NCBI GenBank assembly: GCA_045658265.1
Contig: JAZOUS010000023.1
Span: 2,266 to 66,265, forward strand
Reading direction: 5' to 3'
DNA: 64,000 nt
Origin: Alistipes sp.
Lineage (GTDB): Bacteria > Bacteroidota > Bacteroidia > Bacteroidales > Rikenellaceae
Under the pieces are notes generated by a model that saw only the letters and a list, made by a program, of their open reading frames with translations, made no database searches and was not told where the DNA came from. This document shows positions 1 to 64,000 of the stretch, one piece after another (the first letter of the stretch is position 1; each line of letters starts with the position of its first letter). A program made the position numbers and the translations under genes.

Positions 1-424
1 TGCGGGAGCGAAGGCGAGCAATACTCTTACCTGGCTTAAGGCTTGTGCCATAGAGGAAACTGTATGCAAATGCCTCATCATTTTTGATGTTCTCAATGAT
101 TTGAATTGCATCGCTCTTGTAATCCTTTTCTGTCATCAGCGTATAGACAGTCTCATAGATAGATGCCAGAGCCTCCTGATCACAGAGAAAATCAATATCC
201 TCGACCAACTCTCCAGCAGCATCCAAATAAATTCTTTCTGCCTTTGCAAGTGCCTGTTTGTCACTAATTGTGGTGGCTTTGCCAAGAGTACAAAACTCCT
301 CGGTAATAGCGGTAATTACCAGTTTTACAAACTCCATCACCTGTTTAGCATCCAGTGTGAAATGTTTTTCATTCGCAGATTTAATAAGGCTTGCAATTGA
401 GCCTACAATGTTCTCGGTTCCCAT
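1..424 (-). CDS. Hypothetical protein, 5' part; runs off the window edge and is not in the ORF track
   Basis: Hand-translated from ATG at 424: MGTENIVGSIASLIKSANEKHFTLDAKQVMEFVKLVITAITEEF...GKSIARLRSR, with no stop before position 1; same strand as neighbouring island genes. Confidence 0.7.
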   Translation of the reverse strand, partial: MGTENIVGSIASLIKSANEKHFTLDAKQVMEFVKLVITAITEEFCTLGKATTISDKQALAKAERIYLDAAGELVEDIDFLCDQEALASIYETVYTLMTEKDYKSDAIQIIENIKNDEAFAYSFLYGTSLKPGKSIARLRSR

Positions 425-537
425 ATCTCTATACATTAAATTTTGCATACAAAAAGCGCTTGTTCTATTTTCAAAACGAAGATAGTGCAAGCGCTAAAAA
501 TGGGAACTTATAGGTGCACGGCACCTATTTTTATGGT

Positions 538-1899
538 TTACTTTTCAGTAAAAAGCCACTTTATGCTGTCGAGATTCTTGAATTTGTCCGATATTTCAAT
601 TAAGTTGGAATCTATAGTCAAAGGCTTTTCCAGATTGGTTATATATGGATATGGACTCTCATTGAAGAGCGTACATTGTACGTTTACACAATTGGTGATT
701 ATCTTGTAGCAATCTTTCAAGCGTTTTCGCTCGTACCCCTCGCCACTCTTCTTCTCTACGTTGCGGATCAAACGCTTGTATTGCTCCTCGCCATCACCAT
801 TGTATATGGCCTCGTAGATAGATATAAATGCCTTTTCGTGCTTACTAACATCAACAACCGAAGGCGTATTGGGGGCTTTCGTGCGGTTAATCATATTCAT
901 AATATAAATTACGTGGGCTGCTGGTTCAAAGTCTAACCATTGCATTTTCCCATTCTCATCAACCAAATAGGTACACCAATCCCCATACATCCTTCGACCA
1001 TCGATTTTTTCTTGCGAGGATTTACTCACCAGTTTAAGCTTTAATCGAGAAGTTTTAGCTTTGTTGATTACGGCATCAATAGCCTCTGCCAATATGTTTT
1101 TATCCTGAATTCGTTTTGAGAGTTCGAGTATTAGTTCGTTCTTTTCATTTACACTTAGGTTCTGGCATATTTTTACATATTCCATTCGCTCATTTGAATG
1201 ACCATTATTGGCATTCTTTAATATGGCCTCCACTGTATCGGGGAACTTTTTTAAGCTATCGACAAAATCGGTATATTCCATTTTGGGAACACTGATCATC
1301 TTCTCGAAACCCTTTCCCAGAAACGCATATTCGCTGGCTGGGGCATTATATTTTCCCCGAAACGCTATTTGACTCTTTGCAGAAATCAGATTCCGGCTGT
1401 TATAGTCAATTAATTTCATCCAAAGCCGTTTAGCCTCATCGGGTGCAGTCTCAATAGTGGTAGCAAATGCTGCAAAAGAACATTCGTCACACACTTTCTG
1501 CGCATCAACAGTCAATATGCCGAATGCGTTCTCCAAATGGCTTGCATCATTAATTCTACCGATAAAGTAACATTTATAACTTCGGTCAGGCGTGTAAAGG
1601 GGCATTATAATATTATAATTAGGCTCCGAAGTTTTTATATACTCTAATAATCTTTCATCAGACCTGAAAAAAGAAAAATCAGTTATGGCCTCCACGGAAT
1701 ATGGTAAATGCCACAAGGCCCTTACTCGACTTTGCCTTATTGAATTTTGAGTTTGAAGTACGGCATCATTCCACTCGTCGCTATCATCGGTCAGAACATA
1801 TAGCGTGCCATCAAGCAAACCCTCTATAGCTCGTTCTCTGCAAATAAGTTTTGCGAAGAAACTACCGTCAAATTGTATTCTATTTAAATCTGCAATCAT
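538..1899 (-). CDS. Hypothetical protein (453 aa); C-terminal region possibly DNA-binding or regulatory
   Basis: Long ORF with no recognisable catalytic motif; the regulator idea is only a weak impression from the C-terminal ~150 aa (LDFEPAAHVIYIMNMI...). Confidence 0.65.
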   Translation of the reverse strand: MIADLNRIQFDGSFFAKLICRERAIEGLLDGTLYVLTDDSDEWNDAVLQTQNSIRQSRVRALWHLPYSVEAITDFSFFRSDERLLEYIKTSEPNYNIIMPLYTPDRSYKCYFIGRINDASHLENAFGILTVDAQKVCDECSFAAFATTIETAPDEAKRLWMKLIDYNSRNLISAKSQIAFRGKYNAPASEYAFLGKGFEKMISVPKMEYTDFVDSLKKFPDTVEAILKNANNGHSNERMEYVKICQNLSVNEKNELILELSKRIQDKNILAEAIDAVINKAKTSRLKLKLVSKSSQEKIDGRRMYGDWCTYLVDENGKMQWLDFEPAAHVIYIMNMINRTKAPNTPSVVDVSKHEKAFISIYEAIYNGDGEEQYKRLIRNVEKKSGEGYERKRLKDCYKIITNCVNVQCTLFNESPYPYITNLEKPLTIDSNLIEISDKFKNLDSIKWLFTEK

Positions 1900-2046
1900 T
1901 TGTTAAATGCTTTTTACATAGGAGCCTTTTTTAGTAATGGCCCAGTATTAGGACAATGTAATATTATTTATCGACATAAATAAGAATCTATGCTTGACGC
2001 TCATTTGAAAAAGCACCTAATTTCGCAGTATTGATGTGCGATATTA

Positions 2047-2217
2047 TTAGCTCTTATCTTCTATGTCTAAGTTTGAGACTGCGGCAGCTAAATTCAACCT
2101 TGTTATTAGACGAGAGTCCCTAATCAGTTTTTTTAAGATTGTACGCATCTCCTTTTCAGTTGCCTTACCCTCCAAAAATGCAGAGTACACATTCGCATTA
2201 CAAATCATATCTTCCAT
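2047..2217 (-). CDS. Small hypothetical protein (56 aa) with an anti-sigma N-terminal-like motif
   Basis: Hand translation: MEDMICNANVYSAFLEGKATEKEMRTILKKLIRDSRLITRLNLAAAVSNLDIEDKS; ATG 2217, TAA 2047-2049; too short for the ORF track. Confidence 0.5.
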   Translation of the reverse strand: MEDMICNANVYSAFLEGKATEKEMRTILKKLIRDSRLITRLNLAAAVSNLDIEDKS

Positions 2218-2415
2218 TTTAAACTCTATAAAATTTTTGCTGATACAGATGAATTTGTTTAATGTTTTCTTGTCTGCATATCAAAAAATCATTCAACAGA
2301 TTCTCTATACCCAATGGAGTAGATTTAGCTTGCATTTCTATCGCTTTGTATTTGCTACTTCGGATAAAAGGTGTCGTAATGCTACCTACGGATGTACGGG
2401 CTATCACCAGTAAGA

Positions 2416-2443
2416 ATTAGCCCAAACTCACGGTTGGGCTAAT
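2416..2443. terminator. Stem-loop, putative terminator downstream of 2575..2796
   Basis: Perfect 10-bp inverted repeat: attagcccaa-N8-ttgggctaat. Confidence 0.45.
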
Positions 2444-2574
2444 CTATTAAAATATTGTTGAATCTTCTTCGCTATTTATGGTTGAATATTCTCGCTTGTA
2501 ATTGTTGTGTATATTTATATGAATTAAGTAGCAATTTCAATAATCCAACCTCCCGCCACAAATGTATCAATATA

Positions 2575-2796
2575 CTAATGAGCTCTGCTTTTTTCAAATT
2601 CTTTTTTACAATCAAGGCATATATATGTTGCATATGGGCATAAAGACTTTTGTGTCTCTCTTTCTGCTATAACTCCACCTGCAGGACCGGCCAGGTGACC
2701 AACTAAGCCTGCACCAAATGCACATATATTTGCAAATACTCGCGCTCCGATGTTTGTTCCTTGAGTTCTTTCCGAACCACAATATGGACATTTCAT
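2575..2796 (-). CDS. Small Zn-ribbon protein with an internal glycine-zipper hydrophobic segment
   Basis: CPYC ... FGAGLVGHLAGPAGG ... YICLDCKKEF; same architecture as 16664..16906. Confidence 0.75.
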   Translation of the reverse strand: MKCPYCGSERTQGTNIGARVFANICAFGAGLVGHLAGPAGGVIAERETQKSLCPYATYICLDCKKEFEKSRAH

Positions 2797-2960
2797 AATA
2801 TAATATTTTAATGTTAATTTTATTCAATTTCAGTATAACCAAATCATTGGGTTAAATGAAACTCTACCAACTTGCGCAACAATATGAGTATAACATCTCT
2901 TTTATCTCAGTTATATGCTAATGTATAAGTTAAAACATTATCCTCGATAACTTGCGATTA

Positions 2961-2968
2961 CAAATTTA
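2961..2968 (-). promoter_or_regulatory. Bacteroidetes -7 promoter element
   Basis: TAAATTTG on the minus strand matches TAnnTTTG and lies upstream of 2796. Confidence 0.4.
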
Positions 2969-3112
2969 CGAATTATATTCGATAAGCCAAGTTAATTAGT
3001 GCTCCTATCTTTATGATATAAAATGTAGAGATATTATTAAATCTCTTATTTCATTTTAATCGACAATGTTATACATTCTTGGCATTATGGGTTATTGCAA
3101 CGTTTTGCCCAA

Positions 3113-6100
3113 TTAGTCTATCATTACGAAGTTTGCCCAATATATTGGATGCTTAAATTGTTCCTTAACCTCATTCTTTGCATTGTTGAACGAGTTAATT
3201 AATGATTGTTCATCAAATAGCAGATGTTTATAAAATTTTGTCATAAACATAGCGCCAGCCTCATCCAGCTCATTCCACAATGACATAACTATACTTCTAA
3301 CGCCTGCTTTTTTGAAAGCCCTTTGCAGCCCATATAACTCATCGGAACGAACTATTCCATTTCCACTATTACAAACAGATAATACCACAAGTGATGTATC
3401 CCTCAGATCCATCTTGGCAATATCTGAGGCTGTAAGAATTCCTTCGTGTTGAATGGGTGTGCCGTATAGCCATCCCTGATTACCATTACTCATAACAATT
3501 CCCGACAAATCCATAGGGTTGAATCTGCCTTTTAATGCAGGTAGATTTGCTGCTGTTTCCTGCGTCTCAAAGAAACCGTGAGTCGCAAAATGAATTACCG
3601 ATACCTTTTTGCCACTTAATTCGTAGAACTTATCAGATGTTCCATCTGAATGAGTATATTTTCTGACAAAATCCTTTCCCTTTGATGTTTCCCACATAAA
3701 GGCGATATTGTTAATCTCTTTAAGGCTATAAAACAGATTATTCCAGGGCATAAGTTGTGTAACTTCTCCCTTTTCATAATTTATGGTATACCCTCTGTCT
3801 TTGGAATTTGTCTTTTCGTTGTACGCATAATCCAATCCTCCGAATAATTCTATGTTATTCAGCGAATTGTAATGTATTTTATCTCTTATTGTGCGGGCGT
3901 GACTTATTCGCGCAATGCTATTGTAATAATCGGATACGATACATTTGGTGTCATTTGATACTACAAGTGACTCCATCGGAATTTTATGCAATGATCCTGA
4001 TGGAACTATATAAATATTGAAGGAAGGGACAATATTCCTAAGGCAAGTAATATTGCTGAATATACGATTGAAAAGTCTATTGCTATATTCAAGATCTGGA
4101 TTATATGCTTCCGAAAAATGGTATTGCACCCCATCATGATATGATAGCGCATACACTTCGTCGAATATTTTTTGAATATCCGATTCTTTACACACTTTAT
4201 ATAGTTGCGGCGCTTTATATCCCTTCAGATATGCAAAAGCTATATATTGTCGGTCCTCATCCTGGATTTCATAATCATAGAAATCAATTACTACATCGTT
4301 GTCGCTCAGGCTATCAGCAATGTAACTGTAGTCTTGTTTTGCAAAATCTGAATATTTGTCAATTACATCGCAAGTTGCACACATTAAACGCATACGTTGC
4401 AAATAATGGTTGACATATTCATCTGATGAGTTCTCAGTCGAGGTACCCCAGGGATTTCTTTTCTGCTCATATCTCTCCAACTCTTCATATATGCTGCGGA
4501 TATTTTCTGGCATACCATCTGAAAAAATGGCAGACCTAAGAGTGTGCTCAGAACTGAGCATAAAGCCCTTGGATAACAGTATTAGTTCATAAATTTTATT
4601 GCGTAATATGTCACTGTCATCCTCATTGCATAAACTCACAATATGCTGTATTCTCTTAATAATGTCGTTCCAATAGTTTTCTCGCAGATCTCCGTCCATA
4701 TATTTTAACCGTTTGTTCGTCTGCGCTAATATCATATCAATTGCGGATATAATATCCTGCTCCGCTAAATGGTGTTCTCCTATATTCCTATATGCAATTG
4801 AGCGGTTGATGATGATGTTGAACTTAAAATAGTCTTTGTCTGCGTCAGTGGATTTTTCTATTATCTCTATGGCCTCATTAAATGCTTCAATTGCCATCTG
4901 CGGCTCAGTATCTTTTTGCAGATTTCCTATCTCAAACAGGCAATTATACATCGGTTGGTAGGACAACGTTATGTCAGAACCTGGGTGATGCTCTTTTTTG
5001 AACGTATCTACAATTGTCTTATACACCTCAATTGCTCCTGATGTATTTCCACAGCATTCGCAAGCCTTTCCTACGGAGTGAAGGGCCATTACCGTGTGGA
5101 AATCAGAGAACACATTGTCGGCGATTAGCATTGCATCATCAGCAAGGGAAATTGAGCGGTATAGATGCTTCTGTGAGATTTCTGCGTTAGAATGCCACAT
5201 CAACATCCTGAATTTGTCAGTAGGAAACATGTTTTGAGGAAATGGAATTTCATACGGTATATCTTCCTCCTCATCATTTTCCTTATCCATATTTCTGCTA
5301 ATTACCTCTTCTCTTGCCGCCGAATTGTGTAATAATTGATATGCAAATTTCAATGCATCGGAATTACTATACCCAATCTCCCCTCCATATGCTTTTGATT
5401 CAGCAGCCTTCAGTTCTTCCGTGCTGAGCGATGATGTTTGCCAATCTCCACGTTCTAATGCCAAGAGGGAGTCAATGACTGGCATTGCCTCCCGAATCCT
5501 GTTTCTCTTAAATTCAGACTTCTCCTCACTCAAAAGTTTCTCTCCCAATTTATACGGATTGAGCTTGTGTTCATCGCATAATGCTAATAATTCCTTAACA
5601 ACATCAATTCTTTCTTGGTCTATATCGGCATAAACACTCAAATCCACAGTAATAATGCAAATGGTCAATTTACGAACTATTGAAATATATTCGTAGGAGA
5701 CATCTTTTGCTTCTTTGGCTATCTGAAGAGCCTTATTATAGTATTCCATTGCTTTGGAAAACTCTCTTAGGCTCCCATAGTTGATAGCAATGTGAAACAA
5801 TGCCTCTATATGTTCTTCAAAAGATATGACATTCGATACTGCCGCAATTTTACATATTGCCTTTCCGCACAATATGGCCGTATTGTATTGTAGATGAGCC
5901 AACATAAAATCGGCTCTCTTGTAATAATAGTTATATAGACTCCTTAGAAACGACTCAATATGTTTTTTTATTCGCTGGTCGTTAAAACATAAATAGCGTT
6001 CTTTATATTTTTCTGCAAAAGTATCGTCATCAATGTCGAAAATTTGGTGTAGGTTTAATAACCGTTCGTTGGCAGTATAAAATAGTTGTTTATCTCCTTT

Positions 6101-6337
6101 GTTTTTTATAAGTAAATAAACCTCATCTATAAGAATCTGCAACTCCTCGAACCAATGCTCTTCTGATTGGGCAAGCATTCTGGTCTCCTCTAATTTTATG
6201 TACTCTTTGGTGCTCCACTTTTTGCAAAGAGATTCAACTGAAATATAACGCAATGTTTCAATCTTTTGCAGAGTATATCCTATCTTTTCAGCAGACCATA
6301 TTGCCCACATCGACAAAGCTTTCTTGATAATATTCAT
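3113..6337 (-). CDS. TPR-CHAT (caspase HetF-like) protease
   Basis: N-terminal and central TPR-like helical repeats (AMEYYNKALQIAK, AIEAFNEAIEII); CHAT motifs IVPSGSLHKIPME, IHFATHGFF (catalytic His), VVLSVCNSG (catalytic Cys), GLQRAFKKAG, HPIYWANF. Confidence 0.92.
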   Translation of the reverse strand: MNIIKKALSMWAIWSAEKIGYTLQKIETLRYISVESLCKKWSTKEYIKLEETRMLAQSEEHWFEELQILIDEVYLLIKNKGDKQLFYTANERLLNLHQIFDIDDDTFAEKYKERYLCFNDQRIKKHIESFLRSLYNYYYKRADFMLAHLQYNTAILCGKAICKIAAVSNVISFEEHIEALFHIAINYGSLREFSKAMEYYNKALQIAKEAKDVSYEYISIVRKLTICIITVDLSVYADIDQERIDVVKELLALCDEHKLNPYKLGEKLLSEEKSEFKRNRIREAMPVIDSLLALERGDWQTSSLSTEELKAAESKAYGGEIGYSNSDALKFAYQLLHNSAAREEVISRNMDKENDEEEDIPYEIPFPQNMFPTDKFRMLMWHSNAEISQKHLYRSISLADDAMLIADNVFSDFHTVMALHSVGKACECCGNTSGAIEVYKTIVDTFKKEHHPGSDITLSYQPMYNCLFEIGNLQKDTEPQMAIEAFNEAIEIIEKSTDADKDYFKFNIIINRSIAYRNIGEHHLAEQDIISAIDMILAQTNKRLKYMDGDLRENYWNDIIKRIQHIVSLCNEDDSDILRNKIYELILLSKGFMLSSEHTLRSAIFSDGMPENIRSIYEELERYEQKRNPWGTSTENSSDEYVNHYLQRMRLMCATCDVIDKYSDFAKQDYSYIADSLSDNDVVIDFYDYEIQDEDRQYIAFAYLKGYKAPQLYKVCKESDIQKIFDEVYALSYHDGVQYHFSEAYNPDLEYSNRLFNRIFSNITCLRNIVPSFNIYIVPSGSLHKIPMESLVVSNDTKCIVSDYYNSIARISHARTIRDKIHYNSLNNIELFGGLDYAYNEKTNSKDRGYTINYEKGEVTQLMPWNNLFYSLKEINNIAFMWETSKGKDFVRKYTHSDGTSDKFYELSGKKVSVIHFATHGFFETQETAANLPALKGRFNPMDLSGIVMSNGNQGWLYGTPIQHEGILTASDIAKMDLRDTSLVVLSVCNSGNGIVRSDELYGLQRAFKKAGVRSIVMSLWNELDEAGAMFMTKFYKHLLFDEQSLINSFNNAKNEVKEQFKHPIYWANFVMID

Positions 6338-6398
6338 ATCTTATTATTTGCAGATAACACATTTACATCGAGTATATACACAACTTGATGTGTTGTAA

Positions 6399-6749
6399 TT
6401 ACAGGAGTTTTACATAGTATGTGTCAGTATTTGAGTCGTTTGGTAAGTCCACTTTTATCTCACCCTTAACTACATATTTATATTTTGCATCAATTGCTGT
6501 CATCTCCCATTTTTCGGAGTTGGGGCATTTAACTAATAGCAGGAATGCGATATTGTCGTATTGTTTAATCTTGCCAGTTTCCAATAATAACGACTTATAT
6601 CGAGTTTTTATATATTCGACGGTATCGCCGTCTTCAATCTTCTTAGCTGTTTCTATCAAACCTTTAAAGTTAATAAAATACATTAAGAACTTTGATAAGC
6701 CTATGCTAATTTTATTGTCTGTGAAAAAATTTATAATTGTGTCAATCAT
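6399..6749 (-). CDS. Hypothetical protein (116 aa)
   Basis: ORF tightly packed between 6755..7750 and the CHAT gene on the same strand. Confidence 0.65.
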   Translation of the reverse strand: MIDTIINFFTDNKISIGLSKFLMYFINFKGLIETAKKIEDGDTVEYIKTRYKSLLLETGKIKQYDNIAFLLLVKCPNSEKWEMTAIDAKYKYVVKGEIKVDLPNDSNTDTYYVKLL

Positions 6750-6754
6750 TTTAT

Positions 6755-7750
6755 TTAGTATATATTGTTATAAACATACAAACTGATAAGTTTCTTTATT
6801 TCATTACTGCGAGGTATAGGACATAAATAGTTCTGGAAATTTCGTATTACTTCGTCTGTCAGCATAGTGTGATATTTCATACCCTCAATAAAGCAGTCTC
6901 CTATACGGAATGTGTACGACATATTTATGGCCTTACCAATAGAGAGCTCTTTTGAGTTTCCATCTCCAATGTGTTTTTCAATATCTTTATGCCACAATGG
7001 ATATTTTGCGGTGTTGATATAAATCGATGGGAATAGAACTTTGTATAGTGTTGGATGTTTTTGAGACCAGTCTCCGACTTCTGTGTACGCCTTATATATA
7101 ACTCCAATATATTTCCACGCTGGCAACTCTCTATGCATTACTTGTAGCATTGCAACTGCAATTGATACAACGCTTCGTGAAACAATAGTTTTTTCCGAAG
7201 ACACGGGATTTGAACTTGCCTTTTTTATTAGAGAAAACATCATAGCACCCCATATAATACTCAATGCAATTGTTTGAGTATATAGAACATCTCCATATTC
7301 GCTTATGGTGTTGCTTGATACCTTATTGTAAATAGATATCACGACTTTCTTAAATGCCGACATTCCATCGATATATGACAAACTGCTTACATCTGCAGAT
7401 TTATCAATGTAAAATTTTAGAATATCTTCATACGTAGCTCCATATGACACGAATGCAAACTTTGTATATACTCGCTCAATCAAATCTGTTGTTAAATTTT
7501 CAACATCAACAGGAATTTCTCTCTTTAGTTGTTCAATTGTAACAGTATTGAGTTTTGTACTGCTTGATAATGATAGTTTTGGTATACTTATCGGAGCTTT
7601 TAGAGCTAATTCAGAGAGACTGACTGATCTCCTTGTGAGGGGGAGGAGCGGATCAGGGCGAGGAGTAACAAGTTCTAATATAGAATCGGCAAGACGCTCA
7701 AGCAATGATTTTTCCTTAAATTTGAGCGGGCTCATTTTTAGTTCAGACAT
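6755..7750 (-). CDS. Hypothetical protein (331 aa)
   Basis: Long ORF; Ser/Pro/Leu-rich N-terminus and central hydrophobic helices; no family recognised. Confidence 0.7.
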   Translation of the reverse strand: MSELKMSPLKFKEKSLLERLADSILELVTPRPDPLLPLTRRSVSLSELALKAPISIPKLSLSSSTKLNTVTIEQLKREIPVDVENLTTDLIERVYTKFAFVSYGATYEDILKFYIDKSADVSSLSYIDGMSAFKKVVISIYNKVSSNTISEYGDVLYTQTIALSIIWGAMMFSLIKKASSNPVSSEKTIVSRSVVSIAVAMLQVMHRELPAWKYIGVIYKAYTEVGDWSQKHPTLYKVLFPSIYINTAKYPLWHKDIEKHIGDGNSKELSIGKAINMSYTFRIGDCFIEGMKYHTMLTDEVIRNFQNYLCPIPRSNEIKKLISLYVYNNIY

Positions 7751-7943
7751 TGTTTTATGTTTTAAATGTTAGTATTTAATGTTGTTTATTGATTACGGCA
7801 TATTATATATTAACCTTGTCTATTAAACTTGAAAAGCAAGATGTTTTGCAAAAATAAGTTTTACTAACTATTTTGTTCTGCAATATCCCCTTTATGGGAA
7901 CTATAATAATATGTCTAATTTATCGTGATTCTCATTTCATATT

Positions 7944-8843
7944 TTATTCAAAAGGATTACCTCCGTGTATGTGACAATATGCTGAATCTTTTGATACAAT
8001 ATTGCCACAGTGTATGCAAGGCACACCTTCGTATTTTTCGATTATTCTATCATATTCTCCAGAATTAATCCATTTCAAGAGTTCTCCTGCTCTATAAACT
8101 GTCCAAGGATGCGAACTTGTTAAAATTGACAAAGAACGTATTGCTGTATCGCCAAAGCCATTGTTGAGTTTCTCAAACTCCTCAGCTTGTTTAATGAAAG
8201 ACTCTTCATTGAGTTTGTTGAAGTATTTCATTGGTACTCCAGCCATTTTAATCACTGTCTGTATTGCTTCTTCTTTATTTTGACAGGCCAACAAGCCAGC
8301 GCGGTCCGCTGAGAATTCAGACATTCTATTCCAATACAATAGGGCATAGTGGATTGGTTCAAGCAAAGCATCTCCAAGTGGAATATATTTTATCATTGAA
8401 GATATCATTTGAGCCATAAGATGATATAAAACGTGCCCGCTTTTAATATGCCCCATTTCGTGGCCTATTATATATTTCAATTGATTATCATTGAGCAGAT
8501 CTACAGCTCCGCTATTTAACACGAGTAGGGTTTGATCTTTAATACCTGTTGTGTATGCATTAACTGCATATCCCCATTCTGTGTAAATTTCGGGAAAATC
8601 TTCTACGCCAATAGTCTTGGCAACATCTTCCACTAATTCATATAATTCTGGACAAGATTCGCGTGTTACGTGAAAATTGCTACCTTTCAGCTCGATAATC
8701 TGCCATTTTACAAAACCCCAATTTAAGAAGAAATTGGTTACAGTATCAAGCCCGGGTAGGGCACGCAGTTTTTTTAATGCAGCCTTATCAAATGGGTGTT
8801 CGTATTCTTCTGGCGGGAGATTGATTAATTTTTTAGCTTCCAT
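7944..8843 (-). CDS. M48 family Zn-metallopeptidase with a C-terminal Zn-ribbon
   Basis: HEMGH zinc motif, NRMSEFSADRAG and SSHP motifs, N-terminal YEHPFD..AL..L...PG; C-terminal CIHC...CHIHG. Confidence 0.9.
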   Translation of the reverse strand: MEAKKLINLPPEEYEHPFDKAALKKLRALPGLDTVTNFFLNWGFVKWQIIELKGSNFHVTRESCPELYELVEDVAKTIGVEDFPEIYTEWGYAVNAYTTGIKDQTLLVLNSGAVDLLNDNQLKYIIGHEMGHIKSGHVLYHLMAQMISSMIKYIPLGDALLEPIHYALLYWNRMSEFSADRAGLLACQNKEEAIQTVIKMAGVPMKYFNKLNEESFIKQAEEFEKLNNGFGDTAIRSLSILTSSHPWTVYRAGELLKWINSGEYDRIIEKYEGVPCIHCGNIVSKDSAYCHIHGGNPFE

Positions 8844-8969
8844 ATTTGTTATTTTTATTCTATCGTTGCGTTATTCGTTATAATCTTATTACAAAGTAAA
8901 TACAGTCAGAGTCAATTTGTCGCTACATTATGTGATTAAAATTTAAGTTACACCTTTTTAATCTAATTG

Positions 8970-9050
8970 AATATTGTCTTTGTTTTGCAGAATATTTCTG
9001 TTAATCCTAAAATTATATTTTGTAGGCTTTGTGTTTGCAAAGACAATATT
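8970..9050. repeat. Perfect 13-bp inverted repeat with a 55-bp spacer
   Basis: aatattgtctttg (8970-8982) and caaagacaatatt (9038-9050). Confidence 0.6.
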
Positions 9051-9077
9051 CTCTTTACTTATAGAAGATAAATGAAT

Positions 9078-9845
9078 CTAATTTCCATCGTTTATTGGAT
9101 GCATATCACAACTTACTGCAGGCATATTTTCTGTGTTTTCATCACAATCTTCTTTAATAGCCAATTCTCCATAGCGGATATGCCCATTTTGTAAAATGGC
9201 GGCATTGACAAACTCTCTTTTTATATTATGTTCTTCTAATATAATATGAAAATATGATAAAGAGCCTATCATAATGTAATCAACAACGCCTGGGGTGTGG
9301 ATAAATTTCTTGGACTCTGGGCATAAAATAATCCATTCATATATTTTTGAAATATCAGCTCTCAGACCATTGGCTTTTGAATCATAAATTATTGTGGGGC
9401 TTATGATATCATTTAGTTTGTGAGAGTTATGTATGCAGAATGTAGCAACGTTATCCATCAAATCAATATCGGATGGAGTGTTAGCTACAAACAAAATTGT
9501 GAATGGCGTTGAGCGACCTTCTTCATCCTTCATCGAACCATATAAATTTCTTATAGCTAAACATACAGAACCATCATTAAGAGTTCGATACATAACTACA
9601 TAGCCGCCGTGTGAGAACAGGCTTTTACATTCAGATGGAAAATCATAGGTTGAATTTCTCGAAATTATTTGTATCTTATCCAAACTTTCAAGTTCCGAAA
9701 TCTTTTGCACTTCTTCTGCCAAACCTCTTTTTTTCATTATAGAAAGAAGTGGTAAGTAGTACACAGATGAGGAATTTGCATCAAGATTTCCGAGATACAT
9801 ATCTTTATACCCTCCAAATGAGTAAAAACAATAAGCCCTTATCAT
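9078..9845 (-). CDS. Putative GTPase-associated adaptor protein, paralog of 11108..11971
   Basis: Shares YSxGGYKDxYLG, YYLPLL, SHGGY and KDExGRSxPF with the paralog; follows a GTPase gene. Confidence 0.7.
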   Translation of the reverse strand: MIRAYCFYSFGGYKDMYLGNLDANSSSVYYLPLLSIMKKRGLAEEVQKISELESLDKIQIISRNSTYDFPSECKSLFSHGGYVVMYRTLNDGSVCLAIRNLYGSMKDEEGRSTPFTILFVANTPSDIDLMDNVATFCIHNSHKLNDIISPTIIYDSKANGLRADISKIYEWIILCPESKKFIHTPGVVDYIMIGSLSYFHIILEEHNIKREFVNAAILQNGHIRYGELAIKEDCDENTENMPAVSCDMHPINDGN

Positions 9846-9849
9846 ATTC

Positions 9850-11106
9850 TTATTTTGTCAAGAGATTTACATCTTTATATATTTCTATTCCTTCTCCGGA
9901 ATATTTAATAATATTATCAGATTTCATCTTATTGATAATTTTCTCCATATTTTTTACAGGAATGTCTCCAAAATAGTTTATGCATTTAGACCACAATCCT
10001 ACTGTTAATATATTTGATATAATGTTTCCAGCACACTTTAGAAATCTTTTAGCTATGCTTTGTTCTCTATCTTTCCTTATTTTTGTATCGACAAATTTTC
10101 TCATCATAAAGTCTAATATATGTAATGCCAATTGCTCGCAGTTGTGAGGAGCATATGTGGAACTTGTTACTTCAAACCACGAATTAGGCCTTATTATATC
10201 TGTGTCTGGAATTAGAACAGCAGAATAATCATCTGCAATGGTCCCTTCTTTCTTCTGCATTAGTTGCCCATTAGATAGCCTTACATTATCAAGGTTAATA
10301 GCGCTACATTTTTGTGTATTTGTTTTATTGAAAAAGAGCAGAATAGTTTTAGTCCAGGTAAACAGTTGCGCTGGCAGATGTTCTTTAAACACCATAGAGC
10401 CAACTGTTTGTATAGGCAAAAATTCAATGATAATATTATCGTGAGCACTTAAATTTGCGATAGCAGTTGCATATACACTTTTTGTACGTGCTACAACCTG
10501 ATCCAAAGCATTCTTTTTTGCCCATTTTTCGCACTTAATAGGGGTAAATAGAACGAGCTTCGCATTCGTACAGTTTTTAGAATTGATAGATGATAAAAAA
10601 TTATGAATATCATCAACAAAATTGAATTTTTCATTGATAATATCATCTACATATTCGTTATTATCATTTGCAGATTCCATCATATATGTGGTATCAACAG
10701 CTATGATAAAGACATCGTATTCTTCAATGAATTTGCATATCTCATCTTGGCGCATATTACCACTCTCATAGAATTCACCATTGACATCAGTGAATAATAT
10801 TTCCATTTTTTTGAAGCTGCCAGGGAGGGATAGCTCTAATCTGTAATGCCAGATTTTAGAGGTCTTCCCAGAGTCTACAAGTATGGTTTTGCCATTATTT
10901 TGTGAAAGACAAGATTTAATTTCGGATAATTTCCGCCTAATAGATTCCTGTTTCTCATTTTCATATTTTGCCAATTCTGTTGTATCTTTCACTTGCAATA
11001 ACGAGTCTATGGGTGCTTTCATAAAAGCATCCATAACTGCGGCAAGAGCAGAACTTTTTCCCACTCTTTGGCCACCCATCATCAAAACCTTTAACCCTTT
11101 CGACAT
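9850..11106 (-). CDS. TRAFAC-class P-loop GTPase (copy C)
   Basis: G1 GGQRVGKSS, G3 DVNGE, G4-position PIKCE; paralog of 12004..13170. Confidence 0.85.
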   Translation of the reverse strand: MSKGLKVLMMGGQRVGKSSALAAVMDAFMKAPIDSLLQVKDTTELAKYENEKQESIRRKLSEIKSCLSQNNGKTILVDSGKTSKIWHYRLELSLPGSFKKMEILFTDVNGEFYESGNMRQDEICKFIEEYDVFIIAVDTTYMMESANDNNEYVDDIINEKFNFVDDIHNFLSSINSKNCTNAKLVLFTPIKCEKWAKKNALDQVVARTKSVYATAIANLSAHDNIIIEFLPIQTVGSMVFKEHLPAQLFTWTKTILLFFNKTNTQKCSAINLDNVRLSNGQLMQKKEGTIADDYSAVLIPDTDIIRPNSWFEVTSSTYAPHNCEQLALHILDFMMRKFVDTKIRKDREQSIAKRFLKCAGNIISNILTVGLWSKCINYFGDIPVKNMEKIINKMKSDNIIKYSGEGIEIYKDVNLLTK

Positions 11107-11107
11107 T

Positions 11108-11971
11108 TTACTTGCCCCAATTTGTAATAAAATATGCGATTATGCCGATTATAGCAATAATACCAGCGATTGCTAAGTATACTAATTTTATTCTTTTTTG
11201 ATTCTTTCTTTCTGCCTGTGCCTGTATAAGCATCCTATTTGATTTATCTGGATTATCTTTGGGAAGAACCTTTGTAAGCGGAACTAAATTTACTTTTTTT
11301 CTTTGCAATTCCAACTCATCCAATATCAACTTGTCGGTAATTCCTGGCAAAACTAATAGAGCTCCTACTGTGTCTTGTTTTACAGATATAGCACTAATAC
11401 CATCTGTCGTTTCTATGCCTATTTGTTTATAGACCGATTGATTAACAAGTTGGTTAAACTCTTGAAGGTTAAATTTTATTCCATTTACAACCTTATCGTA
11501 CGCAAACATTGTGGAAATTTTTTTCACAACTGTGTTCAAATGATTACTCCAATAAGCTGCAATGGAAGCTAACTTATTTGCGTCGTTAGTATTATCAGCT
11601 ACAATCATTACTAAGAAAGGTATTGATCGCCCTGATTCATCCTTGTTTTCACCATTAATATCTCTTAATGTCAAAATGTAGGTATCGTTTTCTGCGTGAG
11701 TAAATATCAATTTATATCCACCGTGTGAAATCAATTTGCCACCCATAGATGGCAGCCCCCAATCGTTCGACTTATTAACTATCTTAATCTTGGGTAAGTT
11801 TTCCAAGTCGGATATTTTCTCAATGGCAGCTTTATCATCTCCCTCTAATGCTTTTTTCTTTTGAATAGCTAAAAGGGGGAGATAATATGTAAATTGTTCT
11901 GCCATCTCAGATGAACCAAGATACAAATCCTTGTAACCGCCTATTGAATAGTATGAATAATATCTTAACAT
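11108..11971 (-). CDS. Putative GTPase-associated adaptor protein with a C-terminal transmembrane helix
   Basis: YSIGGYKDLYLG, KDESGRSIPF; C-terminal LVYLAIAGIIAIIGIIAYFI preceded by basic residues. Confidence 0.75.
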   Translation of the reverse strand: MLRYYSYYSIGGYKDLYLGSSEMAEQFTYYLPLLAIQKKKALEGDDKAAIEKISDLENLPKIKIVNKSNDWGLPSMGGKLISHGGYKLIFTHAENDTYILTLRDINGENKDESGRSIPFLVMIVADNTNDANKLASIAAYWSNHLNTVVKKISTMFAYDKVVNGIKFNLQEFNQLVNQSVYKQIGIETTDGISAISVKQDTVGALLVLPGITDKLILDELELQRKKVNLVPLTKVLPKDNPDKSNRMLIQAQAERKNQKRIKLVYLAIAGIIAIIGIIAYFITNWGK

Positions 11972-12003
11972 AGCTTTTCTATTTTATATCATATATAGAT
12001 ATC

Positions 12004-13170
12004 TTATGAATAAATTTTTATGCGCTTGATGCCATCTCCTGTGTCTTTTATCAAGCCTCTGTTTGTAAGTTCTACAATAGTGTTATTTAGATCATTTAGA
12101 GTGATTGCTCCGAATATGCTTCTAAAAAATTGAATAATACTATTATTACTTTGATTCTTTCTTGCTTTATTGAGCATAAAACGCAATATGTGCAGTGCTA
12201 TTTGCTCACAATTGTGTGGAGTATATTTAGGGCTCTTGGAGTTGTGGTGGAACCAAGACGAAGGGCGTTCGATATCTATATTTTCTTTATCGAATTTGAA
12301 ATTGCCTTCGGGATCTGGGTTTAAAACATCTTCCGGCTTTTTATAATACATCTCTCCATTACCAAGAACGACTGTATTTTCTGTTACTTTTGAACATTTT
12401 TTAACTTCACCTTCTTGATTAATAATAACCCACGACTGCCTCATTTCTGAAAATACAATACCCCCAGCTGTCTGGATAGGTATAATTGATAATTCCGTGT
12501 TATCTCGGTTTTTCAGATGACTAATGGTTGGTGCATATACCTTTAATATTTTCTCGTTTACCTCATTTATCTTTCCTTCTTGAATCCATTTTTCACATTT
12601 GATAGGCACGAACAGAACAAATTTTGGAGCCAGCTTCTCATCTGATTTTTCATCAATTGATGTCAAGAAAGAGTGAATCGAATCAGTAACATTTGCAGCA
12701 CAAACCACTGAATCGTCATCACTCATAAGATAAGGCGTATCTACAATCACAACAAAAACATCACAATCATTAATATACTTTGTGGCCTCATCGGTGTGTG
12801 CGCCTCCGTGATCAAAGAATTCACCAGCAGCGTCGCGAAACTCCATATTCATAGTCTTATTTGTTCCAGCTAAGGAGATCTGCATATTATAAAACCACCA
12901 ATTTCTTGTAGGGCCTTTGTCTACAAGAAAGTCCGAAGGATTATATTTCCTAAGAAACGATTGCAATTCCAATTTCTTGATATTCAACGGCTCTTGCTTC
13001 TCCTCTTTAAGGGTAATCGGATCAATTTTTGTTTCAAGTATAGTCTTGTCTGCTACTGTAAGTAATTTAAAAATAGCAGGAGTATTTTTCATCTGGTCAA
13101 ACAAACTAGCCAATGCAGATGTTTTTCCGCATCGGCGACCGCCCATCATCAATACTTTTAGATTTCCCAT
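12004..13170 (-). CDS. TRAFAC-class P-loop GTPase (copy B)
   Basis: G1 GGRRCGKTS, G2-like GPT, G3 DAAGE, G4-position PIKCE; ATG at 13170 (GTG at 13173 is an alternative start). Confidence 0.85.
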   Translation of the reverse strand: MGNLKVLMMGGRRCGKTSALASLFDQMKNTPAIFKLLTVADKTILETKIDPITLKEEKQEPLNIKKLELQSFLRKYNPSDFLVDKGPTRNWWFYNMQISLAGTNKTMNMEFRDAAGEFFDHGGAHTDEATKYINDCDVFVVIVDTPYLMSDDDSVVCAANVTDSIHSFLTSIDEKSDEKLAPKFVLFVPIKCEKWIQEGKINEVNEKILKVYAPTISHLKNRDNTELSIIPIQTAGGIVFSEMRQSWVIINQEGEVKKCSKVTENTVVLGNGEMYYKKPEDVLNPDPEGNFKFDKENIDIERPSSWFHHNSKSPKYTPHNCEQIALHILRFMLNKARKNQSNNSIIQFFRSIFGAITLNDLNNTIVELTNRGLIKDTGDGIKRIKIYS

Positions 13171-13178
13171 CACAAATT

Positions 13179-14213
13179 CTATTTAAGGTTTAAAATAGTG
13201 TTAGTAACGACTAATTCATAGCCATTTTTGTTGTAAATAATATTCCTTCCCATCTTTTTGATTTCGTGGAAAAAATCTTTATCGTCTTTCAGATAAGAGA
13301 CAAAATTATTTCGCATTTTTTCAAAAAAGTTTGAAGGTTGCCGCATCAGCCACTCATATTGATTGGCCACATAAGTCAATAGGTAATAAAGTGGCTGAAC
13401 ACAAAACATTGGGGTGAATTTGGGATTTGTCCCATAGTATCGATATCTCGATAATTTGGTAACTTTACCGATGCCGGTTTGGTTATCTACAAACTGGTCA
13501 AACTCAACGTGTCCCAATGTTTGAATAGGCGTTATCGCGCACGCAATATTATTGTTTCGACATATCTCAATAAGTCTGGAATATGCAGACTTAACCTTTG
13601 CGTTCAAAATTTCCAGTTTGCTATCGTGAAAATATCTCTCGCTTTTTAGGGGAACCAGAAGAATCATCTTGTCTTTTATCGACTCAATATTCAACTCAAG
13701 AAAATGAGTAACAAGCAAAACCTCATTCTTGTCCTCATTGTATATGCCATTTTCTTCCATTAAATATGGCGTATCAATTGCAACCATTATGACATTCGAG
13801 TCACATATAAATTGTGATACTTTTTCAGGTTCAGATGTAAGAAATTCACCAGGAAAGTCTTTGATATTGATATCCACAGTATGGGCACGCCCTGATTTTC
13901 CCATCTCAAACGAGAACGTAGACTCAACAGATGTAGCCTCAATTGCTCCTGTTTTTGGAGTATCTTGAATATCTTTTCTATTGGTTATAATATTCTGCAG
14001 AAGAAGTTTCTTCCTAATCAGCTCTCCGCTCGTTTCTGCTTTGGGCCTAAAATAGATTCCCGCATCAGCCACAGTATCTCTCGCTTCGCTAAAGATAGAC
14101 GCCATTAACGATGTCTTCCCCACTGCTCGAGGTCCCATCATTGTTACGTTGAGTGTGGGAGTACTTCCTATAGTACCCCCAATTTTATCTTTTATTTTAT
14201 TGAGGAAACTCAT
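13179..14213 (-). CDS. TRAFAC-class P-loop GTPase (copy A)
   Basis: G1 GPRAVGKTS, G2-like EAT, G3 DFPGE, G4-position PLKSE; ATG at 14213 directly after the upstream stop. Confidence 0.85.
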   Translation of the reverse strand: MSFLNKIKDKIGGTIGSTPTLNVTMMGPRAVGKTSLMASIFSEARDTVADAGIYFRPKAETSGELIRKKLLLQNIITNRKDIQDTPKTGAIEATSVESTFSFEMGKSGRAHTVDINIKDFPGEFLTSEPEKVSQFICDSNVIMVAIDTPYLMEENGIYNEDKNEVLLVTHFLELNIESIKDKMILLVPLKSERYFHDSKLEILNAKVKSAYSRLIEICRNNNIACAITPIQTLGHVEFDQFVDNQTGIGKVTKLSRYRYYGTNPKFTPMFCVQPLYYLLTYVANQYEWLMRQPSNFFEKMRNNFVSYLKDDKDFFHEIKKMGRNIIYNKNGYELVVTNTILNLK

Positions 14214-14215
14214 AT

Positions 14216-16603
14216 TCAATTGTTCGTTGAGTTGAATAAATTAGTTGCCATTGCCGTTCTGACAGATTCTATGCAATTTGCCCAATCTGAGAATGCGGCA
14301 TTTTCTTTTGTTAAACTTTCAATTTCATTATGCCAAATCAAGCCCATATTATCTTGGTAAAAATCCTTAAAATCTTGAACTCCATTGATATTGGTGCCAA
14401 TTTTAATATGGAACTTATGTACTCTTGAATAGAATGACTGACTTGGAATCAGAGCAAAATCATTCATCCAGCTTTTTAATCTTTTTTGCAGTGGCATTAA
14501 TCGGCTTGCAAGTTCTTGCCATACTTGTGCGGCTTTCTTAGAATAATCGTGAGGATCTCCGCCATCATATGGAATAAAGTCTTCGTGATCCTTCTCTATT
14601 ATATGCAAACTATTTGTTACATTATACTCAACAAGCCCCTCTATGCTAATCTTATAATCAAGAACATATCGTATTGCATCAAACAATGCAGGATATTTTT
14701 CCTGTGGTATATAATTCTTAATCACACACTCCATCCATTCAGTTGTCGGTTCAATAGGGCAGTCTGATGGCAATGGTAACATTGACATTTTTCCTTGTTC
14801 GAATAATACTTTGATAAGGTCTGTTTTTACTTTCTCCTGCAAGGAATTTAAAACATTTTTGTTAGTCCCCTCAAAAGATTCAAATATGCCATTTCGTATC
14901 TTCTCAATATATTCTCCAAATACTTCCGATGTTGTTAACAAAACTCCACTCTTGAATCTATCAATCAGTTCATCTTCTGTTGGGAGATCCTTGTCTATTA
15001 AATTAATAATTTGGTTATATGCTTCTGTTAACTCTGGACATTGTTTGTCTTTGTTAACAGCGTACCCATCGTGATCGATATTGTTCATTTCGATATTGAA
15101 ATCGTGGAGCATAGGAACAAATCCGTCCTTCTCAAATTTCCATCCCGTAATTGAATTTAAAGGTATTACCTTTGACGCGGTTTGAAGAAGACTTTGGCAT
15201 AGGTTATATGCATTTATAGCCTCTTCCGATGCTTGACTCAATAAATTCTTATCCAAACTTTCAAGATTGCTTGCGATCATCTCGAGGTGAGGAACAAGAA
15301 GTTTGTCATTTACCTCCTTTCTGTCTGCGGCATTTACATCGACATAGAAGCCGAATGGCAGGTTTTTAAGAGCTAAATCGCTCAAAATATCTTCTACATT
15401 TTGAATATTGCGCTTGTCTCCATATGGAATAGCATTTATAGCGTATGACAACCATTTTTTAGGCTCTCTTGAAGCCAAATTTTGTTCAAGTTTAGTATAT
15501 ATGCCAATCTCCTTCTCATTTATTGAACCTCCCGTATTTGCAGGACAATACACGTCAATTGCTCCATCGCAATCCTCTTTCAATACCCTGAACATCTCCT
15601 GTTCCACGGCATCCGCATTTACCGAAGGGCCTAAGCCTACGGTATCAACGAACTCAATTCGGCCACACTCTTGATTGGGGAATTTACAATAGATATTAAC
15701 CGACTTGACAGCCAAATACCAATAATACATATGTCTCCAAACAATAGTCTTAATAGTGCCATCCTGATTTTTCTCTTTGATTCGCTCATTTATATCCTCT
15801 TCGGGGGCATCCTTAGGTAAGGATTCCCTTGTGGAATATTCACGATATTGAGCTACAAATTTCATTACCACATCTTTGTCTGTATGTGATTCAATACCTC
15901 TTCCCAGATATGGACCATATAAATGTCTATGCCCTATGATGTTGTTTTTAATTAGTTTTTCTATTTCAGTTTTATCTTTACCCGAGTATGAAGATAAATC
16001 TATAGATGCCAAATCCTCTAAAGAAGAAATAATAAAATTCTTCTCAGGCATCAATATTTTCAATTTTGCTTTTACATTATCAAGAAACTCTTGTAGAGTG
16101 TAAAACTCAATATCAGCCCTAAAAGGTGTGTCTGTATCCTCATTATGTATCACAGAAACTGCACCTGTACAACTTGTACCATCATAAGCCGGAATTACCT
16201 CATTAGGCAACCCGGTCATTGACTGCAGAAAAGTGCTTTTCCCTTGACGTTCATAGCCAATGAATGCAATACGGACAGTCTCTCGTTTAAATCTTTTTTG
16301 TAACTTTTTAAGACTGGATAAAGCTTCATCTATACGAACCAAAACGGCAACATAATCCAATTGTTTAAATGAGGCCATTGCATTTGGATCTGCATAGAGG
16401 GCTTTATAAAACTCACCACTCTTATTTGAAATTTGAGCGTCTGCCATTTTAGTATATGATTGCAAAACCAATATACTATCACGGATTTTCTCTAATGCTG
16501 CGATTTTAGCCTCAACATTTTGAAGATGGCCCTTGCCTTGATATGAATTTCGACCTAATCTCATATCAAGTATTTTATCTATCTGTTCATTAATAGTTGC
16601 CAT
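14216..16603 (-). CDS. Dynamin-like GTPase (795 aa)
   Basis: N-terminal helical region, G1 GYERQGKST, G2 TSCTG, G3 DTVG far downstream after a long insertion, long helical C-terminal stalk. Confidence 0.75.
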   Translation of the reverse strand: MATINEQIDKILDMRLGRNSYQGKGHLQNVEAKIAALEKIRDSILVLQSYTKMADAQISNKSGEFYKALYADPNAMASFKQLDYVAVLVRIDEALSSLKKLQKRFKRETVRIAFIGYERQGKSTFLQSMTGLPNEVIPAYDGTSCTGAVSVIHNEDTDTPFRADIEFYTLQEFLDNVKAKLKILMPEKNFIISSLEDLASIDLSSYSGKDKTEIEKLIKNNIIGHRHLYGPYLGRGIESHTDKDVVMKFVAQYREYSTRESLPKDAPEEDINERIKEKNQDGTIKTIVWRHMYYWYLAVKSVNIYCKFPNQECGRIEFVDTVGLGPSVNADAVEQEMFRVLKEDCDGAIDVYCPANTGGSINEKEIGIYTKLEQNLASREPKKWLSYAINAIPYGDKRNIQNVEDILSDLALKNLPFGFYVDVNAADRKEVNDKLLVPHLEMIASNLESLDKNLLSQASEEAINAYNLCQSLLQTASKVIPLNSITGWKFEKDGFVPMLHDFNIEMNNIDHDGYAVNKDKQCPELTEAYNQIINLIDKDLPTEDELIDRFKSGVLLTTSEVFGEYIEKIRNGIFESFEGTNKNVLNSLQEKVKTDLIKVLFEQGKMSMLPLPSDCPIEPTTEWMECVIKNYIPQEKYPALFDAIRYVLDYKISIEGLVEYNVTNSLHIIEKDHEDFIPYDGGDPHDYSKKAAQVWQELASRLMPLQKRLKSWMNDFALIPSQSFYSRVHKFHIKIGTNINGVQDFKDFYQDNMGLIWHNEIESLTKENAAFSDWANCIESVRTAMATNLFNSTNN

Positions 16604-16663
16604 ATATAGTTCATTTTTAAATTAGTTCATACTGAAAGTATGTATGAAAACAGTTATCTTAAA

Positions 16664-16906
16664 CTAAAAGTCCTTTTTGCACAATCGACAATAGTATCTA
16701 TTGATATTATTTCCCCAATCCTTAGTCTCTTTTAAAACTTCGTGGCCAGCTATATGACCGGCTGCGTGATGAAATAATCCTCCAATAACACAAGCCACTC
16801 CTGCACCAACATATCGAGCGCTTTGAACCAAGCCATATCCAATGTTGCCGCTAATTTTGGGCTCTGTGAAATGTGACAAACCGCAATACTTACACCTTAC
16901 TGACAT
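16664..16906 (-). CDS. Small Zn-ribbon protein with an internal glycine-zipper segment
   Basis: CKYC ... VGAGVACVIGG...AAGHIAG ... YYCRLCKKDF. Confidence 0.75.
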   Translation of the reverse strand: MSVRCKYCGLSHFTEPKISGNIGYGLVQSARYVGAGVACVIGGLFHHAAGHIAGHEVLKETKDWGNNINRYYCRLCKKDF

Positions 16907-16915
16907 AACGATAAC

Positions 16916-17866
16916 TTATATTAAAATGTTAATACTTCCCATCAATAATCCGAGCAAAGCTCCTAACCACACAATTGCTTTAAGCTCTTTATCCATTACT
17001 TGGAAAATTAGCTTCTCGGTTTCATCCATATCCATCTCGTTGATACGCGATTCTATGATTGCGGGTATGTTGATTGCCTCAAGTATTCGAGGGAGATGTT
17101 CGGAGATGACCGTTCTATACAATCCAATACAAGAGTTTGTGATTTGCTCAATCTGTAAATCCTTGCCCTGCAAAAGTCGCTGCATAGAGACTTGTGAAAT
17201 ATCATCAATACCTTTGTTGACAAGGTTTTCAATAATCTCCTCTCCATTAGTTGACAATATTTGATTGATATTCTTAGCGAGAAAGTGCTTCGCTGGTTTT
17301 TCAATGAGATTTGCAATTTGCCCCCAAATTGAAGAACCGATTAAAGGTTTTAATATTTGTGGGAAATTTATATCTAACCCATCTATCTTTAGTTTAGATG
17401 AAACGTGATTCATTACCGCATCCGATATCTGTTCCCCTAGATTGGATTCACCCAGTTTTGTGGAAACCTGATCTGTCAATTCGTCTTTCACGCCACTAAT
17501 CAATCTGTCAATATCATCATTTGTTAAATAGTGGGCGAGAAACTCGCGTACTGTTTCTGGATTATTCCTCTGCGTAGCAAAAAAAGCATCTATAGCCTGA
17601 CGAATTTTAGCAATCATTTCGTCGGACAAGAGATTCTTTTCCAATATTTCTTTACTCATCAGATTTTCACTGATTGCGCCACCGATAGCACTGGCAATAC
17701 GCCCTTTCTCTTTGGGGATGATACCGGGGGTAAAAGGAACTCTAATTCCAAATAGATATTTTTCCTTGTGAGGGCGAAATAACATTCTGATGGCTATATC
17801 ATTTGTGATATAACCGATTACACCGCCCAGTAATGGTGCTATGATATATGAAATTTCAAAACTCAT
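16916..17866 (-). CDS. DUF445 (YheB-like) membrane protein
   Basis: GGVIGYITNDIAIRMLFRP...PFTPGIIPK at the N-terminus; KELKAIVWLGALLGLLMG at the C-terminus. Confidence 0.88.
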   Translation of the reverse strand: MSFEISYIIAPLLGGVIGYITNDIAIRMLFRPHKEKYLFGIRVPFTPGIIPKEKGRIASAIGGAISENLMSKEILEKNLLSDEMIAKIRQAIDAFFATQRNNPETVREFLAHYLTNDDIDRLISGVKDELTDQVSTKLGESNLGEQISDAVMNHVSSKLKIDGLDINFPQILKPLIGSSIWGQIANLIEKPAKHFLAKNINQILSTNGEEIIENLVNKGIDDISQVSMQRLLQGKDLQIEQITNSCIGLYRTVISEHLPRILEAINIPAIIESRINEMDMDETEKLIFQVMDKELKAIVWLGALLGLLMGSINILI

Positions 17867-18118
17867 CTTCCTTACGTTTACTTATACTGAACATACATAG
17901 ATCTGATTTCTATCAGAGGCTAATAGCTTTATTTTTGAGACATCTAAATTATAGGCAATCTATTAGCATAAATATGACTCGCCCAATCAGCTGTAGCTCC
18001 ATTAGGCATTAACTATGGCAGTAAGTTTATGTCAAATTGCTAACATATTAGGCTTACAAAACCTTTTATCGAAATTACCCTGAATATCTATTCCCCAATA
18101 AGCGTTCGCATATGTATA

Positions 18119-18126
18119 CAAAGTTA
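18119..18126 (-). promoter_or_regulatory. Bacteroidetes -7 promoter element for the island operon
   Basis: TAACTTTG on the minus strand about 250 nt upstream of the DUF445 start. Confidence 0.45.
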
Positions 18127-18606
18127 TAATAAAAAGTTTAAAATAATGCAAGTTTGGATCTGTTTTTTGTTGCGTATATGTGTATATATTGCATAAAGTT
18201 TTGCGATTATAAATATTTATGCTTGAATCGCAAAAAAACGTGAGATGACCAACATATTTATTCGATTGCCAAGCGTGGATAAATACCCAACATCAAATAT
18301 TACATCAGTGTATTTAAAGTTTTTTGGCGGAGTATTCAGATGTCAAAGTTTTAATTATTGGGCGTTCCTACATCGCTGCACAATGTCCGAAGCTTTCTTC
18401 TATTCAGAAATGGCTTTACGTTTTTATGCGACGCTTTTCCTTAGTGAAACATAGCAAATTCAGGTGGTCGATAGCATAAAAAAGCGTAATTCGTGGGTGA
18501 TTGGGCATATTTGGACCAAGATTTTGCAAAATCCAGAAAATTGGGTTTGTTTCTGCGTGTTTGAGACCAAGTTGCTGATTAGCTGCGAAGTGGTTTTGCA
18601 ATAAAC

Positions 18607-18651
18607 AGAGAACCCGCCCGACAAGCCTTTTCGCTGTCGTGTGGGTTCTCT
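18607..18651 (-). terminator. Putative terminator of the GH39 gene
   Basis: agagaaccc...gggttctct stem just downstream of the stop at 18676. Confidence 0.5.
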
Positions 18652-18675
18652 ATTTTGGTCTCTTTTTTCGTTACG

Positions 18676-20076
18676 TTACATTGCCACAATCATCAGCACT
18701 GCGTTGGGTTCCATCTCAACCTCGATTACGCCTTTGTTTGCTTCAAGTGGAATTTCGGTGTAGATTCGTGCTGAGTCGGTCATATATCCCATCACCTCGC
18801 CCGTGAAGTCATCACCTATGTTTATCTTCACTCGCTTGCCGCTAACAATATTGTTATCATCGTTATAGCGTGTCACAAGCAGTCGCAACGCTCCTGACTG
18901 GCTGACGGCCGCCGTTGCATACAGATCGTCGCTCTTTTCGCCCGAAATGCTAACCTTTGCCTGCTTGCCGTATTGACTCAGACGTGTCCAGGCATAAAGC
19001 GCATAGTATGGGGGCAGAGGCTTCTGCGTGTGGAAATCAAACAGGCCGTTAAACAGAGTGTATGGACGTGCGTCATAGTACATCAGCTTATCCACCGCCA
19101 CATCCTGGCAGGCCGACATCGTGGCCGCCACGAACGCTGCACCTTTTACAGATGGTATCGTCTCAACGCTATAAGCAAACTCCGAGGTCCAGTTTTTTAT
19201 GTAGTTCCACTCGTTGAGAATACTCTCGGTCTCGGTGTAGCCATATTTGTCGCACAATGTACGCATACGCACCGCCTTATCGACAATTTGCTGTGGCTTG
19301 GTGGCGTAGATATGCCACGAGAAGAAGTCGATTGGAATCTTGTTCTCCGACATATATTTAAGAAAATTCTCGCCCCAATCTTCGTATCCTGCCAGCGCAG
19401 GGCCGCCAATCTTCAGTTCGGGGAAGCACTTCTTTAGGTGGCGAGTGGTTGTGATGTATAACTCATAGAAGCTCTCTGCTGTGCCGCCCCACGTTTTGGG
19501 CGAGGTCCACCAGTCGTAGCGGTCGAGGTCGGGTTCATTCCAAATCTCCCAGTAGCGTATGTTGTAGTGGAAGCCATCGGCCCACCCCTCGTTGTAGTGG
19601 CGGATGATATCCTCACAAATTACAGCCCACTTCTTGAAATCTTTGGGTGGAATAGCGCCAGCTCTCTGGCCGTGATTTTCGATGCTTTGCTCCATACGGA
19701 AGAATATCTGTGAGCCGCCAACCTTTATCACACGCTCGATGTAGCGATCGGTGAGCGCAAAGTTGTAGTTCTTTGGATTGTGGGCATCCTTTTTGAAATC
19801 GGGGAATATGGCGGTTATATCCACCGCCTGTGAGCTGCCGTAATTCTCGCACAACGCGGCATCGTGGGTGCGCACATAGGGAAATTTGGCAGCGCGAAAA
19901 ACCTCATAATTGTCGGTGTTCTGTCCGTCGTAACTCTCGGGGCCCTTTGGGGCGTTGTTTACGCCATTCATAGGCTTGATGTCGCCAACAATCTCCTGAC
20001 GATTAACCGCCACCTCCTGCGATAGTGCGCTACCCCAAGCGAGCAGCATCAAAACAAAAAACACAAATCTTTTCAT
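18676..20076 (-). CDS. Glycoside hydrolase family 39 (beta-xylosidase-like), secreted
   Basis: Signal peptide; WEIWNEPD acid/base motif, KIGGPA, DFFSWHIY, ILNEWN. Confidence 0.8.
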   Translation of the reverse strand: MKRFVFFVLMLLAWGSALSQEVAVNRQEIVGDIKPMNGVNNAPKGPESYDGQNTDNYEVFRAAKFPYVRTHDAALCENYGSSQAVDITAIFPDFKKDAHNPKNYNFALTDRYIERVIKVGGSQIFFRMEQSIENHGQRAGAIPPKDFKKWAVICEDIIRHYNEGWADGFHYNIRYWEIWNEPDLDRYDWWTSPKTWGGTAESFYELYITTTRHLKKCFPELKIGGPALAGYEDWGENFLKYMSENKIPIDFFSWHIYATKPQQIVDKAVRMRTLCDKYGYTETESILNEWNYIKNWTSEFAYSVETIPSVKGAAFVAATMSACQDVAVDKLMYYDARPYTLFNGLFDFHTQKPLPPYYALYAWTRLSQYGKQAKVSISGEKSDDLYATAAVSQSGALRLLVTRYNDDNNIVSGKRVKINIGDDFTGEVMGYMTDSARIYTEIPLEANKGVIEVEMEPNAVLMIVAM

Positions 20077-20218
20077 ATAATTCTAATTTGGTCATTTGCA
20101 CAAATATAAGCAATTAGTGCAAGATATGCAAAGATATAAGGCATCATAAAGATTTGCATAATTCGATATTTAATCGTATATTGTCTTCGAATTACACGTA
20201 AAATAAACATTAAAGATT

Positions 20219-20683
20219 ATGAAGAGACTTATTTTAGCGGCTATTTTCTGTATGTTTGCCGCAACATCATTTGCGCAGAATAATGCGTTGGGCCTTCGCG
20301 CTGGAGGTGGTGCAGAGTTGCAGTACGAGCGTTTTCTTAGCTCTGGTAATGTATTGAAAGTCAATGCTGGCTTGTTCGATTTCGATGGTAGCTTCTTTGG
20401 CACTGTCGTTCATAATTGGGAGCTTGGTAATTGGGATAATTGGACTCCAAAGGCTGGCGAGTGGTTCGTTCAGGTAGGTGTCGGAGGTGCTGTTGGCCTC
20501 TATAACGGCAAGGAGTCGAGCGACATCAATCTTGGCGTGGCGGGTAATGCTGCCTTTGGTATCCATTTCAGCGGTGCTCCAATCACTTTGGCTGTTGATT
20601 ATCGCCCCACATTGCTATTCTTGAACGATGCGCTGGGCAAGGGTTTCGGTAACTGGGGTTTGAGTTGCGTATTCCACTTCTAA
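20219..20683 (+). CDS. Small outer-membrane beta-barrel protein
   Basis: Signal peptide, ALGLRAG, DYRP motif, amphipathic strands, terminal Phe. Confidence 0.75.
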   Translation: MKRLILAAIFCMFAATSFAQNNALGLRAGGGAELQYERFLSSGNVLKVNAGLFDFDGSFFGTVVHNWELGNWDNWTPKAGEWFVQVGVGGAVGLYNGKESSDINLGVAGNAAFGIHFSGAPITLAVDYRPTLLFLNDALGKGFGNWGLSCVFHF

Positions 20684-20713
20684 TAACTCTTGTAATACAA
20701 CTTTTGAAATAGT

Positions 20714-20749
20714 AAGGGGCTGTCCGACAAACTTGTTGGACAGCCCCTT
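20714..20749. terminator. Bidirectional terminator
   Basis: aaggggctgtcc...ggacagcccctt between convergent genes. Confidence 0.7.
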
Positions 20750-20776
20750 GTGTATGATTTGCATCGAGCGGCCGCT

Positions 20777-23068
20777 CTACTTCTTCAATTCATTTGAGAA
20801 AGAGTAGGGGCGGTCTTCGCTTGCTGTGGCGCGCGATGTGTTGGGCTTAGAGTCCATCTTGATATCCATCTTGCCTCCGCGCATAATAGCCTCGTGTGTG
20901 AGGTAGTTGCGGGTATAGCGCTTGCCGTTGAGCTTCACATCGTCGATGTAGATGTTCTCGGCGCTGTTTTCGGGCGCATTGATGGTGAATCGCTTGCCAT
21001 TCTCGAGCTTGATTGTAGCCTGCTTAAAGAGTGGCGCACCCATAATATACTGGTCGCTTGCGGGGCATACGGGGTAGAATCCGAGTGCCGAGAAGATATA
21101 CCAGGCCGAAGTCTGGCCGTTGTCCTCGTCGCCGCAGTAGCCATCGGGCGCAGGTGAGTAGAAGCGGTTCATCACCTGACGAATCCAATACTGCGCCTTC
21201 CAGGGCTCGCCAGCATAGTTGTAGAGGTAAATCATATGCTGCACAGGCTGGTTGCCGTGAGCATAGTTACCCATATTCATTACTGTCATCTCACGAATCT
21301 CGTGAATCACAAAACCATAATAGCTCTCATCAAAAACGGGAGGCACGGTAAATACCGAGTCGAGCATACTCACAAACTCCTTGTCGCCGCCCATCAAATC
21401 GATAAGTCCCTGTGGATCGTGGAATACCGACCAGGTGTAGTGCCAGCTATTACCCTCGGTGAAGGCATCGCCCCATTTCAGGGCTGAGAATGGCTCCATA
21501 AACTTGCCGTTCTTATACTTTCCGCGCATAAGTTTGGTCGATGGATCAAACAGATTGCGATAGTTCAAAGCTCGCTTTGCAAAGAGGTCAATCTCCTCCT
21601 GTGGGCGCTTCAGCTCTTTAGCCAAGCGATAGATGCACCAGTCGTCGTAGGCATACTCCAAAGTGCGGGCTGCATTCTCGTTGATATTCACATCGTAGGG
21701 GATGTAACCCAGCGTGTTGTAGTATTCGTGTCCGATGCGACCAGTTGACGAGACTGTTGGGTGTACGTTCTTTGTACCGTGCAGAATACCCTCATACATA
21801 GTCTCCACATCGTCCACCTTCACGCCCTTCAGGTAGGCATCAGCCAATACCGAAGCCGAGTTGTTGCCCACCATACAACCTCTGTGGCCAGGGCTCGACC
21901 ACTCAGGGTAGAATCCGCTCTCTTTATAAACATTCACAAAGCCCTTCTGCATCTTCTTGTTCTCCGATGGGTAGAGCATATTCAGCAGTGGGAAGAGGCT
22001 GCGGAAGGTGTCCCAGAAGCCTGTGCCTGTGTAGAAATAACCCTTCTCCACCTTGCCGTTGTGAGGGCTGTAGTGTACCACTTCGCCGTTGGCATCAATC
22101 TCGTGGTGCTTCTGAGGGAAGAGAGTCGCACGATAGAGGCAAGAGTAGAATGTGCGATATTGGTCGAGGTCGCCGCCACTCACCTCAATACGGCCAAGCA
22201 CGTCGTTCCAAGCCTTGCGGCCCTTCTCCTTAACCTCCTCCAATGTGTCGTTGCCCAACTCTCTAAGGTTGATGGCTGCCTGCTCGTGGCTGATAAACGA
22301 AGATGCCACGCGAGCATTCACCTGCTCACCCCTCTTTGTGGCAAAGCCGATTACGGCTCCGACGTGGTTCTCCTGCTGCTCGGTCTGCCCCTTCTTAAGC
22401 TCGCCGTTTGCGAATGTGCCGACATACTCAAATGGCTTGTCAAACTCCACAACAAAGTAGTTCTTGAAGTTCTTGGCCACACCACCAGCATTGCGGGTTG
22501 AGTAGCCTATGATGCGGTTGTTGGCCGCATCCACCTTGATATATGAGCCTTTATCGAAGGCGTCAATCACCACATAAGAGTCCTTCGATTCGGGGAATGT
22601 GAATCGGAAGATGGCGGCACGGTCGGTGGGGGAGAACTCTGCGACCACATCGTGCTCAGCCAGATAGACCTTATAGTAGTAGGCCTTTGCCTCCTCGCCC
22701 TTGTGGCCAAACCAGCTTGCTCGCTTCTCCTCGTTAAATTCGGGAGCACCCACAACGGGCATAATCGAGAACTGGCCATAGTCGTTAATCCAGGGGCTTG
22801 GCTGATGCGTCTGCTTGAATCCGCGAATCTTGGTGTCGTTATAACCATAGGTCCAGCCGTTACCCATCTTGCCTGTCTGGGGAGTCCAGAAGTTCATACC
22901 CCAGGGGCGGGCAATGGCAGGGTAGGTGTTACCTGTCGAGAATGAGTGAACCGATTGTGTACCCACCAGCGGACTCACATAATCCACAGGCGAGAATTCA
23001 CTCTTTTGTGCCGCTGCTGTCAAAATCGACAGCGATGCCAGCAGCGTGAAAAAGGTTTGTTTAATCAT
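20777..23068 (-). CDS. GH92 alpha-1,2-mannosidase
   Basis: GNTYP, THQPSPWINDYG, GFWDTFR, EGNSWHY, YAHGNQP, GDEDNGQTSAWY. Confidence 0.93.
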   Translation of the reverse strand: MIKQTFFTLLASLSILTAAAQKSEFSPVDYVSPLVGTQSVHSFSTGNTYPAIARPWGMNFWTPQTGKMGNGWTYGYNDTKIRGFKQTHQPSPWINDYGQFSIMPVVGAPEFNEEKRASWFGHKGEEAKAYYYKVYLAEHDVVAEFSPTDRAAIFRFTFPESKDSYVVIDAFDKGSYIKVDAANNRIIGYSTRNAGGVAKNFKNYFVVEFDKPFEYVGTFANGELKKGQTEQQENHVGAVIGFATKRGEQVNARVASSFISHEQAAINLRELGNDTLEEVKEKGRKAWNDVLGRIEVSGGDLDQYRTFYSCLYRATLFPQKHHEIDANGEVVHYSPHNGKVEKGYFYTGTGFWDTFRSLFPLLNMLYPSENKKMQKGFVNVYKESGFYPEWSSPGHRGCMVGNNSASVLADAYLKGVKVDDVETMYEGILHGTKNVHPTVSSTGRIGHEYYNTLGYIPYDVNINENAARTLEYAYDDWCIYRLAKELKRPQEEIDLFAKRALNYRNLFDPSTKLMRGKYKNGKFMEPFSALKWGDAFTEGNSWHYTWSVFHDPQGLIDLMGGDKEFVSMLDSVFTVPPVFDESYYGFVIHEIREMTVMNMGNYAHGNQPVQHMIYLYNYAGEPWKAQYWIRQVMNRFYSPAPDGYCGDEDNGQTSAWYIFSALGFYPVCPASDQYIMGAPLFKQATIKLENGKRFTINAPENSAENIYIDDVKLNGKRYTRNYLTHEAIMRGGKMDIKMDSKPNTSRATASEDRPYSFSNELKK

Positions 23069-23092
23069 TTTGGGTTCTATTTAGTTATTTTT

Positions 23093-24835
23093 TTATCGTT
23101 TGATTGTGCCACTCCACTTGGCTCTATTGCCGCAAGAATCGCGGATTGTAATCTCCACCTTGTGGCTCTTGTTGCCTTTGATTCCCTCCTCGCGTAGATT
23201 GATTGTGGCGCGACCACGCGAGTACTCGATTGGCACCCACTTGTCGTCAACCGATGCCGAGTATGAAGATACGCCAGCAAAGTTGTCCGAGAGTCGGAAC
23301 GAGATGCGGTCCTGACGTGTGCAGTCGGCTCCATCTTCAAACAGCGGTCTGATTGTAGGAGGTGTGGTGTCGGCCACAATGCAGTATGTGCCGAATGTGC
23401 GGGTACGTCCCACCAGACGGTTGTGCTTGTAGTTGCCACCTGCGTTCGATATTCTGCCGCTGCTTGACACCGAGGCCATAGTGGTGTGTGCCTGCAACTC
23501 CTTCTCAACAGGCACCGAGAAGACCAAAGCCACATTCTCCTGCAAAGGTGTGCCACTGTCGTGGATGGTGTATGCAGCCGAGAGAATCTTTACCGTAGAG
23601 TCGGCCTTTGGTGTAATCTCCGAGCGTGAGAAGTTCTCTAAAGCGATGCTCTCATAGAGCGCACCTTTGGGGATTACCACGCTGAACGTGTCATCCACCT
23701 TTGCGGCAAAGTCGTGATTATAGAGCACAACGGGAGCATCGGCCTTGATTTCACCCTTGAAACACTCGCTGTCGGGCTTGCCCTCAATCTCGAGAGAGAG
23801 GGTTGAAGTGTTGGCGCAATCGTCGGTGATTACAAACTCCATCTTTCGCTTCTCGCCCGCCTTGCAATTCACAACACCCTTGTTCTTGATTGTGGGGTAG
23901 AAGTAGTCGGTACCACCCTCGCGCATAGCAATCAACATAGCCTCGTTGCGTGTGTTCACCTGAATAGGGTAGTAGGCAACGGCGTTGCAGTAGCGCGAGA
24001 GCGTGAATGGGAAACCGTCGTTGCGATACTCATATATTGTCTTGCCGTCGAGATTTGCCTTCAGGTTATAGACTCCGTATGTGTTGGCGCAATCGTTCTT
24101 GCGGTCTGATGTCTCCACCACGAAGTAACCTTTGCGTCCCACCTTGATAGGTGTTTTTTGTGCTGTGCGGTAGGTGTGGTCGTCGGCCTTGTTTACGATG
24201 TAGGTGCTTCGCTTGCTGTGACAAGGCACGCCACGAATGGTGTCAACCTCAATGTAGTGCACCTTCATAATGTAGGGCGAGATGTCGTCCTTTGGCTTAT
24301 AGATGCCCTGCGAGAAGAGGTTGATTGTACGGCCTGCGTTGTCGCGAATCTCAAAATGGAGGTGTGGGCCCATCGACGAGCCTGTATTTCCCGACAAGGC
24401 AATCTGCTCGCCTCGCTTTACCTTAAACTGATCGGGCTTGCACTCCACGTCTATTCGGCTGCGCTTTTGGCGATGACGCTCGGCTACCACAAAGTCGGCA
24501 ATATCCTTACGGAACTTCGACAGATGGCCATATACCGATGTCGTGCCGTTGGTGTGTGTCACATAGAGAGCCAATCCGTAGCCTGAATTTGAGTATAGCA
24601 CGCGCGAAACATAGCCATCTGCAACAGCCACAACGGGCTTGCCCTCCACACCGTCGGTCTTGAAGTCAACGCCCGAATGGAAGTGATTGGGACGCATCTC
24701 TGCAAAGTTGGCCGAGTAGTAACCCGCCACGTTTCTTAGAGGGTAATCATAGTATTTTGGATCGAGCTTCTGTGCTGAAAGTTTTGTGGCTGCAAGGGCC
24801 ATCACAAGAGTTATAAATAAAATTCCTCTTCGCAT
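23093..24835 (-). CDS. M23 family metallopeptidase
   Basis: HFHSGVDFK, YGHLS, SGNTGSSMGPHLHFEIR. Confidence 0.9.
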   Translation of the reverse strand: MRRGILFITLVMALAATKLSAQKLDPKYYDYPLRNVAGYYSANFAEMRPNHFHSGVDFKTDGVEGKPVVAVADGYVSRVLYSNSGYGLALYVTHTNGTTSVYGHLSKFRKDIADFVVAERHRQKRSRIDVECKPDQFKVKRGEQIALSGNTGSSMGPHLHFEIRDNAGRTINLFSQGIYKPKDDISPYIMKVHYIEVDTIRGVPCHSKRSTYIVNKADDHTYRTAQKTPIKVGRKGYFVVETSDRKNDCANTYGVYNLKANLDGKTIYEYRNDGFPFTLSRYCNAVAYYPIQVNTRNEAMLIAMREGGTDYFYPTIKNKGVVNCKAGEKRKMEFVITDDCANTSTLSLEIEGKPDSECFKGEIKADAPVVLYNHDFAAKVDDTFSVVIPKGALYESIALENFSRSEITPKADSTVKILSAAYTIHDSGTPLQENVALVFSVPVEKELQAHTTMASVSSSGRISNAGGNYKHNRLVGRTRTFGTYCIVADTTPPTIRPLFEDGADCTRQDRISFRLSDNFAGVSSYSASVDDKWVPIEYSRGRATINLREEGIKGNKSHKVEITIRDSCGNRAKWSGTIKR

Positions 24836-25344
24836 ATATCTTTATCGTTGTTTATTTCTCGGATAACCTCATCGGCCGATTCTATCACCTCCTCCATCGG
24901 AAAGCCCAACGAAGCTCCGTAGCGTATTAGTTTTGTCTTTAGTTGGTATAAATTGTCGTATTTCAAGCCTTTGGCCTTTCGGCGCAGTCGCTCCACCAAT
25001 CGAGCCCTGTTCTGCTGGGGATTCAGTTGCGAGAGCGCTTCTGCGATTATCTGGTCGGCAATGCCTTTGCGACGCAGTGCTGTGCGTATTTTATACTCGC
25101 CCCAGGCCGTCAGGTTGCTCTTCTCTCTTACGAATGCCTCAGCATAGCGACCGTCGTCAATATATCGCTCGCGGATAAGTTGTTGCAACACACCTGCCCG
25201 CTCGGCCATAGGCACCTCCCACCCCTTTATCAGCCTTAAAGCATCACCCGAACTGCGCTCGGCTCGGGCGCACAATCGCATCAGCGATTCGAGTGCCTGC
25301 TTGGCGGTTTTCGTACGTTTTATTTTTGGTTTGGTTGGCAACAT
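24811..25344 (-). CDS. recX: RecX regulatory protein
   Basis: CARAERS, YIDDGRYAEAFVREK, WGEYKIRTALRRKGI. Confidence 0.88.
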   Translation of the reverse strand: MLPTKPKIKRTKTAKQALESLMRLCARAERSSGDALRLIKGWEVPMAERAGVLQQLIRERYIDDGRYAEAFVREKSNLTAWGEYKIRTALRRKGIADQIIAEALSQLNPQQNRARLVERLRRKAKGLKYDNLYQLKTKLIRYGASLGFPMEEVIESADEVIREINNDKDICEEEFYL

Positions 25345-26177
25345 ATCATTCTCGGTTTGTCAAAACAGTCGTGGCGTAACTCCACTGAGCGGTAGCCAAT
25401 CTGCTCAAGCATCTCTAAGGTTTGTTGTGCAAGTGGCTGGTGAATCTCAAATAGCAGATACCCACTCTCGCTAAGCAGTTGCTTTGCCCTGAGAGCAATT
25501 TCGCGATAGAATATCAGCGGATCGCCATCGTCCACAAACAGAGCTATGCTTGGCTCGAAATTCACCACATTAAGGTGCATCGACTCTCGCTCCGATATGG
25601 GGATATAGGGTGGATTTGAGACCACAATGTCAAATTTTCGGCCCTCCAAAAGTGGAAGGTGCGCCAAAGCATCATCCTTTATAAATTCCACTCCGAGCTG
25701 CAATCGCTCCCCGTTGCGTCGGGCTATAGTAAGAGCCTCATCAGATATATCAACCGCTGCAACGCTCGCCCCTCGAAGCCTGTCGGCCAGAGCGAGAGCT
25801 ATGCAGCCACTTCCTGTGCATACGTCCAATATTCTTGGTTGATTAGTGTCGGCAGCCTTCTCTATTGCCCACGCCACCAGCTCCTCGGTCTCGGGGCGGG
25901 GAATCAACACCCCCTCGCCAACCTCTATCTCGATCCCGCAAAACTCGCTGCGCCCAATCACATATTGCACGGGGCGGCCAACAGCCAACTCCTTAGTTTT
26001 GCTCTCCAATTCAGCGATTTCAACCACCTCAGCCCCATCTATAAGATACCTCATCTCACTCTCGCCACTCAGCGCTGCTGCCACCATACGGGCTATGCTC
26101 ATTCGCTCGCGCTCGTCATACAGATGCTCTATCTGCTTGCTTATGTAGCGTAGTATCTCAGCTCGTGTGGCTCTCAT
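25320..26177 (-). CDS. prmC: Release factor glutamine methyltransferase
   Basis: PVQYVIG, VLIPRPETEELV, LDVCTGSGCIA, VSNPPY. Confidence 0.93.
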   Translation of the reverse strand: MRATRAEILRYISKQIEHLYDERERMSIARMVAAALSGESEMRYLIDGAEVVEIAELESKTKELAVGRPVQYVIGRSEFCGIEIEVGEGVLIPRPETEELVAWAIEKAADTNQPRILDVCTGSGCIALALADRLRGASVAAVDISDEALTIARRNGERLQLGVEFIKDDALAHLPLLEGRKFDIVVSNPPYIPISERESMHLNVVNFEPSIALFVDDGDPLIFYREIALRAKQLLSESGYLLFEIHQPLAQQTLEMLEQIGYRSVELRHDCFDKPRMICCQPNQK

Positions 26178-26196
26178 CTCGGCTGGAGGTTATGTT

Positions 26197-27177
26197 TTAT
26201 GCTCTGAGGCTCAAATCGGCCAACGCTATTGCGGCAGCAGCCTCTATGGCAACTGCGGCACGCAACGTGATGCAGACATCGTGACGGCCTTTGATTACAA
26301 GTCCCTCCACCTTGCCACTCTCGAAATTATAGGTCTGCTGCTCGGCCGAGATTGATGCGGTGGGCTTGATGGCCGCTCTAACGACTATCTCGTTGCCATT
26401 GCTTATGCCACCCACTATGCCTCCAGCGTTGTTGGTCGATGTGTGGCCCTCGGCATCGCATATAGGATCGTTATGCTCCGAACCGAACATCTCGGCGGCC
26501 TTGAATCCTGCTCCAAACTCCACACCCTTAACGGCTGGAACCGAGAAGAGAAGATGTGCTATCTGGCTCTCCACCGAGTCGAAGAATGGCTCGCCAATGC
26601 CAGCCCTGATGCCGTTGATGCGGCACTCTACAACGCCTCCTATCGAATCCTGAGTCCTTTGTGCCTGCTCGATGGTTGCGGCAAACTGCTCCTTGTCTTT
26701 GCAGCCGCCTATGGCTATGATGTCGGTTGAAAAACCAACTCCACTGCCCAATATCTTTTTGGCTACAACTCCTGCTGCAACCAATGCCAATGTGATTCTT
26801 CCCGAAAAGTGTCCACCACCGCGAGGATCGTTGTAGCCGTTCCATTTCTGGCGAGCCACAAGATCGGCGTGTGATGGGCGTGGATGCACTTCGAGCGACT
26901 TGTAATCGCCCGAGCGTGTATTCTCGTTCAAAAAGTTTATAGTAAGCGGAGCGCCTGTGGTGTAACCCCGATAAACTCCCGACACGATGTGCGGAAGGTC
27001 GCTCTCTCGACGAGGCGTTGTGCCTGCTGCGCCAGACTTTCTGCGCTCAAGGTCGGCCATAAAATCCTCCTCGCAGAGCGCAATGCCTGCTGGCACGCCG
27101 TCGATGCTGACACCCACCTGTGCTCCGTGAGACTCTCCCCAAAGTGTTACCCTAAACTTCTCTCCCCAGCTATTCAT
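26197..27177 (-). CDS. aroC: Chorismate synthase
   Basis: GESHG, PRPSHAD, NNAGGIVGGISNG, GRHD. Confidence 0.95.
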   Translation of the reverse strand: MNSWGEKFRVTLWGESHGAQVGVSIDGVPAGIALCEEDFMADLERRKSGAAGTTPRRESDLPHIVSGVYRGYTTGAPLTINFLNENTRSGDYKSLEVHPRPSHADLVARQKWNGYNDPRGGGHFSGRITLALVAAGVVAKKILGSGVGFSTDIIAIGGCKDKEQFAATIEQAQRTQDSIGGVVECRINGIRAGIGEPFFDSVESQIAHLLFSVPAVKGVEFGAGFKAAEMFGSEHNDPICDAEGHTSTNNAGGIVGGISNGNEIVVRAAIKPTASISAEQQTYNFESGKVEGLVIKGRHDVCITLRAAVAIEAAAAIALADLSLRA

Positions 27178-27183
27178 ATATTA

Positions 27184-28440
27184 TTATCGTTGAATTACCG
27201 ATTCCAAATCCTCGAAGAATGCAGGGTAGCTCTTCTCCACACACTCAGCATTCTCGATTGTGACCTTTCCTGTTTTGCAACGCAGAGCCGACACAGCCAA
27301 CGACATTGCTATACGGTGGTCGTTGTGGCTGAATACGGTTGCAGGCTCAATCTTGCCGCCTCGGATTTTCATCACGTTCTCCTGACTGATATCCACCTCG
27401 ATACCCAATTTCTCATACTCCTGACGGATGGTCTCGGCGCGGTCGCTCTCCTTGTGCATCAGACGGTTTGTGCCTGTGATGATGCTCTCGCCCTCTGCTG
27501 CTGCGGCAAGTGCTGCCAGAGCTGGGAACAGATCGGGGCAGTGTGTGGCATCAAACGAGAAGGCCTTCAGCGGACGCTTCGATACAGTGATTGAATCGTG
27601 CTCGATGATGATGCCCGCACCTGCGCGCTCCAGCGCGTTGCAGATGGCGGTGTCGGCCTGCTTCGAGAGCGTCGAGATGTTGCGAACGGTAATTTCGCCC
27701 GCAATAGCTCCCGCAACAAGCATTGTCGAAGCTCCGCTCCAGTCGCCCTCAATTGTAAGGTCGGCTGGCGTGTAGCGCTGACCACCCTCAATGAAAAATT
27801 CAGAGTAGTCACCCTCTTTATGCATAATCTCAACACCGAAACTGCGGGCGGTGCTGATGGTCATATCAATATATGGAGTCGATACAGCCGAGTCAACATA
27901 GAGCGTCGTATCCTCCTCGGCCATCGGTAGAGCTAAGAGCAGACCAGTGATAAACTGCGATGAGATACTGCCGTCAACCCTGATTTTGCCGCCGTGAATG
28001 GGGCCCTCCACCTCGATAGGCAGATAACCGCCGCCATCCTTCACCCTAACGCCCAACTCGCGCAGTGGCTCCACCATCATCTGCATAGGTCGGTGAAGGA
28101 GTGTTCCCTCGCCCTGAATACAGATGGGGGTGTGGCTGAGTGATGCTATTGGCGTAAAGAGGCGTGTGGCCAAGCCCGACTCTCCAACATAGAGTGTCCC
28201 GCTGGTTGGATTCAATCCTCCATCAATCTGGATGCAATCCTCGCCGATGTGTTCAACCTTTGCTCCGAGTGCCTCGATGCAGGCCAAAGCTGAGCGAGTA
28301 TCCTTGCAAAACTCTATTCCGCGCAACGTGGTACGCCCCTCTGCAAGCAGAGCAAGTGCGATGGCACGTTGTGCATAACTTTTTGAGCTTGGAGGAGTGA
28401 TTATGCCTTTGACGCTCCCCAAACTGACATATTTATCCAT
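27184..28440 (-). CDS. aroA: 3-phosphoshikimate 1-carboxyvinyltransferase
   Basis: PSSKS, GESG, SSQFITGLL, KESDR, DHRIAM, KSYPAFF. Confidence 0.95.
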   Translation of the reverse strand: MDKYVSLGSVKGIITPPSSKSYAQRAIALALLAEGRTTLRGIEFCKDTRSALACIEALGAKVEHIGEDCIQIDGGLNPTSGTLYVGESGLATRLFTPIASLSHTPICIQGEGTLLHRPMQMMVEPLRELGVRVKDGGGYLPIEVEGPIHGGKIRVDGSISSQFITGLLLALPMAEEDTTLYVDSAVSTPYIDMTISTARSFGVEIMHKEGDYSEFFIEGGQRYTPADLTIEGDWSGASTMLVAGAIAGEITVRNISTLSKQADTAICNALERAGAGIIIEHDSITVSKRPLKAFSFDATHCPDLFPALAALAAAAEGESIITGTNRLMHKESDRAETIRQEYEKLGIEVDISQENVMKIRGGKIEPATVFSHNDHRIAMSLAVSALRCKTGKVTIENAECVEKSYPAFFEDLESVIQR

Positions 28441-28449
28441 ATATGGTTG

Positions 28450-29289
28450 TTATTGGTTCTCGGTGTTCTGCTTTTCGGCCATTGCTGCCAAAGCGGCTTC
28501 GGCGGCAGCCTTCTGTTCGGCCTCGATACGCTCCATTGTGGCGCTCTTGCGGCCTCGCAACTGGAAGTTCTTACCCAAATATACCTTTCTTACCATCTCG
28601 TCGTTGGCCAAATCCTCGGCTGTACCTGTCTTGAGGATTTTACCTTCATAAAGCAGGTAGGTGCGGTCGGTAATCTCCAGAGTCTCATCCACGTTGTGGT
28701 CGGTGATAATCACGCCGATATTCTTGTTTTTGAGTGTTGCCACGATGCTCTGGATATCCTCCACAGCAATCGGGTCCACACCCGCAAAGGGCTCGTCGAG
28801 CAGGATGAACGATGGATTGATGGCCACAGCACGCGCAATCTCGGTGCGGCGACGCTCGCCACCCGAGAGCTGGATACCTAAGCTCTTGCGTACCTTCTGC
28901 AGACGGAACTCCTCGATGAGGGCCTCGACTCTCTCTCGCTGATACTCCTTGCTGTAGTCGGTCATCTCCAAAACAGCCTTAATATTATCCTCCACACTCA
29001 GACGGCGGAATACCGAAGCCTCCTGTGCCAGATATCCCACACCCATCTGCGCACGACGATATACAGGCTCATTTGTAAGCTCCGAAATCTGTCCCTCGTC
29101 GTTTTCGAGGAAGATTTGTCCCTCGTTTGGCTTGATTAGGCCCACAATCATATAAAAGGTAGTGGTCTTGCCGGCACCGTTAGGGCCGAGCAGACCTACA
29201 ATCTCTCCCTGCTTAACGTCAATCGTAACGTGGTTTACAACCGTGCGAGACTTGTATTTCTTTACCAGTTCACTCGTGAATAGTCGCAT
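28450..29289 (-). CDS. lptB: LPS export ABC transporter ATPase
   Basis: GPNGAGKTT, LSGGERRRTEIARA, LLDEPFAGVDP, ITDHNV. Confidence 0.95.
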   Translation of the reverse strand: MRLFTSELVKKYKSRTVVNHVTIDVKQGEIVGLLGPNGAGKTTTFYMIVGLIKPNEGQIFLENDEGQISELTNEPVYRRAQMGVGYLAQEASVFRRLSVEDNIKAVLEMTDYSKEYQRERVEALIEEFRLQKVRKSLGIQLSGGERRRTEIARAVAINPSFILLDEPFAGVDPIAVEDIQSIVATLKNKNIGVIITDHNVDETLEITDRTYLLYEGKILKTGTAEDLANDEMVRKVYLGKNFQLRGRKSATMERIEAEQKAAAEAALAAMAEKQNTENQ

Positions 29290-29405
29290 ATACGCTGAAA
29301 ATTTTTCACAAAGTTATCATTTTTTCCAAAAAAAGTGTTATCTTTGAAATGAAAAATACTAATTGGGGTATTGTGGCGCCCTAATATGAGTTATATTTTA
29401 AGACG

Positions 29406-31598
29406 ATGGAGCAGCAAGAGAGCCTTTTACACGAAAAATTAAAGGAATATTTTGGTTTCACCTCCTTTAAGGGTAACCAGGAGGCTGTAATACGCAACCT
29501 TCTTTCTGGACGTGATACATTTGTTTTGATGCCTACTGGTGGCGGCAAGTCGTTGTGCTACCAGTTGCCCGCATTGTTGATGGATGGTGTTGCCATCATC
29601 ATCTCGCCGCTCATTGCCTTGATGAAGAATCAGGTCGATGCAATGCGTACCTTCTCAACCGAGTCGGGCGTTGCTCACTTCTTGAATTCATCGCTCAATA
29701 AAACAGCCATCAATCAGGTGCGCAACGACGTACTGGAGGGTAAGACCAAGCTCCTCTATTTTGCGCCTGAGTCGCTCACCAAGGAGGATAACGTAGCCTT
29801 CTTGCGTAAAATCAAGATTTCATTCTATGCCATCGACGAGGCTCACTGTATCTCTGAGTGGGGCCACGATTTCCGCCCTGAGTATCGTCGAATCCGACCT
29901 ATTATCAACGATATAGGTCAGGCACCGCTTATCGCTCTGACGGCCACAGCCACTCCAAAGGTGCAGATGGATATCCAGAAGAATCTGGGTATGTCTGACG
30001 CTGCGGTGTTCAAATCTTCGTTCAATCGCTCAAATCTCTTCTATGAGATTCGACCTAAGCATAATGCCGAGCACGATATTATCCGCTTTATAAAGCAGCG
30101 TGCAGGCAAGAGTGGTATCATCTATTGCCTCAGCCGTAAGAAGGTGGAGGAGTTGTCGGAGCTACTGTTGGCCAATGGTATCAAGGCTTTGGCCTACCAC
30201 GCAGGTCTTGATGCGCAGACCAGAGCCAGCAATCAGGATGACTTCCTGATGGAGAGAGTAGATGTGATTGTGGCCACCATTGCCTTCGGTATGGGTATCG
30301 ACAAGCCCGATGTGCGCTATGTGATTCACTACGATATCCCCAAATCGCTGGAGGGATACTATCAGGAGACAGGCCGTGCTGGCCGAGATGGCGGCGAGGG
30401 CCATTGCTTGACGTTCTATAGCTATAAAGATATCCAGAAGCTCGAGAAGTTTATGCAGGGCAAGCCTATTGCCGAGCAGGAGATTGGTAAACTTCTGTTG
30501 CTGGAGACCGTATCCTATGCCGAGAGTTCGATGTGTCGCCGTAAGACTCTGCTCCACTATTTTGGTGAGGAGTATGGCGAGGCTAATTGCGGCTGCTGCG
30601 ACAACTGCGTCAATCCTAAGCCAAAGGTTGATGCTAAGGCCGAGATGAAGTTGATGTTGCAGACTCTGCAGGAGATAGGCGACAAATTCAAGATCGACCA
30701 CTTGGTTGCCATCCTTACGGGTAAGGTTACGGCGCAGATTAAGAGCTATGGCCACAACAAATTGGAGTGGTTTGGCAGTGGCGAGGAGCACGATGCCAAG
30801 TTCTGGGGCGCAGTTATTCGTCAGGGCTTGATTATGGGCCTTATTGACAAGAGTATCGAGAACTATGGCCTTATCTCGGTGAACGAGAAGGGCTTGAAGT
30901 ATATCAAATCACCACAGTCGGTAACAATCACGCTCGACCACGACTACGACACCGAGGAGAAGGACGACGAGGTTGTAGCGGCTCAGATGGGCAAGGGTGG
31001 TGCGGCCGACGAGGAGTTGTTTGCAATGCTGAAGGATCTTCGCAAGAAGGTGGCCAAGAAGCACGATTTGCCTCCGTTTGTGATTTTCCAGGACCCATCG
31101 TTGGAGGATATGTCTATCCAGTATCCAATCACTCTGGAGGAGATGCAGAACATCTCGGGTGTGGGTGCAGGTAAGGCGAAGAAGTTTGGCGAGGAGTTTA
31201 TCCAGCTCATCAAGGCTTATGTCGAGGAGAAGGATATTGTCCGCCCACAGGATATGGTCGTTAAGTCGGTTGCCAATAAGGCGGGTAATAAGATTTTCAT
31301 TATCCAGTCTATCGACCGCAAGATGGATTTCGAGGATATCGCCCGCGCAAAGAATCTCGACTTCGAGGATCTGCTTTCCGATATCGAGGGTATTGTGAAT
31401 TCGGGTACGAAGCTCGACATCTCCTACTATCTCGATAAGCATATGGACGAAGACAAGGTCGAGGATATCTACCTCTACTTCAAAGAGGATGCCGAGAGCG
31501 ATTCGCTCGATGCCGCTATCGAGGAGCTTGGCTCTGATTACACCGAGGAGGAGATTCGTCTGGTGCGTATCAAGTTCCTCTGCGAGGTGGGTAATTAG
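29406..31598 (+). CDS. recQ: ATP-dependent DNA helicase RecQ
   Basis: MPTGGGKSLCYQLP, DEAHCISEWGHDFRP, QETGRAGRDG, Zn-binding, RQC and HRDC regions. Confidence 0.96.
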   Translation: MEQQESLLHEKLKEYFGFTSFKGNQEAVIRNLLSGRDTFVLMPTGGGKSLCYQLPALLMDGVAIIISPLIALMKNQVDAMRTFSTESGVAHFLNSSLNKTAINQVRNDVLEGKTKLLYFAPESLTKEDNVAFLRKIKISFYAIDEAHCISEWGHDFRPEYRRIRPIINDIGQAPLIALTATATPKVQMDIQKNLGMSDAAVFKSSFNRSNLFYEIRPKHNAEHDIIRFIKQRAGKSGIIYCLSRKKVEELSELLLANGIKALAYHAGLDAQTRASNQDDFLMERVDVIVATIAFGMGIDKPDVRYVIHYDIPKSLEGYYQETGRAGRDGGEGHCLTFYSYKDIQKLEKFMQGKPIAEQEIGKLLLLETVSYAESSMCRRKTLLHYFGEEYGEANCGCCDNCVNPKPKVDAKAEMKLMLQTLQEIGDKFKIDHLVAILTGKVTAQIKSYGHNKLEWFGSGEEHDAKFWGAVIRQGLIMGLIDKSIENYGLISVNEKGLKYIKSPQSVTITLDHDYDTEEKDDEVVAAQMGKGGAADEELFAMLKDLRKKVAKKHDLPPFVIFQDPSLEDMSIQYPITLEEMQNISGVGAGKAKKFGEEFIQLIKAYVEEKDIVRPQDMVVKSVANKAGNKIFIIQSIDRKMDFEDIARAKNLDFEDLLSDIEGIVNSGTKLDISYYLDKHMDEDKVEDIYLYFKEDAESDSLDAAIEELGSDYTEEEIRLVRIKFLCEVGN

Positions 31599-31660
31599 CC
31601 AGATAGTTGTGAGTTAAACACTCTTTATCTGCGTCTAATGTGCGCAAGATGATATAGGTC

Positions 31661-31689
31661 AAAGGTCGCTCCGAAAAGGGTGACCTTTT
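31661..31689 (+). terminator. Intrinsic terminator of recQ
   Basis: aaaggtcgctc-cgaaaa-gggtgacctttt hairpin with a T tract. Confidence 0.6.
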
Positions 31690-31781
31690 ATCGTGTCGTA
31701 GGTTCTGTCTCGAACCCACATTCCACAAAAAAACACCCACCCAGCCAATGCCGAGTGGGTGAAATATTGTGAGCCGAATCT

Positions 31782-33074
31782 CTAAATAAATATATACTTC
31801 AATATAAAGAGGATGGTCAGAATATACATCGTTGGCGTGATGGCTTTAGCCTTGCCGCAGAGGATGTTGATTAGTGTGTAGCTGATCATACCGAGCAGGA
31901 TGCCGTTTGAGATAGAGTACGACATAGGTATCATAATAATACAGATGAAGGCTGGAATCGACTCCGAGAAGTTTTCAAGCTCGATATTCCTGATAGGCTC
32001 AAGCATCAGCAATCCTACGATAATCAACACTGGCGCTGTTGCAGCCGGTGGGATTGAGAGGAATAGTGGCGAGAGGAACAGAGTCAAGGCAAAGCAGCAG
32101 GCAACCACAAATGATGTAAGACCTGTGCGGCCACCCTGAGATATACCCGAGGCACTCTCAACATAGGTTGTTGTAGTCGATGTTCCGAGCATAGCACCAA
32201 CAGTTGTAGCGATAGCATCTGCCATAAAGGCCTCCTTGAGGTGATAGATATTACCATTCTTATCAACGAGCTTTGCCTTTACACATACACCAATAAGAGT
32301 ACCCATCGTATCGAATATATCCATAAACAGCAGTGTGAACACCACAATAAGCATATCGAGTGTAAAGATGTTATCCCACTCAAACTGGCAGAAGATAGGC
32401 TTGATAGATTCAGGCTGCGAGAAGATGCCCTTGAACTCTGTGATACCCATAGGAATACCAATCAGTGTAGTAACCAGAATACCGATAAGCATCGCGCCAC
32501 GCACCTTGCGAACATAGAGTACACCTGTGATGACCAGACCAATCAGCGAGAGTAGTGCAGAGCCCTTTGTTATATCGCCCAAAGCAATAAGCGTTGCGTC
32601 GTTGTTCACAATCACTCCACCGTTCTGCAAACCGATGAATGCTATGAATAGACCGATACCCGCACCGATGGCATAATGCATACATTGGGGTATGGCATAA
32701 ACAATCGCCTCTCGGATGTTTGTTATGGTCATCAGTATAAAAATCAGACCTTCGATAAATACCGCAGTTAAGGCAAACTGCCACGAATAACCCATACTCA
32801 GGCATACGGTATAGACAAAGAATGCGTTGAGGCCCATACCAGGGGCAAGTCCAAACGGTAGCTTCGCCCATACAGCCATAACCACGCAACCAACAATGGC
32901 CGCAAGCGCTGTTGCGGTGAAGACTGCGCCCACAGGCATTGTGCCGAGCTCACCAAACATAGCTGGATTAACGGCCAAGATGTAGGCCATTGTAATGAAT
33001 GTGGTTATTCCTGCCAAAATCTCGGTGCGAAGCGAGTTCTTCGAGTGGTCAAATCCGAATAATTTGTTTAGCAT
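31782..33074 (-). CDS. NCS2 (AzgA-like) purine permease
   Basis: TEILAGITTFITMAYILAVNP, APGMGLNAFF, YVESASG, GGRTGLT; likely start ATG 33074. Confidence 0.9.
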   Translation of the reverse strand: MLNKLFGFDHSKNSLRTEILAGITTFITMAYILAVNPAMFGELGTMPVGAVFTATALAAIVGCVVMAVWAKLPFGLAPGMGLNAFFVYTVCLSMGYSWQFALTAVFIEGLIFILMTITNIREAIVYAIPQCMHYAIGAGIGLFIAFIGLQNGGVIVNNDATLIALGDITKGSALLSLIGLVITGVLYVRKVRGAMLIGILVTTLIGIPMGITEFKGIFSQPESIKPIFCQFEWDNIFTLDMLIVVFTLLFMDIFDTMGTLIGVCVKAKLVDKNGNIYHLKEAFMADAIATTVGAMLGTSTTTTYVESASGISQGGRTGLTSFVVACCFALTLFLSPLFLSIPPAATAPVLIIVGLLMLEPIRNIELENFSESIPAFICIIMIPMSYSISNGILLGMISYTLINILCGKAKAITPTMYILTILFILKYIFI

Positions 33075-33332
33075 ATTTAAGATGGTTGTATATACTATCT
33101 GTTTGTTTCCCTGTCGTTTGGTCATTATTAGACACAAATCCAAGCAAATATACTATTTTTTCGGCCACCTTTCCCCAAAACTGATGTTTTTTTACACATA
33201 ATTTATCGGCTGGGGTGATAAATTTGTTTTCACCAAGCTAAATTATTATATTTGTACGATAAATTGTCGATGTTGTGCGCTATGGGGCGCAAAGCATCAC
33301 CTATAGAGAGTGAAATTTAATATTGAGATACT

Positions 33333-33896
33333 ATGACAAAGAGTACATTTTGGAGAGAGGCCTCGCGTGGAGGTGCAATCATCGGTTTGGTATGTGTGGC
33401 TGCGGCTCTGCTTGGGATGCTTATCCCTTCGGTGGAATTTGTATTTAGCCTTGCGAGCTTTGTGGCGATAATCTATCTGTTGTTCTACTTCACTCGTTCG
33501 CGTGCATCGCTGTTTGCAAAGGAGGGCTACACCTATTCTCAGTGCCTGGGATTTATCGTGGCTATGGCTCTCTTTACAGGTATTGTGATGGGTGCCTACC
33601 AGATTGTAGCCAGCAATTTCCTCTTTACCGAGAAGTTTGAGGAGACTCTTTCCACTGTGATTGCTACCTATTCTCAGATGGGGGGGTTAGATAACGCAAC
33701 GATGGACAAGATGAGCAGTATGATGCGCAACTATATGTTCTCGCCAATCTATGTCCTGATTTCAAACGTGTTGAGCTATATCTTCTACTTTGCATTCATC
33801 GGATTTTTCATTTCAATTGGCACAAAGCGTGAGCCCGATATGTTCGAGCAGGTGGATAGCGCCGTTGAGGATGAGTCGGATGATGATGAGGAGTAA
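33333..33896 (+). CDS. DUF4199-like membrane protein
   Basis: Four hydrophobic helices; typical Bacteroidetes position upstream of GT2. Confidence 0.7.
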   Translation: MTKSTFWREASRGGAIIGLVCVAAALLGMLIPSVEFVFSLASFVAIIYLLFYFTRSRASLFAKEGYTYSQCLGFIVAMALFTGIVMGAYQIVASNFLFTEKFEETLSTVIATYSQMGGLDNATMDKMSSMMRNYMFSPIYVLISNVLSYIFYFAFIGFFISIGTKREPDMFEQVDSAVEDESDDDEE

Positions 33897-33913
33897 CATT
33901 ATTTTGGCAGAAG

Positions 33914-34876
33914 ATGGAAAAACGACTCGATATATCGGTTGTAGTGCCGCTCTATAATGAGCAGGAGTCGCTCGGTGAACTTGTTGCGTGGATCGACCGA
34001 GTGGCCTCTGAGAACAATCTCTCGTATGAGGTGATTATGGTCGATGACGGCTCGTCCGACGGTTCGTGGGCCGAGGTTGAGCGACTGAAAGCCACCTATC
34101 CTGCAATCAAGGGTATCCGCTTTGCCCGCAATTATGGCAAGTCGGCCGCACTCTATTGTGGTTTTGCCGAGGCTGAGGGCGAGGTGATCTTTACGATGGA
34201 TGCCGATTTGCAGGACTCTCCCGACGAGATTCCCGAGATGCGCCGTATGATTTTGGAGGATGGCTACGACTTAGTGTCGGGTTGGAAGCGTAAGCGTTAC
34301 GATCCTGCGGGTAAGCGTCTGCCAAGCAAGTTTTTCAACTGGACTGCGAGGGTGGTGTCGGGTATCAAACTCCACGACTTCAACTGTGGCCTGAAGGCCT
34401 ATCGCCGCAAGGTGATTAAGTCTATCGAGGTCTATGGCGAGATGCACCGCTATATTCCCATTCTGGCCAAGCACGCAGGTTTCAAGCGCATAGGCGAGAA
34501 GGTCGTGCAGCATCAGGAGCGCAAGTATGGAGTGTCGAAGTTTGGTATGGAGCGTATGGTGAAGGGTTATCTCGATTTGATTTCGGTGTCGTTTATGTCG
34601 CACTTTGGCCGCTCACCTATGTACTTCTTCGGCAGTTTGGGTACGATTATGTTCCTGCTGGGCGGAATAACCACAGTGTGGGTTATAGCCGATAAATTAT
34701 ATAAGCAGTTCAATGGTCTGCCACTTCGTGCCGTCACCGACCAGCCATTATTCTTTGTGGCGATTTTAGCTGTGATATTGGGTGTGCAACTCTTTTTGGC
34801 GGGATTTTTGGGCGAGCTCATCAATCGCAACTCATCGGACAGAAATTCATATCTGATTGACAAACGCATTAAGTAA
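33914..34876 (+). CDS. Glycosyltransferase family 2 (polyprenol-phosphate glycosyltransferase-like)
   Basis: VVPLYNE, VDDGSSD, MDADLQD, DFNCGLKAYR, two C-terminal TM helices. Confidence 0.92.
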   Translation: MEKRLDISVVVPLYNEQESLGELVAWIDRVASENNLSYEVIMVDDGSSDGSWAEVERLKATYPAIKGIRFARNYGKSAALYCGFAEAEGEVIFTMDADLQDSPDEIPEMRRMILEDGYDLVSGWKRKRYDPAGKRLPSKFFNWTARVVSGIKLHDFNCGLKAYRRKVIKSIEVYGEMHRYIPILAKHAGFKRIGEKVVQHQERKYGVSKFGMERMVKGYLDLISVSFMSHFGRSPMYFFGSLGTIMFLLGGITTVWVIADKLYKQFNGLPLRAVTDQPLFFVAILAVILGVQLFLAGFLGELINRNSSDRNSYLIDKRIK

Positions 34877-34918
34877 CTTCGATTTAGAAAAGGTAAATAA
34901 AGTAAAAGTTTAACAAAG

Positions 34919-35383
34919 ATGATACAACGTATTCAATCTCTCTATCTTGTGGCCGTCGTGGCTTTGATGGCAACAACACTTCTCACACCGTTGGCATATT
35001 TTGCAGCGGGAAGCAATGTTTACGAATTGTTTGCATTCAATTTAGTGAGCCAGTCGGGCGATGCAGCACAATCCACAATGTATATGGGTGTTGTGGTGGC
35101 TTTGGCAACCATTGTTCCTCTGGTTACAATCTTCCTGTTCAAGAACCGTATGTTGCAGATTCGCCTGTGTGCCGTTGAGTTGGTGTTGTTGTTTGGAGCT
35201 CAGATTTTTATGGCTCTCTACTACTATCTGAGCAACCGTATGTTCGAGCAGTTGCAGTTCCACACTCAGGGAATCCGTATTGCCATCCTCTTTCCGTTGG
35301 TGGCTATGATTCTCGACTATTTGGCCCTCAGAGCAATCTTCAAGGACGAGATGCTTGTTCGCTCACTCGACAGAATAAGATAA
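34919..35383 (+). CDS. DUF4293 family membrane protein
   Basis: MIQRIQSLYL, IFLFKNRMLQ, AIFKDEMLVRSLDRIR. Confidence 0.85.
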   Translation: MIQRIQSLYLVAVVALMATTLLTPLAYFAAGSNVYELFAFNLVSQSGDAAQSTMYMGVVVALATIVPLVTIFLFKNRMLQIRLCAVELVLLFGAQIFMALYYYLSNRMFEQLQFHTQGIRIAILFPLVAMILDYLALRAIFKDEMLVRSLDRIR

Positions 35384-35409
35384 TTGCACGCTACACACTA
35401 TTTTGGTAT

Positions 35410-35447
35410 AAAAATTGACTTTCGGACTCCGAAGGTCAATTTTTTTT
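35410..35447 (+). terminator. Intrinsic terminator
   Basis: aaaaattgactttcgga-c-tccgaaggtcaattttt hairpin followed by Ts. Confidence 0.65.
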
Positions 35448-35451
35448 ATCT

Positions 35452-36492
35452 ATGTGCAGAATCTATTCTATTTTGATTGTGGCTTTGGTGCTTACCTCTT
35501 GCAAGCACTCTGCCCACAATGGGCGTATGCCTGTTGCCGTTAAAGTTGTCCGCGCCGAGGTTGTCGATTACACCGAGCGTGATTTTGCGGGTATGGCAAC
35601 GGCCGACAATTCGGTAAATCTTGCATTCAAAATATCGGGACAAGTGCTCTCGGTCGATGTGTCGAAGGGCGACTATGTCAAGCGGGGAGCTCTGCTCTCG
35701 CGCCTCGATCCGAGGGATGTGGAGCTACAGATGGCATCCGATAAGTCGCGTTTCGAGCGGGCCAAATCGCAGTATGAGCGTATGCAACGACTGCGTGACC
35801 ACGAGGCTGTGTCGCAGCAGGAGTATGAGTTCGCCTTGTCAGACTATGTGCAGGCTAAATCCACCTATGAGAACTCGCGCGATTTGCTCTCGCAGACCAG
35901 CCTTAGAGCTCCGTTTGATGGGGTGGTGGAGCGCACCTATGTCGATACCTATGAGCGTGTGCAGTCGGGGCAGACCATCGTGCGCCTTGTCAACCCTATG
36001 AGTACGACCGTAGAATTCACTATGCCCGAAAAGAGCCTGCCTCTGCTCTTTGATTCAACGGTACGTTTCAGCGTTGTGTTCGACAATATCCCAGGCGAAA
36101 AGTTCTCGGCTCGGCTCGATACCTATGCCAAAACCTCGTCCGATGCGTCTGGCTTCCCCGTATCGTTGAAGATTGAGCGCGACAAGGCCGAGCAGTACCG
36201 CATCTCGCCAGGTATGACCTGTCAGGTGATGATGTATATGCAGAGCAGCAGCGGCCAGCAGAAGGCTCTTATTGTACCACTTTCGGCCATCTATGCTCCC
36301 GCTTCGGGTGGCGAGTATGTGTGGCGAGTAACGTCGGAGAATAGGGCCGAGATGAGTCGTGTGACGCTTGGCGATGTGTATGGTCGCGATATGGTAAGCA
36401 TCACTTCGGGCCTTGCCGCTGGTGATGAGATAGTCTCGGCGGGAGTGTATAAATTACGCGAAGGCGATAGTGTCAAACCTATAAATCGCTAA
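35452..36492 (+). CDS. RND efflux periplasmic adaptor (MFP), lipoprotein
   Basis: LTSC lipobox, LAFKISGQV, LRAPFDGVV, GDEIVSAGV. Confidence 0.9.
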   Translation: MCRIYSILIVALVLTSCKHSAHNGRMPVAVKVVRAEVVDYTERDFAGMATADNSVNLAFKISGQVLSVDVSKGDYVKRGALLSRLDPRDVELQMASDKSRFERAKSQYERMQRLRDHEAVSQQEYEFALSDYVQAKSTYENSRDLLSQTSLRAPFDGVVERTYVDTYERVQSGQTIVRLVNPMSTTVEFTMPEKSLPLLFDSTVRFSVVFDNIPGEKFSARLDTYAKTSSDASGFPVSLKIERDKAEQYRISPGMTCQVMMYMQSSSGQQKALIVPLSAIYAPASGGEYVWRVTSENRAEMSRVTLGDVYGRDMVSITSGLAAGDEIVSAGVYKLREGDSVKPINR

Positions 36493-36496
36493 GGGT

Positions 36497-39400
36497 ATGT
36501 CGATAGCTCAATTCTCTATGCGCCACCGTAGCGTGGTGTGGTTTATGTTGGCTCTCTGCGTCGTGGGTGGAGTGTGGGCCTTTTTGCAGATGGGCAAGAA
36601 GGAGGATTCTACATTTGTGCTGAAGAGTGCAGTCGTTAGTTGCGCCTATCCTGGTGCAAACCCTTTCGAGGTGGAGCAGTTAATCTCTGAGCCGCTGGCT
36701 CGCGAGCTGCAGTCGATGCGCAGGGTGAAGAAGATTACCTCCGAATCCTATTATGGCCTGTCGAAGATAACCATCGAACTCGAATCTTCAATCCGCTCCA
36801 AGCAGATACCCCAACTCTGGGACGAACTGCGTCGCAAGGTGCAGAATTTTTCTGCTCAACTGCCCACCGATGCTGGGCCCGTTGTGGTGAATGACGATTT
36901 TAGCGATGTGTATGGATTGTACTTCGCCCTCTCGGCCGACGGGGGCTTCTCGTGGAGCGAGATTCGCGAGTGGGCGCAACGCATCAAAACCGAGACGGTT
37001 ACAACGGCTGGCGTGCAGAAAGTGGTGCTGTGTGGCGAGCAGCAACCCGTCGTGAATGTCTATATCTCGAAATCCATCCTATCGAATTTCTCCATCACCC
37101 CCGATATGATTGTCTCGATGATGGCCGAGCAGAATGCTGTAGTCAATACGGGTGCTCTCTCGGCGGGCGATATGACGTTGCGTCTGCTCGATATGGGTGG
37201 CTATACTACCATCGACGACATCGCCAATCAGTTGCTCATTGCGCCTGATGGCAAGCAGTTTCGTCTGGGCGATATTGCCCGCATCGAACTCGACTATCAG
37301 AATCCTCCACAACTCATAATGAATGTCGATGGCAGGCGAGCCGTCGGCATCGGTATCTCCACAGAGGAGGGGGTCGATGTGGTGAAGATTGGCCGTCAGG
37401 TAAGGGCGCAGCTTGAGCAGTTGCAGTCGGAGATGCCGCTCGGCCTTGAGATTATCGAGCTCTATCCCGAAGATAAGATTGCTCGTCAGGCCAATCTCTC
37501 GTTTATGCTCAATCTGCTGGAGTCGGTGTTGATTGTAATAGCCGTTATAATGCTGGCTATGGGGTTACGCAGTGGTGCTCTGATTGGCCTCTCGCTCATC
37601 TTCACCATCGGAGGAACTATGCTTGTGATGTATGGCTTGGGTGAGGGTATCAACCGCACCTCGCTTGCTGGATTTATTATTGCGATGGGTATGCTTGTCG
37701 ATAATGCCATTGTGGTAGTCGATAATGCGCTGAAATCTATGCGACAGGGGGTTGCGGCTAACCGAGCCTTGATTGATGGTGCCGATGCGCCTCGGTGGGG
37801 ATTGTTTGGCGCAACGCTGATAGCCATATTCTCATTCCTGCCGCTCTATCTTGCCCCTTCGTCGGTGGCCGAGATTGTGAAGCCTCTGTTTGTGGTGATA
37901 GCCATCTCGTTGCTTCTTAGTTGGGTGCTGGCTATGAGTCAGGTGCCTATGTTTGGCGAGCGGATGTTGCGTTTGAGGGTTGATTACGACAAGGAGCAGA
38001 GATTCGCCTGGTTTGATAAGATGCTCGTCTGGTCGCTTCGTAATCGATTGTCGGTTGTGCTGTTTTCGGTGTGGTTGTTTATCTTCTCGCTTGTTGTGAT
38101 GAAACTTATGCCGCAGAATTTCTTTCCACAACTCGACAAACCATATTTCCGTGCCGATGTGATTCTGCCCGAGGGGCGTGATATAGCCGCCACCCAGCAG
38201 AGCTTGCAGCAGATGAGCGATTGGCTTTTGCGACAAAAAGAGGTGGTGAAGGTGTCGTCAACGGCTGGTGCATCACCCCTTAGATACTATTTAGCAAGCA
38301 GTAGCTATTCGTCGCGAGCAAATTATGGTAATCTGCTTGTCGAGGTTCGTAAGCGCCGACAATCGGCTGAGTTGCGCCGCCGATTCGACAGGTTTGTGGC
38401 CGATTCGTGCCCCGATGTGTGGTTGCGCTCGTCGCTGTTCAAGCTCTCGCCCGTTCCCGATGCCACCATCGAGATTGGATTCATCGGGCCTAATGTCGAT
38501 ACGCTGCTAAAGCTCACTCAGCAGGTTGAACGCATTATGTGGGAGAATCCTAATGCGATCAATGTGCGCAATAGTTGGGGCAATCGCATCCCGACGTGGC
38601 AACCCCTCTATTCGCAAATCAAAGGTCAGCGAATTGGCGTGAGCCGTAGCCGTATGGCTCAGTGGATGACGCTTGCAACCGATGGCCTGCCGATGACGCA
38701 GTTCAGACGCAATGATGAGTTTATCCCCGTTCTGTTGAAGGATGAAAATGCCGATAATTACAATCTCTCAAGTCTAAGCTCCATCCCCATCTTCTCGCGC
38801 TCGGGCAAGGTTTACCCCATCGAGCAGGCGTGCAGTGGTTTTGAGTTCGATTTTCGACCTTCGGTGGTGACGCGTTTCAACCGCCAGCGAGTGATGAAGG
38901 CGCAGTGCGATCCCATAGATGGAGCCAATGCCCATAGGCTCTACAATGAGATTCTTCTATCGGTTCAGGCTCGTGTCCATCTGCCCGAGGGCTATTCGAT
39001 GAAGATCTTTGGCGAGCAGGAGTCGCAACAGGAGTCAAACAAGGCTTTAGGCGAGAAGATGCCGCTGGCCGTTGTGCTGATATTTGTTGTGTTGCTGATG
39101 CTGTTTGGCAGTTATCGTGACTCGGTGATAATCTTGCTTATGACGCCGATGATTTTTGTAGGTGTTGTGGCGGGTTTGTTCCTCACAGGCAATAGTTTCG
39201 ACTTCTTCTCGCTGCTCGGAATGATTGGTCTTGTGGGAATGAATATCAAGAATGCCGTCATTCTTGTAAGCTCCATCAATCAGTTGCGAGGGATGGGTGT
39301 TGAGCCATATCAGGCGGTGGTTGAGGCCACTCGAAGCCGTCTGTTGCCGGTGTGTATGGCATCTGTTACCACAATTTTGGCACTTATCCCACTTCTGTTC

Positions 39401-39523
39401 GATTCGCTCTTTGCGGGAATGGCCGCAACCATTATGGGTGGCCTGCTGGTGGCCACGCTCCTTACGATGGTGCTGCTGCCAGTGGTATATTCACTCTTTT
39501 ACGATGTAAAACCTCAGAAATAA
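36497..39523 (+). CDS. RND efflux permease
   Basis: 1008 aa, GMLVDNAIVV, GMNIKNAVIL, two large periplasmic loops. Confidence 0.93.
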   Translation: MSIAQFSMRHRSVVWFMLALCVVGGVWAFLQMGKKEDSTFVLKSAVVSCAYPGANPFEVEQLISEPLARELQSMRRVKKITSESYYGLSKITIELESSIRSKQIPQLWDELRRKVQNFSAQLPTDAGPVVVNDDFSDVYGLYFALSADGGFSWSEIREWAQRIKTETVTTAGVQKVVLCGEQQPVVNVYISKSILSNFSITPDMIVSMMAEQNAVVNTGALSAGDMTLRLLDMGGYTTIDDIANQLLIAPDGKQFRLGDIARIELDYQNPPQLIMNVDGRRAVGIGISTEEGVDVVKIGRQVRAQLEQLQSEMPLGLEIIELYPEDKIARQANLSFMLNLLESVLIVIAVIMLAMGLRSGALIGLSLIFTIGGTMLVMYGLGEGINRTSLAGFIIAMGMLVDNAIVVVDNALKSMRQGVAANRALIDGADAPRWGLFGATLIAIFSFLPLYLAPSSVAEIVKPLFVVIAISLLLSWVLAMSQVPMFGERMLRLRVDYDKEQRFAWFDKMLVWSLRNRLSVVLFSVWLFIFSLVVMKLMPQNFFPQLDKPYFRADVILPEGRDIAATQQSLQQMSDWLLRQKEVVKVSSTAGASPLRYYLASSSYSSRANYGNLLVEVRKRRQSAELRRRFDRFVADSCPDVWLRSSLFKLSPVPDATIEIGFIGPNVDTLLKLTQQVERIMWENPNAINVRNSWGNRIPTWQPLYSQIKGQRIGVSRSRMAQWMTLATDGLPMTQFRRNDEFIPVLLKDENADNYNLSSLSSIPIFSRSGKVYPIEQACSGFEFDFRPSVVTRFNRQRVMKAQCDPIDGANAHRLYNEILLSVQARVHLPEGYSMKIFGEQESQQESNKALGEKMPLAVVLIFVVLLMLFGSYRDSVIILLMTPMIFVGVVAGLFLTGNSFDFFSLLGMIGLVGMNIKNAVILVSSINQLRGMGVEPYQAVVEATRSRLLPVCMASVTTILALIPLLFDSLFAGMAATIMGGLLVATLLTMVLLPVVYSLFYDVKPQK

Positions 39524-39531
39524 TACTCTCT

Positions 39532-40788
39532 ATGAAGCGACTCATTACACTTCTGCTGCTCGCGGTGGCCACCGTCGATGTGGCACTATGCCAGATTTCA
39601 TTGCAGACATATCGTGATAGTGTCTATAAAGCGAGCGTTGAGTTACGCAACGCTGAGCAAGGCATACTGAAAGCCGAGGCCACCGAGCGACTGCGCCGAA
39701 CGGCTATGTTGCCCTCGCTCTCTACAGATGGCTCATTCTCAAAGAGTTTTCGACAATCGGGCGACAACGAGTTGTGGGGCTTCTCTATCACTCCCCAGAT
39801 TACGCAAACGATTTATGGAGCGGGCGCGAGGGCTGCCCATCGTCAGGCCCGCAGTCTGTTGTGCTCGGCCCTGTATGACAACGACGATGTGCTGCTCTCG
39901 ATGCGCTATGCGGCCGATTTTGCCTATTGGAATCTGTCGGCAATGCAACTCTATATGGCCGCCTCGAATGAGTATGTGCGTATCATTAAGTCGCTATATG
40001 ATGTAGTGAAAGAGCGCTTTGCGGAGGGGTATGCCGCCAAGAGCGACATGTTGCAGGTGGAGGCCCGATTGCTCGATGCCGAGTATTCGCAGATAGCCGC
40101 CCGCAACAACTATCAGCAGGCCATCAACCGCTTCAACAATCTGCGTGGTGTGTTCGACTCCAGTATAACACGCATCGACCTGCGACAGTCGATAGTCGAT
40201 TCGATAGATATGCCTCGGCGAGTTACTGTCGAGACCATCTATGAGCGTCGTCCCGACATCCTCTCGGCTGAGTCGCGCCTGATAGCGGCCGAGTTTGGCA
40301 TAAGCCGCACGAAAGCTACATATAACCCCAAAATCAATGCGGGCATAAGCGGCTCGTGGCAGACCTTCTCGCCCAACGCGTCGGGTAAAACATTCTTGGA
40401 TGCGGCCGTAAAAGTGGGCGTTAATATCCCCATCTTTCATTGGAACGAGCGACGCTATGCCGTAAGCAGTGCTGTGAGTGATGCGGAGGTGGCCTCCAAT
40501 AATCTGCAACAGTTGCAGGAGGATGTGGTGATGGAGGAGGCCGATGCGTGGAGTGCACTTATGAGTAGCTATTCGCAGATGCAGTCGTCGCTGCACAACC
40601 TCTCCATTGCGGGCGAAAACCTTTCGATTAGCACCTTCTCCTATAACGAGGGGCAGGCCACCGTACTCGATGTTTTGCAGGCGCAGATGAGTTGGATTCA
40701 AATCTACACCAACGCCATCACAGCACGCTTTAATTACGCTATAGCAGTCTCTGAGTATCAGTTGATTTCGGGTGCTGAGGTGGAGTGA
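39532..40788 (+). CDS. TolC-family outer-membrane efflux protein
   Basis: Signal peptide from ATG 39532 (MKRLITLL), RRPDI, YNEGQATVLDVLQAQ. Confidence 0.9.
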   Translation: MKRLITLLLLAVATVDVALCQISLQTYRDSVYKASVELRNAEQGILKAEATERLRRTAMLPSLSTDGSFSKSFRQSGDNELWGFSITPQITQTIYGAGARAAHRQARSLLCSALYDNDDVLLSMRYAADFAYWNLSAMQLYMAASNEYVRIIKSLYDVVKERFAEGYAAKSDMLQVEARLLDAEYSQIAARNNYQQAINRFNNLRGVFDSSITRIDLRQSIVDSIDMPRRVTVETIYERRPDILSAESRLIAAEFGISRTKATYNPKINAGISGSWQTFSPNASGKTFLDAAVKVGVNIPIFHWNERRYAVSSAVSDAEVASNNLQQLQEDVVMEEADAWSALMSSYSQMQSSLHNLSIAGENLSISTFSYNEGQATVLDVLQAQMSWIQIYTNAITARFNYAIAVSEYQLISGAEVE

Positions 40789-40902
40789 TGGTTGAGATAG
40801 AAGCGGGCCGAAGACTCAATTCAGCCTCTAATATTTTGTAAATTCGGGGAGTATCGTTAACTTTGTGGTATAACCGTTTAACCACTAACAACTATACCCC
40901 TT

Positions 40903-42258
40903 ATGAAGAAGAGATTGCTTTCGATTTTAGCATTGGCCTTTGCGGTTTGCTCAGCCGAGGCTGCCGACTTTAATATTGTGAAATATGGCGCTGTGAGCGA
41001 CACCACACGCCTTAGTACCAAAGCCCTCCAGCGAGCCATTGATGCCTGCTCGGCGGCAGGTGGCGGCCGAGTGGTTGTGCCTACAGGAAGCTACAAGATT
41101 GGCTCAGTCTTCCTGAAAAGCAATGTTCATCTCTATCTTGAGCAGGGTGCAACGCTCTATGGCAGTACCAACATCAACGACTATCAGCCCGTTGGTACCG
41201 ACTATGTGTCGCTGCGTACCCAGCAGCAGACCGTTCAGCTTATCTTTGCCGATAAGGTGAGCAATGTCTCTATCGACGGTTATGGTACAATCGACGGTCG
41301 AGGCAGCACGTTCAAGAAACTTGCCCCCACCGATGAGGGCATCACCCGTCCCCACCTGCTGAGATTTATCCAGAGTCAGGATATCACAATACGCAATATC
41401 ACGTTGCGCAATTCTGGTTGCTGGATGCAGCACTTTTTGGCTTGCGATAGGGTGAAGATTGATGGTGTTACGATTTTCAACCGCAACAACTACAATAACG
41501 ATGCTCTCGATTTGGATGGTTGTCACAATGTGGTTGTTACCAATCTTATCTCCGATTCCGACGACGATGGCATCACACTGAAGAGCACCTCGCCCCGTCT
41601 GTGCGAGAATATCACCATATCGAATTGTGTGGTCTCAACATTTTGCAACGCCATCAAACTCGGCACCGAGACCAATGGCGGTTTCCGCAATATCAATATC
41701 TCAAATATCATTATCAAACCAAGCGACGACGATAGCAAGAAGTTCTTCGGGCGCATTGGCGGCATCTCGGCTATCTCGCTCGAGATGGTCGATGGCGGCG
41801 TGTTGGAGAATGTGAACGTAAGTAATATCGTTGTCGAGGGTACCGCTTCGCCAATCTTTATCCGCTTGGGCAATCGTGCCCGAGGCTATAAGGAGGGTAT
41901 GACGGTGGAGAATGTGGGAAGAATTAGCGGTGTACGCATCAGCAATGTGCAGGTGCATAATGCCGATTCGTTTGGCTGCTCAATTACAGGCTTGCCTGGC
42001 TATCCCGTAGAGAATATTTCGCTTGACAACATAACTATTCATCACAAGGGTGGCGTTAAGGCCGATGCAATTCCCGCAATCAAGCAGCGAGTGGCCGATG
42101 AGCGCGAGAAATCGTATCCCGAAGCCACTATGTGGGGTACGCTCCCTGCTAAGGGATTTTTCGTGCGCCACGCCCGCAATGTGAAGTTCTCAAATATCGA
42201 AATCAGGACAGAGGAGCCTGACGGGAGAAACGAATTTGTGCTCATTGACGTAGAGTAA
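40903..42258 (+). CDS. GH28 family glycoside hydrolase (polygalacturonase-like)
   Basis: ALQRAIDACSAAGGG, NNDALD, DDDGITLKS, KLGTE, beta-helix repeats. Confidence 0.9.
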   Translation: MKKRLLSILALAFAVCSAEAADFNIVKYGAVSDTTRLSTKALQRAIDACSAAGGGRVVVPTGSYKIGSVFLKSNVHLYLEQGATLYGSTNINDYQPVGTDYVSLRTQQQTVQLIFADKVSNVSIDGYGTIDGRGSTFKKLAPTDEGITRPHLLRFIQSQDITIRNITLRNSGCWMQHFLACDRVKIDGVTIFNRNNYNNDALDLDGCHNVVVTNLISDSDDDGITLKSTSPRLCENITISNCVVSTFCNAIKLGTETNGGFRNINISNIIIKPSDDDSKKFFGRIGGISAISLEMVDGGVLENVNVSNIVVEGTASPIFIRLGNRARGYKEGMTVENVGRISGVRISNVQVHNADSFGCSITGLPGYPVENISLDNITIHHKGGVKADAIPAIKQRVADEREKSYPEATMWGTLPAKGFFVRHARNVKFSNIEIRTEEPDGRNEFVLIDVE

Positions 42259-42279
42259 TCAAACTCAGATAGTAAAATT

Positions 42280-42309
42280 GAGGCTGCTAACATTAAAGTT
42301 GGCAGCCTC
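42280..42309. terminator. Bidirectional terminator
   Basis: gaggctgctaac...gttggcagcctc between convergent genes. Confidence 0.65.
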
Positions 42310-42323
42310 GGTTGTATGATGCG

Positions 42324-42734
42324 CTAAACGTTTACCGTCTCCGAACTCACGATTGCAATGTCGTGTGAGACGGGTGCTATCTTTTTTAGCATCGCCACCA
42401 CACCGCACTTGCTCTGCTGTGCCTGGTGGATTGCGTTGCTCACGCTATCCTGGTTTGAGAGGCTCTTGCATTCAACATTGTAGGCTACGCTGAAACTTGT
42501 GTATCGGCTCTCGGCCATAAGGGTAGGGGTGTCGAGTGTGCCCTCCACTGTAATCTCAAATCTTTTTGGGGTGATTTCCTCTTTTCTCAGCATCCCCATA
42601 ACGGTCAATCCTGCGCACTCGGCAGCGGCATAGAGGATTAGTGATTTGGGGTTTAAGTCGTCGGTCTTTTGGCCGCCTGTCAATCGGAATTTGCCGTTTT
42701 TTAGCTCAACGCTAACTCTTTGTGTGTTACTCAT
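42324..42734 (-). CDS. OsmC family protein
   Basis: PKSLILYAAAECAG ... KCGVVAML two-Cys pattern. Confidence 0.8.
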   Translation of the reverse strand: MSNTQRVSVELKNGKFRLTGGQKTDDLNPKSLILYAAAECAGLTVMGMLRKEEITPKRFEITVEGTLDTPTLMAESRYTSFSVAYNVECKSLSNQDSVSNAIHQAQQSKCGVVAMLKKIAPVSHDIAIVSSETVNV

Positions 42735-42887
42735 AAGATGTAATTTTTTTAGTGAAATATAACTTCATAGGTTGCTCGCGGGCAACTTATGCTAAATTTG
42801 TGCAATAATGTGCCGACAATAATCGTTCCTTTGTTGACCGTTTGCATCAAAATAGTTATCTTTGCTCCTTGTATAAAAGTGTAAATT

Positions 42888-45875
42888 ATGCGTAGAAAAT
42901 TATTCATATTGGCCGCCCTGCTTGTGTGTGGTGGTGTGTGGCAGGCCAGCGCCCAGAGCATTAGCTCCAACGAGGCTCTGAAGAGGGCCATTTCGCTCTA
43001 TAATTTCGACCATTGGACCGAGGCTCGCGCCGAACTGCTCTCACTCAGAGAGAGGCTCTCGTCGATTCGCAACAAGGCCGAGATTGAGCAGATTGACTAC
43101 TATCTTGCGCTGTGTGATTCTCAGCTCAAGATGAGCGATTCGGAGAGTCGTATGCGTCGCTTTTTGGCCGAGCATCACGGCTCGTCGTTTGCCAACGAGG
43201 TGCAGTTCGCTTTGGGAGCTCACTACTGTATGGAGGGCGACACTCTCAATGCTAAGGCCGAATTGCAGAAGGTCTATTACGACCGTTTGGATGCCCAGAA
43301 CAAGGAGCGATATGACCTTCGTATGGGTTATATGGCCTTCACCGATGGCAACTATGACGATGCCAACCACTACTTCAGTCGCATAGCACCAGGCAGCGAG
43401 TATGGCGACCACGCCCTCTACTATAAGTCATATATGTCATACGCTGCGGGTGATTTGCAAAGCGCACGCAATGGTTTTACAGCCCTCAGCAATAGTGCCC
43501 AGTATAAGGATTTGATGCCTTTCTACCTGATGCAGCTCGATTTCAAGGGTGGCAACTATCAGGCGGTGGTCGATAAGGGCGATGCACTTATCACCAGCAC
43601 AACCGACGAACAGGCCAAGCAGATTAGCCGTATGATGTCGGAGTCGTGGTTCCAGCTCGGTAACTTCGCCAATGCCATCAAGTATATGACATCCTATAAG
43701 TCGGCTGGCGGCCAGATGGGGCGTGTCGAGAACTACATTATGGGTTACTCACTCTATCGCCAGACTCTCTTTGCCGAGGCCGACGACTATCTGCGTGAGG
43801 CTTGCGGTGCAGATGATATGCTCACACAGAACGCCTCATATCACTTGGCCGATTGCTACTTGCGTGATGGCGACAAAACAAATGCAGCCCACTCGTTTGC
43901 AATGGCTTCGTCGGCTTCGTTCGATAAGGATATTGCCGAGGATGCTCTGTTCAACTACGGAAAATTGCAGTATGAATTGGGTGGTGGTGTATTTAACGAG
44001 GCGATAAACGTGCTCACACGCTACATCGAGCAGTATCCCTCATCACCTCGCTCAAACGAGGCTCATCAGCTTTTGATTGCGGCCTACTATAACTCGCACA
44101 ACTACTCTGCGGCTTATGATGCTATCAAGAGCCTGCCTAATCCCGATAACGAGGCTCTGCTTGCATTGCAAAAGATAGCATATTTCAATGGCCTTGACTA
44201 CTACTCGCAGGGCGAGTTGGAGGATGCCGAGGCTTCGCTTACCGAGTCAACAAAGGTGGGCTCAAATGCCAAGTATAGCGCACTTGCCTCATTCTGGCTG
44301 GGTGAGATTGCCTATTCGAAGGGTGATAGTGGTGTGGCTTTGCAGCGTTACCGCAGTTTCCTGGGACGTGCCCCTAAGGCAAGCAAAGAGTATGCTTTGG
44401 CGCAGTATAATATGGGCTACTGCCACTTCAATAAAGAGGAGATTGAGGCTGCTGGTACGGCATTCGATAAGTTCCTCGCTGTCTATCCCACCCGCGACAG
44501 CTACCGCGCCGATGCGCTCAACCGTCGTGGCGATACACACTATGCAGCCCGTCGCTTTGCCGATGCGGTGAAGTGCTATGAGCAGGCAGCCGAGCTGGGT
44601 ACAATCGAGCGCTACTATGCCGAGTATCAGCGTGCCATCACTCTGGGTGTGCAGAATAAGCGCACAGAGAAAATCAACCTCTTGCAGCGTATCGTGCGCA
44701 GCGACAGAGGCGATTATGTCGATGCAGCCACCTATGAGCTTGGTCACACATACATTGCCGATGAGCAGTACTCTGCGGGTGTGAAGATTCTTGAGCAGTT
44801 TATCGGCCAGTACCCTAATTCAAAGTATCACTCTCAGGCTTTGTCGGATTTGGGCCTTGCCTATATGAACTTGGGCCAGAGGGAGAAGGCGTTGTCGTAT
44901 TACGATATGGTTGTGAAGGCTGCACCTCAGTCGTCGCAGTCGAAGAGCGCTATGCAGGGCATCCGCGAGATCTACATCTCGAATGGTGATGCTGATGCCT
45001 ATTTCGACTATGCGCAGAAGTTGGGATTGGAGGGTAATATCAGCCAGATGGCTCGTGACTCAATGTCGTATGTGGCGGCACAGAAGCTCTATCTCGAGAA
45101 TAAGACTAAGGAGGCAGTAAATAGCTTCTCGAACTACTTGAACAACTATCCAAAGGGTTATTACCGCAACGATGCTCTCTTCTTCCTGAGTGACTGCTAC
45201 ATCCGCGAGGGACGTGATGATGATGCTATGAAGAGCCTTTCGGAACTTGCCGCCGAGGGCCACAACCAATACTCGGAGCGTGTGCTCGACAAGCTCTCTT
45301 CGATGTACTACAAGAAGGAGATGTTCGAACCAGCCGCTGCGGCCTATCGCTCGCTCTATGACGAGGCTTCGACATCATCTGCCAAGATTAACGCCGCTTC
45401 GGGCTATGTGGCCTCCACATTGAAGTATGCTGGCGACGAGGCTCTGGTGAAGATGGCCGACGATGTTGAGAAGATGGCTGAGGTGAACGATGTGACACGC
45501 CGCAAGTCGCAGTATGCTAAGGCGAGCGTACTCAGCCGTCAGGGCAAGGATAGCGATGCAATGGCAATCTACAAACGCCTGAGCTCAGAGGTGAAGAGTG
45601 CCGAGGGTGCCGAGGCTCGCTTCCGAGTAATCGAGGCCGAGTATAAGTCGAAGAATTACGACAAGGCCGAGAAGATGGTTTACGACTTCTCCGACAGCAA
45701 GACTCCGCAGAACTACTGGCTTGCCAAAGCCTTCATTCTGTTGGGTGATATCTATATGGCTCGTGGAGATGGCTTCCAGGCTCGTGCAACCTACCAGAGC
45801 GTTGTCGATGGTTACTCGCCAGCCGATGATGGCATTGTGGACGAGGCAAAGGGTAAAATCGCTAAAATGAATTAG
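42888..45875 (+). CDS. Secreted tetratricopeptide repeat protein
   Basis: Signal peptide and many TPR/BamD-like repeats; C-terminal YWLAKAFILLGD..FQARATYQS typical of Bacteroidetes. Confidence 0.88.
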   Translation: MRRKLFILAALLVCGGVWQASAQSISSNEALKRAISLYNFDHWTEARAELLSLRERLSSIRNKAEIEQIDYYLALCDSQLKMSDSESRMRRFLAEHHGSSFANEVQFALGAHYCMEGDTLNAKAELQKVYYDRLDAQNKERYDLRMGYMAFTDGNYDDANHYFSRIAPGSEYGDHALYYKSYMSYAAGDLQSARNGFTALSNSAQYKDLMPFYLMQLDFKGGNYQAVVDKGDALITSTTDEQAKQISRMMSESWFQLGNFANAIKYMTSYKSAGGQMGRVENYIMGYSLYRQTLFAEADDYLREACGADDMLTQNASYHLADCYLRDGDKTNAAHSFAMASSASFDKDIAEDALFNYGKLQYELGGGVFNEAINVLTRYIEQYPSSPRSNEAHQLLIAAYYNSHNYSAAYDAIKSLPNPDNEALLALQKIAYFNGLDYYSQGELEDAEASLTESTKVGSNAKYSALASFWLGEIAYSKGDSGVALQRYRSFLGRAPKASKEYALAQYNMGYCHFNKEEIEAAGTAFDKFLAVYPTRDSYRADALNRRGDTHYAARRFADAVKCYEQAAELGTIERYYAEYQRAITLGVQNKRTEKINLLQRIVRSDRGDYVDAATYELGHTYIADEQYSAGVKILEQFIGQYPNSKYHSQALSDLGLAYMNLGQREKALSYYDMVVKAAPQSSQSKSAMQGIREIYISNGDADAYFDYAQKLGLEGNISQMARDSMSYVAAQKLYLENKTKEAVNSFSNYLNNYPKGYYRNDALFFLSDCYIREGRDDDAMKSLSELAAEGHNQYSERVLDKLSSMYYKKEMFEPAAAAYRSLYDEASTSSAKINAASGYVASTLKYAGDEALVKMADDVEKMAEVNDVTRRKSQYAKASVLSRQGKDSDAMAIYKRLSSEVKSAEGAEARFRVIEAEYKSKNYDKAEKMVYDFSDSKTPQNYWLAKAFILLGDIYMARGDGFQARATYQSVVDGYSPADDGIVDEAKGKIAKMN

Positions 45876-45878
45876 TCT

Positions 45879-47528
45879 ATGAGAAAGTTAGCATATATTA
45901 TTGTCTTGATGTTGGCCCTGCCAGCCGTTGCTTCGGCTCAGGTTGCCAAGCAGGTGGAGGTGTCGAAGGATTATACCCCCACACTCAATTCGGCTCAGAA
46001 GTTGTCGATAGCCCCCGATATGACCGATACGGTGAAGATGCGTCCCGATATCGACTACACCATCACCCCTCGCTCATACGAGACCTCGCTTTTGACGCAG
46101 AACTTCAAGCCTGCGACAATCACATATTGGGATTTCAAGCGCTCGCGGCCATTCTATGCAAAGGCAGCATTCGGTATGCCCCTTACATCGGAGGCCGATG
46201 CCTATGTCTCTACATTCAACAAAGATAAGGGCTATGCTATGGCCTACCTTAACCACTGGGGCGACTACCGCAAGCGCCCAATGCTTGATGGGGAGTTGCG
46301 CGAGGATGGTCGTGCCGAGATGAGCAACCGTCTGGGTGGTCGTGCGGGATTGTTCGCTGGCCCACGCAGTTTGGATTTTGATATCTATGTTGATGAGCAG
46401 ATGCGCCATCGCTATCCTACAACGGGCGAACTTATCCACTTCGGCAAGGCCGATGCCAAGCTCCGCTTCGGTGACGATTTCACCGATTTGAGCCGCTGGA
46501 ACTTTAATATCGAGGTTGAGGGCGGTATGTTCACCGACCTCTACCATAAGGAGAATAGCAAGGGCTTCTCTCAGTCTGATTTGTCGGCTCAGATTGCAGT
46601 TGGCAAGATGGTGGGACAACACGTTCTGCGTATCCACGTCGGCTATGAGGGAGTTTTTGGCGCGAAGGAGTTGGGCGACTATAAGAATAATGGCCTGATG
46701 GCTGGTGCACGATATGGTGTTTCGGGTAAGCGTTTTGAGTTCCTGCTCGGAGCCGATTATCACTACGACAATGTGATAAACAACACCGAGTCACCTCACT
46801 ATGTCTTCCCATACCTGAGAATGACCTGGAAGAACTCGTCGAAGGGATTTGTACCTTTTGTAGAGGTGGATGGCGAGCTTAAGCGTAACAACTTTGGGGC
46901 TTTGATGTACGAAAATCCATTCTTTACACCCGTTGTCACCACAGGTGAGGAGCTCTCGAAACTCCCTAACGAGGCTGTGTATAATGGTCGCATTGGTTTT
47001 GGCGGCAGCTTGGGTAAAAATGTCTTTGCATATAGTCTCTCGGCTGAGTTGTCACTCTCAAACGACCACATCTATTGGTATAGCAGTGGTGCCGACTACT
47101 ATTTCGCTGCGGCCTATCAGCACAGCCTCCGCATCGAGGGGCAGATGAAGTTGCGCCCTGCGGGATGGTTCGAGGCTGAGGCCAATGTGGGAATCTATGC
47201 GTGGGAAAATTACGATTCATTCTATAGCAACCGTCCTAATTTCGACTTTGGCTTGGATCTCCGCTATACTGGTCGCAAGGTTACGGCTGGTGTAAATCTC
47301 GGCTATGTGAGCAGTATCAAGTGGCTCACTATGGGTGCCGACTCGCAGATGACCTACACACAGACCGATGGTACCTTTACACTCGGACTGGAGGCAGAGT
47401 GGCGCATCAACGAGCGTTGGGCTGCGTTTGTCGAAGGTCGCAATCTCACAGGTAGCAGAATCTATGAGTGGCTCAACTACTACACCGATTCAGCGCAGGG
47501 CTTGGTAGGATTTAAGTTTACGTTCTAA
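45879..47528 (+). CDS. Outer-membrane beta-barrel (TonB-dependent receptor-like) partner of the TPR protein
   Basis: VEVSKDYTPTL N-terminus, NL..Y C-terminal region, terminal Phe. Confidence 0.75.
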   Translation: MRKLAYIIVLMLALPAVASAQVAKQVEVSKDYTPTLNSAQKLSIAPDMTDTVKMRPDIDYTITPRSYETSLLTQNFKPATITYWDFKRSRPFYAKAAFGMPLTSEADAYVSTFNKDKGYAMAYLNHWGDYRKRPMLDGELREDGRAEMSNRLGGRAGLFAGPRSLDFDIYVDEQMRHRYPTTGELIHFGKADAKLRFGDDFTDLSRWNFNIEVEGGMFTDLYHKENSKGFSQSDLSAQIAVGKMVGQHVLRIHVGYEGVFGAKELGDYKNNGLMAGARYGVSGKRFEFLLGADYHYDNVINNTESPHYVFPYLRMTWKNSSKGFVPFVEVDGELKRNNFGALMYENPFFTPVVTTGEELSKLPNEAVYNGRIGFGGSLGKNVFAYSLSAELSLSNDHIYWYSSGADYYFAAAYQHSLRIEGQMKLRPAGWFEAEANVGIYAWENYDSFYSNRPNFDFGLDLRYTGRKVTAGVNLGYVSSIKWLTMGADSQMTYTQTDGTFTLGLEAEWRINERWAAFVEGRNLTGSRIYEWLNYYTDSAQGLVGFKFTF

Positions 47529-47538
47529 TAGTAAAGCG

Positions 47539-47577
47539 TAATAATGGCACAAACCGCTAAAGTTTGTGCCATTATTA
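47539..47577. terminator. Bidirectional terminator
   Basis: taataatggcacaaac...gtttgtgccattatta. Confidence 0.7.
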
Positions 47578-47580
47578 TTT

Positions 47581-49884
47581 TTACTGCAATCTGTCGCTCA
47601 TAGAAGGAGGGCGATTCTCTTTTGCGCTTCCCCACGCTTTGTTGGGCTTATCTCCCATCTCGAAGCAGAGAGTGGCGTTGCCACTGAAAATCTCGTCGTG
47701 CATAAGATAACTCTTGTGATATGGCTTGCCGTTGAGCGTCACCGACTGCACATAACAATTCTCGCGTGAGGCATTGGGTGCCGAAATCTTCAACACACCC
47801 TTTTTGTGCCTAAGCTCCACATCCTTGAATATGGGCGTGCCTATGCAATAGACACCCTCGCCGTGAGTCATAGGGTAGAAGCCCATAGCACTCATCACAT
47901 ACCACGCCGAAATCTGCCCGCAGTCGTCATTACCACACATCCCGTAGTGGTTGGTGTTGTAGAGCGTGTAGAGTATGTCGCTTATGCGTTTTTGCGCTCT
48001 CCAGGGCTGGCCTACATAGTTATATAAGTAGAGCGTATGGTGACCAGGTTCGTTGCCGTGAGCATATTGACCTATGCGTCCCGTGATGTCGGGTGCAGGG
48101 TTGGGGCCGTGTAGCTCCGAGCTGACGGTAAACAGCGAGTCGAGCTTCTCGACAAAGGCCTCCTCACCACCATAAAGCTCGGCAAGTCCCGCCACATCGT
48201 GTGGCACAAAGAAGCTCCACTGCCACGCCGTTCCCTCGCAGAAGTCATCGTCGGGCTGGTAGTGGTTCGAGTAGAATGGATCAAACGGTGTGCGCCAGCT
48301 ACCGTCGGAGTTGCGACCTCGCATAAAACGAGTTTCGGTATCGAAGAGATTTTTGTATCGCATCGCCCGCTCGATGTAGGTGGCGTAATCATCATCGTGG
48401 CCAAGCATACGGGCCATCTGGGCTATACACCAGTCGGCGTAGCAATATTCGAGCGTCTTTGATACCGATGTTATCTCTTTGTCGCAGGGCACATAGCCAT
48501 ATTGGTTGTAGTATCTCGCTCCACGAAAATCGCGCAGGAAGTATCCGAATGTATCTCGGTTGGCCGATGCTTTCATCGCCTCGAACAGAGCCTCGGCATC
48601 GAAGCCGCGAATCCCCTTTGAGTAGATGTCGGCAATTACAGGCATCGAGTTGTAGCCAATCATACACATCGTCTCGACACCTGCCAGCAACCATATCGGC
48701 AACTGCCCGCAGTGGCGGTAGTGTTCAAGCATAGTGTTGGCAAGGTCGCTCATCATCTCGGGGTGGAGTATGTTCATCAACGGTATCTGTGTGCGGAATG
48801 TATCCCAGGGGCTGAAAACACCTCCATAGTAGTTGAACTTGCCACGATAGACCTTCGAGTCGGAACTGCGATAGTCGCCCATTATGTCGGAGTAGAGTTG
48901 CGGATAGAGGTGCGCAAAATATAGACAGGTGTAGAATACCTCCTTTTGCGGTGTGGTGGCATCGGCAATCTTGATGGCCGAGAGGGTTTTGTTCCACTCG
49001 TTGCGTGTTGCGGCGCGTATGCGGTCGAAGTCGAAGGTCTTGATTTCAGCCTTCAGGTTGCGCCTTGCACCCTCCATACTCACGGGCGATATTCCCACGC
49101 GAGCCACAATCTTGCCCTCACCCTCACCAAACGACAACAAGGCTCGGATGTCACACCCTTCGGCCGATTTTGCACCAGGTTGATGCGTGCGATTGTGATA
49201 TATCTTATACGACTTGATTGGCTCGGATAGCTCGGCATAGAAGTAAACGTGCTGCTCGGGTGCCCAACCATTCGATATGCGGTAGCCACGAATCGTGCGG
49301 TCGTTCACTACCTCTATGTATGAGAGCCTAACTGTGTCGAAATCCTCTTCGGGGATGATGGTGCAAGAGTGTTCGCAACCGTGCTTCAGGTCGATAAGCA
49401 GCTCTCGGCGTACGCCGATGGGGTAGTTGTAACGATGCAAGCCACAGCGCTTTGTGGCGGTTAATTCAACCTCAATATCACTGTCGAGCAGCGTCACGTT
49501 GTAATATGCTGGCTCAACTCTCTCTTTGTCGTGCGAGAAGCGGCTCGACACCCTTTGAGGGCATTGCCCGCTCTCTGTCCACTCGGTGTTGGCCAGCGGA
49601 AAAAACATAATATCTTTGAAGTCGGTGCCGCCCACACCCGACTTGTGGGTGTGACTGAAACCATAGATGTAGCTGTGGTGATATATGTAACCCGCCCCCG
49701 AAAAGAATGTGTCGGGGCAAAGCTCCACCATACCGAATGGCGCGGCGGCAACAGGCGCAACATTGCCATTATTAGAGGTGCCCATCATTGGCCGCACCAA
49801 ATCCACTGGCTCGGTCTGCGTGGCCAGCAGTGGGGTAGTAGCCACAACCAAAAACATCAGTATAACCCAGTTCCGAAGTCTCAT
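47581..49884 (-). CDS. GH92 alpha-mannosidase
   Basis: PFGMVEL, GFSHTH, WDTFR, EGTAWQW, YAHGNEPGHH, GNDDCGQISAWY. Confidence 0.92.
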   Translation of the reverse strand: MRLRNWVILMFLVVATTPLLATQTEPVDLVRPMMGTSNNGNVAPVAAAPFGMVELCPDTFFSGAGYIYHHSYIYGFSHTHKSGVGGTDFKDIMFFPLANTEWTESGQCPQRVSSRFSHDKERVEPAYYNVTLLDSDIEVELTATKRCGLHRYNYPIGVRRELLIDLKHGCEHSCTIIPEEDFDTVRLSYIEVVNDRTIRGYRISNGWAPEQHVYFYAELSEPIKSYKIYHNRTHQPGAKSAEGCDIRALLSFGEGEGKIVARVGISPVSMEGARRNLKAEIKTFDFDRIRAATRNEWNKTLSAIKIADATTPQKEVFYTCLYFAHLYPQLYSDIMGDYRSSDSKVYRGKFNYYGGVFSPWDTFRTQIPLMNILHPEMMSDLANTMLEHYRHCGQLPIWLLAGVETMCMIGYNSMPVIADIYSKGIRGFDAEALFEAMKASANRDTFGYFLRDFRGARYYNQYGYVPCDKEITSVSKTLEYCYADWCIAQMARMLGHDDDYATYIERAMRYKNLFDTETRFMRGRNSDGSWRTPFDPFYSNHYQPDDDFCEGTAWQWSFFVPHDVAGLAELYGGEEAFVEKLDSLFTVSSELHGPNPAPDITGRIGQYAHGNEPGHHTLYLYNYVGQPWRAQKRISDILYTLYNTNHYGMCGNDDCGQISAWYVMSAMGFYPMTHGEGVYCIGTPIFKDVELRHKKGVLKISAPNASRENCYVQSVTLNGKPYHKSYLMHDEIFSGNATLCFEMGDKPNKAWGSAKENRPPSMSDRLQ

Positions 49885-50023
49885 ATCAAAGGCGATTTAT
49901 TAGCAGTAATACAAATATAACGATTACCCGCCAATATTTGCCAGTATTTCCGTGAAAACTGTGCGAAAGAAACGATGAAAATGTGATTGAGTTTGTTATC
50001 TTTTTTGTAGAGTCGTTGGAAAG

Positions 50024-50061
50024 CCCCGCCCTTTGTCAAAGGGAGGGGACAGAGGGGAGGG
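50024..50061. repeat. REP-like GC-rich palindrome
   Basis: cccc-g-ccctttg-t-caaaggg-a-gggg hairpin followed by acagaggggaggg; single copy in the window. Confidence 0.35.
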
Positions 50062-50162
50062 AATGTAAATATAGTTGAGGACTCGAAGCGAAGCTCGCGC
50101 GGATACCTTTATCTCGCGAAGTAATCAACGAAAAAAGAGGAAACCCTTTTGGATTTCCTCTA

Positions 50163-50238
50163 TGGTAGCGGGGGGAGGACTCGAACCTCCGACCTCCGGG
50201 TTATGAGCCCGACGAGCTGCCAACTGCTCTACCCCGCG
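50163..50238 (-). tRNA. tRNA-fMet (CAT), initiator
   Basis: CGCGGGGTAGAGCAGTTGGCAGCTCGTCGGGCTCATAACCCGGAGGTCGGAGGTTCGAGTCCTCCCCCCGCTACCA: cloverleaf, CAT anticodon, C1:U72 mismatch, three G-C pairs in the anticodon stem, encoded CCA. Confidence 0.96.
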
Positions 50239-50392
50239 ATGTATCGTTATATGGGTTAAACCCGATATCTCTCATTTCGTGGTGCAAAGATAGGTAAAAA
50301 TTTGATATATGCAAAACATTTCGGCTTTTTTATTGCAGTTTGTCGCTTTTACTCTTGTTTTCACCTTCGCTTTTGCCTTCTGAGTATAGGCC

Positions 50393-52186
50393 TTACCTCA
50401 AATTTCCTGCCACTATTTCCGATAAATCTACCACTCGGCTTGTTGTGCCACGAGCTATGGCCTTTTTGCAGAGCGGGCAGGCTGTAACGAGCGTCTTGGC
50501 ACCTGTGGCATCCATCTCCTCGGCAACGGCAGTTGCTATGTGAAGCTGCTGCTTGTCGTTGATGGCGGTGTTGGCCAGCGAAGAGCCGCAACAATAGGCA
50601 TCCTTACGGTTGTGTTTGGTCTCCAAAAGTTGACCGATGGCCTCAATGATGGCGCGTGGTTGCTCATATATGCCGCTTCCACGCCCAAGTTCGCAGGGAT
50701 CGTGGTAGGAGAATGTCTGCTCGGCGGTGTATTTCACACTCAGTCGCCCCTGCTTGATAAGTTGTAGGATATATTCCGAGTGGTGCAGTACCTCTATTCC
50801 TTCCAATTTGTACTCCTCGCGGAATACCCTCAGACAGATGGGGCACGATGTGACAAGCATCGTGATGTCGTGCTTTGCGAAGAGCTGCTTGTTGAACTCC
50901 ATCATATTGCGTGCCGAATCGACCTCACCTGTGAGCATCATCGGACGGCCACAGCATACGCCACCCTCCTTGTCGGCCCACCACACCTGCTCGCGTGCCG
51001 CCTCGAATATGCGGCTCATAGCATTGAGTGTGTTTGGCGTGAGCAGCGTCATACAACCTGCAAAATAACCAACACGCCCCTCGCCCTGCGAACTATCCTT
51101 GCCTCGCAGGTAGTTGTATCGTCCCTCGTTGGGGATGTTGCGCATCGAGGTGCGCGAGTTGAGACGCAGGGTGTTGAGATTTATTCCCACAGGGCATATC
51201 TGCTCGCATCGGCCACACATCAGGCAGTTGTGAGCAATCTTCTGCTGCAACATATTGTAGCGGCGGTCACGCAGGAAATAGACCGATTGCACATCGTTGA
51301 TGCCGAGCTGCTGTTGCAACTGGCAGGGGTCGATGCAGATACCGCAACGTGAGCAAGCCTCCACCTCGAAATTGTCATACGACTTCTCCTTATCCTGTGG
51401 GCGCAGCTTGTAGTGACGCAGGAAGATGAGCGGAATCTCGGTGAAGATGTGCATATATCGCGAAAATGGCATCGCCATAAAGAATACTCCCAACGCCAAC
51501 GAGTAGAGCCACCAGATAGGCTCATACACCCAGCCCAGCACTTCGCTTCCAATAGTTGCCGACAAAACCCTGCCAAGTCCGCCAGTGAGGAATCCTCCGC
51601 CACCATAGATGCCTGCGGTGATGTTCTCGGCTATCAATCTTACGGGGAATACAAACCACAAAGCAGTCAGAGCCACCTTGTCGAGCAGAATGTGCTGAGT
51701 TGCTCGTTTCATACCTAATCTGGCTGAGTTGCGACGCTTATACCACGCCATAGCCACTCCCGAAAGCACGAAAAGCAGCAGCAAATCCATTATGAAATCA
51801 AACGCTGCGATGTGTGCCTCAATACCATTGAGCGCTGCAAAATATTTGAAAAAGACGTGTCCCTGCAACGGTACAAACTCCATCCCGAGATATGCTACAG
51901 TCTCAATCCAGCCCACAACGATAAGCAAAAACCAGCCAAAAGCCAGACTCATATGCATATATCCCAATCGTTTGCTTACGCGGAATATTCGGCGGTGAAG
52001 AAGCGACTCGCTAAATATCTCCCAGATGGCCGATATGGTGCGGGGCGAAAGCAATCCCTTGCCGATTAGCTTCATATCGCTTTTGGGCAGCGCCTTTAGC
52101 CACGACAGATATTTTATCACTATCGCGGCAAACATCACCGTCGCACCGACTATGAAAGGTATGCAGAAATTTGCAAAAAAGGTCAT
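50393..52186 (-). CDS. Membrane-anchored Fe-S oxidoreductase (NarI/HdrE-like TM region fused to HdrD-like 4Fe-4S and CCG domains)
   Basis: About six N-terminal TM helices with His; CSRCGICIDPC, CLMCGRCEQICP, CCGRP, YHDPCELGR, CCGS, TACPLC. Confidence 0.85.
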   Translation of the reverse strand: MTFFANFCIPFIVGATVMFAAIVIKYLSWLKALPKSDMKLIGKGLLSPRTISAIWEIFSESLLHRRIFRVSKRLGYMHMSLAFGWFLLIVVGWIETVAYLGMEFVPLQGHVFFKYFAALNGIEAHIAAFDFIMDLLLLFVLSGVAMAWYKRRNSARLGMKRATQHILLDKVALTALWFVFPVRLIAENITAGIYGGGGFLTGGLGRVLSATIGSEVLGWVYEPIWWLYSLALGVFFMAMPFSRYMHIFTEIPLIFLRHYKLRPQDKEKSYDNFEVEACSRCGICIDPCQLQQQLGINDVQSVYFLRDRRYNMLQQKIAHNCLMCGRCEQICPVGINLNTLRLNSRTSMRNIPNEGRYNYLRGKDSSQGEGRVGYFAGCMTLLTPNTLNAMSRIFEAAREQVWWADKEGGVCCGRPMMLTGEVDSARNMMEFNKQLFAKHDITMLVTSCPICLRVFREEYKLEGIEVLHHSEYILQLIKQGRLSVKYTAEQTFSYHDPCELGRGSGIYEQPRAIIEAIGQLLETKHNRKDAYCCGSSLANTAINDKQQLHIATAVAEEMDATGAKTLVTACPLCKKAIARGTTSRVVDLSEIVAGNLR

Positions 52187-52187
52187 A

Positions 52188-52517
52188 TTAGAAATCTCCC
52201 AATTTACGTTTAATAAGCATTATCACACCTCGTGTGTTGATTCCTCGAGGACACACCAGACGGCACTTGCCACACAGCATACATTTGTTCAGCTCGTCGT
52301 ATGCTCCCTGATACTCACCTCGGCGAACAAGCGTGTGTACCTTGCGGAAGTTGTACTCCGTGAGGTTGCCAGCCGTGCAGGTGGCAGTGCAGGAGCCACA
52401 ACCGATGCAGGCTTGTAGTTCGGGCATCTCGGCAATAATCTCCTTGCTCTTTCTGAGGTTGTTGCGGTCGAGGTCGATTACTCGCGGGCGACTTATCGAA
52501 AATCCAAAATTTATCAT
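52188..52517 (-). CDS. Small 4Fe-4S dicluster protein (HdrC-like)
   Basis: CIGCGSCTATC, CMLCGKCRLVCPRG. Confidence 0.85.
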   Translation of the reverse strand: MINFGFSISRPRVIDLDRNNLRKSKEIIAEMPELQACIGCGSCTATCTAGNLTEYNFRKVHTLVRRGEYQGAYDELNKCMLCGKCRLVCPRGINTRGVIMLIKRKLGDF

Positions 52518-52544
52518 CTCTTTGGGCTTTGGGGTTATGAGGGG

Positions 52545-53552
52545 TTACTTCTTGAGCCACTCGGCTATTTTGAGCGCTGCCGACGAACCGTCGTTGAGCG
52601 CCTCGGCCACATTCTTCGGAGCAGTAACAGCTCCCGCATAGAATATGCCCTCCACCTCGCTCTCGGTGTTGCCCAAGAATGAGTCTTTGGGCTGCATAAA
52701 TCCGCTATCTTGACGCTTCAGGCCACACTCGCTCTCCAGTGAGGGGTTAAGGTCGTTGGCCCTCATTCCAACCAGCAGCACCAACATATCCACACCCATC
52801 TTCAGCGGGCGGCCAGTGAGTGTATCCTCAGCCTTGATTTGCAATCGCTTGTCGATGGTGGGGCTCACCTCGGAGATACGACCTCTCACGAAATGTACGT
52901 TATGAGTGAGCTGTGCCTCGCGGTACATCTCCTCGTAGCCAGGGCCAAACATTCTAATATCCATATAGAAGTTGAAGACATCAGCCGATGGGAACATCTG
53001 CTTAAGCTCGATTGCCTGCTTCACGCCCGTAACGCAACACACCTTCGAGCAGTGACGCTGGCACACCTTCTCGTCGCGTGAACCCACACAGTGCAGGATG
53101 GCAATTCGTCGTGGCACTCTGCCATCCACCAATCTCACATCATTCTTGTTGAACATCTCCTCCAGGTCGGCCGAGGTAATCACATTGTCATAGATGCCAT
53201 AACCATACTCCTCCTTGATGCGTGCATCGAAAAGAGTGTAGCCCGTTGCAATCACCGCAGCATCGCACTCAAGCCTCTCGCCAGATGCTAACGTAACCGA
53301 ATTGGAGGCAATCTTTGTGGCCTCGCAACCGCTCTTTACGGTGATGTTGCTGGCGGCTGCAATCTTATGACGCAGAGCGCTCAGCACCTCACTTGCGGGG
53401 GTGAATGTAGGGAAGAGTTTGTACCAACCCTTTATCTTGCCGCCAGTGTCGCCCTCTTTTTCGAGCAGCGTTACGCGCACTCCCAGTCGGGCAAGCTCGC
53501 TTGCGCACTGCATTCCTGCCACTCCTCCACCTATTATGATAACGTGTTTCAT
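52545..53552 (-). CDS. hdrA: Short HdrA-like FAD-dependent oxidoreductase
   Basis: GGGVAG FAD motif, EYGYG, CVGSRD...CSKVCC, FYMDIR; no ferredoxin insert. Confidence 0.85.
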   Translation of the reverse strand: MKHVIIIGGGVAGMQCASELARLGVRVTLLEKEGDTGGKIKGWYKLFPTFTPASEVLSALRHKIAAASNITVKSGCEATKIASNSVTLASGERLECDAAVIATGYTLFDARIKEEYGYGIYDNVITSADLEEMFNKNDVRLVDGRVPRRIAILHCVGSRDEKVCQRHCSKVCCVTGVKQAIELKQMFPSADVFNFYMDIRMFGPGYEEMYREAQLTHNVHFVRGRISEVSPTIDKRLQIKAEDTLTGRPLKMGVDMLVLLVGMRANDLNPSLESECGLKRQDSGFMQPKDSFLGNTESEVEGIFYAGAVTAPKNVAEALNDGSSAALKIAEWLKK

Positions 53553-53554
53553 TC

Positions 53555-54640
53555 CTATCGCTTAATCTTGTAAAGTCTATCTTCTGAACAACTATTCACT
53601 ATGGCTCGCTCTGGACGGCCTATGTATTTGCCGTTGCGTCCTAAATATTTTGCCGATGGATCATACTCCACACCCATCTTGTCGAGCAGCGGCTCCACAT
53701 CCACCTGATGCATCTGCATACCCAACTCCCAGGGGTCGTAACCAAGTACCAAGCCCGCCATCTCCTCATAGGTGAGTACAGGAATACCCGCTCCGCCCTG
53801 TCCATAAGTCACTCCCTCCATCTCGGCCAGAGTGTATTGCCACTTGTCGAGGAACATCGAGCAGCCTGGGCAGTTGCAGACAATAAAGTCGGGCTTGTAG
53901 GGGGCCATACTCTCCAACTTCTTGTGTGAGTTGGCAATCGAATAGCCTCTGTTGGCCTGCACCAAGTAGTTACGGAAACCAAATCCGCAGCAGTGGCGAC
54001 GTTCGGCGTAATCGACCAACTCGCCTCCCCACGACTCGACCATACCAGCCAGCACATAGGGGAACTCCGAGCCTCCGATACCCGATTTTGGGAAGATCTT
54101 GGCATAGTGGCACCCAATATGCTCCACAACCTTCAATGGCTCGCCCGTATAACAATTCACCAACTTGCGTACAGCCTTCTGCGCAATCTCCTCGCGGTGG
54201 TGGAAAATCACATCCGATGTGTGCGCCAGATTCTTCGGCTTGGCAAACTCTCGGCCAGTGGCTTTGTAGAGATTCTCGCGAGTCTTCTCCTCTAATTCGG
54301 GGAACTCTTCCCAAGTGGCTAAGAGCTCGGTGTAGATGCCAAACGATGTGATGCACGACGAGGTGAAGTTCTCATATCCTGCCTCGTTCATCAGCGCAAA
54401 TTGGCGAGCCACCACAGTCATAATGGTCTCGAGAGGTACCACGTCGGAGTGGTAACCGATGCCTGTGCAAGATGTGTGCAGAGGATCATCGAATATGTCG
54501 CGGCCGAGCTTGTTCGACAGGATGTCGAGAAATACCTTCTCGCTGCCTGGGAAGAAGTTCTGGCGTATGCACGAACGAGCGTAATAGTAGCGGTCGTCGG
54601 CTATCTCTTTCTGGTAATCTGTCCAGCTTGAGCGTTTCAT
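53555..54640 (-). CDS. hdrB: HdrB-like CCG-domain protein
   Basis: TSCTG, HIGCHY, HCCGFG, CNCPGC, MGMQMHQV-like C-terminal motif (LGMQMHQV). Confidence 0.85.
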   Translation of the reverse strand: MKRSSWTDYQKEIADDRYYYARSCIRQNFFPGSEKVFLDILSNKLGRDIFDDPLHTSCTGIGYHSDVVPLETIMTVVARQFALMNEAGYENFTSSCITSFGIYTELLATWEEFPELEEKTRENLYKATGREFAKPKNLAHTSDVIFHHREEIAQKAVRKLVNCYTGEPLKVVEHIGCHYAKIFPKSGIGGSEFPYVLAGMVESWGGELVDYAERRHCCGFGFRNYLVQANRGYSIANSHKKLESMAPYKPDFIVCNCPGCSMFLDKWQYTLAEMEGVTYGQGGAGIPVLTYEEMAGLVLGYDPWELGMQMHQVDVEPLLDKMGVEYDPSAKYLGRNGKYIGRPERAIVNSCSEDRLYKIKR

Positions 54641-54645
54641 ATCTG

Positions 54646-55341
54646 TTAATAGTGTTCGTTAGAATTTCGGGTGTAAATCTCCATAAAATACTCATCGTCG
54701 GCTCCGTCGAATCCCATCTCGCGAGCCTTCTTGTCGGAGAATCGTTCTATGGTGTCGAACATCTCCTTTCCACCCGTAATTTCAAATATCTTGTTTATCT
54801 CGGCCAGCGTCTCATCTGTCACCTTGCGTAGTGCTCCTGCACCCTCCTTGCCATAGCAGGGGGTGAACTGGCCATAAATCTGTTCGTCGTTGTCGATAAT
54901 CCACTTCCACACAGTACCCTGCTCGGGGTGAAGTTCGGGGCGGATGTTGCGGGGCGTTAGGCAGTAACCTGTCCTTAAAATGTTGTCGCCGATGGCGCGT
55001 TTCAGGGCCAACTGCTGGCGACCTTTCTCGCTCTCGACAAAGAAGCCGAGCTTCTGCGACAGGGTGCGCAGAGCCTGAATAACGTATGCAGGGGTGTTGC
55101 CTCTCGGACAGCGTGGTCGGCACGACATACACTCGCCACAATACCATATTGTCTCGCCCTTAAGAAGCTCCTCGATAGCCTCATCGTCGCGTGTCTGCAC
55201 GATGCTCACTATCTGGCGTGGATCGTAATTATAGAATGCTGCCGCTGGACATACACCCGTACAAACTCCGCAGTTCATACAGGCTGTGAGCCCCTCTTTC
55301 AGGCGCACATCTTCCATCAGCATATCGAAGTATTTGCTCAT
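54646..55341 (-). CDS. hdrC: HdrC-like 4Fe-4S dicluster protein
   Basis: CMNCGVCTGVCP, IWYCGECMSCRPRCPRG; start ATG 55341. Confidence 0.85.
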   Translation of the reverse strand: MSKYFDMLMEDVRLKEGLTACMNCGVCTGVCPAAAFYNYDPRQIVSIVQTRDDEAIEELLKGETIWYCGECMSCRPRCPRGNTPAYVIQALRTLSQKLGFFVESEKGRQQLALKRAIGDNILRTGYCLTPRNIRPELHPEQGTVWKWIIDNDEQIYGQFTPCYGKEGAGALRKVTDETLAEINKIFEITGGKEMFDTIERFSDKKAREMGFDGADDEYFMEIYTRNSNEHY

Positions 55342-55347
55342 AAAAAA

Positions 55348-55376
55348 AGTAACTTTGCTACGCAAGCAAAGTTACT
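55348..55376. promoter_or_regulatory. Perfect 12-bp inverted repeat overlapping a -7 promoter motif upstream of hdrC
   Basis: agtaactttgct-acgca-agcaaagttact; each arm contains TAACTTTG. Confidence 0.5.
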
Positions 55377-55435
55377 ATATATAAATAATATGGCGGGTGG
55401 TATAAATACCTATTTTCCGAGCACCCGTCCTAAGG

Positions 55436-57469
55436 TTATCTTACGGGGAATTCTGCTATACGCAGCGTTGTGCAACCGTAGGGGATAAGCTCAATCTCTA
55501 CTACCTCGCCAACCTCACCCTTAGGTGGCTGCTGTGAGTAGTAGGCAAAGTCGGCGGCCGAGTTGTGTGCCATACCCCAAGTAGGCAGGATGTGTGCCGA
55601 AGCCTTAATCTTGATTGGCGCGCCTTCCAGCGACCAGGGCTTTGTCGAGCAGTCGCTCTTCTCCACAACAAACGCCTCTGTAATCTTGTCGTCCTTCAAA
55701 TCGCCGCCACGCAGAGCCACATTCCAGCGAGTTGGAGATGTTACCTCGTAGTAATACTCGCCATACTTCTCCTTGTCCTCACCCTCGCAGTAGCGCTTCT
55801 CCCAATTCTCCTCCATCTTGAGCGCATATACCAATGGACCACGCTCGATAACGGCTGCGCTGTCGTACCAGCGTGTCTGGCGTACCTGAGCCTTGAGAGT
55901 AAGAATCATCTTGTCGCCATCACTCCAGGTGCGGCTTACGCGGATTGTGCCCTTACGAACATCCTGAGCCTTCACCTCCTCGCCATTGATGGTGAGGGTG
56001 TAGCCGTTGCTCCACTCAGGGATGCGCAAATCGAATGGGAACTCAGCCGTGCGATGCTTGCGCTCGGGCAACGATACAGTAAATGCAATCTGCTCCTCGA
56101 ATGGATAGTTTGTCTGCTCGCTGATTTCAACCTTTGCACCCGATGGGAGTATTGTCGATAGCTTCGATGGGGCATATACCATTGCAGCTATGCCACCCTC
56201 CGAGCTCTTCAACCAGAGGTTCTGTGTCAGCTTTGGCCACGCCTGATGCAGGTTGCAGGTGCAGCAGGGATAACCTGTCAATGTTCCAAAGAGAATATCG
56301 GTATTGTTGTGTGGGGTAGAGAAGTGTCGTGGTTTGCGAGTCACCTCCACCTGATTTATCTGCTGATAGTATTGGCGGGCATCGCCAGCATCGGTAATCT
56401 GTGTTGGCAGGGCGTTGTAGGCCACACGCTCCAAAAGATCGGCATAGGTGTTGTCGCCCGTAATTCTATACATCTCCTCTAATGAGTACATCATCTCCAC
56501 AGCCGTACACAGCTCCGAGCCGCGAGTAGGATTTCCAAAGTGGAGATACTCATCACCAGCCCACAAACCGATTGGAAAGCCAATAGTCTGGCGTATGCGC
56601 TTGAGTGCCTCGATGGGGGCATTCAGGTGCTTGTCATCCTTCGACTGCTGCCAGTTGATTACAGGCTCTTTGAATCCCTGACCGAGATTTACGCAGTGGA
56701 TGCTATTCTGGCGATAGAGGTGGTTGTCGGTAGTGAAACGAGCAGTCCAATCGGCTGATTGTGAGTGGATAATCTCGCCCAACTTCAAGAGCTTTTCATC
56801 GCCTGTGATATTGTATAACCAATGCACAATCAGCAGGTTGTCGCCACCACGTTCCGTAGCCCAGAATGTCCAATTTCCAAGCGGAGTCTTTGGCAAAGTC
56901 TCCAACTGATAGTGGAAATAGCGAGTCATAAAGTCGATAACTCTTTTGTCGCCCGTAGCCATATAGTACTGCTGCAAAATCTTCAGCGCCACCATTCTTG
57001 GCCACCAGTCGGCAGCATTGCCACGCTGCATACCAGCAATGAATGGACGGTCGGTGTCGGGACCGAAGAAACCACTCTCCTTTTGGCTTGCGAGGATTGC
57101 CTCCACCCATTTGAGCGACTTCTGCTTAAGCTCCTCGTTGCCCATAATGTAGGCCATAGGTAGCGCACCGTCAATCCAGTATGGACCACGCTCCCAGGCG
57201 TCGCCCTCGCCACCGAGCCAAGCGTTGTTGTCGCCAACCACCAGCTCATAAATCTTGTCGAGGTTGCCAGTCATACCATCGAGCATTGTCTGCATCTGGT
57301 CGCGCAACCAACCCTCGGGCTGAATCTCGCCAATAGGGAGCTGTGCGTATGGCACCTCCACAAGTGGCGCTCTGTTGAATACCACCTGAGGCTTCTCCTC
57401 CTTCTTTGCGGCCGAGGCCGATACTGCAAACAGAGTAGTCGCAGCGATTAAAAGATGAATAGGTTTCAT
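55436..57469 (-). CDS. GH127-like beta-L-arabinofuranosidase
   Basis: WERGPYWIDG, HCVN, GSELCTAVE, LERVAYNALP, YPCCTCNLHQ, TNYPF. Confidence 0.85.
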   Translation of the reverse strand: MKPIHLLIAATTLFAVSASAAKKEEKPQVVFNRAPLVEVPYAQLPIGEIQPEGWLRDQMQTMLDGMTGNLDKIYELVVGDNNAWLGGEGDAWERGPYWIDGALPMAYIMGNEELKQKSLKWVEAILASQKESGFFGPDTDRPFIAGMQRGNAADWWPRMVALKILQQYYMATGDKRVIDFMTRYFHYQLETLPKTPLGNWTFWATERGGDNLLIVHWLYNITGDEKLLKLGEIIHSQSADWTARFTTDNHLYRQNSIHCVNLGQGFKEPVINWQQSKDDKHLNAPIEALKRIRQTIGFPIGLWAGDEYLHFGNPTRGSELCTAVEMMYSLEEMYRITGDNTYADLLERVAYNALPTQITDAGDARQYYQQINQVEVTRKPRHFSTPHNNTDILFGTLTGYPCCTCNLHQAWPKLTQNLWLKSSEGGIAAMVYAPSKLSTILPSGAKVEISEQTNYPFEEQIAFTVSLPERKHRTAEFPFDLRIPEWSNGYTLTINGEEVKAQDVRKGTIRVSRTWSDGDKMILTLKAQVRQTRWYDSAAVIERGPLVYALKMEENWEKRYCEGEDKEKYGEYYYEVTSPTRWNVALRGGDLKDDKITEAFVVEKSDCSTKPWSLEGAPIKIKASAHILPTWGMAHNSAADFAYYSQQPPKGEVGEVVEIELIPYGCTTLRIAEFPVR

Positions 57470-57508
57470 ATTTTCTGTTTTGGGTTTTCGTTATTGTGAT
57501 ATTGCGTT

Positions 57509-57988
57509 CTACTTTCTGATATATGTCTCAAAAGAGAATGGGTGAGGGTATTTCTCGCCGCACTCAAACGACTCCTTATTAGAAAGTTGCCACTCGCCGC
57601 TGTTCCACTTTGGGAACGATGTGTCGCCCTGGTAGTCGTGATATACTCTTGTGAGATACATCTTGTCGGCGACCTTTAATGCCAAAGCATATATCTGCGC
57701 ACCGCCAATGATGAAAACTTCCTCCTCAGCAGGAAAGAGTGCAACGGCCTGCTCTAATGAGCCCACCACAGTACAGCCCTCAATCTCGCGTTGAGTGCGG
57801 CTGATAACTACATTTGTACGATTGGGAAGTGGGCGACCAAGTGATTCGTATGTCTTGCGTCCCATAATTACGGGGTGGCCCGATGTGGTGCGCTTAAAGA
57901 AACGCATATCCTCCGAAATGTGCCACAGCAGAGCGTTCTTATCGCCGATAACGCCATTCTGGGCCACAGCAGCTATAATGCTTATCAT
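57509..57988 (-). CDS. folA: Dihydrofolate reductase
   Basis: IMGRKTYESLGRPLPNRTN, IIGGAQIY, GDTSFP. Confidence 0.95.
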   Translation of the reverse strand: MISIIAAVAQNGVIGDKNALLWHISEDMRFFKRTTSGHPVIMGRKTYESLGRPLPNRTNVVISRTQREIEGCTVVGSLEQAVALFPAEEEVFIIGGAQIYALALKVADKMYLTRVYHDYQGDTSFPKWNSGEWQLSNKESFECGEKYPHPFSFETYIRK

Positions 57989-58030
57989 AGTTGAATGTAT
58001 TAGCGGTTTGTAATAGGTTGTCGCTATGTG

Positions 58031-58930
58031 TTAGAACGACATAGGAGCCTTGATGACTGGGTGTGGATCGTAACCCTCCAATGTGAAATCCTTGTAACGG
58101 AAGTCGAAGATAGACTTTACATCGGGATTGATGCGCATTGTCGGCAACTTGCGGGGTGTGCGCGAGAGCTGCTCGTCAACCTGCTCCATATGGTTGAGAT
58201 AGAGGTGTGTATCGCCCAATGTGTGGACAAACTCACCAGCCTCAAGACTACACTCCTGCGCAATCATCATCGTAAGCAGAGCATACGATGCAATGTTAAA
58301 CGGCACACCGAGGAAGGTGTCGGCACTGCGCTGATAGAGCTGGCAAGAGAGCTTGCCGTTAGCCACATAGAACTGGAACAAGACGTGGCAGGGTGGCAGA
58401 GCCATATCCTCCACCTCGGCTACATTCCAAGCCGAAACAATCATACGACGTGAGTCGGGATTGTGCTTGATGGTCTCGATTACCTGCTTAATCTGGTCGA
58501 TGGCCTCGCCATTATCCTTTGGCCAGCTACGCCACTGATATCCATAAACGTGATTCAAATCGCCATAGGCATACCCCTCGATTGGCGATGGAGTCTGCTC
58601 ACTTGAGACTGCCAGAAAATCATCCTTCGAGATAGGTTCGATGTTGTTGGCGGCGCACAACTCGCCATAGTAGCGGTATGCGTCGTTATCCCAGATGTGA
58701 ACCCCATTGTCCACCAAATATTTGATGTTGGTATCGCCCGCCAAGAACCACAAAAGCTCGTGGATGATACCCTTCAAGAAGACCTTTTTTGTCGTAAGCA
58801 GTGGGAATCCTTCGGCCAAATCAAAACGCATCTGATGACCAAACACACTGCGTGTTCCTGTGCCTGTGCGGTCGCTCTTTACTATACCTTCTGTCTTAAT
58901 ACGGTTTAATAAATCGAGATACTGTTTCAT
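58031..58930 (-). CDS. thyA: Thymidylate synthase
   Basis: [38 protein letters not shown]. Confidence 0.96.
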
Positions 58931-59670
58931 AGGTCGAAAGTTTTAAGTGAAAAATTTCCTTCGCAATCGAGCACAGCGTATGTTGGGCTCTGCTGCTCCC
59001 AATCGCTCATAAATAGAACTCTAAGCCCATCGCTGTTGTGGTCGTGGGCATAGTGCATATGTCCAAAAAGGATGTAATCTGTCTCAGGATTCTCGTTCTT
59101 GTAGTCGTGGGCATAGTCGATAAGAAACCTCAGCGACGAAGATGAAATCTGCTCTGCCGAGTGCGACTTGCGTGATTTGCCGCTCCACCATTGGCCGAAT
59201 CTCACAGCCAAATCGGGGTGAACGAGCCACGAAAATAGTTTTCTAAGAATTGTGGAACGGAAGCCAGCATTCATCAGTCGAAGCAGAGGCTTGTCCTTGA
59301 TATTCATATTATCGCCGTGCGCAATGAAAATCTGCTTGCCCGAAAGTGTCATTTTGCGGGGTGAGAATACCACCTCCACACCACACTCGCGCTGCAGATA
59401 ATCCTTACACCACATATCGTGGTTGCCGATAAAGAAGTAGATTTTAATGCCCCTGTCGGTCAGCTCCGAGAGCTTGCCCAATGTGCGTGTAAAACCTCGT
59501 GGTACAACCTTGCTATACTCCCACCAGAAGTCGAAGATGTCACCAACCAGAAAAATCGCTTCGGCATCGCGGCTCACCATATCGAGCCATTTTACGAAAC
59601 GTCGCTCCGTGCAACGAGACTTATGCTCGTCGCCGGCACCGAGGTGAACGTCCGAGGCGAAGTAATACAT
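58927..59670 (-). CDS. lpxH: UDP-2,3-diacylglucosamine diphosphatase
   Basis: SDVHLG, GDIFDFW, GNHD, AHGD, FGHMH. Confidence 0.88.
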
Positions 59671-59676
59671 TATCTG

Positions 59677-60807
59677 TTAGATGTGTTTCTTGATTTCTTC
59701 CTCAAGTTTCTCGCCAGCAAGATCTTTGGCAACGATGTTACCCTCGCGGTCGATAAGGAAATTCGATGGCAGACGCTGCACATTGTACTCGCCAAGCGAA
59801 GTAGATGCCTCGCCCTTCATATCGCTCACCGAAATCCAGGGCAACTGCTGCTCCTGAATAGCGTTGATCCAGTCAGACTTAGATGTGTCGATTGCCACCT
59901 GATAAATCTCAAATCCCTGCTCCTTGTAGCGGTTGTAAATCTCCTTCATCTCGGCGTTGATTACATTACCGTTACCGATAGCTACCGACCAGAAGTGTAA
60001 AAGGATAACCTTGCCGCTGAGTGATGAGAGCGCTACCTCCTGACCAAACATATTCGGCATCTTAATCTCAGGGAAATTCACCTCCTTAGCCTGCGAGAGG
60101 AGGCTCGACTGTGCGCTCATACGGGCAATCTGGCTACGCAGGATTGGCAAGTAGTGGCTCTCTGGATATGTCTGCTCAATAGCCTCAGCCACAGTGCGAT
60201 AGTAGATTACGTCGCTGTCGCCGTTAAAGAGGTAAGAATCGTTTGGCAAGCGCTGGTGCAGAGCATACACAGCAGCGATATTCTGCTTGTGGTTCACAAT
60301 GAAGCTCATCTGCTTGCGCTTAATGTCGAGATATGTCTTTGTGTACTCCTCCGAGAGTGCCTTGCGCTCCTCGTCGCTCAGGTTGCCAGCCGCAATCTTC
60401 GAGATGATACTGCGCAGAGTCATCATACCAGAGATATACTCCTGATTAAACTCACGCAAAATCTCCGACTCCTCTGAGCCCTCCACCTTGTAGTTGCGTG
60501 CCACGTTGCCGGCGGCGCTTAGCTCCACATCGTCGCCCTGCTGGAGCAACAAAGGAATACGCTCGTTGTTGTAGATGATGTAATAGAGTGAAGGAGTGGC
60601 GGTTACATTCTCGATAGTGAGTGCGAAATTACCCTCCTCGCCCAACTTAACAGAGTCAATAATGGTCTGCTCCAAAGCTGAGGCGTACTCCAAATATACC
60701 ATATCGGCATCCGAGCCCACGAAGCGGCCCGACAAAGAAACTTTGGGTGACTGGCACGATGAGAGTGCCACAATTAGTGCAAATGCTGTGAAGATTATTC
60801 TATTCAT
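59677..60807 (-). CDS. TlpA/AhpC-TSA-like thioredoxin-fold lipoprotein lacking CxxC
   Basis: LSSC lipobox; LSSLSGKVILLHFWS, LPWISVSD, PSNFLIDREG. Confidence 0.85.
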   Translation of the reverse strand: MNRIIFTAFALIVALSSCQSPKVSLSGRFVGSDADMVYLEYASALEQTIIDSVKLGEEGNFALTIENVTATPSLYYIIYNNERIPLLLQQGDDVELSAAGNVARNYKVEGSEESEILREFNQEYISGMMTLRSIISKIAAGNLSDEERKALSEEYTKTYLDIKRKQMSFIVNHKQNIAAVYALHQRLPNDSYLFNGDSDVIYYRTVAEAIEQTYPESHYLPILRSQIARMSAQSSLLSQAKEVNFPEIKMPNMFGQEVALSSLSGKVILLHFWSVAIGNGNVINAEMKEIYNRYKEQGFEIYQVAIDTSKSDWINAIQEQQLPWISVSDMKGEASTSLGEYNVQRLPSNFLIDREGNIVAKDLAGEKLEEEIKKHI

Positions 60808-60865
60808 TCTCTCAATTGTTTCAAATAAGACACAAATATAGTGTTTTTTCAGATATAACGCAAAA

Positions 60866-61588
60866 TTACTTCTGCGAATTGTGTCTTACGGGGTTGTCGC
60901 TGTTGTTTTTTTGAACTCTTGCGGCTGGACGGCTCTTGCCTGCCGCAAACTGAGGCTTCTGCTGCACGCTTTTCACTCCTGGCTTTATTGGAGGTCGCTG
61001 AACACCCTTTTGTGGACGCGCCGAAAGGTGCTGTTTATAGTCGCTTCGGAGATTATTCAAAGCAACTTCATCTATCTCGATGCCATTTTCAGACATCTGC
61101 TTTATATCTTTTATGATTACCTCGTTGTTGGGGTGCTCCTGATTATATTCAAAACTCTTGCTACGCATATAGCGAGCCAAAGCATCCACCGTGTTGTCGA
61201 TTTTTGTCTTATCCTGCTCCTCACCCAATTTGCGGAACATACGAGCCACATATTTGCCATAATGCTTGAATGCAATGCGCTCCTGCGAATATTGCATCTT
61301 GCGTGGCGTAACCATCAAATCTTCGCGTGTGGGACGTGGGTAGGGTGAATCCACATCTAATTGGAAATCAGACATTATGAATAGGTGGTCCCATAGCTTG
61401 TGGGTGAAGTCGGCCGTGTCGCGCAATGTGGGTTGCAGATTACCCATTACGTCAATTACGGCACGAGCCTGTCGATTGCGCTCCTCACGCTCTTCGATGG
61501 CCATTAGCTGATCCACCATCTCGTGAATGTGTCGTCCATACTCTGGAAGATAGAGTTTGCGACGAGTGTAGTTGTAATTTTTCTCCAT
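60866..61588 (-). CDS. DUF4290 domain protein
   Basis: LPEYGRHIHEMV, HKLWDHLFIMSDF.LDVDSPYP; start ATG 61588. Confidence 0.85.
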   Translation of the reverse strand: MEKNYNYTRRKLYLPEYGRHIHEMVDQLMAIEEREERNRQARAVIDVMGNLQPTLRDTADFTHKLWDHLFIMSDFQLDVDSPYPRPTREDLMVTPRKMQYSQERIAFKHYGKYVARMFRKLGEEQDKTKIDNTVDALARYMRSKSFEYNQEHPNNEVIIKDIKQMSENGIEIDEVALNNLRSDYKQHLSARPQKGVQRPPIKPGVKSVQQKPQFAAGKSRPAARVQKNNSDNPVRHNSQK

Positions 61589-61801
61589 ATAAAATAATCT
61601 CGATTCTCGTTTTAGCCGCCACAAGTGATGAGATTTGAGGTCTGAATTTTGTTCTTTGTGGATGCTTATAATGAATCGTTTTATCATTATGTGATAGCCA
61701 CTTACCCATAGCGAGCCTGTTACGGCCAAGATTGGAATCATCGGATAAAGCGACTATCTTTGGTTCTGCAAAGTAAATGTAAAAATCTCAAAAATCAAAA
61801 T

Positions 61802-62947
61802 ATGGCGAAGGTTTTAATTCTCGAACAATCAAAAAGTATGCGAAATATTTTGCGCGAGAGATTGGAATTCGAGGGATTTGCCACTACGGTGGCCGAAACA
61901 AAGGAGATTACGCAGAGTGCGTGTGCACGTCGTGGCTACGATGCTATTTTGGCGGGTAGCGATTATGAATCGGTTTCGCAGTTGGGCGTACCTTTTATAA
62001 TCGTGACGAATTCAGGCTCGATTGATGGGGCGGTGACGGCGGTAAAGAGCGGTGCGGAGGATTACCTCACCACGCCCGTCGATATGAATCGCCTGCTGGG
62101 TTCTCTGCGGCGAATAGTTAGTCGTGACGAGCAACAGAACGATGAGGCAGCGCCTGCGGTGGCAGCATCTCGCCCTAAACGCAAAACCTCTGGCGCTACG
62201 GAGCCTATCGTTGGCTCATCAAAGGCTATCAGTCAGGTTCGGGAGTTAATCGACAAGGTTGCCAAATCCGATGCCCGAGTGCTTATTATGGGTGAGAACG
62301 GTACGGGCAAGGAGCTTGTGGCTCGCTGGCTTCACGACAAGAGCAACCGTGCCGATGGACCTTTTGTCGAGGTCAACTGTGCAGCCATCCCGTCGGAGCT
62401 TATCGAGAGTGAGTTGTTTGGCCACGAGCGAGGAGCATTCACCTCGGCCATCAAGCAGCGAAAAGGTAAATTTGAGCAGGCCAATGGTGGTACGCTCTTT
62501 ATGGATGAGATTGGCGATATGTCGCTCTCGGCGCAGGCAAAAGTGCTAAGAGCCTTGCAGGAGAGCAAGATTAGCCGAGTGGGTAGCGATAAGGATGTGG
62601 TTGTCGATGTGAGAGTTGTGGCGGCCACCAACAAAGATATCAAGGCCGAGATTGCCCGAGGCAATTTCCGCGAAGACCTCTATCATCGTCTAAGTGTGAT
62701 TGTAATCAAAGTGCCGCCCCTGAGAGATAGGTCGGGCGACATTCGTGAGCTTGTGACTCACTTTATAGCCAAGATAGCCGACGAGCATAATATCCCCCAA
62801 AAGTCGGTCGATGAGGATGCTATGGCGGCCCTCTCGGCAATGCCCTGGACAGGAAATATCCGCGAGCTACGCAATGTGGTCGAGCGACTGATGATACTCA
62901 GCGGAAAGCATATAACGCTAAGTGATGTAGAGCTCTACTGTGTGTAG
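61802..62947 (+). CDS. Sigma-54 interaction (NtrC/NtrX-like) AAA+ regulator with a degenerate receiver domain
   Basis: GENGTGKE, ESELFGHERGAFTSA, LFMDEIG, FREDLYHRL, WTGNIRELRN; no C-terminal HTH. Confidence 0.88.
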   Translation: MAKVLILEQSKSMRNILRERLEFEGFATTVAETKEITQSACARRGYDAILAGSDYESVSQLGVPFIIVTNSGSIDGAVTAVKSGAEDYLTTPVDMNRLLGSLRRIVSRDEQQNDEAAPAVAASRPKRKTSGATEPIVGSSKAISQVRELIDKVAKSDARVLIMGENGTGKELVARWLHDKSNRADGPFVEVNCAAIPSELIESELFGHERGAFTSAIKQRKGKFEQANGGTLFMDEIGDMSLSAQAKVLRALQESKISRVGSDKDVVVDVRVVAATNKDIKAEIARGNFREDLYHRLSVIVIKVPPLRDRSGDIRELVTHFIAKIADEHNIPQKSVDEDAMAALSAMPWTGNIRELRNVVERLMILSGKHITLSDVELYCV

Positions 62948-62966
62948 AGTCCCGCCTATGGCGAGG

Positions 62967-63626
62967 CTAAAACTCCTCTAATACCCTTCTTAACTCCTCC
63001 ACAGAGCTGACTATATAGTCGGCTCTGTTCTCTTTCAGCTCCTCCACCGAGCGAAATCCCCAGCTTACACCCACCGATGTAATGCCTGCGTTGCGTGCAG
63101 TCTGAATATCTACTCCTGAGTCACCCACCATAGCCACTCGGTTGCGCTCCACTCCTGCCTTTTCGAGAATAATATCCACCAATGCTGTGTCGGGCTTCAG
63201 GGGCACCCCCTCTCTGTTGCCGCAAATCTCCACAAAGTCGATATTTGGGAAGAACTTTTTAATCAACTTCTCTGTTCCGGCCTGAAACTTATTCGATGCA
63301 ACGGCCAATTTTGCACCTTTGGCCTGCAGCTCCTCGATAAGTTCGGTGATGCCTTCGTATGGCACACTCTTCTGGTCGATATGCTCGATATAGTAATCCA
63401 CAAAATCTTTGCGGGCGGCCTTCACATACTCCTCGGTGCGAAGCTCTTCGGGAAGGGCTCGCTCCACAAGACGCATAATGCCGTTGCCCACAAACGTACA
63501 ATACTCCTCGTAGGTGTGCCCTGGCAGGCCTCTCAGCGAAAGCATATGGTCGCAACCGATAGCCAAATCGCCAATGGTGTTGAGCAGCGTGCCGTCTAAG
63601 TCAAATATGATTAGCTTATTTTTCAT
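62967..63626 (-). CDS. HAD-family phosphoglycolate phosphatase-like hydrolase
   Basis: FDLDGTL, SNK, KPD, VGDSGVD, VSWGFR; start ATG 63626. Confidence 0.88.
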   Translation of the reverse strand: MKNKLIIFDLDGTLLNTIGDLAIGCDHMLSLRGLPGHTYEEYCTFVGNGIMRLVERALPEELRTEEYVKAARKDFVDYYIEHIDQKSVPYEGITELIEELQAKGAKLAVASNKFQAGTEKLIKKFFPNIDFVEICGNREGVPLKPDTALVDIILEKAGVERNRVAMVGDSGVDIQTARNAGITSVGVSWGFRSVEELKENRADYIVSSVEELRRVLEEF

Positions 63627-64000
63627 TCTGTGAACGTTTGTAGATTTTATATCCAATGGTCGCCATAAATATCGACATCAGAGGACTTATAATATTGAAT
63701 ATGCAGTAGGGTAGATAGGTCAATGTTGCCACGCCCAGCACCGTAGATTGCGCCATACCGCACGAGTTCCAGGGGATAAGTACCGAGGTGACGGTGGCCG
63801 AGTCTTCCACGCTTCGGCTCAGGAGTCGCTGTTCCAGATCTCTATCCTTGTAGAGCTGCTTGAAGAGGTTGCAGGTGAGGATAATAGAGATATACTGGTC
63901 GCCTGTCGTGAGGTTGAAGAATATACCCGACGATACGCTCGATGCCACCACGCTCACCGTGCGGCGAGCTATGCGCAGGAACATCTGCGAGATGGCTGTA
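63616..64000 (-). CDS. nhaC: Na+/H+ antiporter NhaC family, 3' part
   Basis: TGDQYISI, LSRSVEDSATVTSVLIPWNSCG, YLPYCIFNIISP; continues beyond the window. Confidence 0.85.
   Translation of the reverse strand, partial: TAISQMFLRIARRTVSVVASSVSSGIFFNLTTGDQYISIILTCNLFKQLYKDRDLEQRLLSRSVEDSATVTSVLIPWNSCGMAQSTVLGVATLTYLPYCIFNIISPLMSIFMATIGYKIYKRSQNEK

Follow-up and report, generated by a model that had tools for sequence, protein, structure and literature searches.

The window, a 64,000-nucleotide stretch of an Alistipes sp. contig, carries a constant core of three gene types: a dynamin-like protein, one or more divergent DO-GTPase-like GTPases and a partner protein. Taken together, our analyses suggest that this set, with partners predicted to be longin-like, probably forms a GTP-gated defence module at the membrane that has not been described before. 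A preliminary description of the same DNA had listed thirteen co-oriented genes as one dual-protease system. All 13 open reading frames (ORFs) were found where it had placed them (2575..17866, minus strand, as for every feature below) and are real, yet they do not form a single system. Its broader view of an undescribed membrane-associated multi-GTPase system, kin to DO-GTPase/GAP1 systems and bacterial dynamins, was supported. Two points had escaped it: dynamin and "adaptor" are the obligatory partners, and a longin-like structure is predicted for the latter.

The dynamin-GTPase-partner core

We surveyed 66 related loci (45 groups at 90% nucleotide identity), kin to one another, picked by a GTPase B profile and extending up to 10 kb per side; denominators of co-occurrence counts are loci with enough flank. 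The dynamin was present in 60/60 loci and a partner gene in 50/50, and the three gene types were co-retained across Bacteroidales-type metagenome loci. GTPase copy number ranged from 1 to 4, with one or two partners, and single-GTPase forms kept a partner. The minimal three-gene form was found on Nostoc and Streptomyces plasmids.

The dynamin-like GTPase (795 aa, 14216..16603) gave weak Pfam matches to Dynamin_N/MMR_HSR1 and retains intact G1 and DxxG motifs. Its AF2 model (pLDDT 87) makes a BDLP-type dynamin fold well supported: the top Foldseek matches were all of the dynamin family, led by BDLP (2j69, E 2.7e-10) and followed by Campylobacter DLP, SynDLP and IniA, with low TM-scores of 0.17-0.27. 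No transmembrane segment or strongly hydrophobic window was found in the protein. Identity matrices of dynamin and GTPase correlated with rho 0.85-0.91 (15 loci). As a control started from the dynamin, eight plasmid homologues were inspected, four of which had an adjacent GTPase gene; the other four comprised two intact genes (Calothrix), one IS-split and one truncated. The Aulosira dynamin, judged by coordinates, also adjoins a GTPase, as does that of G530. The dynamin profile matched 0/195 other genomes of the phylum.

The GTPases had been called small, which their lengths of 346-418 aa contradict. GTPase A (346 aa, 13179..14219; GPRAVGKT, DFPGE, PLKSE) falls in its own clade and occurred in 55/61 loci. 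GTPase B (389 aa, 12004..13173; GGRRCGKT, DAAGE, PIKCE) has 633 homologues, most of them already labelled PF19993. GTPase C (418 aa, 9850..11106), a paralogue 35% identical to B, belongs to the core of the expanded form and occurred in 39/46 loci. DO-GTPase2 (PF19993) matched A, B and C weakly, at 22.8, 27.8 and 25.7 bits (cut-off 27). All three proteins begin at the G domain with intact G1 and DxxGE, the Walker B glutamate pattern was seen in 77/82 alignment rows, and the P-loops carry arginines of their own (GGRRCGKT, GGQRVGKS, GPRAVGKT). In quick trees, as all our GTPase phylogenies are, the GTPases separate from canonical DO-GTPases as their own clade with an SH-aLRT of only 88. Relatives of GTPase B were absent from the viral contigs and phage records searched, its profile found no significant match among PDB sequences, and a single-protein scan of GTDB contigs yielded one locus.

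The module sits on rare low-GC islands. It was detected in 1/250 other genomes of the genus and, weakly, in 1/400 of the order. Among the 13 genes, GC ranges from 0.32 to 0.41, compared with a genome value of 0.489, bearing out the AT-rich island proposed earlier; position 2575 is not its edge, as the island runs on to the contig end. That tail, outside the present finding, holds 56-aa and 453-aa ORFs (538..2217), then 423-aa and kinase-AAA ORFs off the window; relatives of all but the 56-aa ORF lie near the core in some related loci. Scanning for repeats, promoters and terminators revealed neither an att site nor an array, nor any clear terminator, and the sole tRNA is at 50163. A UpxY/NusG gene lies upstream in 15/18 loci. 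Neighbours include nSTAND3, PD-(D/E)XK, patatin and ADP-ribosylglycohydrolase genes and few classic defence systems, and Hsp70-like, YbjN-like, DUF445, DUF697 and glycine-zipper proteins abound in the cargo.

Partner proteins and a candidate arginine finger

Partner A (11108..11971) has a predicted longin-like domain (residues ~1-185), a small alpha/beta domain and the C-terminal membrane anchor that the preliminary description had noticed (KD 2.66 from residue 264). Using its AF2 model (pLDDT 95.8), 9/10 top VIA-align rows were longin-complex chains over residues 1-185. The best match was FLCN (Z 6.8, rmsd 4.2, 134 aligned), and a wide search again ranked FLCN first (Z 6.1, rmsd 4.5, 140 aligned); both lie below Z 8, where the tool warns of a possibly common arrangement, and the remaining 49 rows of the wide search match the tail helix. 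Matches to TagF were weak (Z 3.2-3.3), Foldseek returned none at E 0.001 or better, and a PDB sequence search with the partner profile gave nothing significant. We regard the modelled longin fold with moderate confidence.

Partner B (255 aa, 9078..9845), core in the expanded form, is 32% identical to partner A. Neither the acidic linker nor the hydrophobic anchor seen in its nearest relatives (353-378 aa, hydrophobic tail) is present, and the gap from partner B to the M48 gene is 234 bp versus -58 to 24 bp in 37 loci. From sequence, partner B has possibly been cut shorter than its relatives.

A conserved hairpin, DxxGR115xxPF, places R115 of partner A between strands 98-110 and 116-125. The arginine is found in 139/146 sequences, and the GR motif is retained in the Nostoc and Streptomyces partners; some distant partners lack the arginine (L069, L063 and the second copy of L064). 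We propose R115 as a candidate arginine finger, which may be equivalent to the catalytic arginines R164 of FLCN, situated in a loop, or R147 of SMCR8. When GTPase B and partner A were modelled together with GTP and Mg, the median score was 0.21, under the 0.32 mark, which speaks neither for nor against.

Any remote homology of the partner to GAP1-N alone is only a lead. Among the ESM Atlas neighbours of partner A, 23-37% of members bear GAP1-N1/N2 (scores 0.78-0.85, likewise a lead only). Pfam searches of 51 partners gave no GAP1 family among the matches listed (25 of 62), PF20013 was not found in G000, and hhalign comparison with the N-termini of three canonical GAP1-N1 proteins gave the partner a probability of 0.1-0.3% with a shallow template. 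No homologue of 719-2050 aa was found, which is weak evidence.

Co-inherited neighbours and island cargo

Transcription runs from the DUF445 gene, and the eight genes from there to partner B (17866 to 9078) are separated by 9, 60, -4, 5, 32, 1 and 4 bp, in agreement with the earlier estimate of at most about 60 bp. From partner B onward (M48, 331-aa, 116-aa, CHAT and Zn-ribbon 2), the gaps are 234, 193, 5, 61 and 316 bp. In the neighbourhood survey the proposed association of the GTPases with M48 was upheld (36/39 loci), DUF445 was usually upstream (24/29), and the association with CHAT was not supported (0/34).

The soluble M48 metalloprotease (7944..8843; Pfam 84 bits) has intact HEMGH and ExSADR motifs and a C-terminal Cys/His cluster. 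Its identity matrices track the core (rho 0.54-0.67), so that M48 is a co-inherited accessory as well as a linked one; other M48 genes also occupy GTPase-free integrase-UpxY islands. The DUF445 membrane protein (16916..17866; Pfam 127 bits) is a frequent upstream neighbour whose divergence does not follow the core (rho -0.19 to 0.09), and it is not co-inherited with it. A DUF445 search of the genus returned 0/250 genomes.

The TPR-CHAT protease (3113..6337) matches Pfam CHAT at 140 bits together with TPR, with His920/Cys989 intact. None of the 34 related loci that extend 7 kb or more downstream contained CHAT (0/23 groups), and its five family-level relatives had no GTPase neighbours; CHAT was rejected as a core effector. 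The 331-aa protein (6755..7750) gave only weak blastp matches to ORFs of 515 and 513 aa in L046 and L051 (E 7e-7 and 4e-6), no usable ESM Atlas match and no tblastn match in related loci. The 116-aa protein (6399..6749) was assigned no family and likewise had no match there. Of the small Zn-ribbon/Gly-rich proteins, the first (16664..16906) belongs to a class present in 11/22 two-flank loci (4/14 groups) and itself had no tblastn match in related loci; a 47%-identical homologue of the second (2575..2796) adjoins M48 in a GTPase-free island of G069. The two are 32% alike, and a genome-wide CxxC filter gave 6 distinct ORFs, only these two being of Zn-ribbon/Gly type. CHAT and several of its neighbours are likely exchangeable island cargo, and the CHAT, 331-aa, 116-aa and Zn-ribbon genes likely represent separate cargo of the same island class.

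Known systems, rival readings and proposed mechanism

None of the 13 proteins had a real PADLOC match (best LeoC, E 0.003), in line with the earlier expectation of no full match. Kaur et al. (2020) described GTPase-centric (DO-GTPase/GAP1) conflict systems. As set out in the text available, the core resembles these in its TRAFAC GTPases with a Walker B glutamate, paralogous copies, a partner gene 3' of the GTPase, membrane anchors, mobile neighbourhoods and variable cargo (PMC7159879). It differs in that the window GTPases score 23-28 bits on PF19993 versus 185-219 for canonical controls, have a PxKCE G4 and lack an N-terminal Zn ribbon; the partners (~240-420 aa) have no GAP1 Pfam match and are far shorter than GAP1 controls of 1019-1035 aa; and the constant third part is a dynamin. 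The module also occurs in cyanobacteria, where that text has the Kaur systems nearly absent (PMC7159879). GASH (GAP1-N1 subtype, with a Zn ribbon on one GTPase) was found neither in the window nor in 46 neighbour representatives (control L076, 217 bits), FNIII (GAP1-N2 subtype, with two Zn ribbons on its GTPase) was likewise absent from both, and the partners lack the GAP1-N, -M, -C architecture; either described GAP1 subtype was rejected. We read the module as a dynamin-coupled third branch of DO-GTPase/GAP1 conflict systems. With Eleos/LeoABC ("Dynamins") it shares the bacterial dynamin-like fold of BDLP, SynDLP and IniA; unlike them, it has one dynamin instead of two, and this dynamin lacks a transmembrane segment and is linked with a partner and smaller GTPases. 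The LeoBC profile weakly matched 19/34 dynamin homologues (best E 2.5e-6); with a single dynamin that has no PADLOC match, Eleos membership was rejected. Eukaryotic longin GAP complexes (FLCN-FNIP2, GATOR1, C9orf72-SMCR8) are the best structural matches of partner A 1-185 and share two paralogous partners per locus, a conserved hairpin arginine and several GTPases alongside, whereas identity is ~7% at Z 5-7, evidence of a full DENN module was not found, and their substrates are Rag/Arf instead of DO-GTPase-like proteins.

Several other readings were weighed. The same core could be a membrane-stress or repair machine of the IniA, SynDLP or DynA type instead of anti-phage immunity, which we consider rather unlikely: the best folds and the cargo types listed above favour it, whereas its very scattered occurrence on low-GC islands and plasmids, where GTPase copies vary from 1 to 4, fits a conflict system better than housekeeping. 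The two readings overlap because DynA, in the text available, also acts against phage (10.1101/2022.05.11.491447). About as unlikely, in our estimate, is a partner that serves only as a GAP1-N-like sensor or scaffold, with R115 structural and the GTPases forming homo- or heterodimers in which their P-loop arginines bring about mutual activation. D111 is conserved with R115 and could pair with it, the TagF matches point the same way, and the consulted text of Kaur et al. proposes GTPase dimers with GAP1 as coordinator (PMC7159879); against this, single-GTPase forms keep the partner, and the GR motif persists in Nostoc and Streptomyces.

A single 13-gene system in which M48 and CHAT are the coupled effectors now seems very improbable. 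The genes share orientation on one island, both proteases are catalytically intact by their residues, and CHAT could be locally recruited, caspase-superfamily peptidases being variable GAP1-N1 effectors in the text available (PMC7159879). Set against these are the absence of CHAT from related loci, the lack of tblastn matches there for the 116-aa and 331-aa proteins, and the occurrence of the same cargo classes, Zn-ribbon/Gly genes included, in islands free of GTPases. The 193-316 bp gaps also contain -7-like motifs at 7856 and 2968 (weak; 7 in 18.7 kb). An earlier description under another name, as in the Kaur et al. source data or a later paper of that group, is improbable. The PF19993 label of most homologues would fit it, and a 2026 ParA preprint, in the part available, cites unpublished profilin-longin-like domains with TRAFAC GTPases in anti-selfish-element systems (10.64898/2026.10.19.760177). 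However, the main text of Kaur et al. contains no instance of "dynamin", "M48" or "CHAT", nor do its 2 searchable supplements mention "dynamin" (PMC7159879), and no named dynamin-GTPase-partner system appeared in the literature searched, subscription papers being outside its scope.

The best explanation as a whole, to which we give even chances, is that the conserved unit is a GTP-gated anti-invader module at the inner membrane. Partners would bind neighbouring GTPases at the membrane (partner A to GTPase B, partner B to GTPase C) and set their nucleotide state, most likely as GAPs through R115. With the switch off, the dynamin would not assemble; once infection or membrane damage lifted this restraint, it could polymerise on the membrane and contain the phage or kill the cell. 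In the expanded form, M48 may be a protease that serves processing or sets a threshold. Longin GAPs employ an arginine finger in the texts available (PMC12290439, PMC8213707), and two-dynamin operons give protection against jumbo phages, again in the text available (10.1101/2022.05.11.491447). A more specific version is less likely: a mobile immune module in at least three phyla, in which a membrane-anchored longin GAP with a FLCN/GATOR1-like arginine finger acts on a small-GTPase substrate with dynamin as effector. If true, it would parallel in bacteria the way longin domains, small GTPases and dynamins work in eukaryotic membrane traffic, and GAP1-N domains of all DO-GTPase systems would be longin GAPs.

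The core offers a compact, clonable candidate defence system unrecognised by PADLOC, with three genes in Nostoc and Streptomyces and six plus M48 in the Bacteroidales-type form. In it, two GTPase classes come together that work on bacterial immunity has until now treated separately. The integrase-UpxY islands, whose cargo can be exchanged, are a class worth mining. R115 provides a residue-level hypothesis for the role of GAP1-like partners of DO-GTPases and bears on the question whether longin GAP chemistry occurs beyond eukaryotes and Asgard archaea.

The dynamin-GTPase-partner core

All 13 ORFs (2575..17866) lay on the minus strand in the gene order and spacing of the preliminary description. 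Pfam confirmed DUF445 (16916..17866), the M48 metalloprotease (7944..8843) and the TPR-CHAT protease (3113..6337), and gave borderline DO-GTPase2 scores for the three GTPases. PADLOC, the check proposed earlier, returned nothing specific for these proteins, and NCBIfam gave no specific match.

Co-occurrence was surveyed in 66 related loci (one same-genus genome, one Phocaeicola MAG and 64 metagenome contigs), forming 45 groups at 90% nucleotide identity. The survey is biased, since GTPase B served as its anchor and the loci are kin; counts were restricted to loci with sufficient flank. The dynamin stood upstream in 60/60 loci (42/42 groups) and a partner downstream in 50/50 (34/34 groups). GTPase A was present in 55/61 loci, GTPase C in 39/46, M48 in 36/39, DUF445 in 24/29 and a UpxY/NusG gene in 15/18. 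CHAT occurred in 0/34 loci with 7 kb downstream and 0/30 with 9 kb, and Pfam detected none on 46 of 65 neighbour representatives of at least 230 aa; the others were Pfam-scanned separately or were flanking genes. The apparently undescribed multi-GTPase/dynamin core with M48 is smaller than the system drawn earlier, and we consider the 13-gene dual-protease system very improbable.

Identity matrices from 14 loci and the window gave rho of 0.85–0.91 among the dynamin and GTPases A and B, 0.54–0.67 for M48, and −0.19 to 0.09 for DUF445; these correlations show co-inheritance, not function. A GTPase B relative (66% identical) was assigned to an Alistipes MAG, and further ones to Muribaculum and Lachnospiraceae MAGs.

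Where both flanks were available (43 loci), 3 loci held one GTPase, 3 held two, 28 held three and 9 held four. The fourth copies (L015:12045, L016:6573, L047:7137, L053:4235, L054:10180) had altered P-loops, such as GGLLCGKT and GGYLCGKT. They had no DxxGE match, and are possibly pseudo-GTPases. The closest relatives of window partner B (9078..9845) have a tail and an anchor that it does not share, and its gap to M48 (8844-9077) measures 234 bp versus −58 to 24 bp in other loci; its 3′ end has possibly decayed. Two dynamin variants were also seen. A 1053-aa ORF (L065:4264-7425, L066:1402-4563) joins about 280 residues, ADP-ribosylglycohydrolase-like by eye, to the dynamin as a fusion or read-through, and protein P0121 (1289 aa) carries two dynamin GTPase regions in tandem.

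Island extent and cargo

Gene GC of 0.32–0.41, against 0.489 for the genome, agreed with the AT-rich island proposed earlier. The island extends from about position 18.6 kb down to the contig start and is therefore cut by the assembly. Its four further ORFs (56 aa, 453 aa, 423 aa and kinase-AAA; window 538-2217 and, in the window's own genome, G000:C23:1-2713) run up to the contig end. The 423-aa ORF appeared sigma-factor-like by eye and had no Pfam match; relatives of these tail ORFs reappeared near the core in L014, L046, L051, L064, L065 and L038. The upstream edge held 809 non-coding bases only, with no integrase or UpxY gene. The sole tRNA of the window, tRNA-Met (50163-50238), is distant from the island.

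Five genomes of the family carried CHAT relatives (23–26% identity), with GTPase, dynamin and partner all absent within the 14–19 kb fetched around each. M48 relatives occurred in 9 of 250 genus genomes: that of GTPase-bearing G006 was 80% identical, the remainder 30–49%. Three of four M48-relative loci fetched (G097, G092, G069) were integrase-UpxY islands lacking the core. Zn-ribbon/Gly genes were present in two of them, that of G069 matching window ORF 2575-2796 at 47%, and G097 also held an Hsp70-like array and radical-SAM genes (labels assigned by eye or from blast against clusters). Because CHAT, M48 and Zn-ribbon relatives occur in GTPase-free loci, the window island appears to be a single example of an island class with exchangeable cassettes, the dynamin-GTPase-partner(-M48) module being one cassette. 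By eye, the G097 array comprised about six Hsp70-like genes in a single co-oriented run. The islands of these three genomes (L093, L094, L095) and of G006 (L008) were low in GC with variable cargo, headed by an integrase and UpxY, or by an integrase and a sigma-like/anti-sigma-like pair (labels by eye).

Dynamin on plasmids

A plasmid search with the dynamin as query gave 9 records, of which 8 were fetched. Nostoc carneum and Streptomyces aurantiacus plasmids carried a dynamin, a PxKCE GTPase and a tail-anchored partner with a GR hairpin motif, the partner link being weak (hhalign probability 3.5% and 1.1%, respectively). On the Stanieria plasmid, the dynamin was accompanied by a DO-GTPase-like gene and by an ORF of 992 aa; in Aulosira, known by coordinates only, a GTPase match immediately followed the dynamin match. 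On the Nostoc sp. ATCC 53789 plasmid (L083), the dynamin was divergent from three tandem GTPases, one passing both DO-GTPase cut-offs, and an 812-aa protein. Judged by sequence, L083 is a cyanobacterial DO-GTPase-like system; the available text of PMC7159879 reports such systems as nearly absent from cyanobacteria.

In 4/8 records no GTPase lay next to the dynamin: two of these dynamins are intact (both from Calothrix), one is IS-split and one is truncated. The dynamin can therefore stand alone. PxKCE GTPases without a dynamin were not seen in these loci or plasmids. The Calothrix homologues (L080, L085) adjoin filamentous-haemagglutinin-like genes, with GTPase absent. Genome G530 also contained a dynamin-GTPase pair (L079, G530:C195). 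Its neighbours, judged by eye, resemble methyltransferase and restriction genes, and the genes of this contig look unlike Bacteroidales, a possible bin contamination.

Predicted structures, mechanism and known systems

The dynamin (795 aa, 14216..16603; pLDDT 87) was predicted to resemble BDLP, Campylobacter DLP, SynDLP and IniA (E 3e-10 to 6e-9). The partner A model (11108..11971; pLDDT 95.8) had no Foldseek match at E 0.001. After re-alignment, longin-complex chains made up 9 of the 10 best rows, matching over residues 1-185; FLCN (Z 6.8, rmsd 4.2, 134 aligned) was among them, as were Lst4, a Lokiarchaeota longin, GATOR1 and the C9orf72 complex. Against 48,161 representatives, FLCN ranked first (Z 6.1), and the other 49 rows covered the tail helix only. 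With Z values below 8, confidence in the predicted longin fold is moderate. Among the best 150 of 352 partner clusters at 50% identity, D111 (142/149), R115 (139/146), P118 (140/149) and F119 (140/149) were conserved. R115 ends a loop joining two adjacent model strands, a hairpin that may match the one holding the catalytic arginine of FLCN, NPRL2 and SMCR8. Available text of several sources places that arginine in the longin domain (PMC12290439, PMC8213707, PMC9473554, 10.1101/2020.04.15.042515).

Gene linkage, motifs and anchors are observed directly, and the dynamin has no anchor of its own. We infer partner-GTPase binding, GAP activity, an order of events and a defence role. A GTP-gated membrane defence module has, in our estimate, about an even chance of being correct: the tail-anchored longin-like partner would hold its GTPase and regulate it, probably by acting as a GAP through R115; this switch would control dynamin assembly, and in the expanded form M48 would add a further threshold. 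Membrane repair is unlikely, and we give a similarly low chance to the partner being a sensor or scaffold beside self-activating GTPase dimers; both overlap in part with the defence module. The partner had no GAP1 match by Pfam or hhalign. Its neighbourhood in the ESM Atlas included clusters containing GAP1-N1/N2 members (score 0.85), and by eye the SRSG or RSGR motif of canonical GAP1-N1 occupies seemingly the same hairpin.

As described in the available text of PMC7159879, GTPase-centric systems are defined by DO-GTPases whose Walker B carries a glutamate, by a three-domain GAP1, and by either GASH or FNIII. The window GTPases share this glutamate, but scored 23–28 bits on PF19993 versus 185–219 for canonical Bacteroidota controls. 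These controls carry GASH and a ~1030-aa GAP1, whereas no GAP1, GASH or FNIII hit was obtained for window-type loci; window-type GTPases share a PxKCE G4 and cluster apart (SH-aLRT 88). Eleos, a two-dynamin operon protecting against jumbo phages according to the available portion of 10.1101/2022.05.11.491447, was ruled out on that architecture. Prior description elsewhere is improbable: our literature search found no description of a dynamin-GTPase-partner system. Since a 2026 ParA preprint mentions, in its available text, unpublished longin-TRAFAC GTPase systems (10.64898/2026.10.19.760177), the group behind the DO-GTPase description may already know the system. The dynamin-coupled branch of GTPase-centric conflict systems is real and apparently undescribed.
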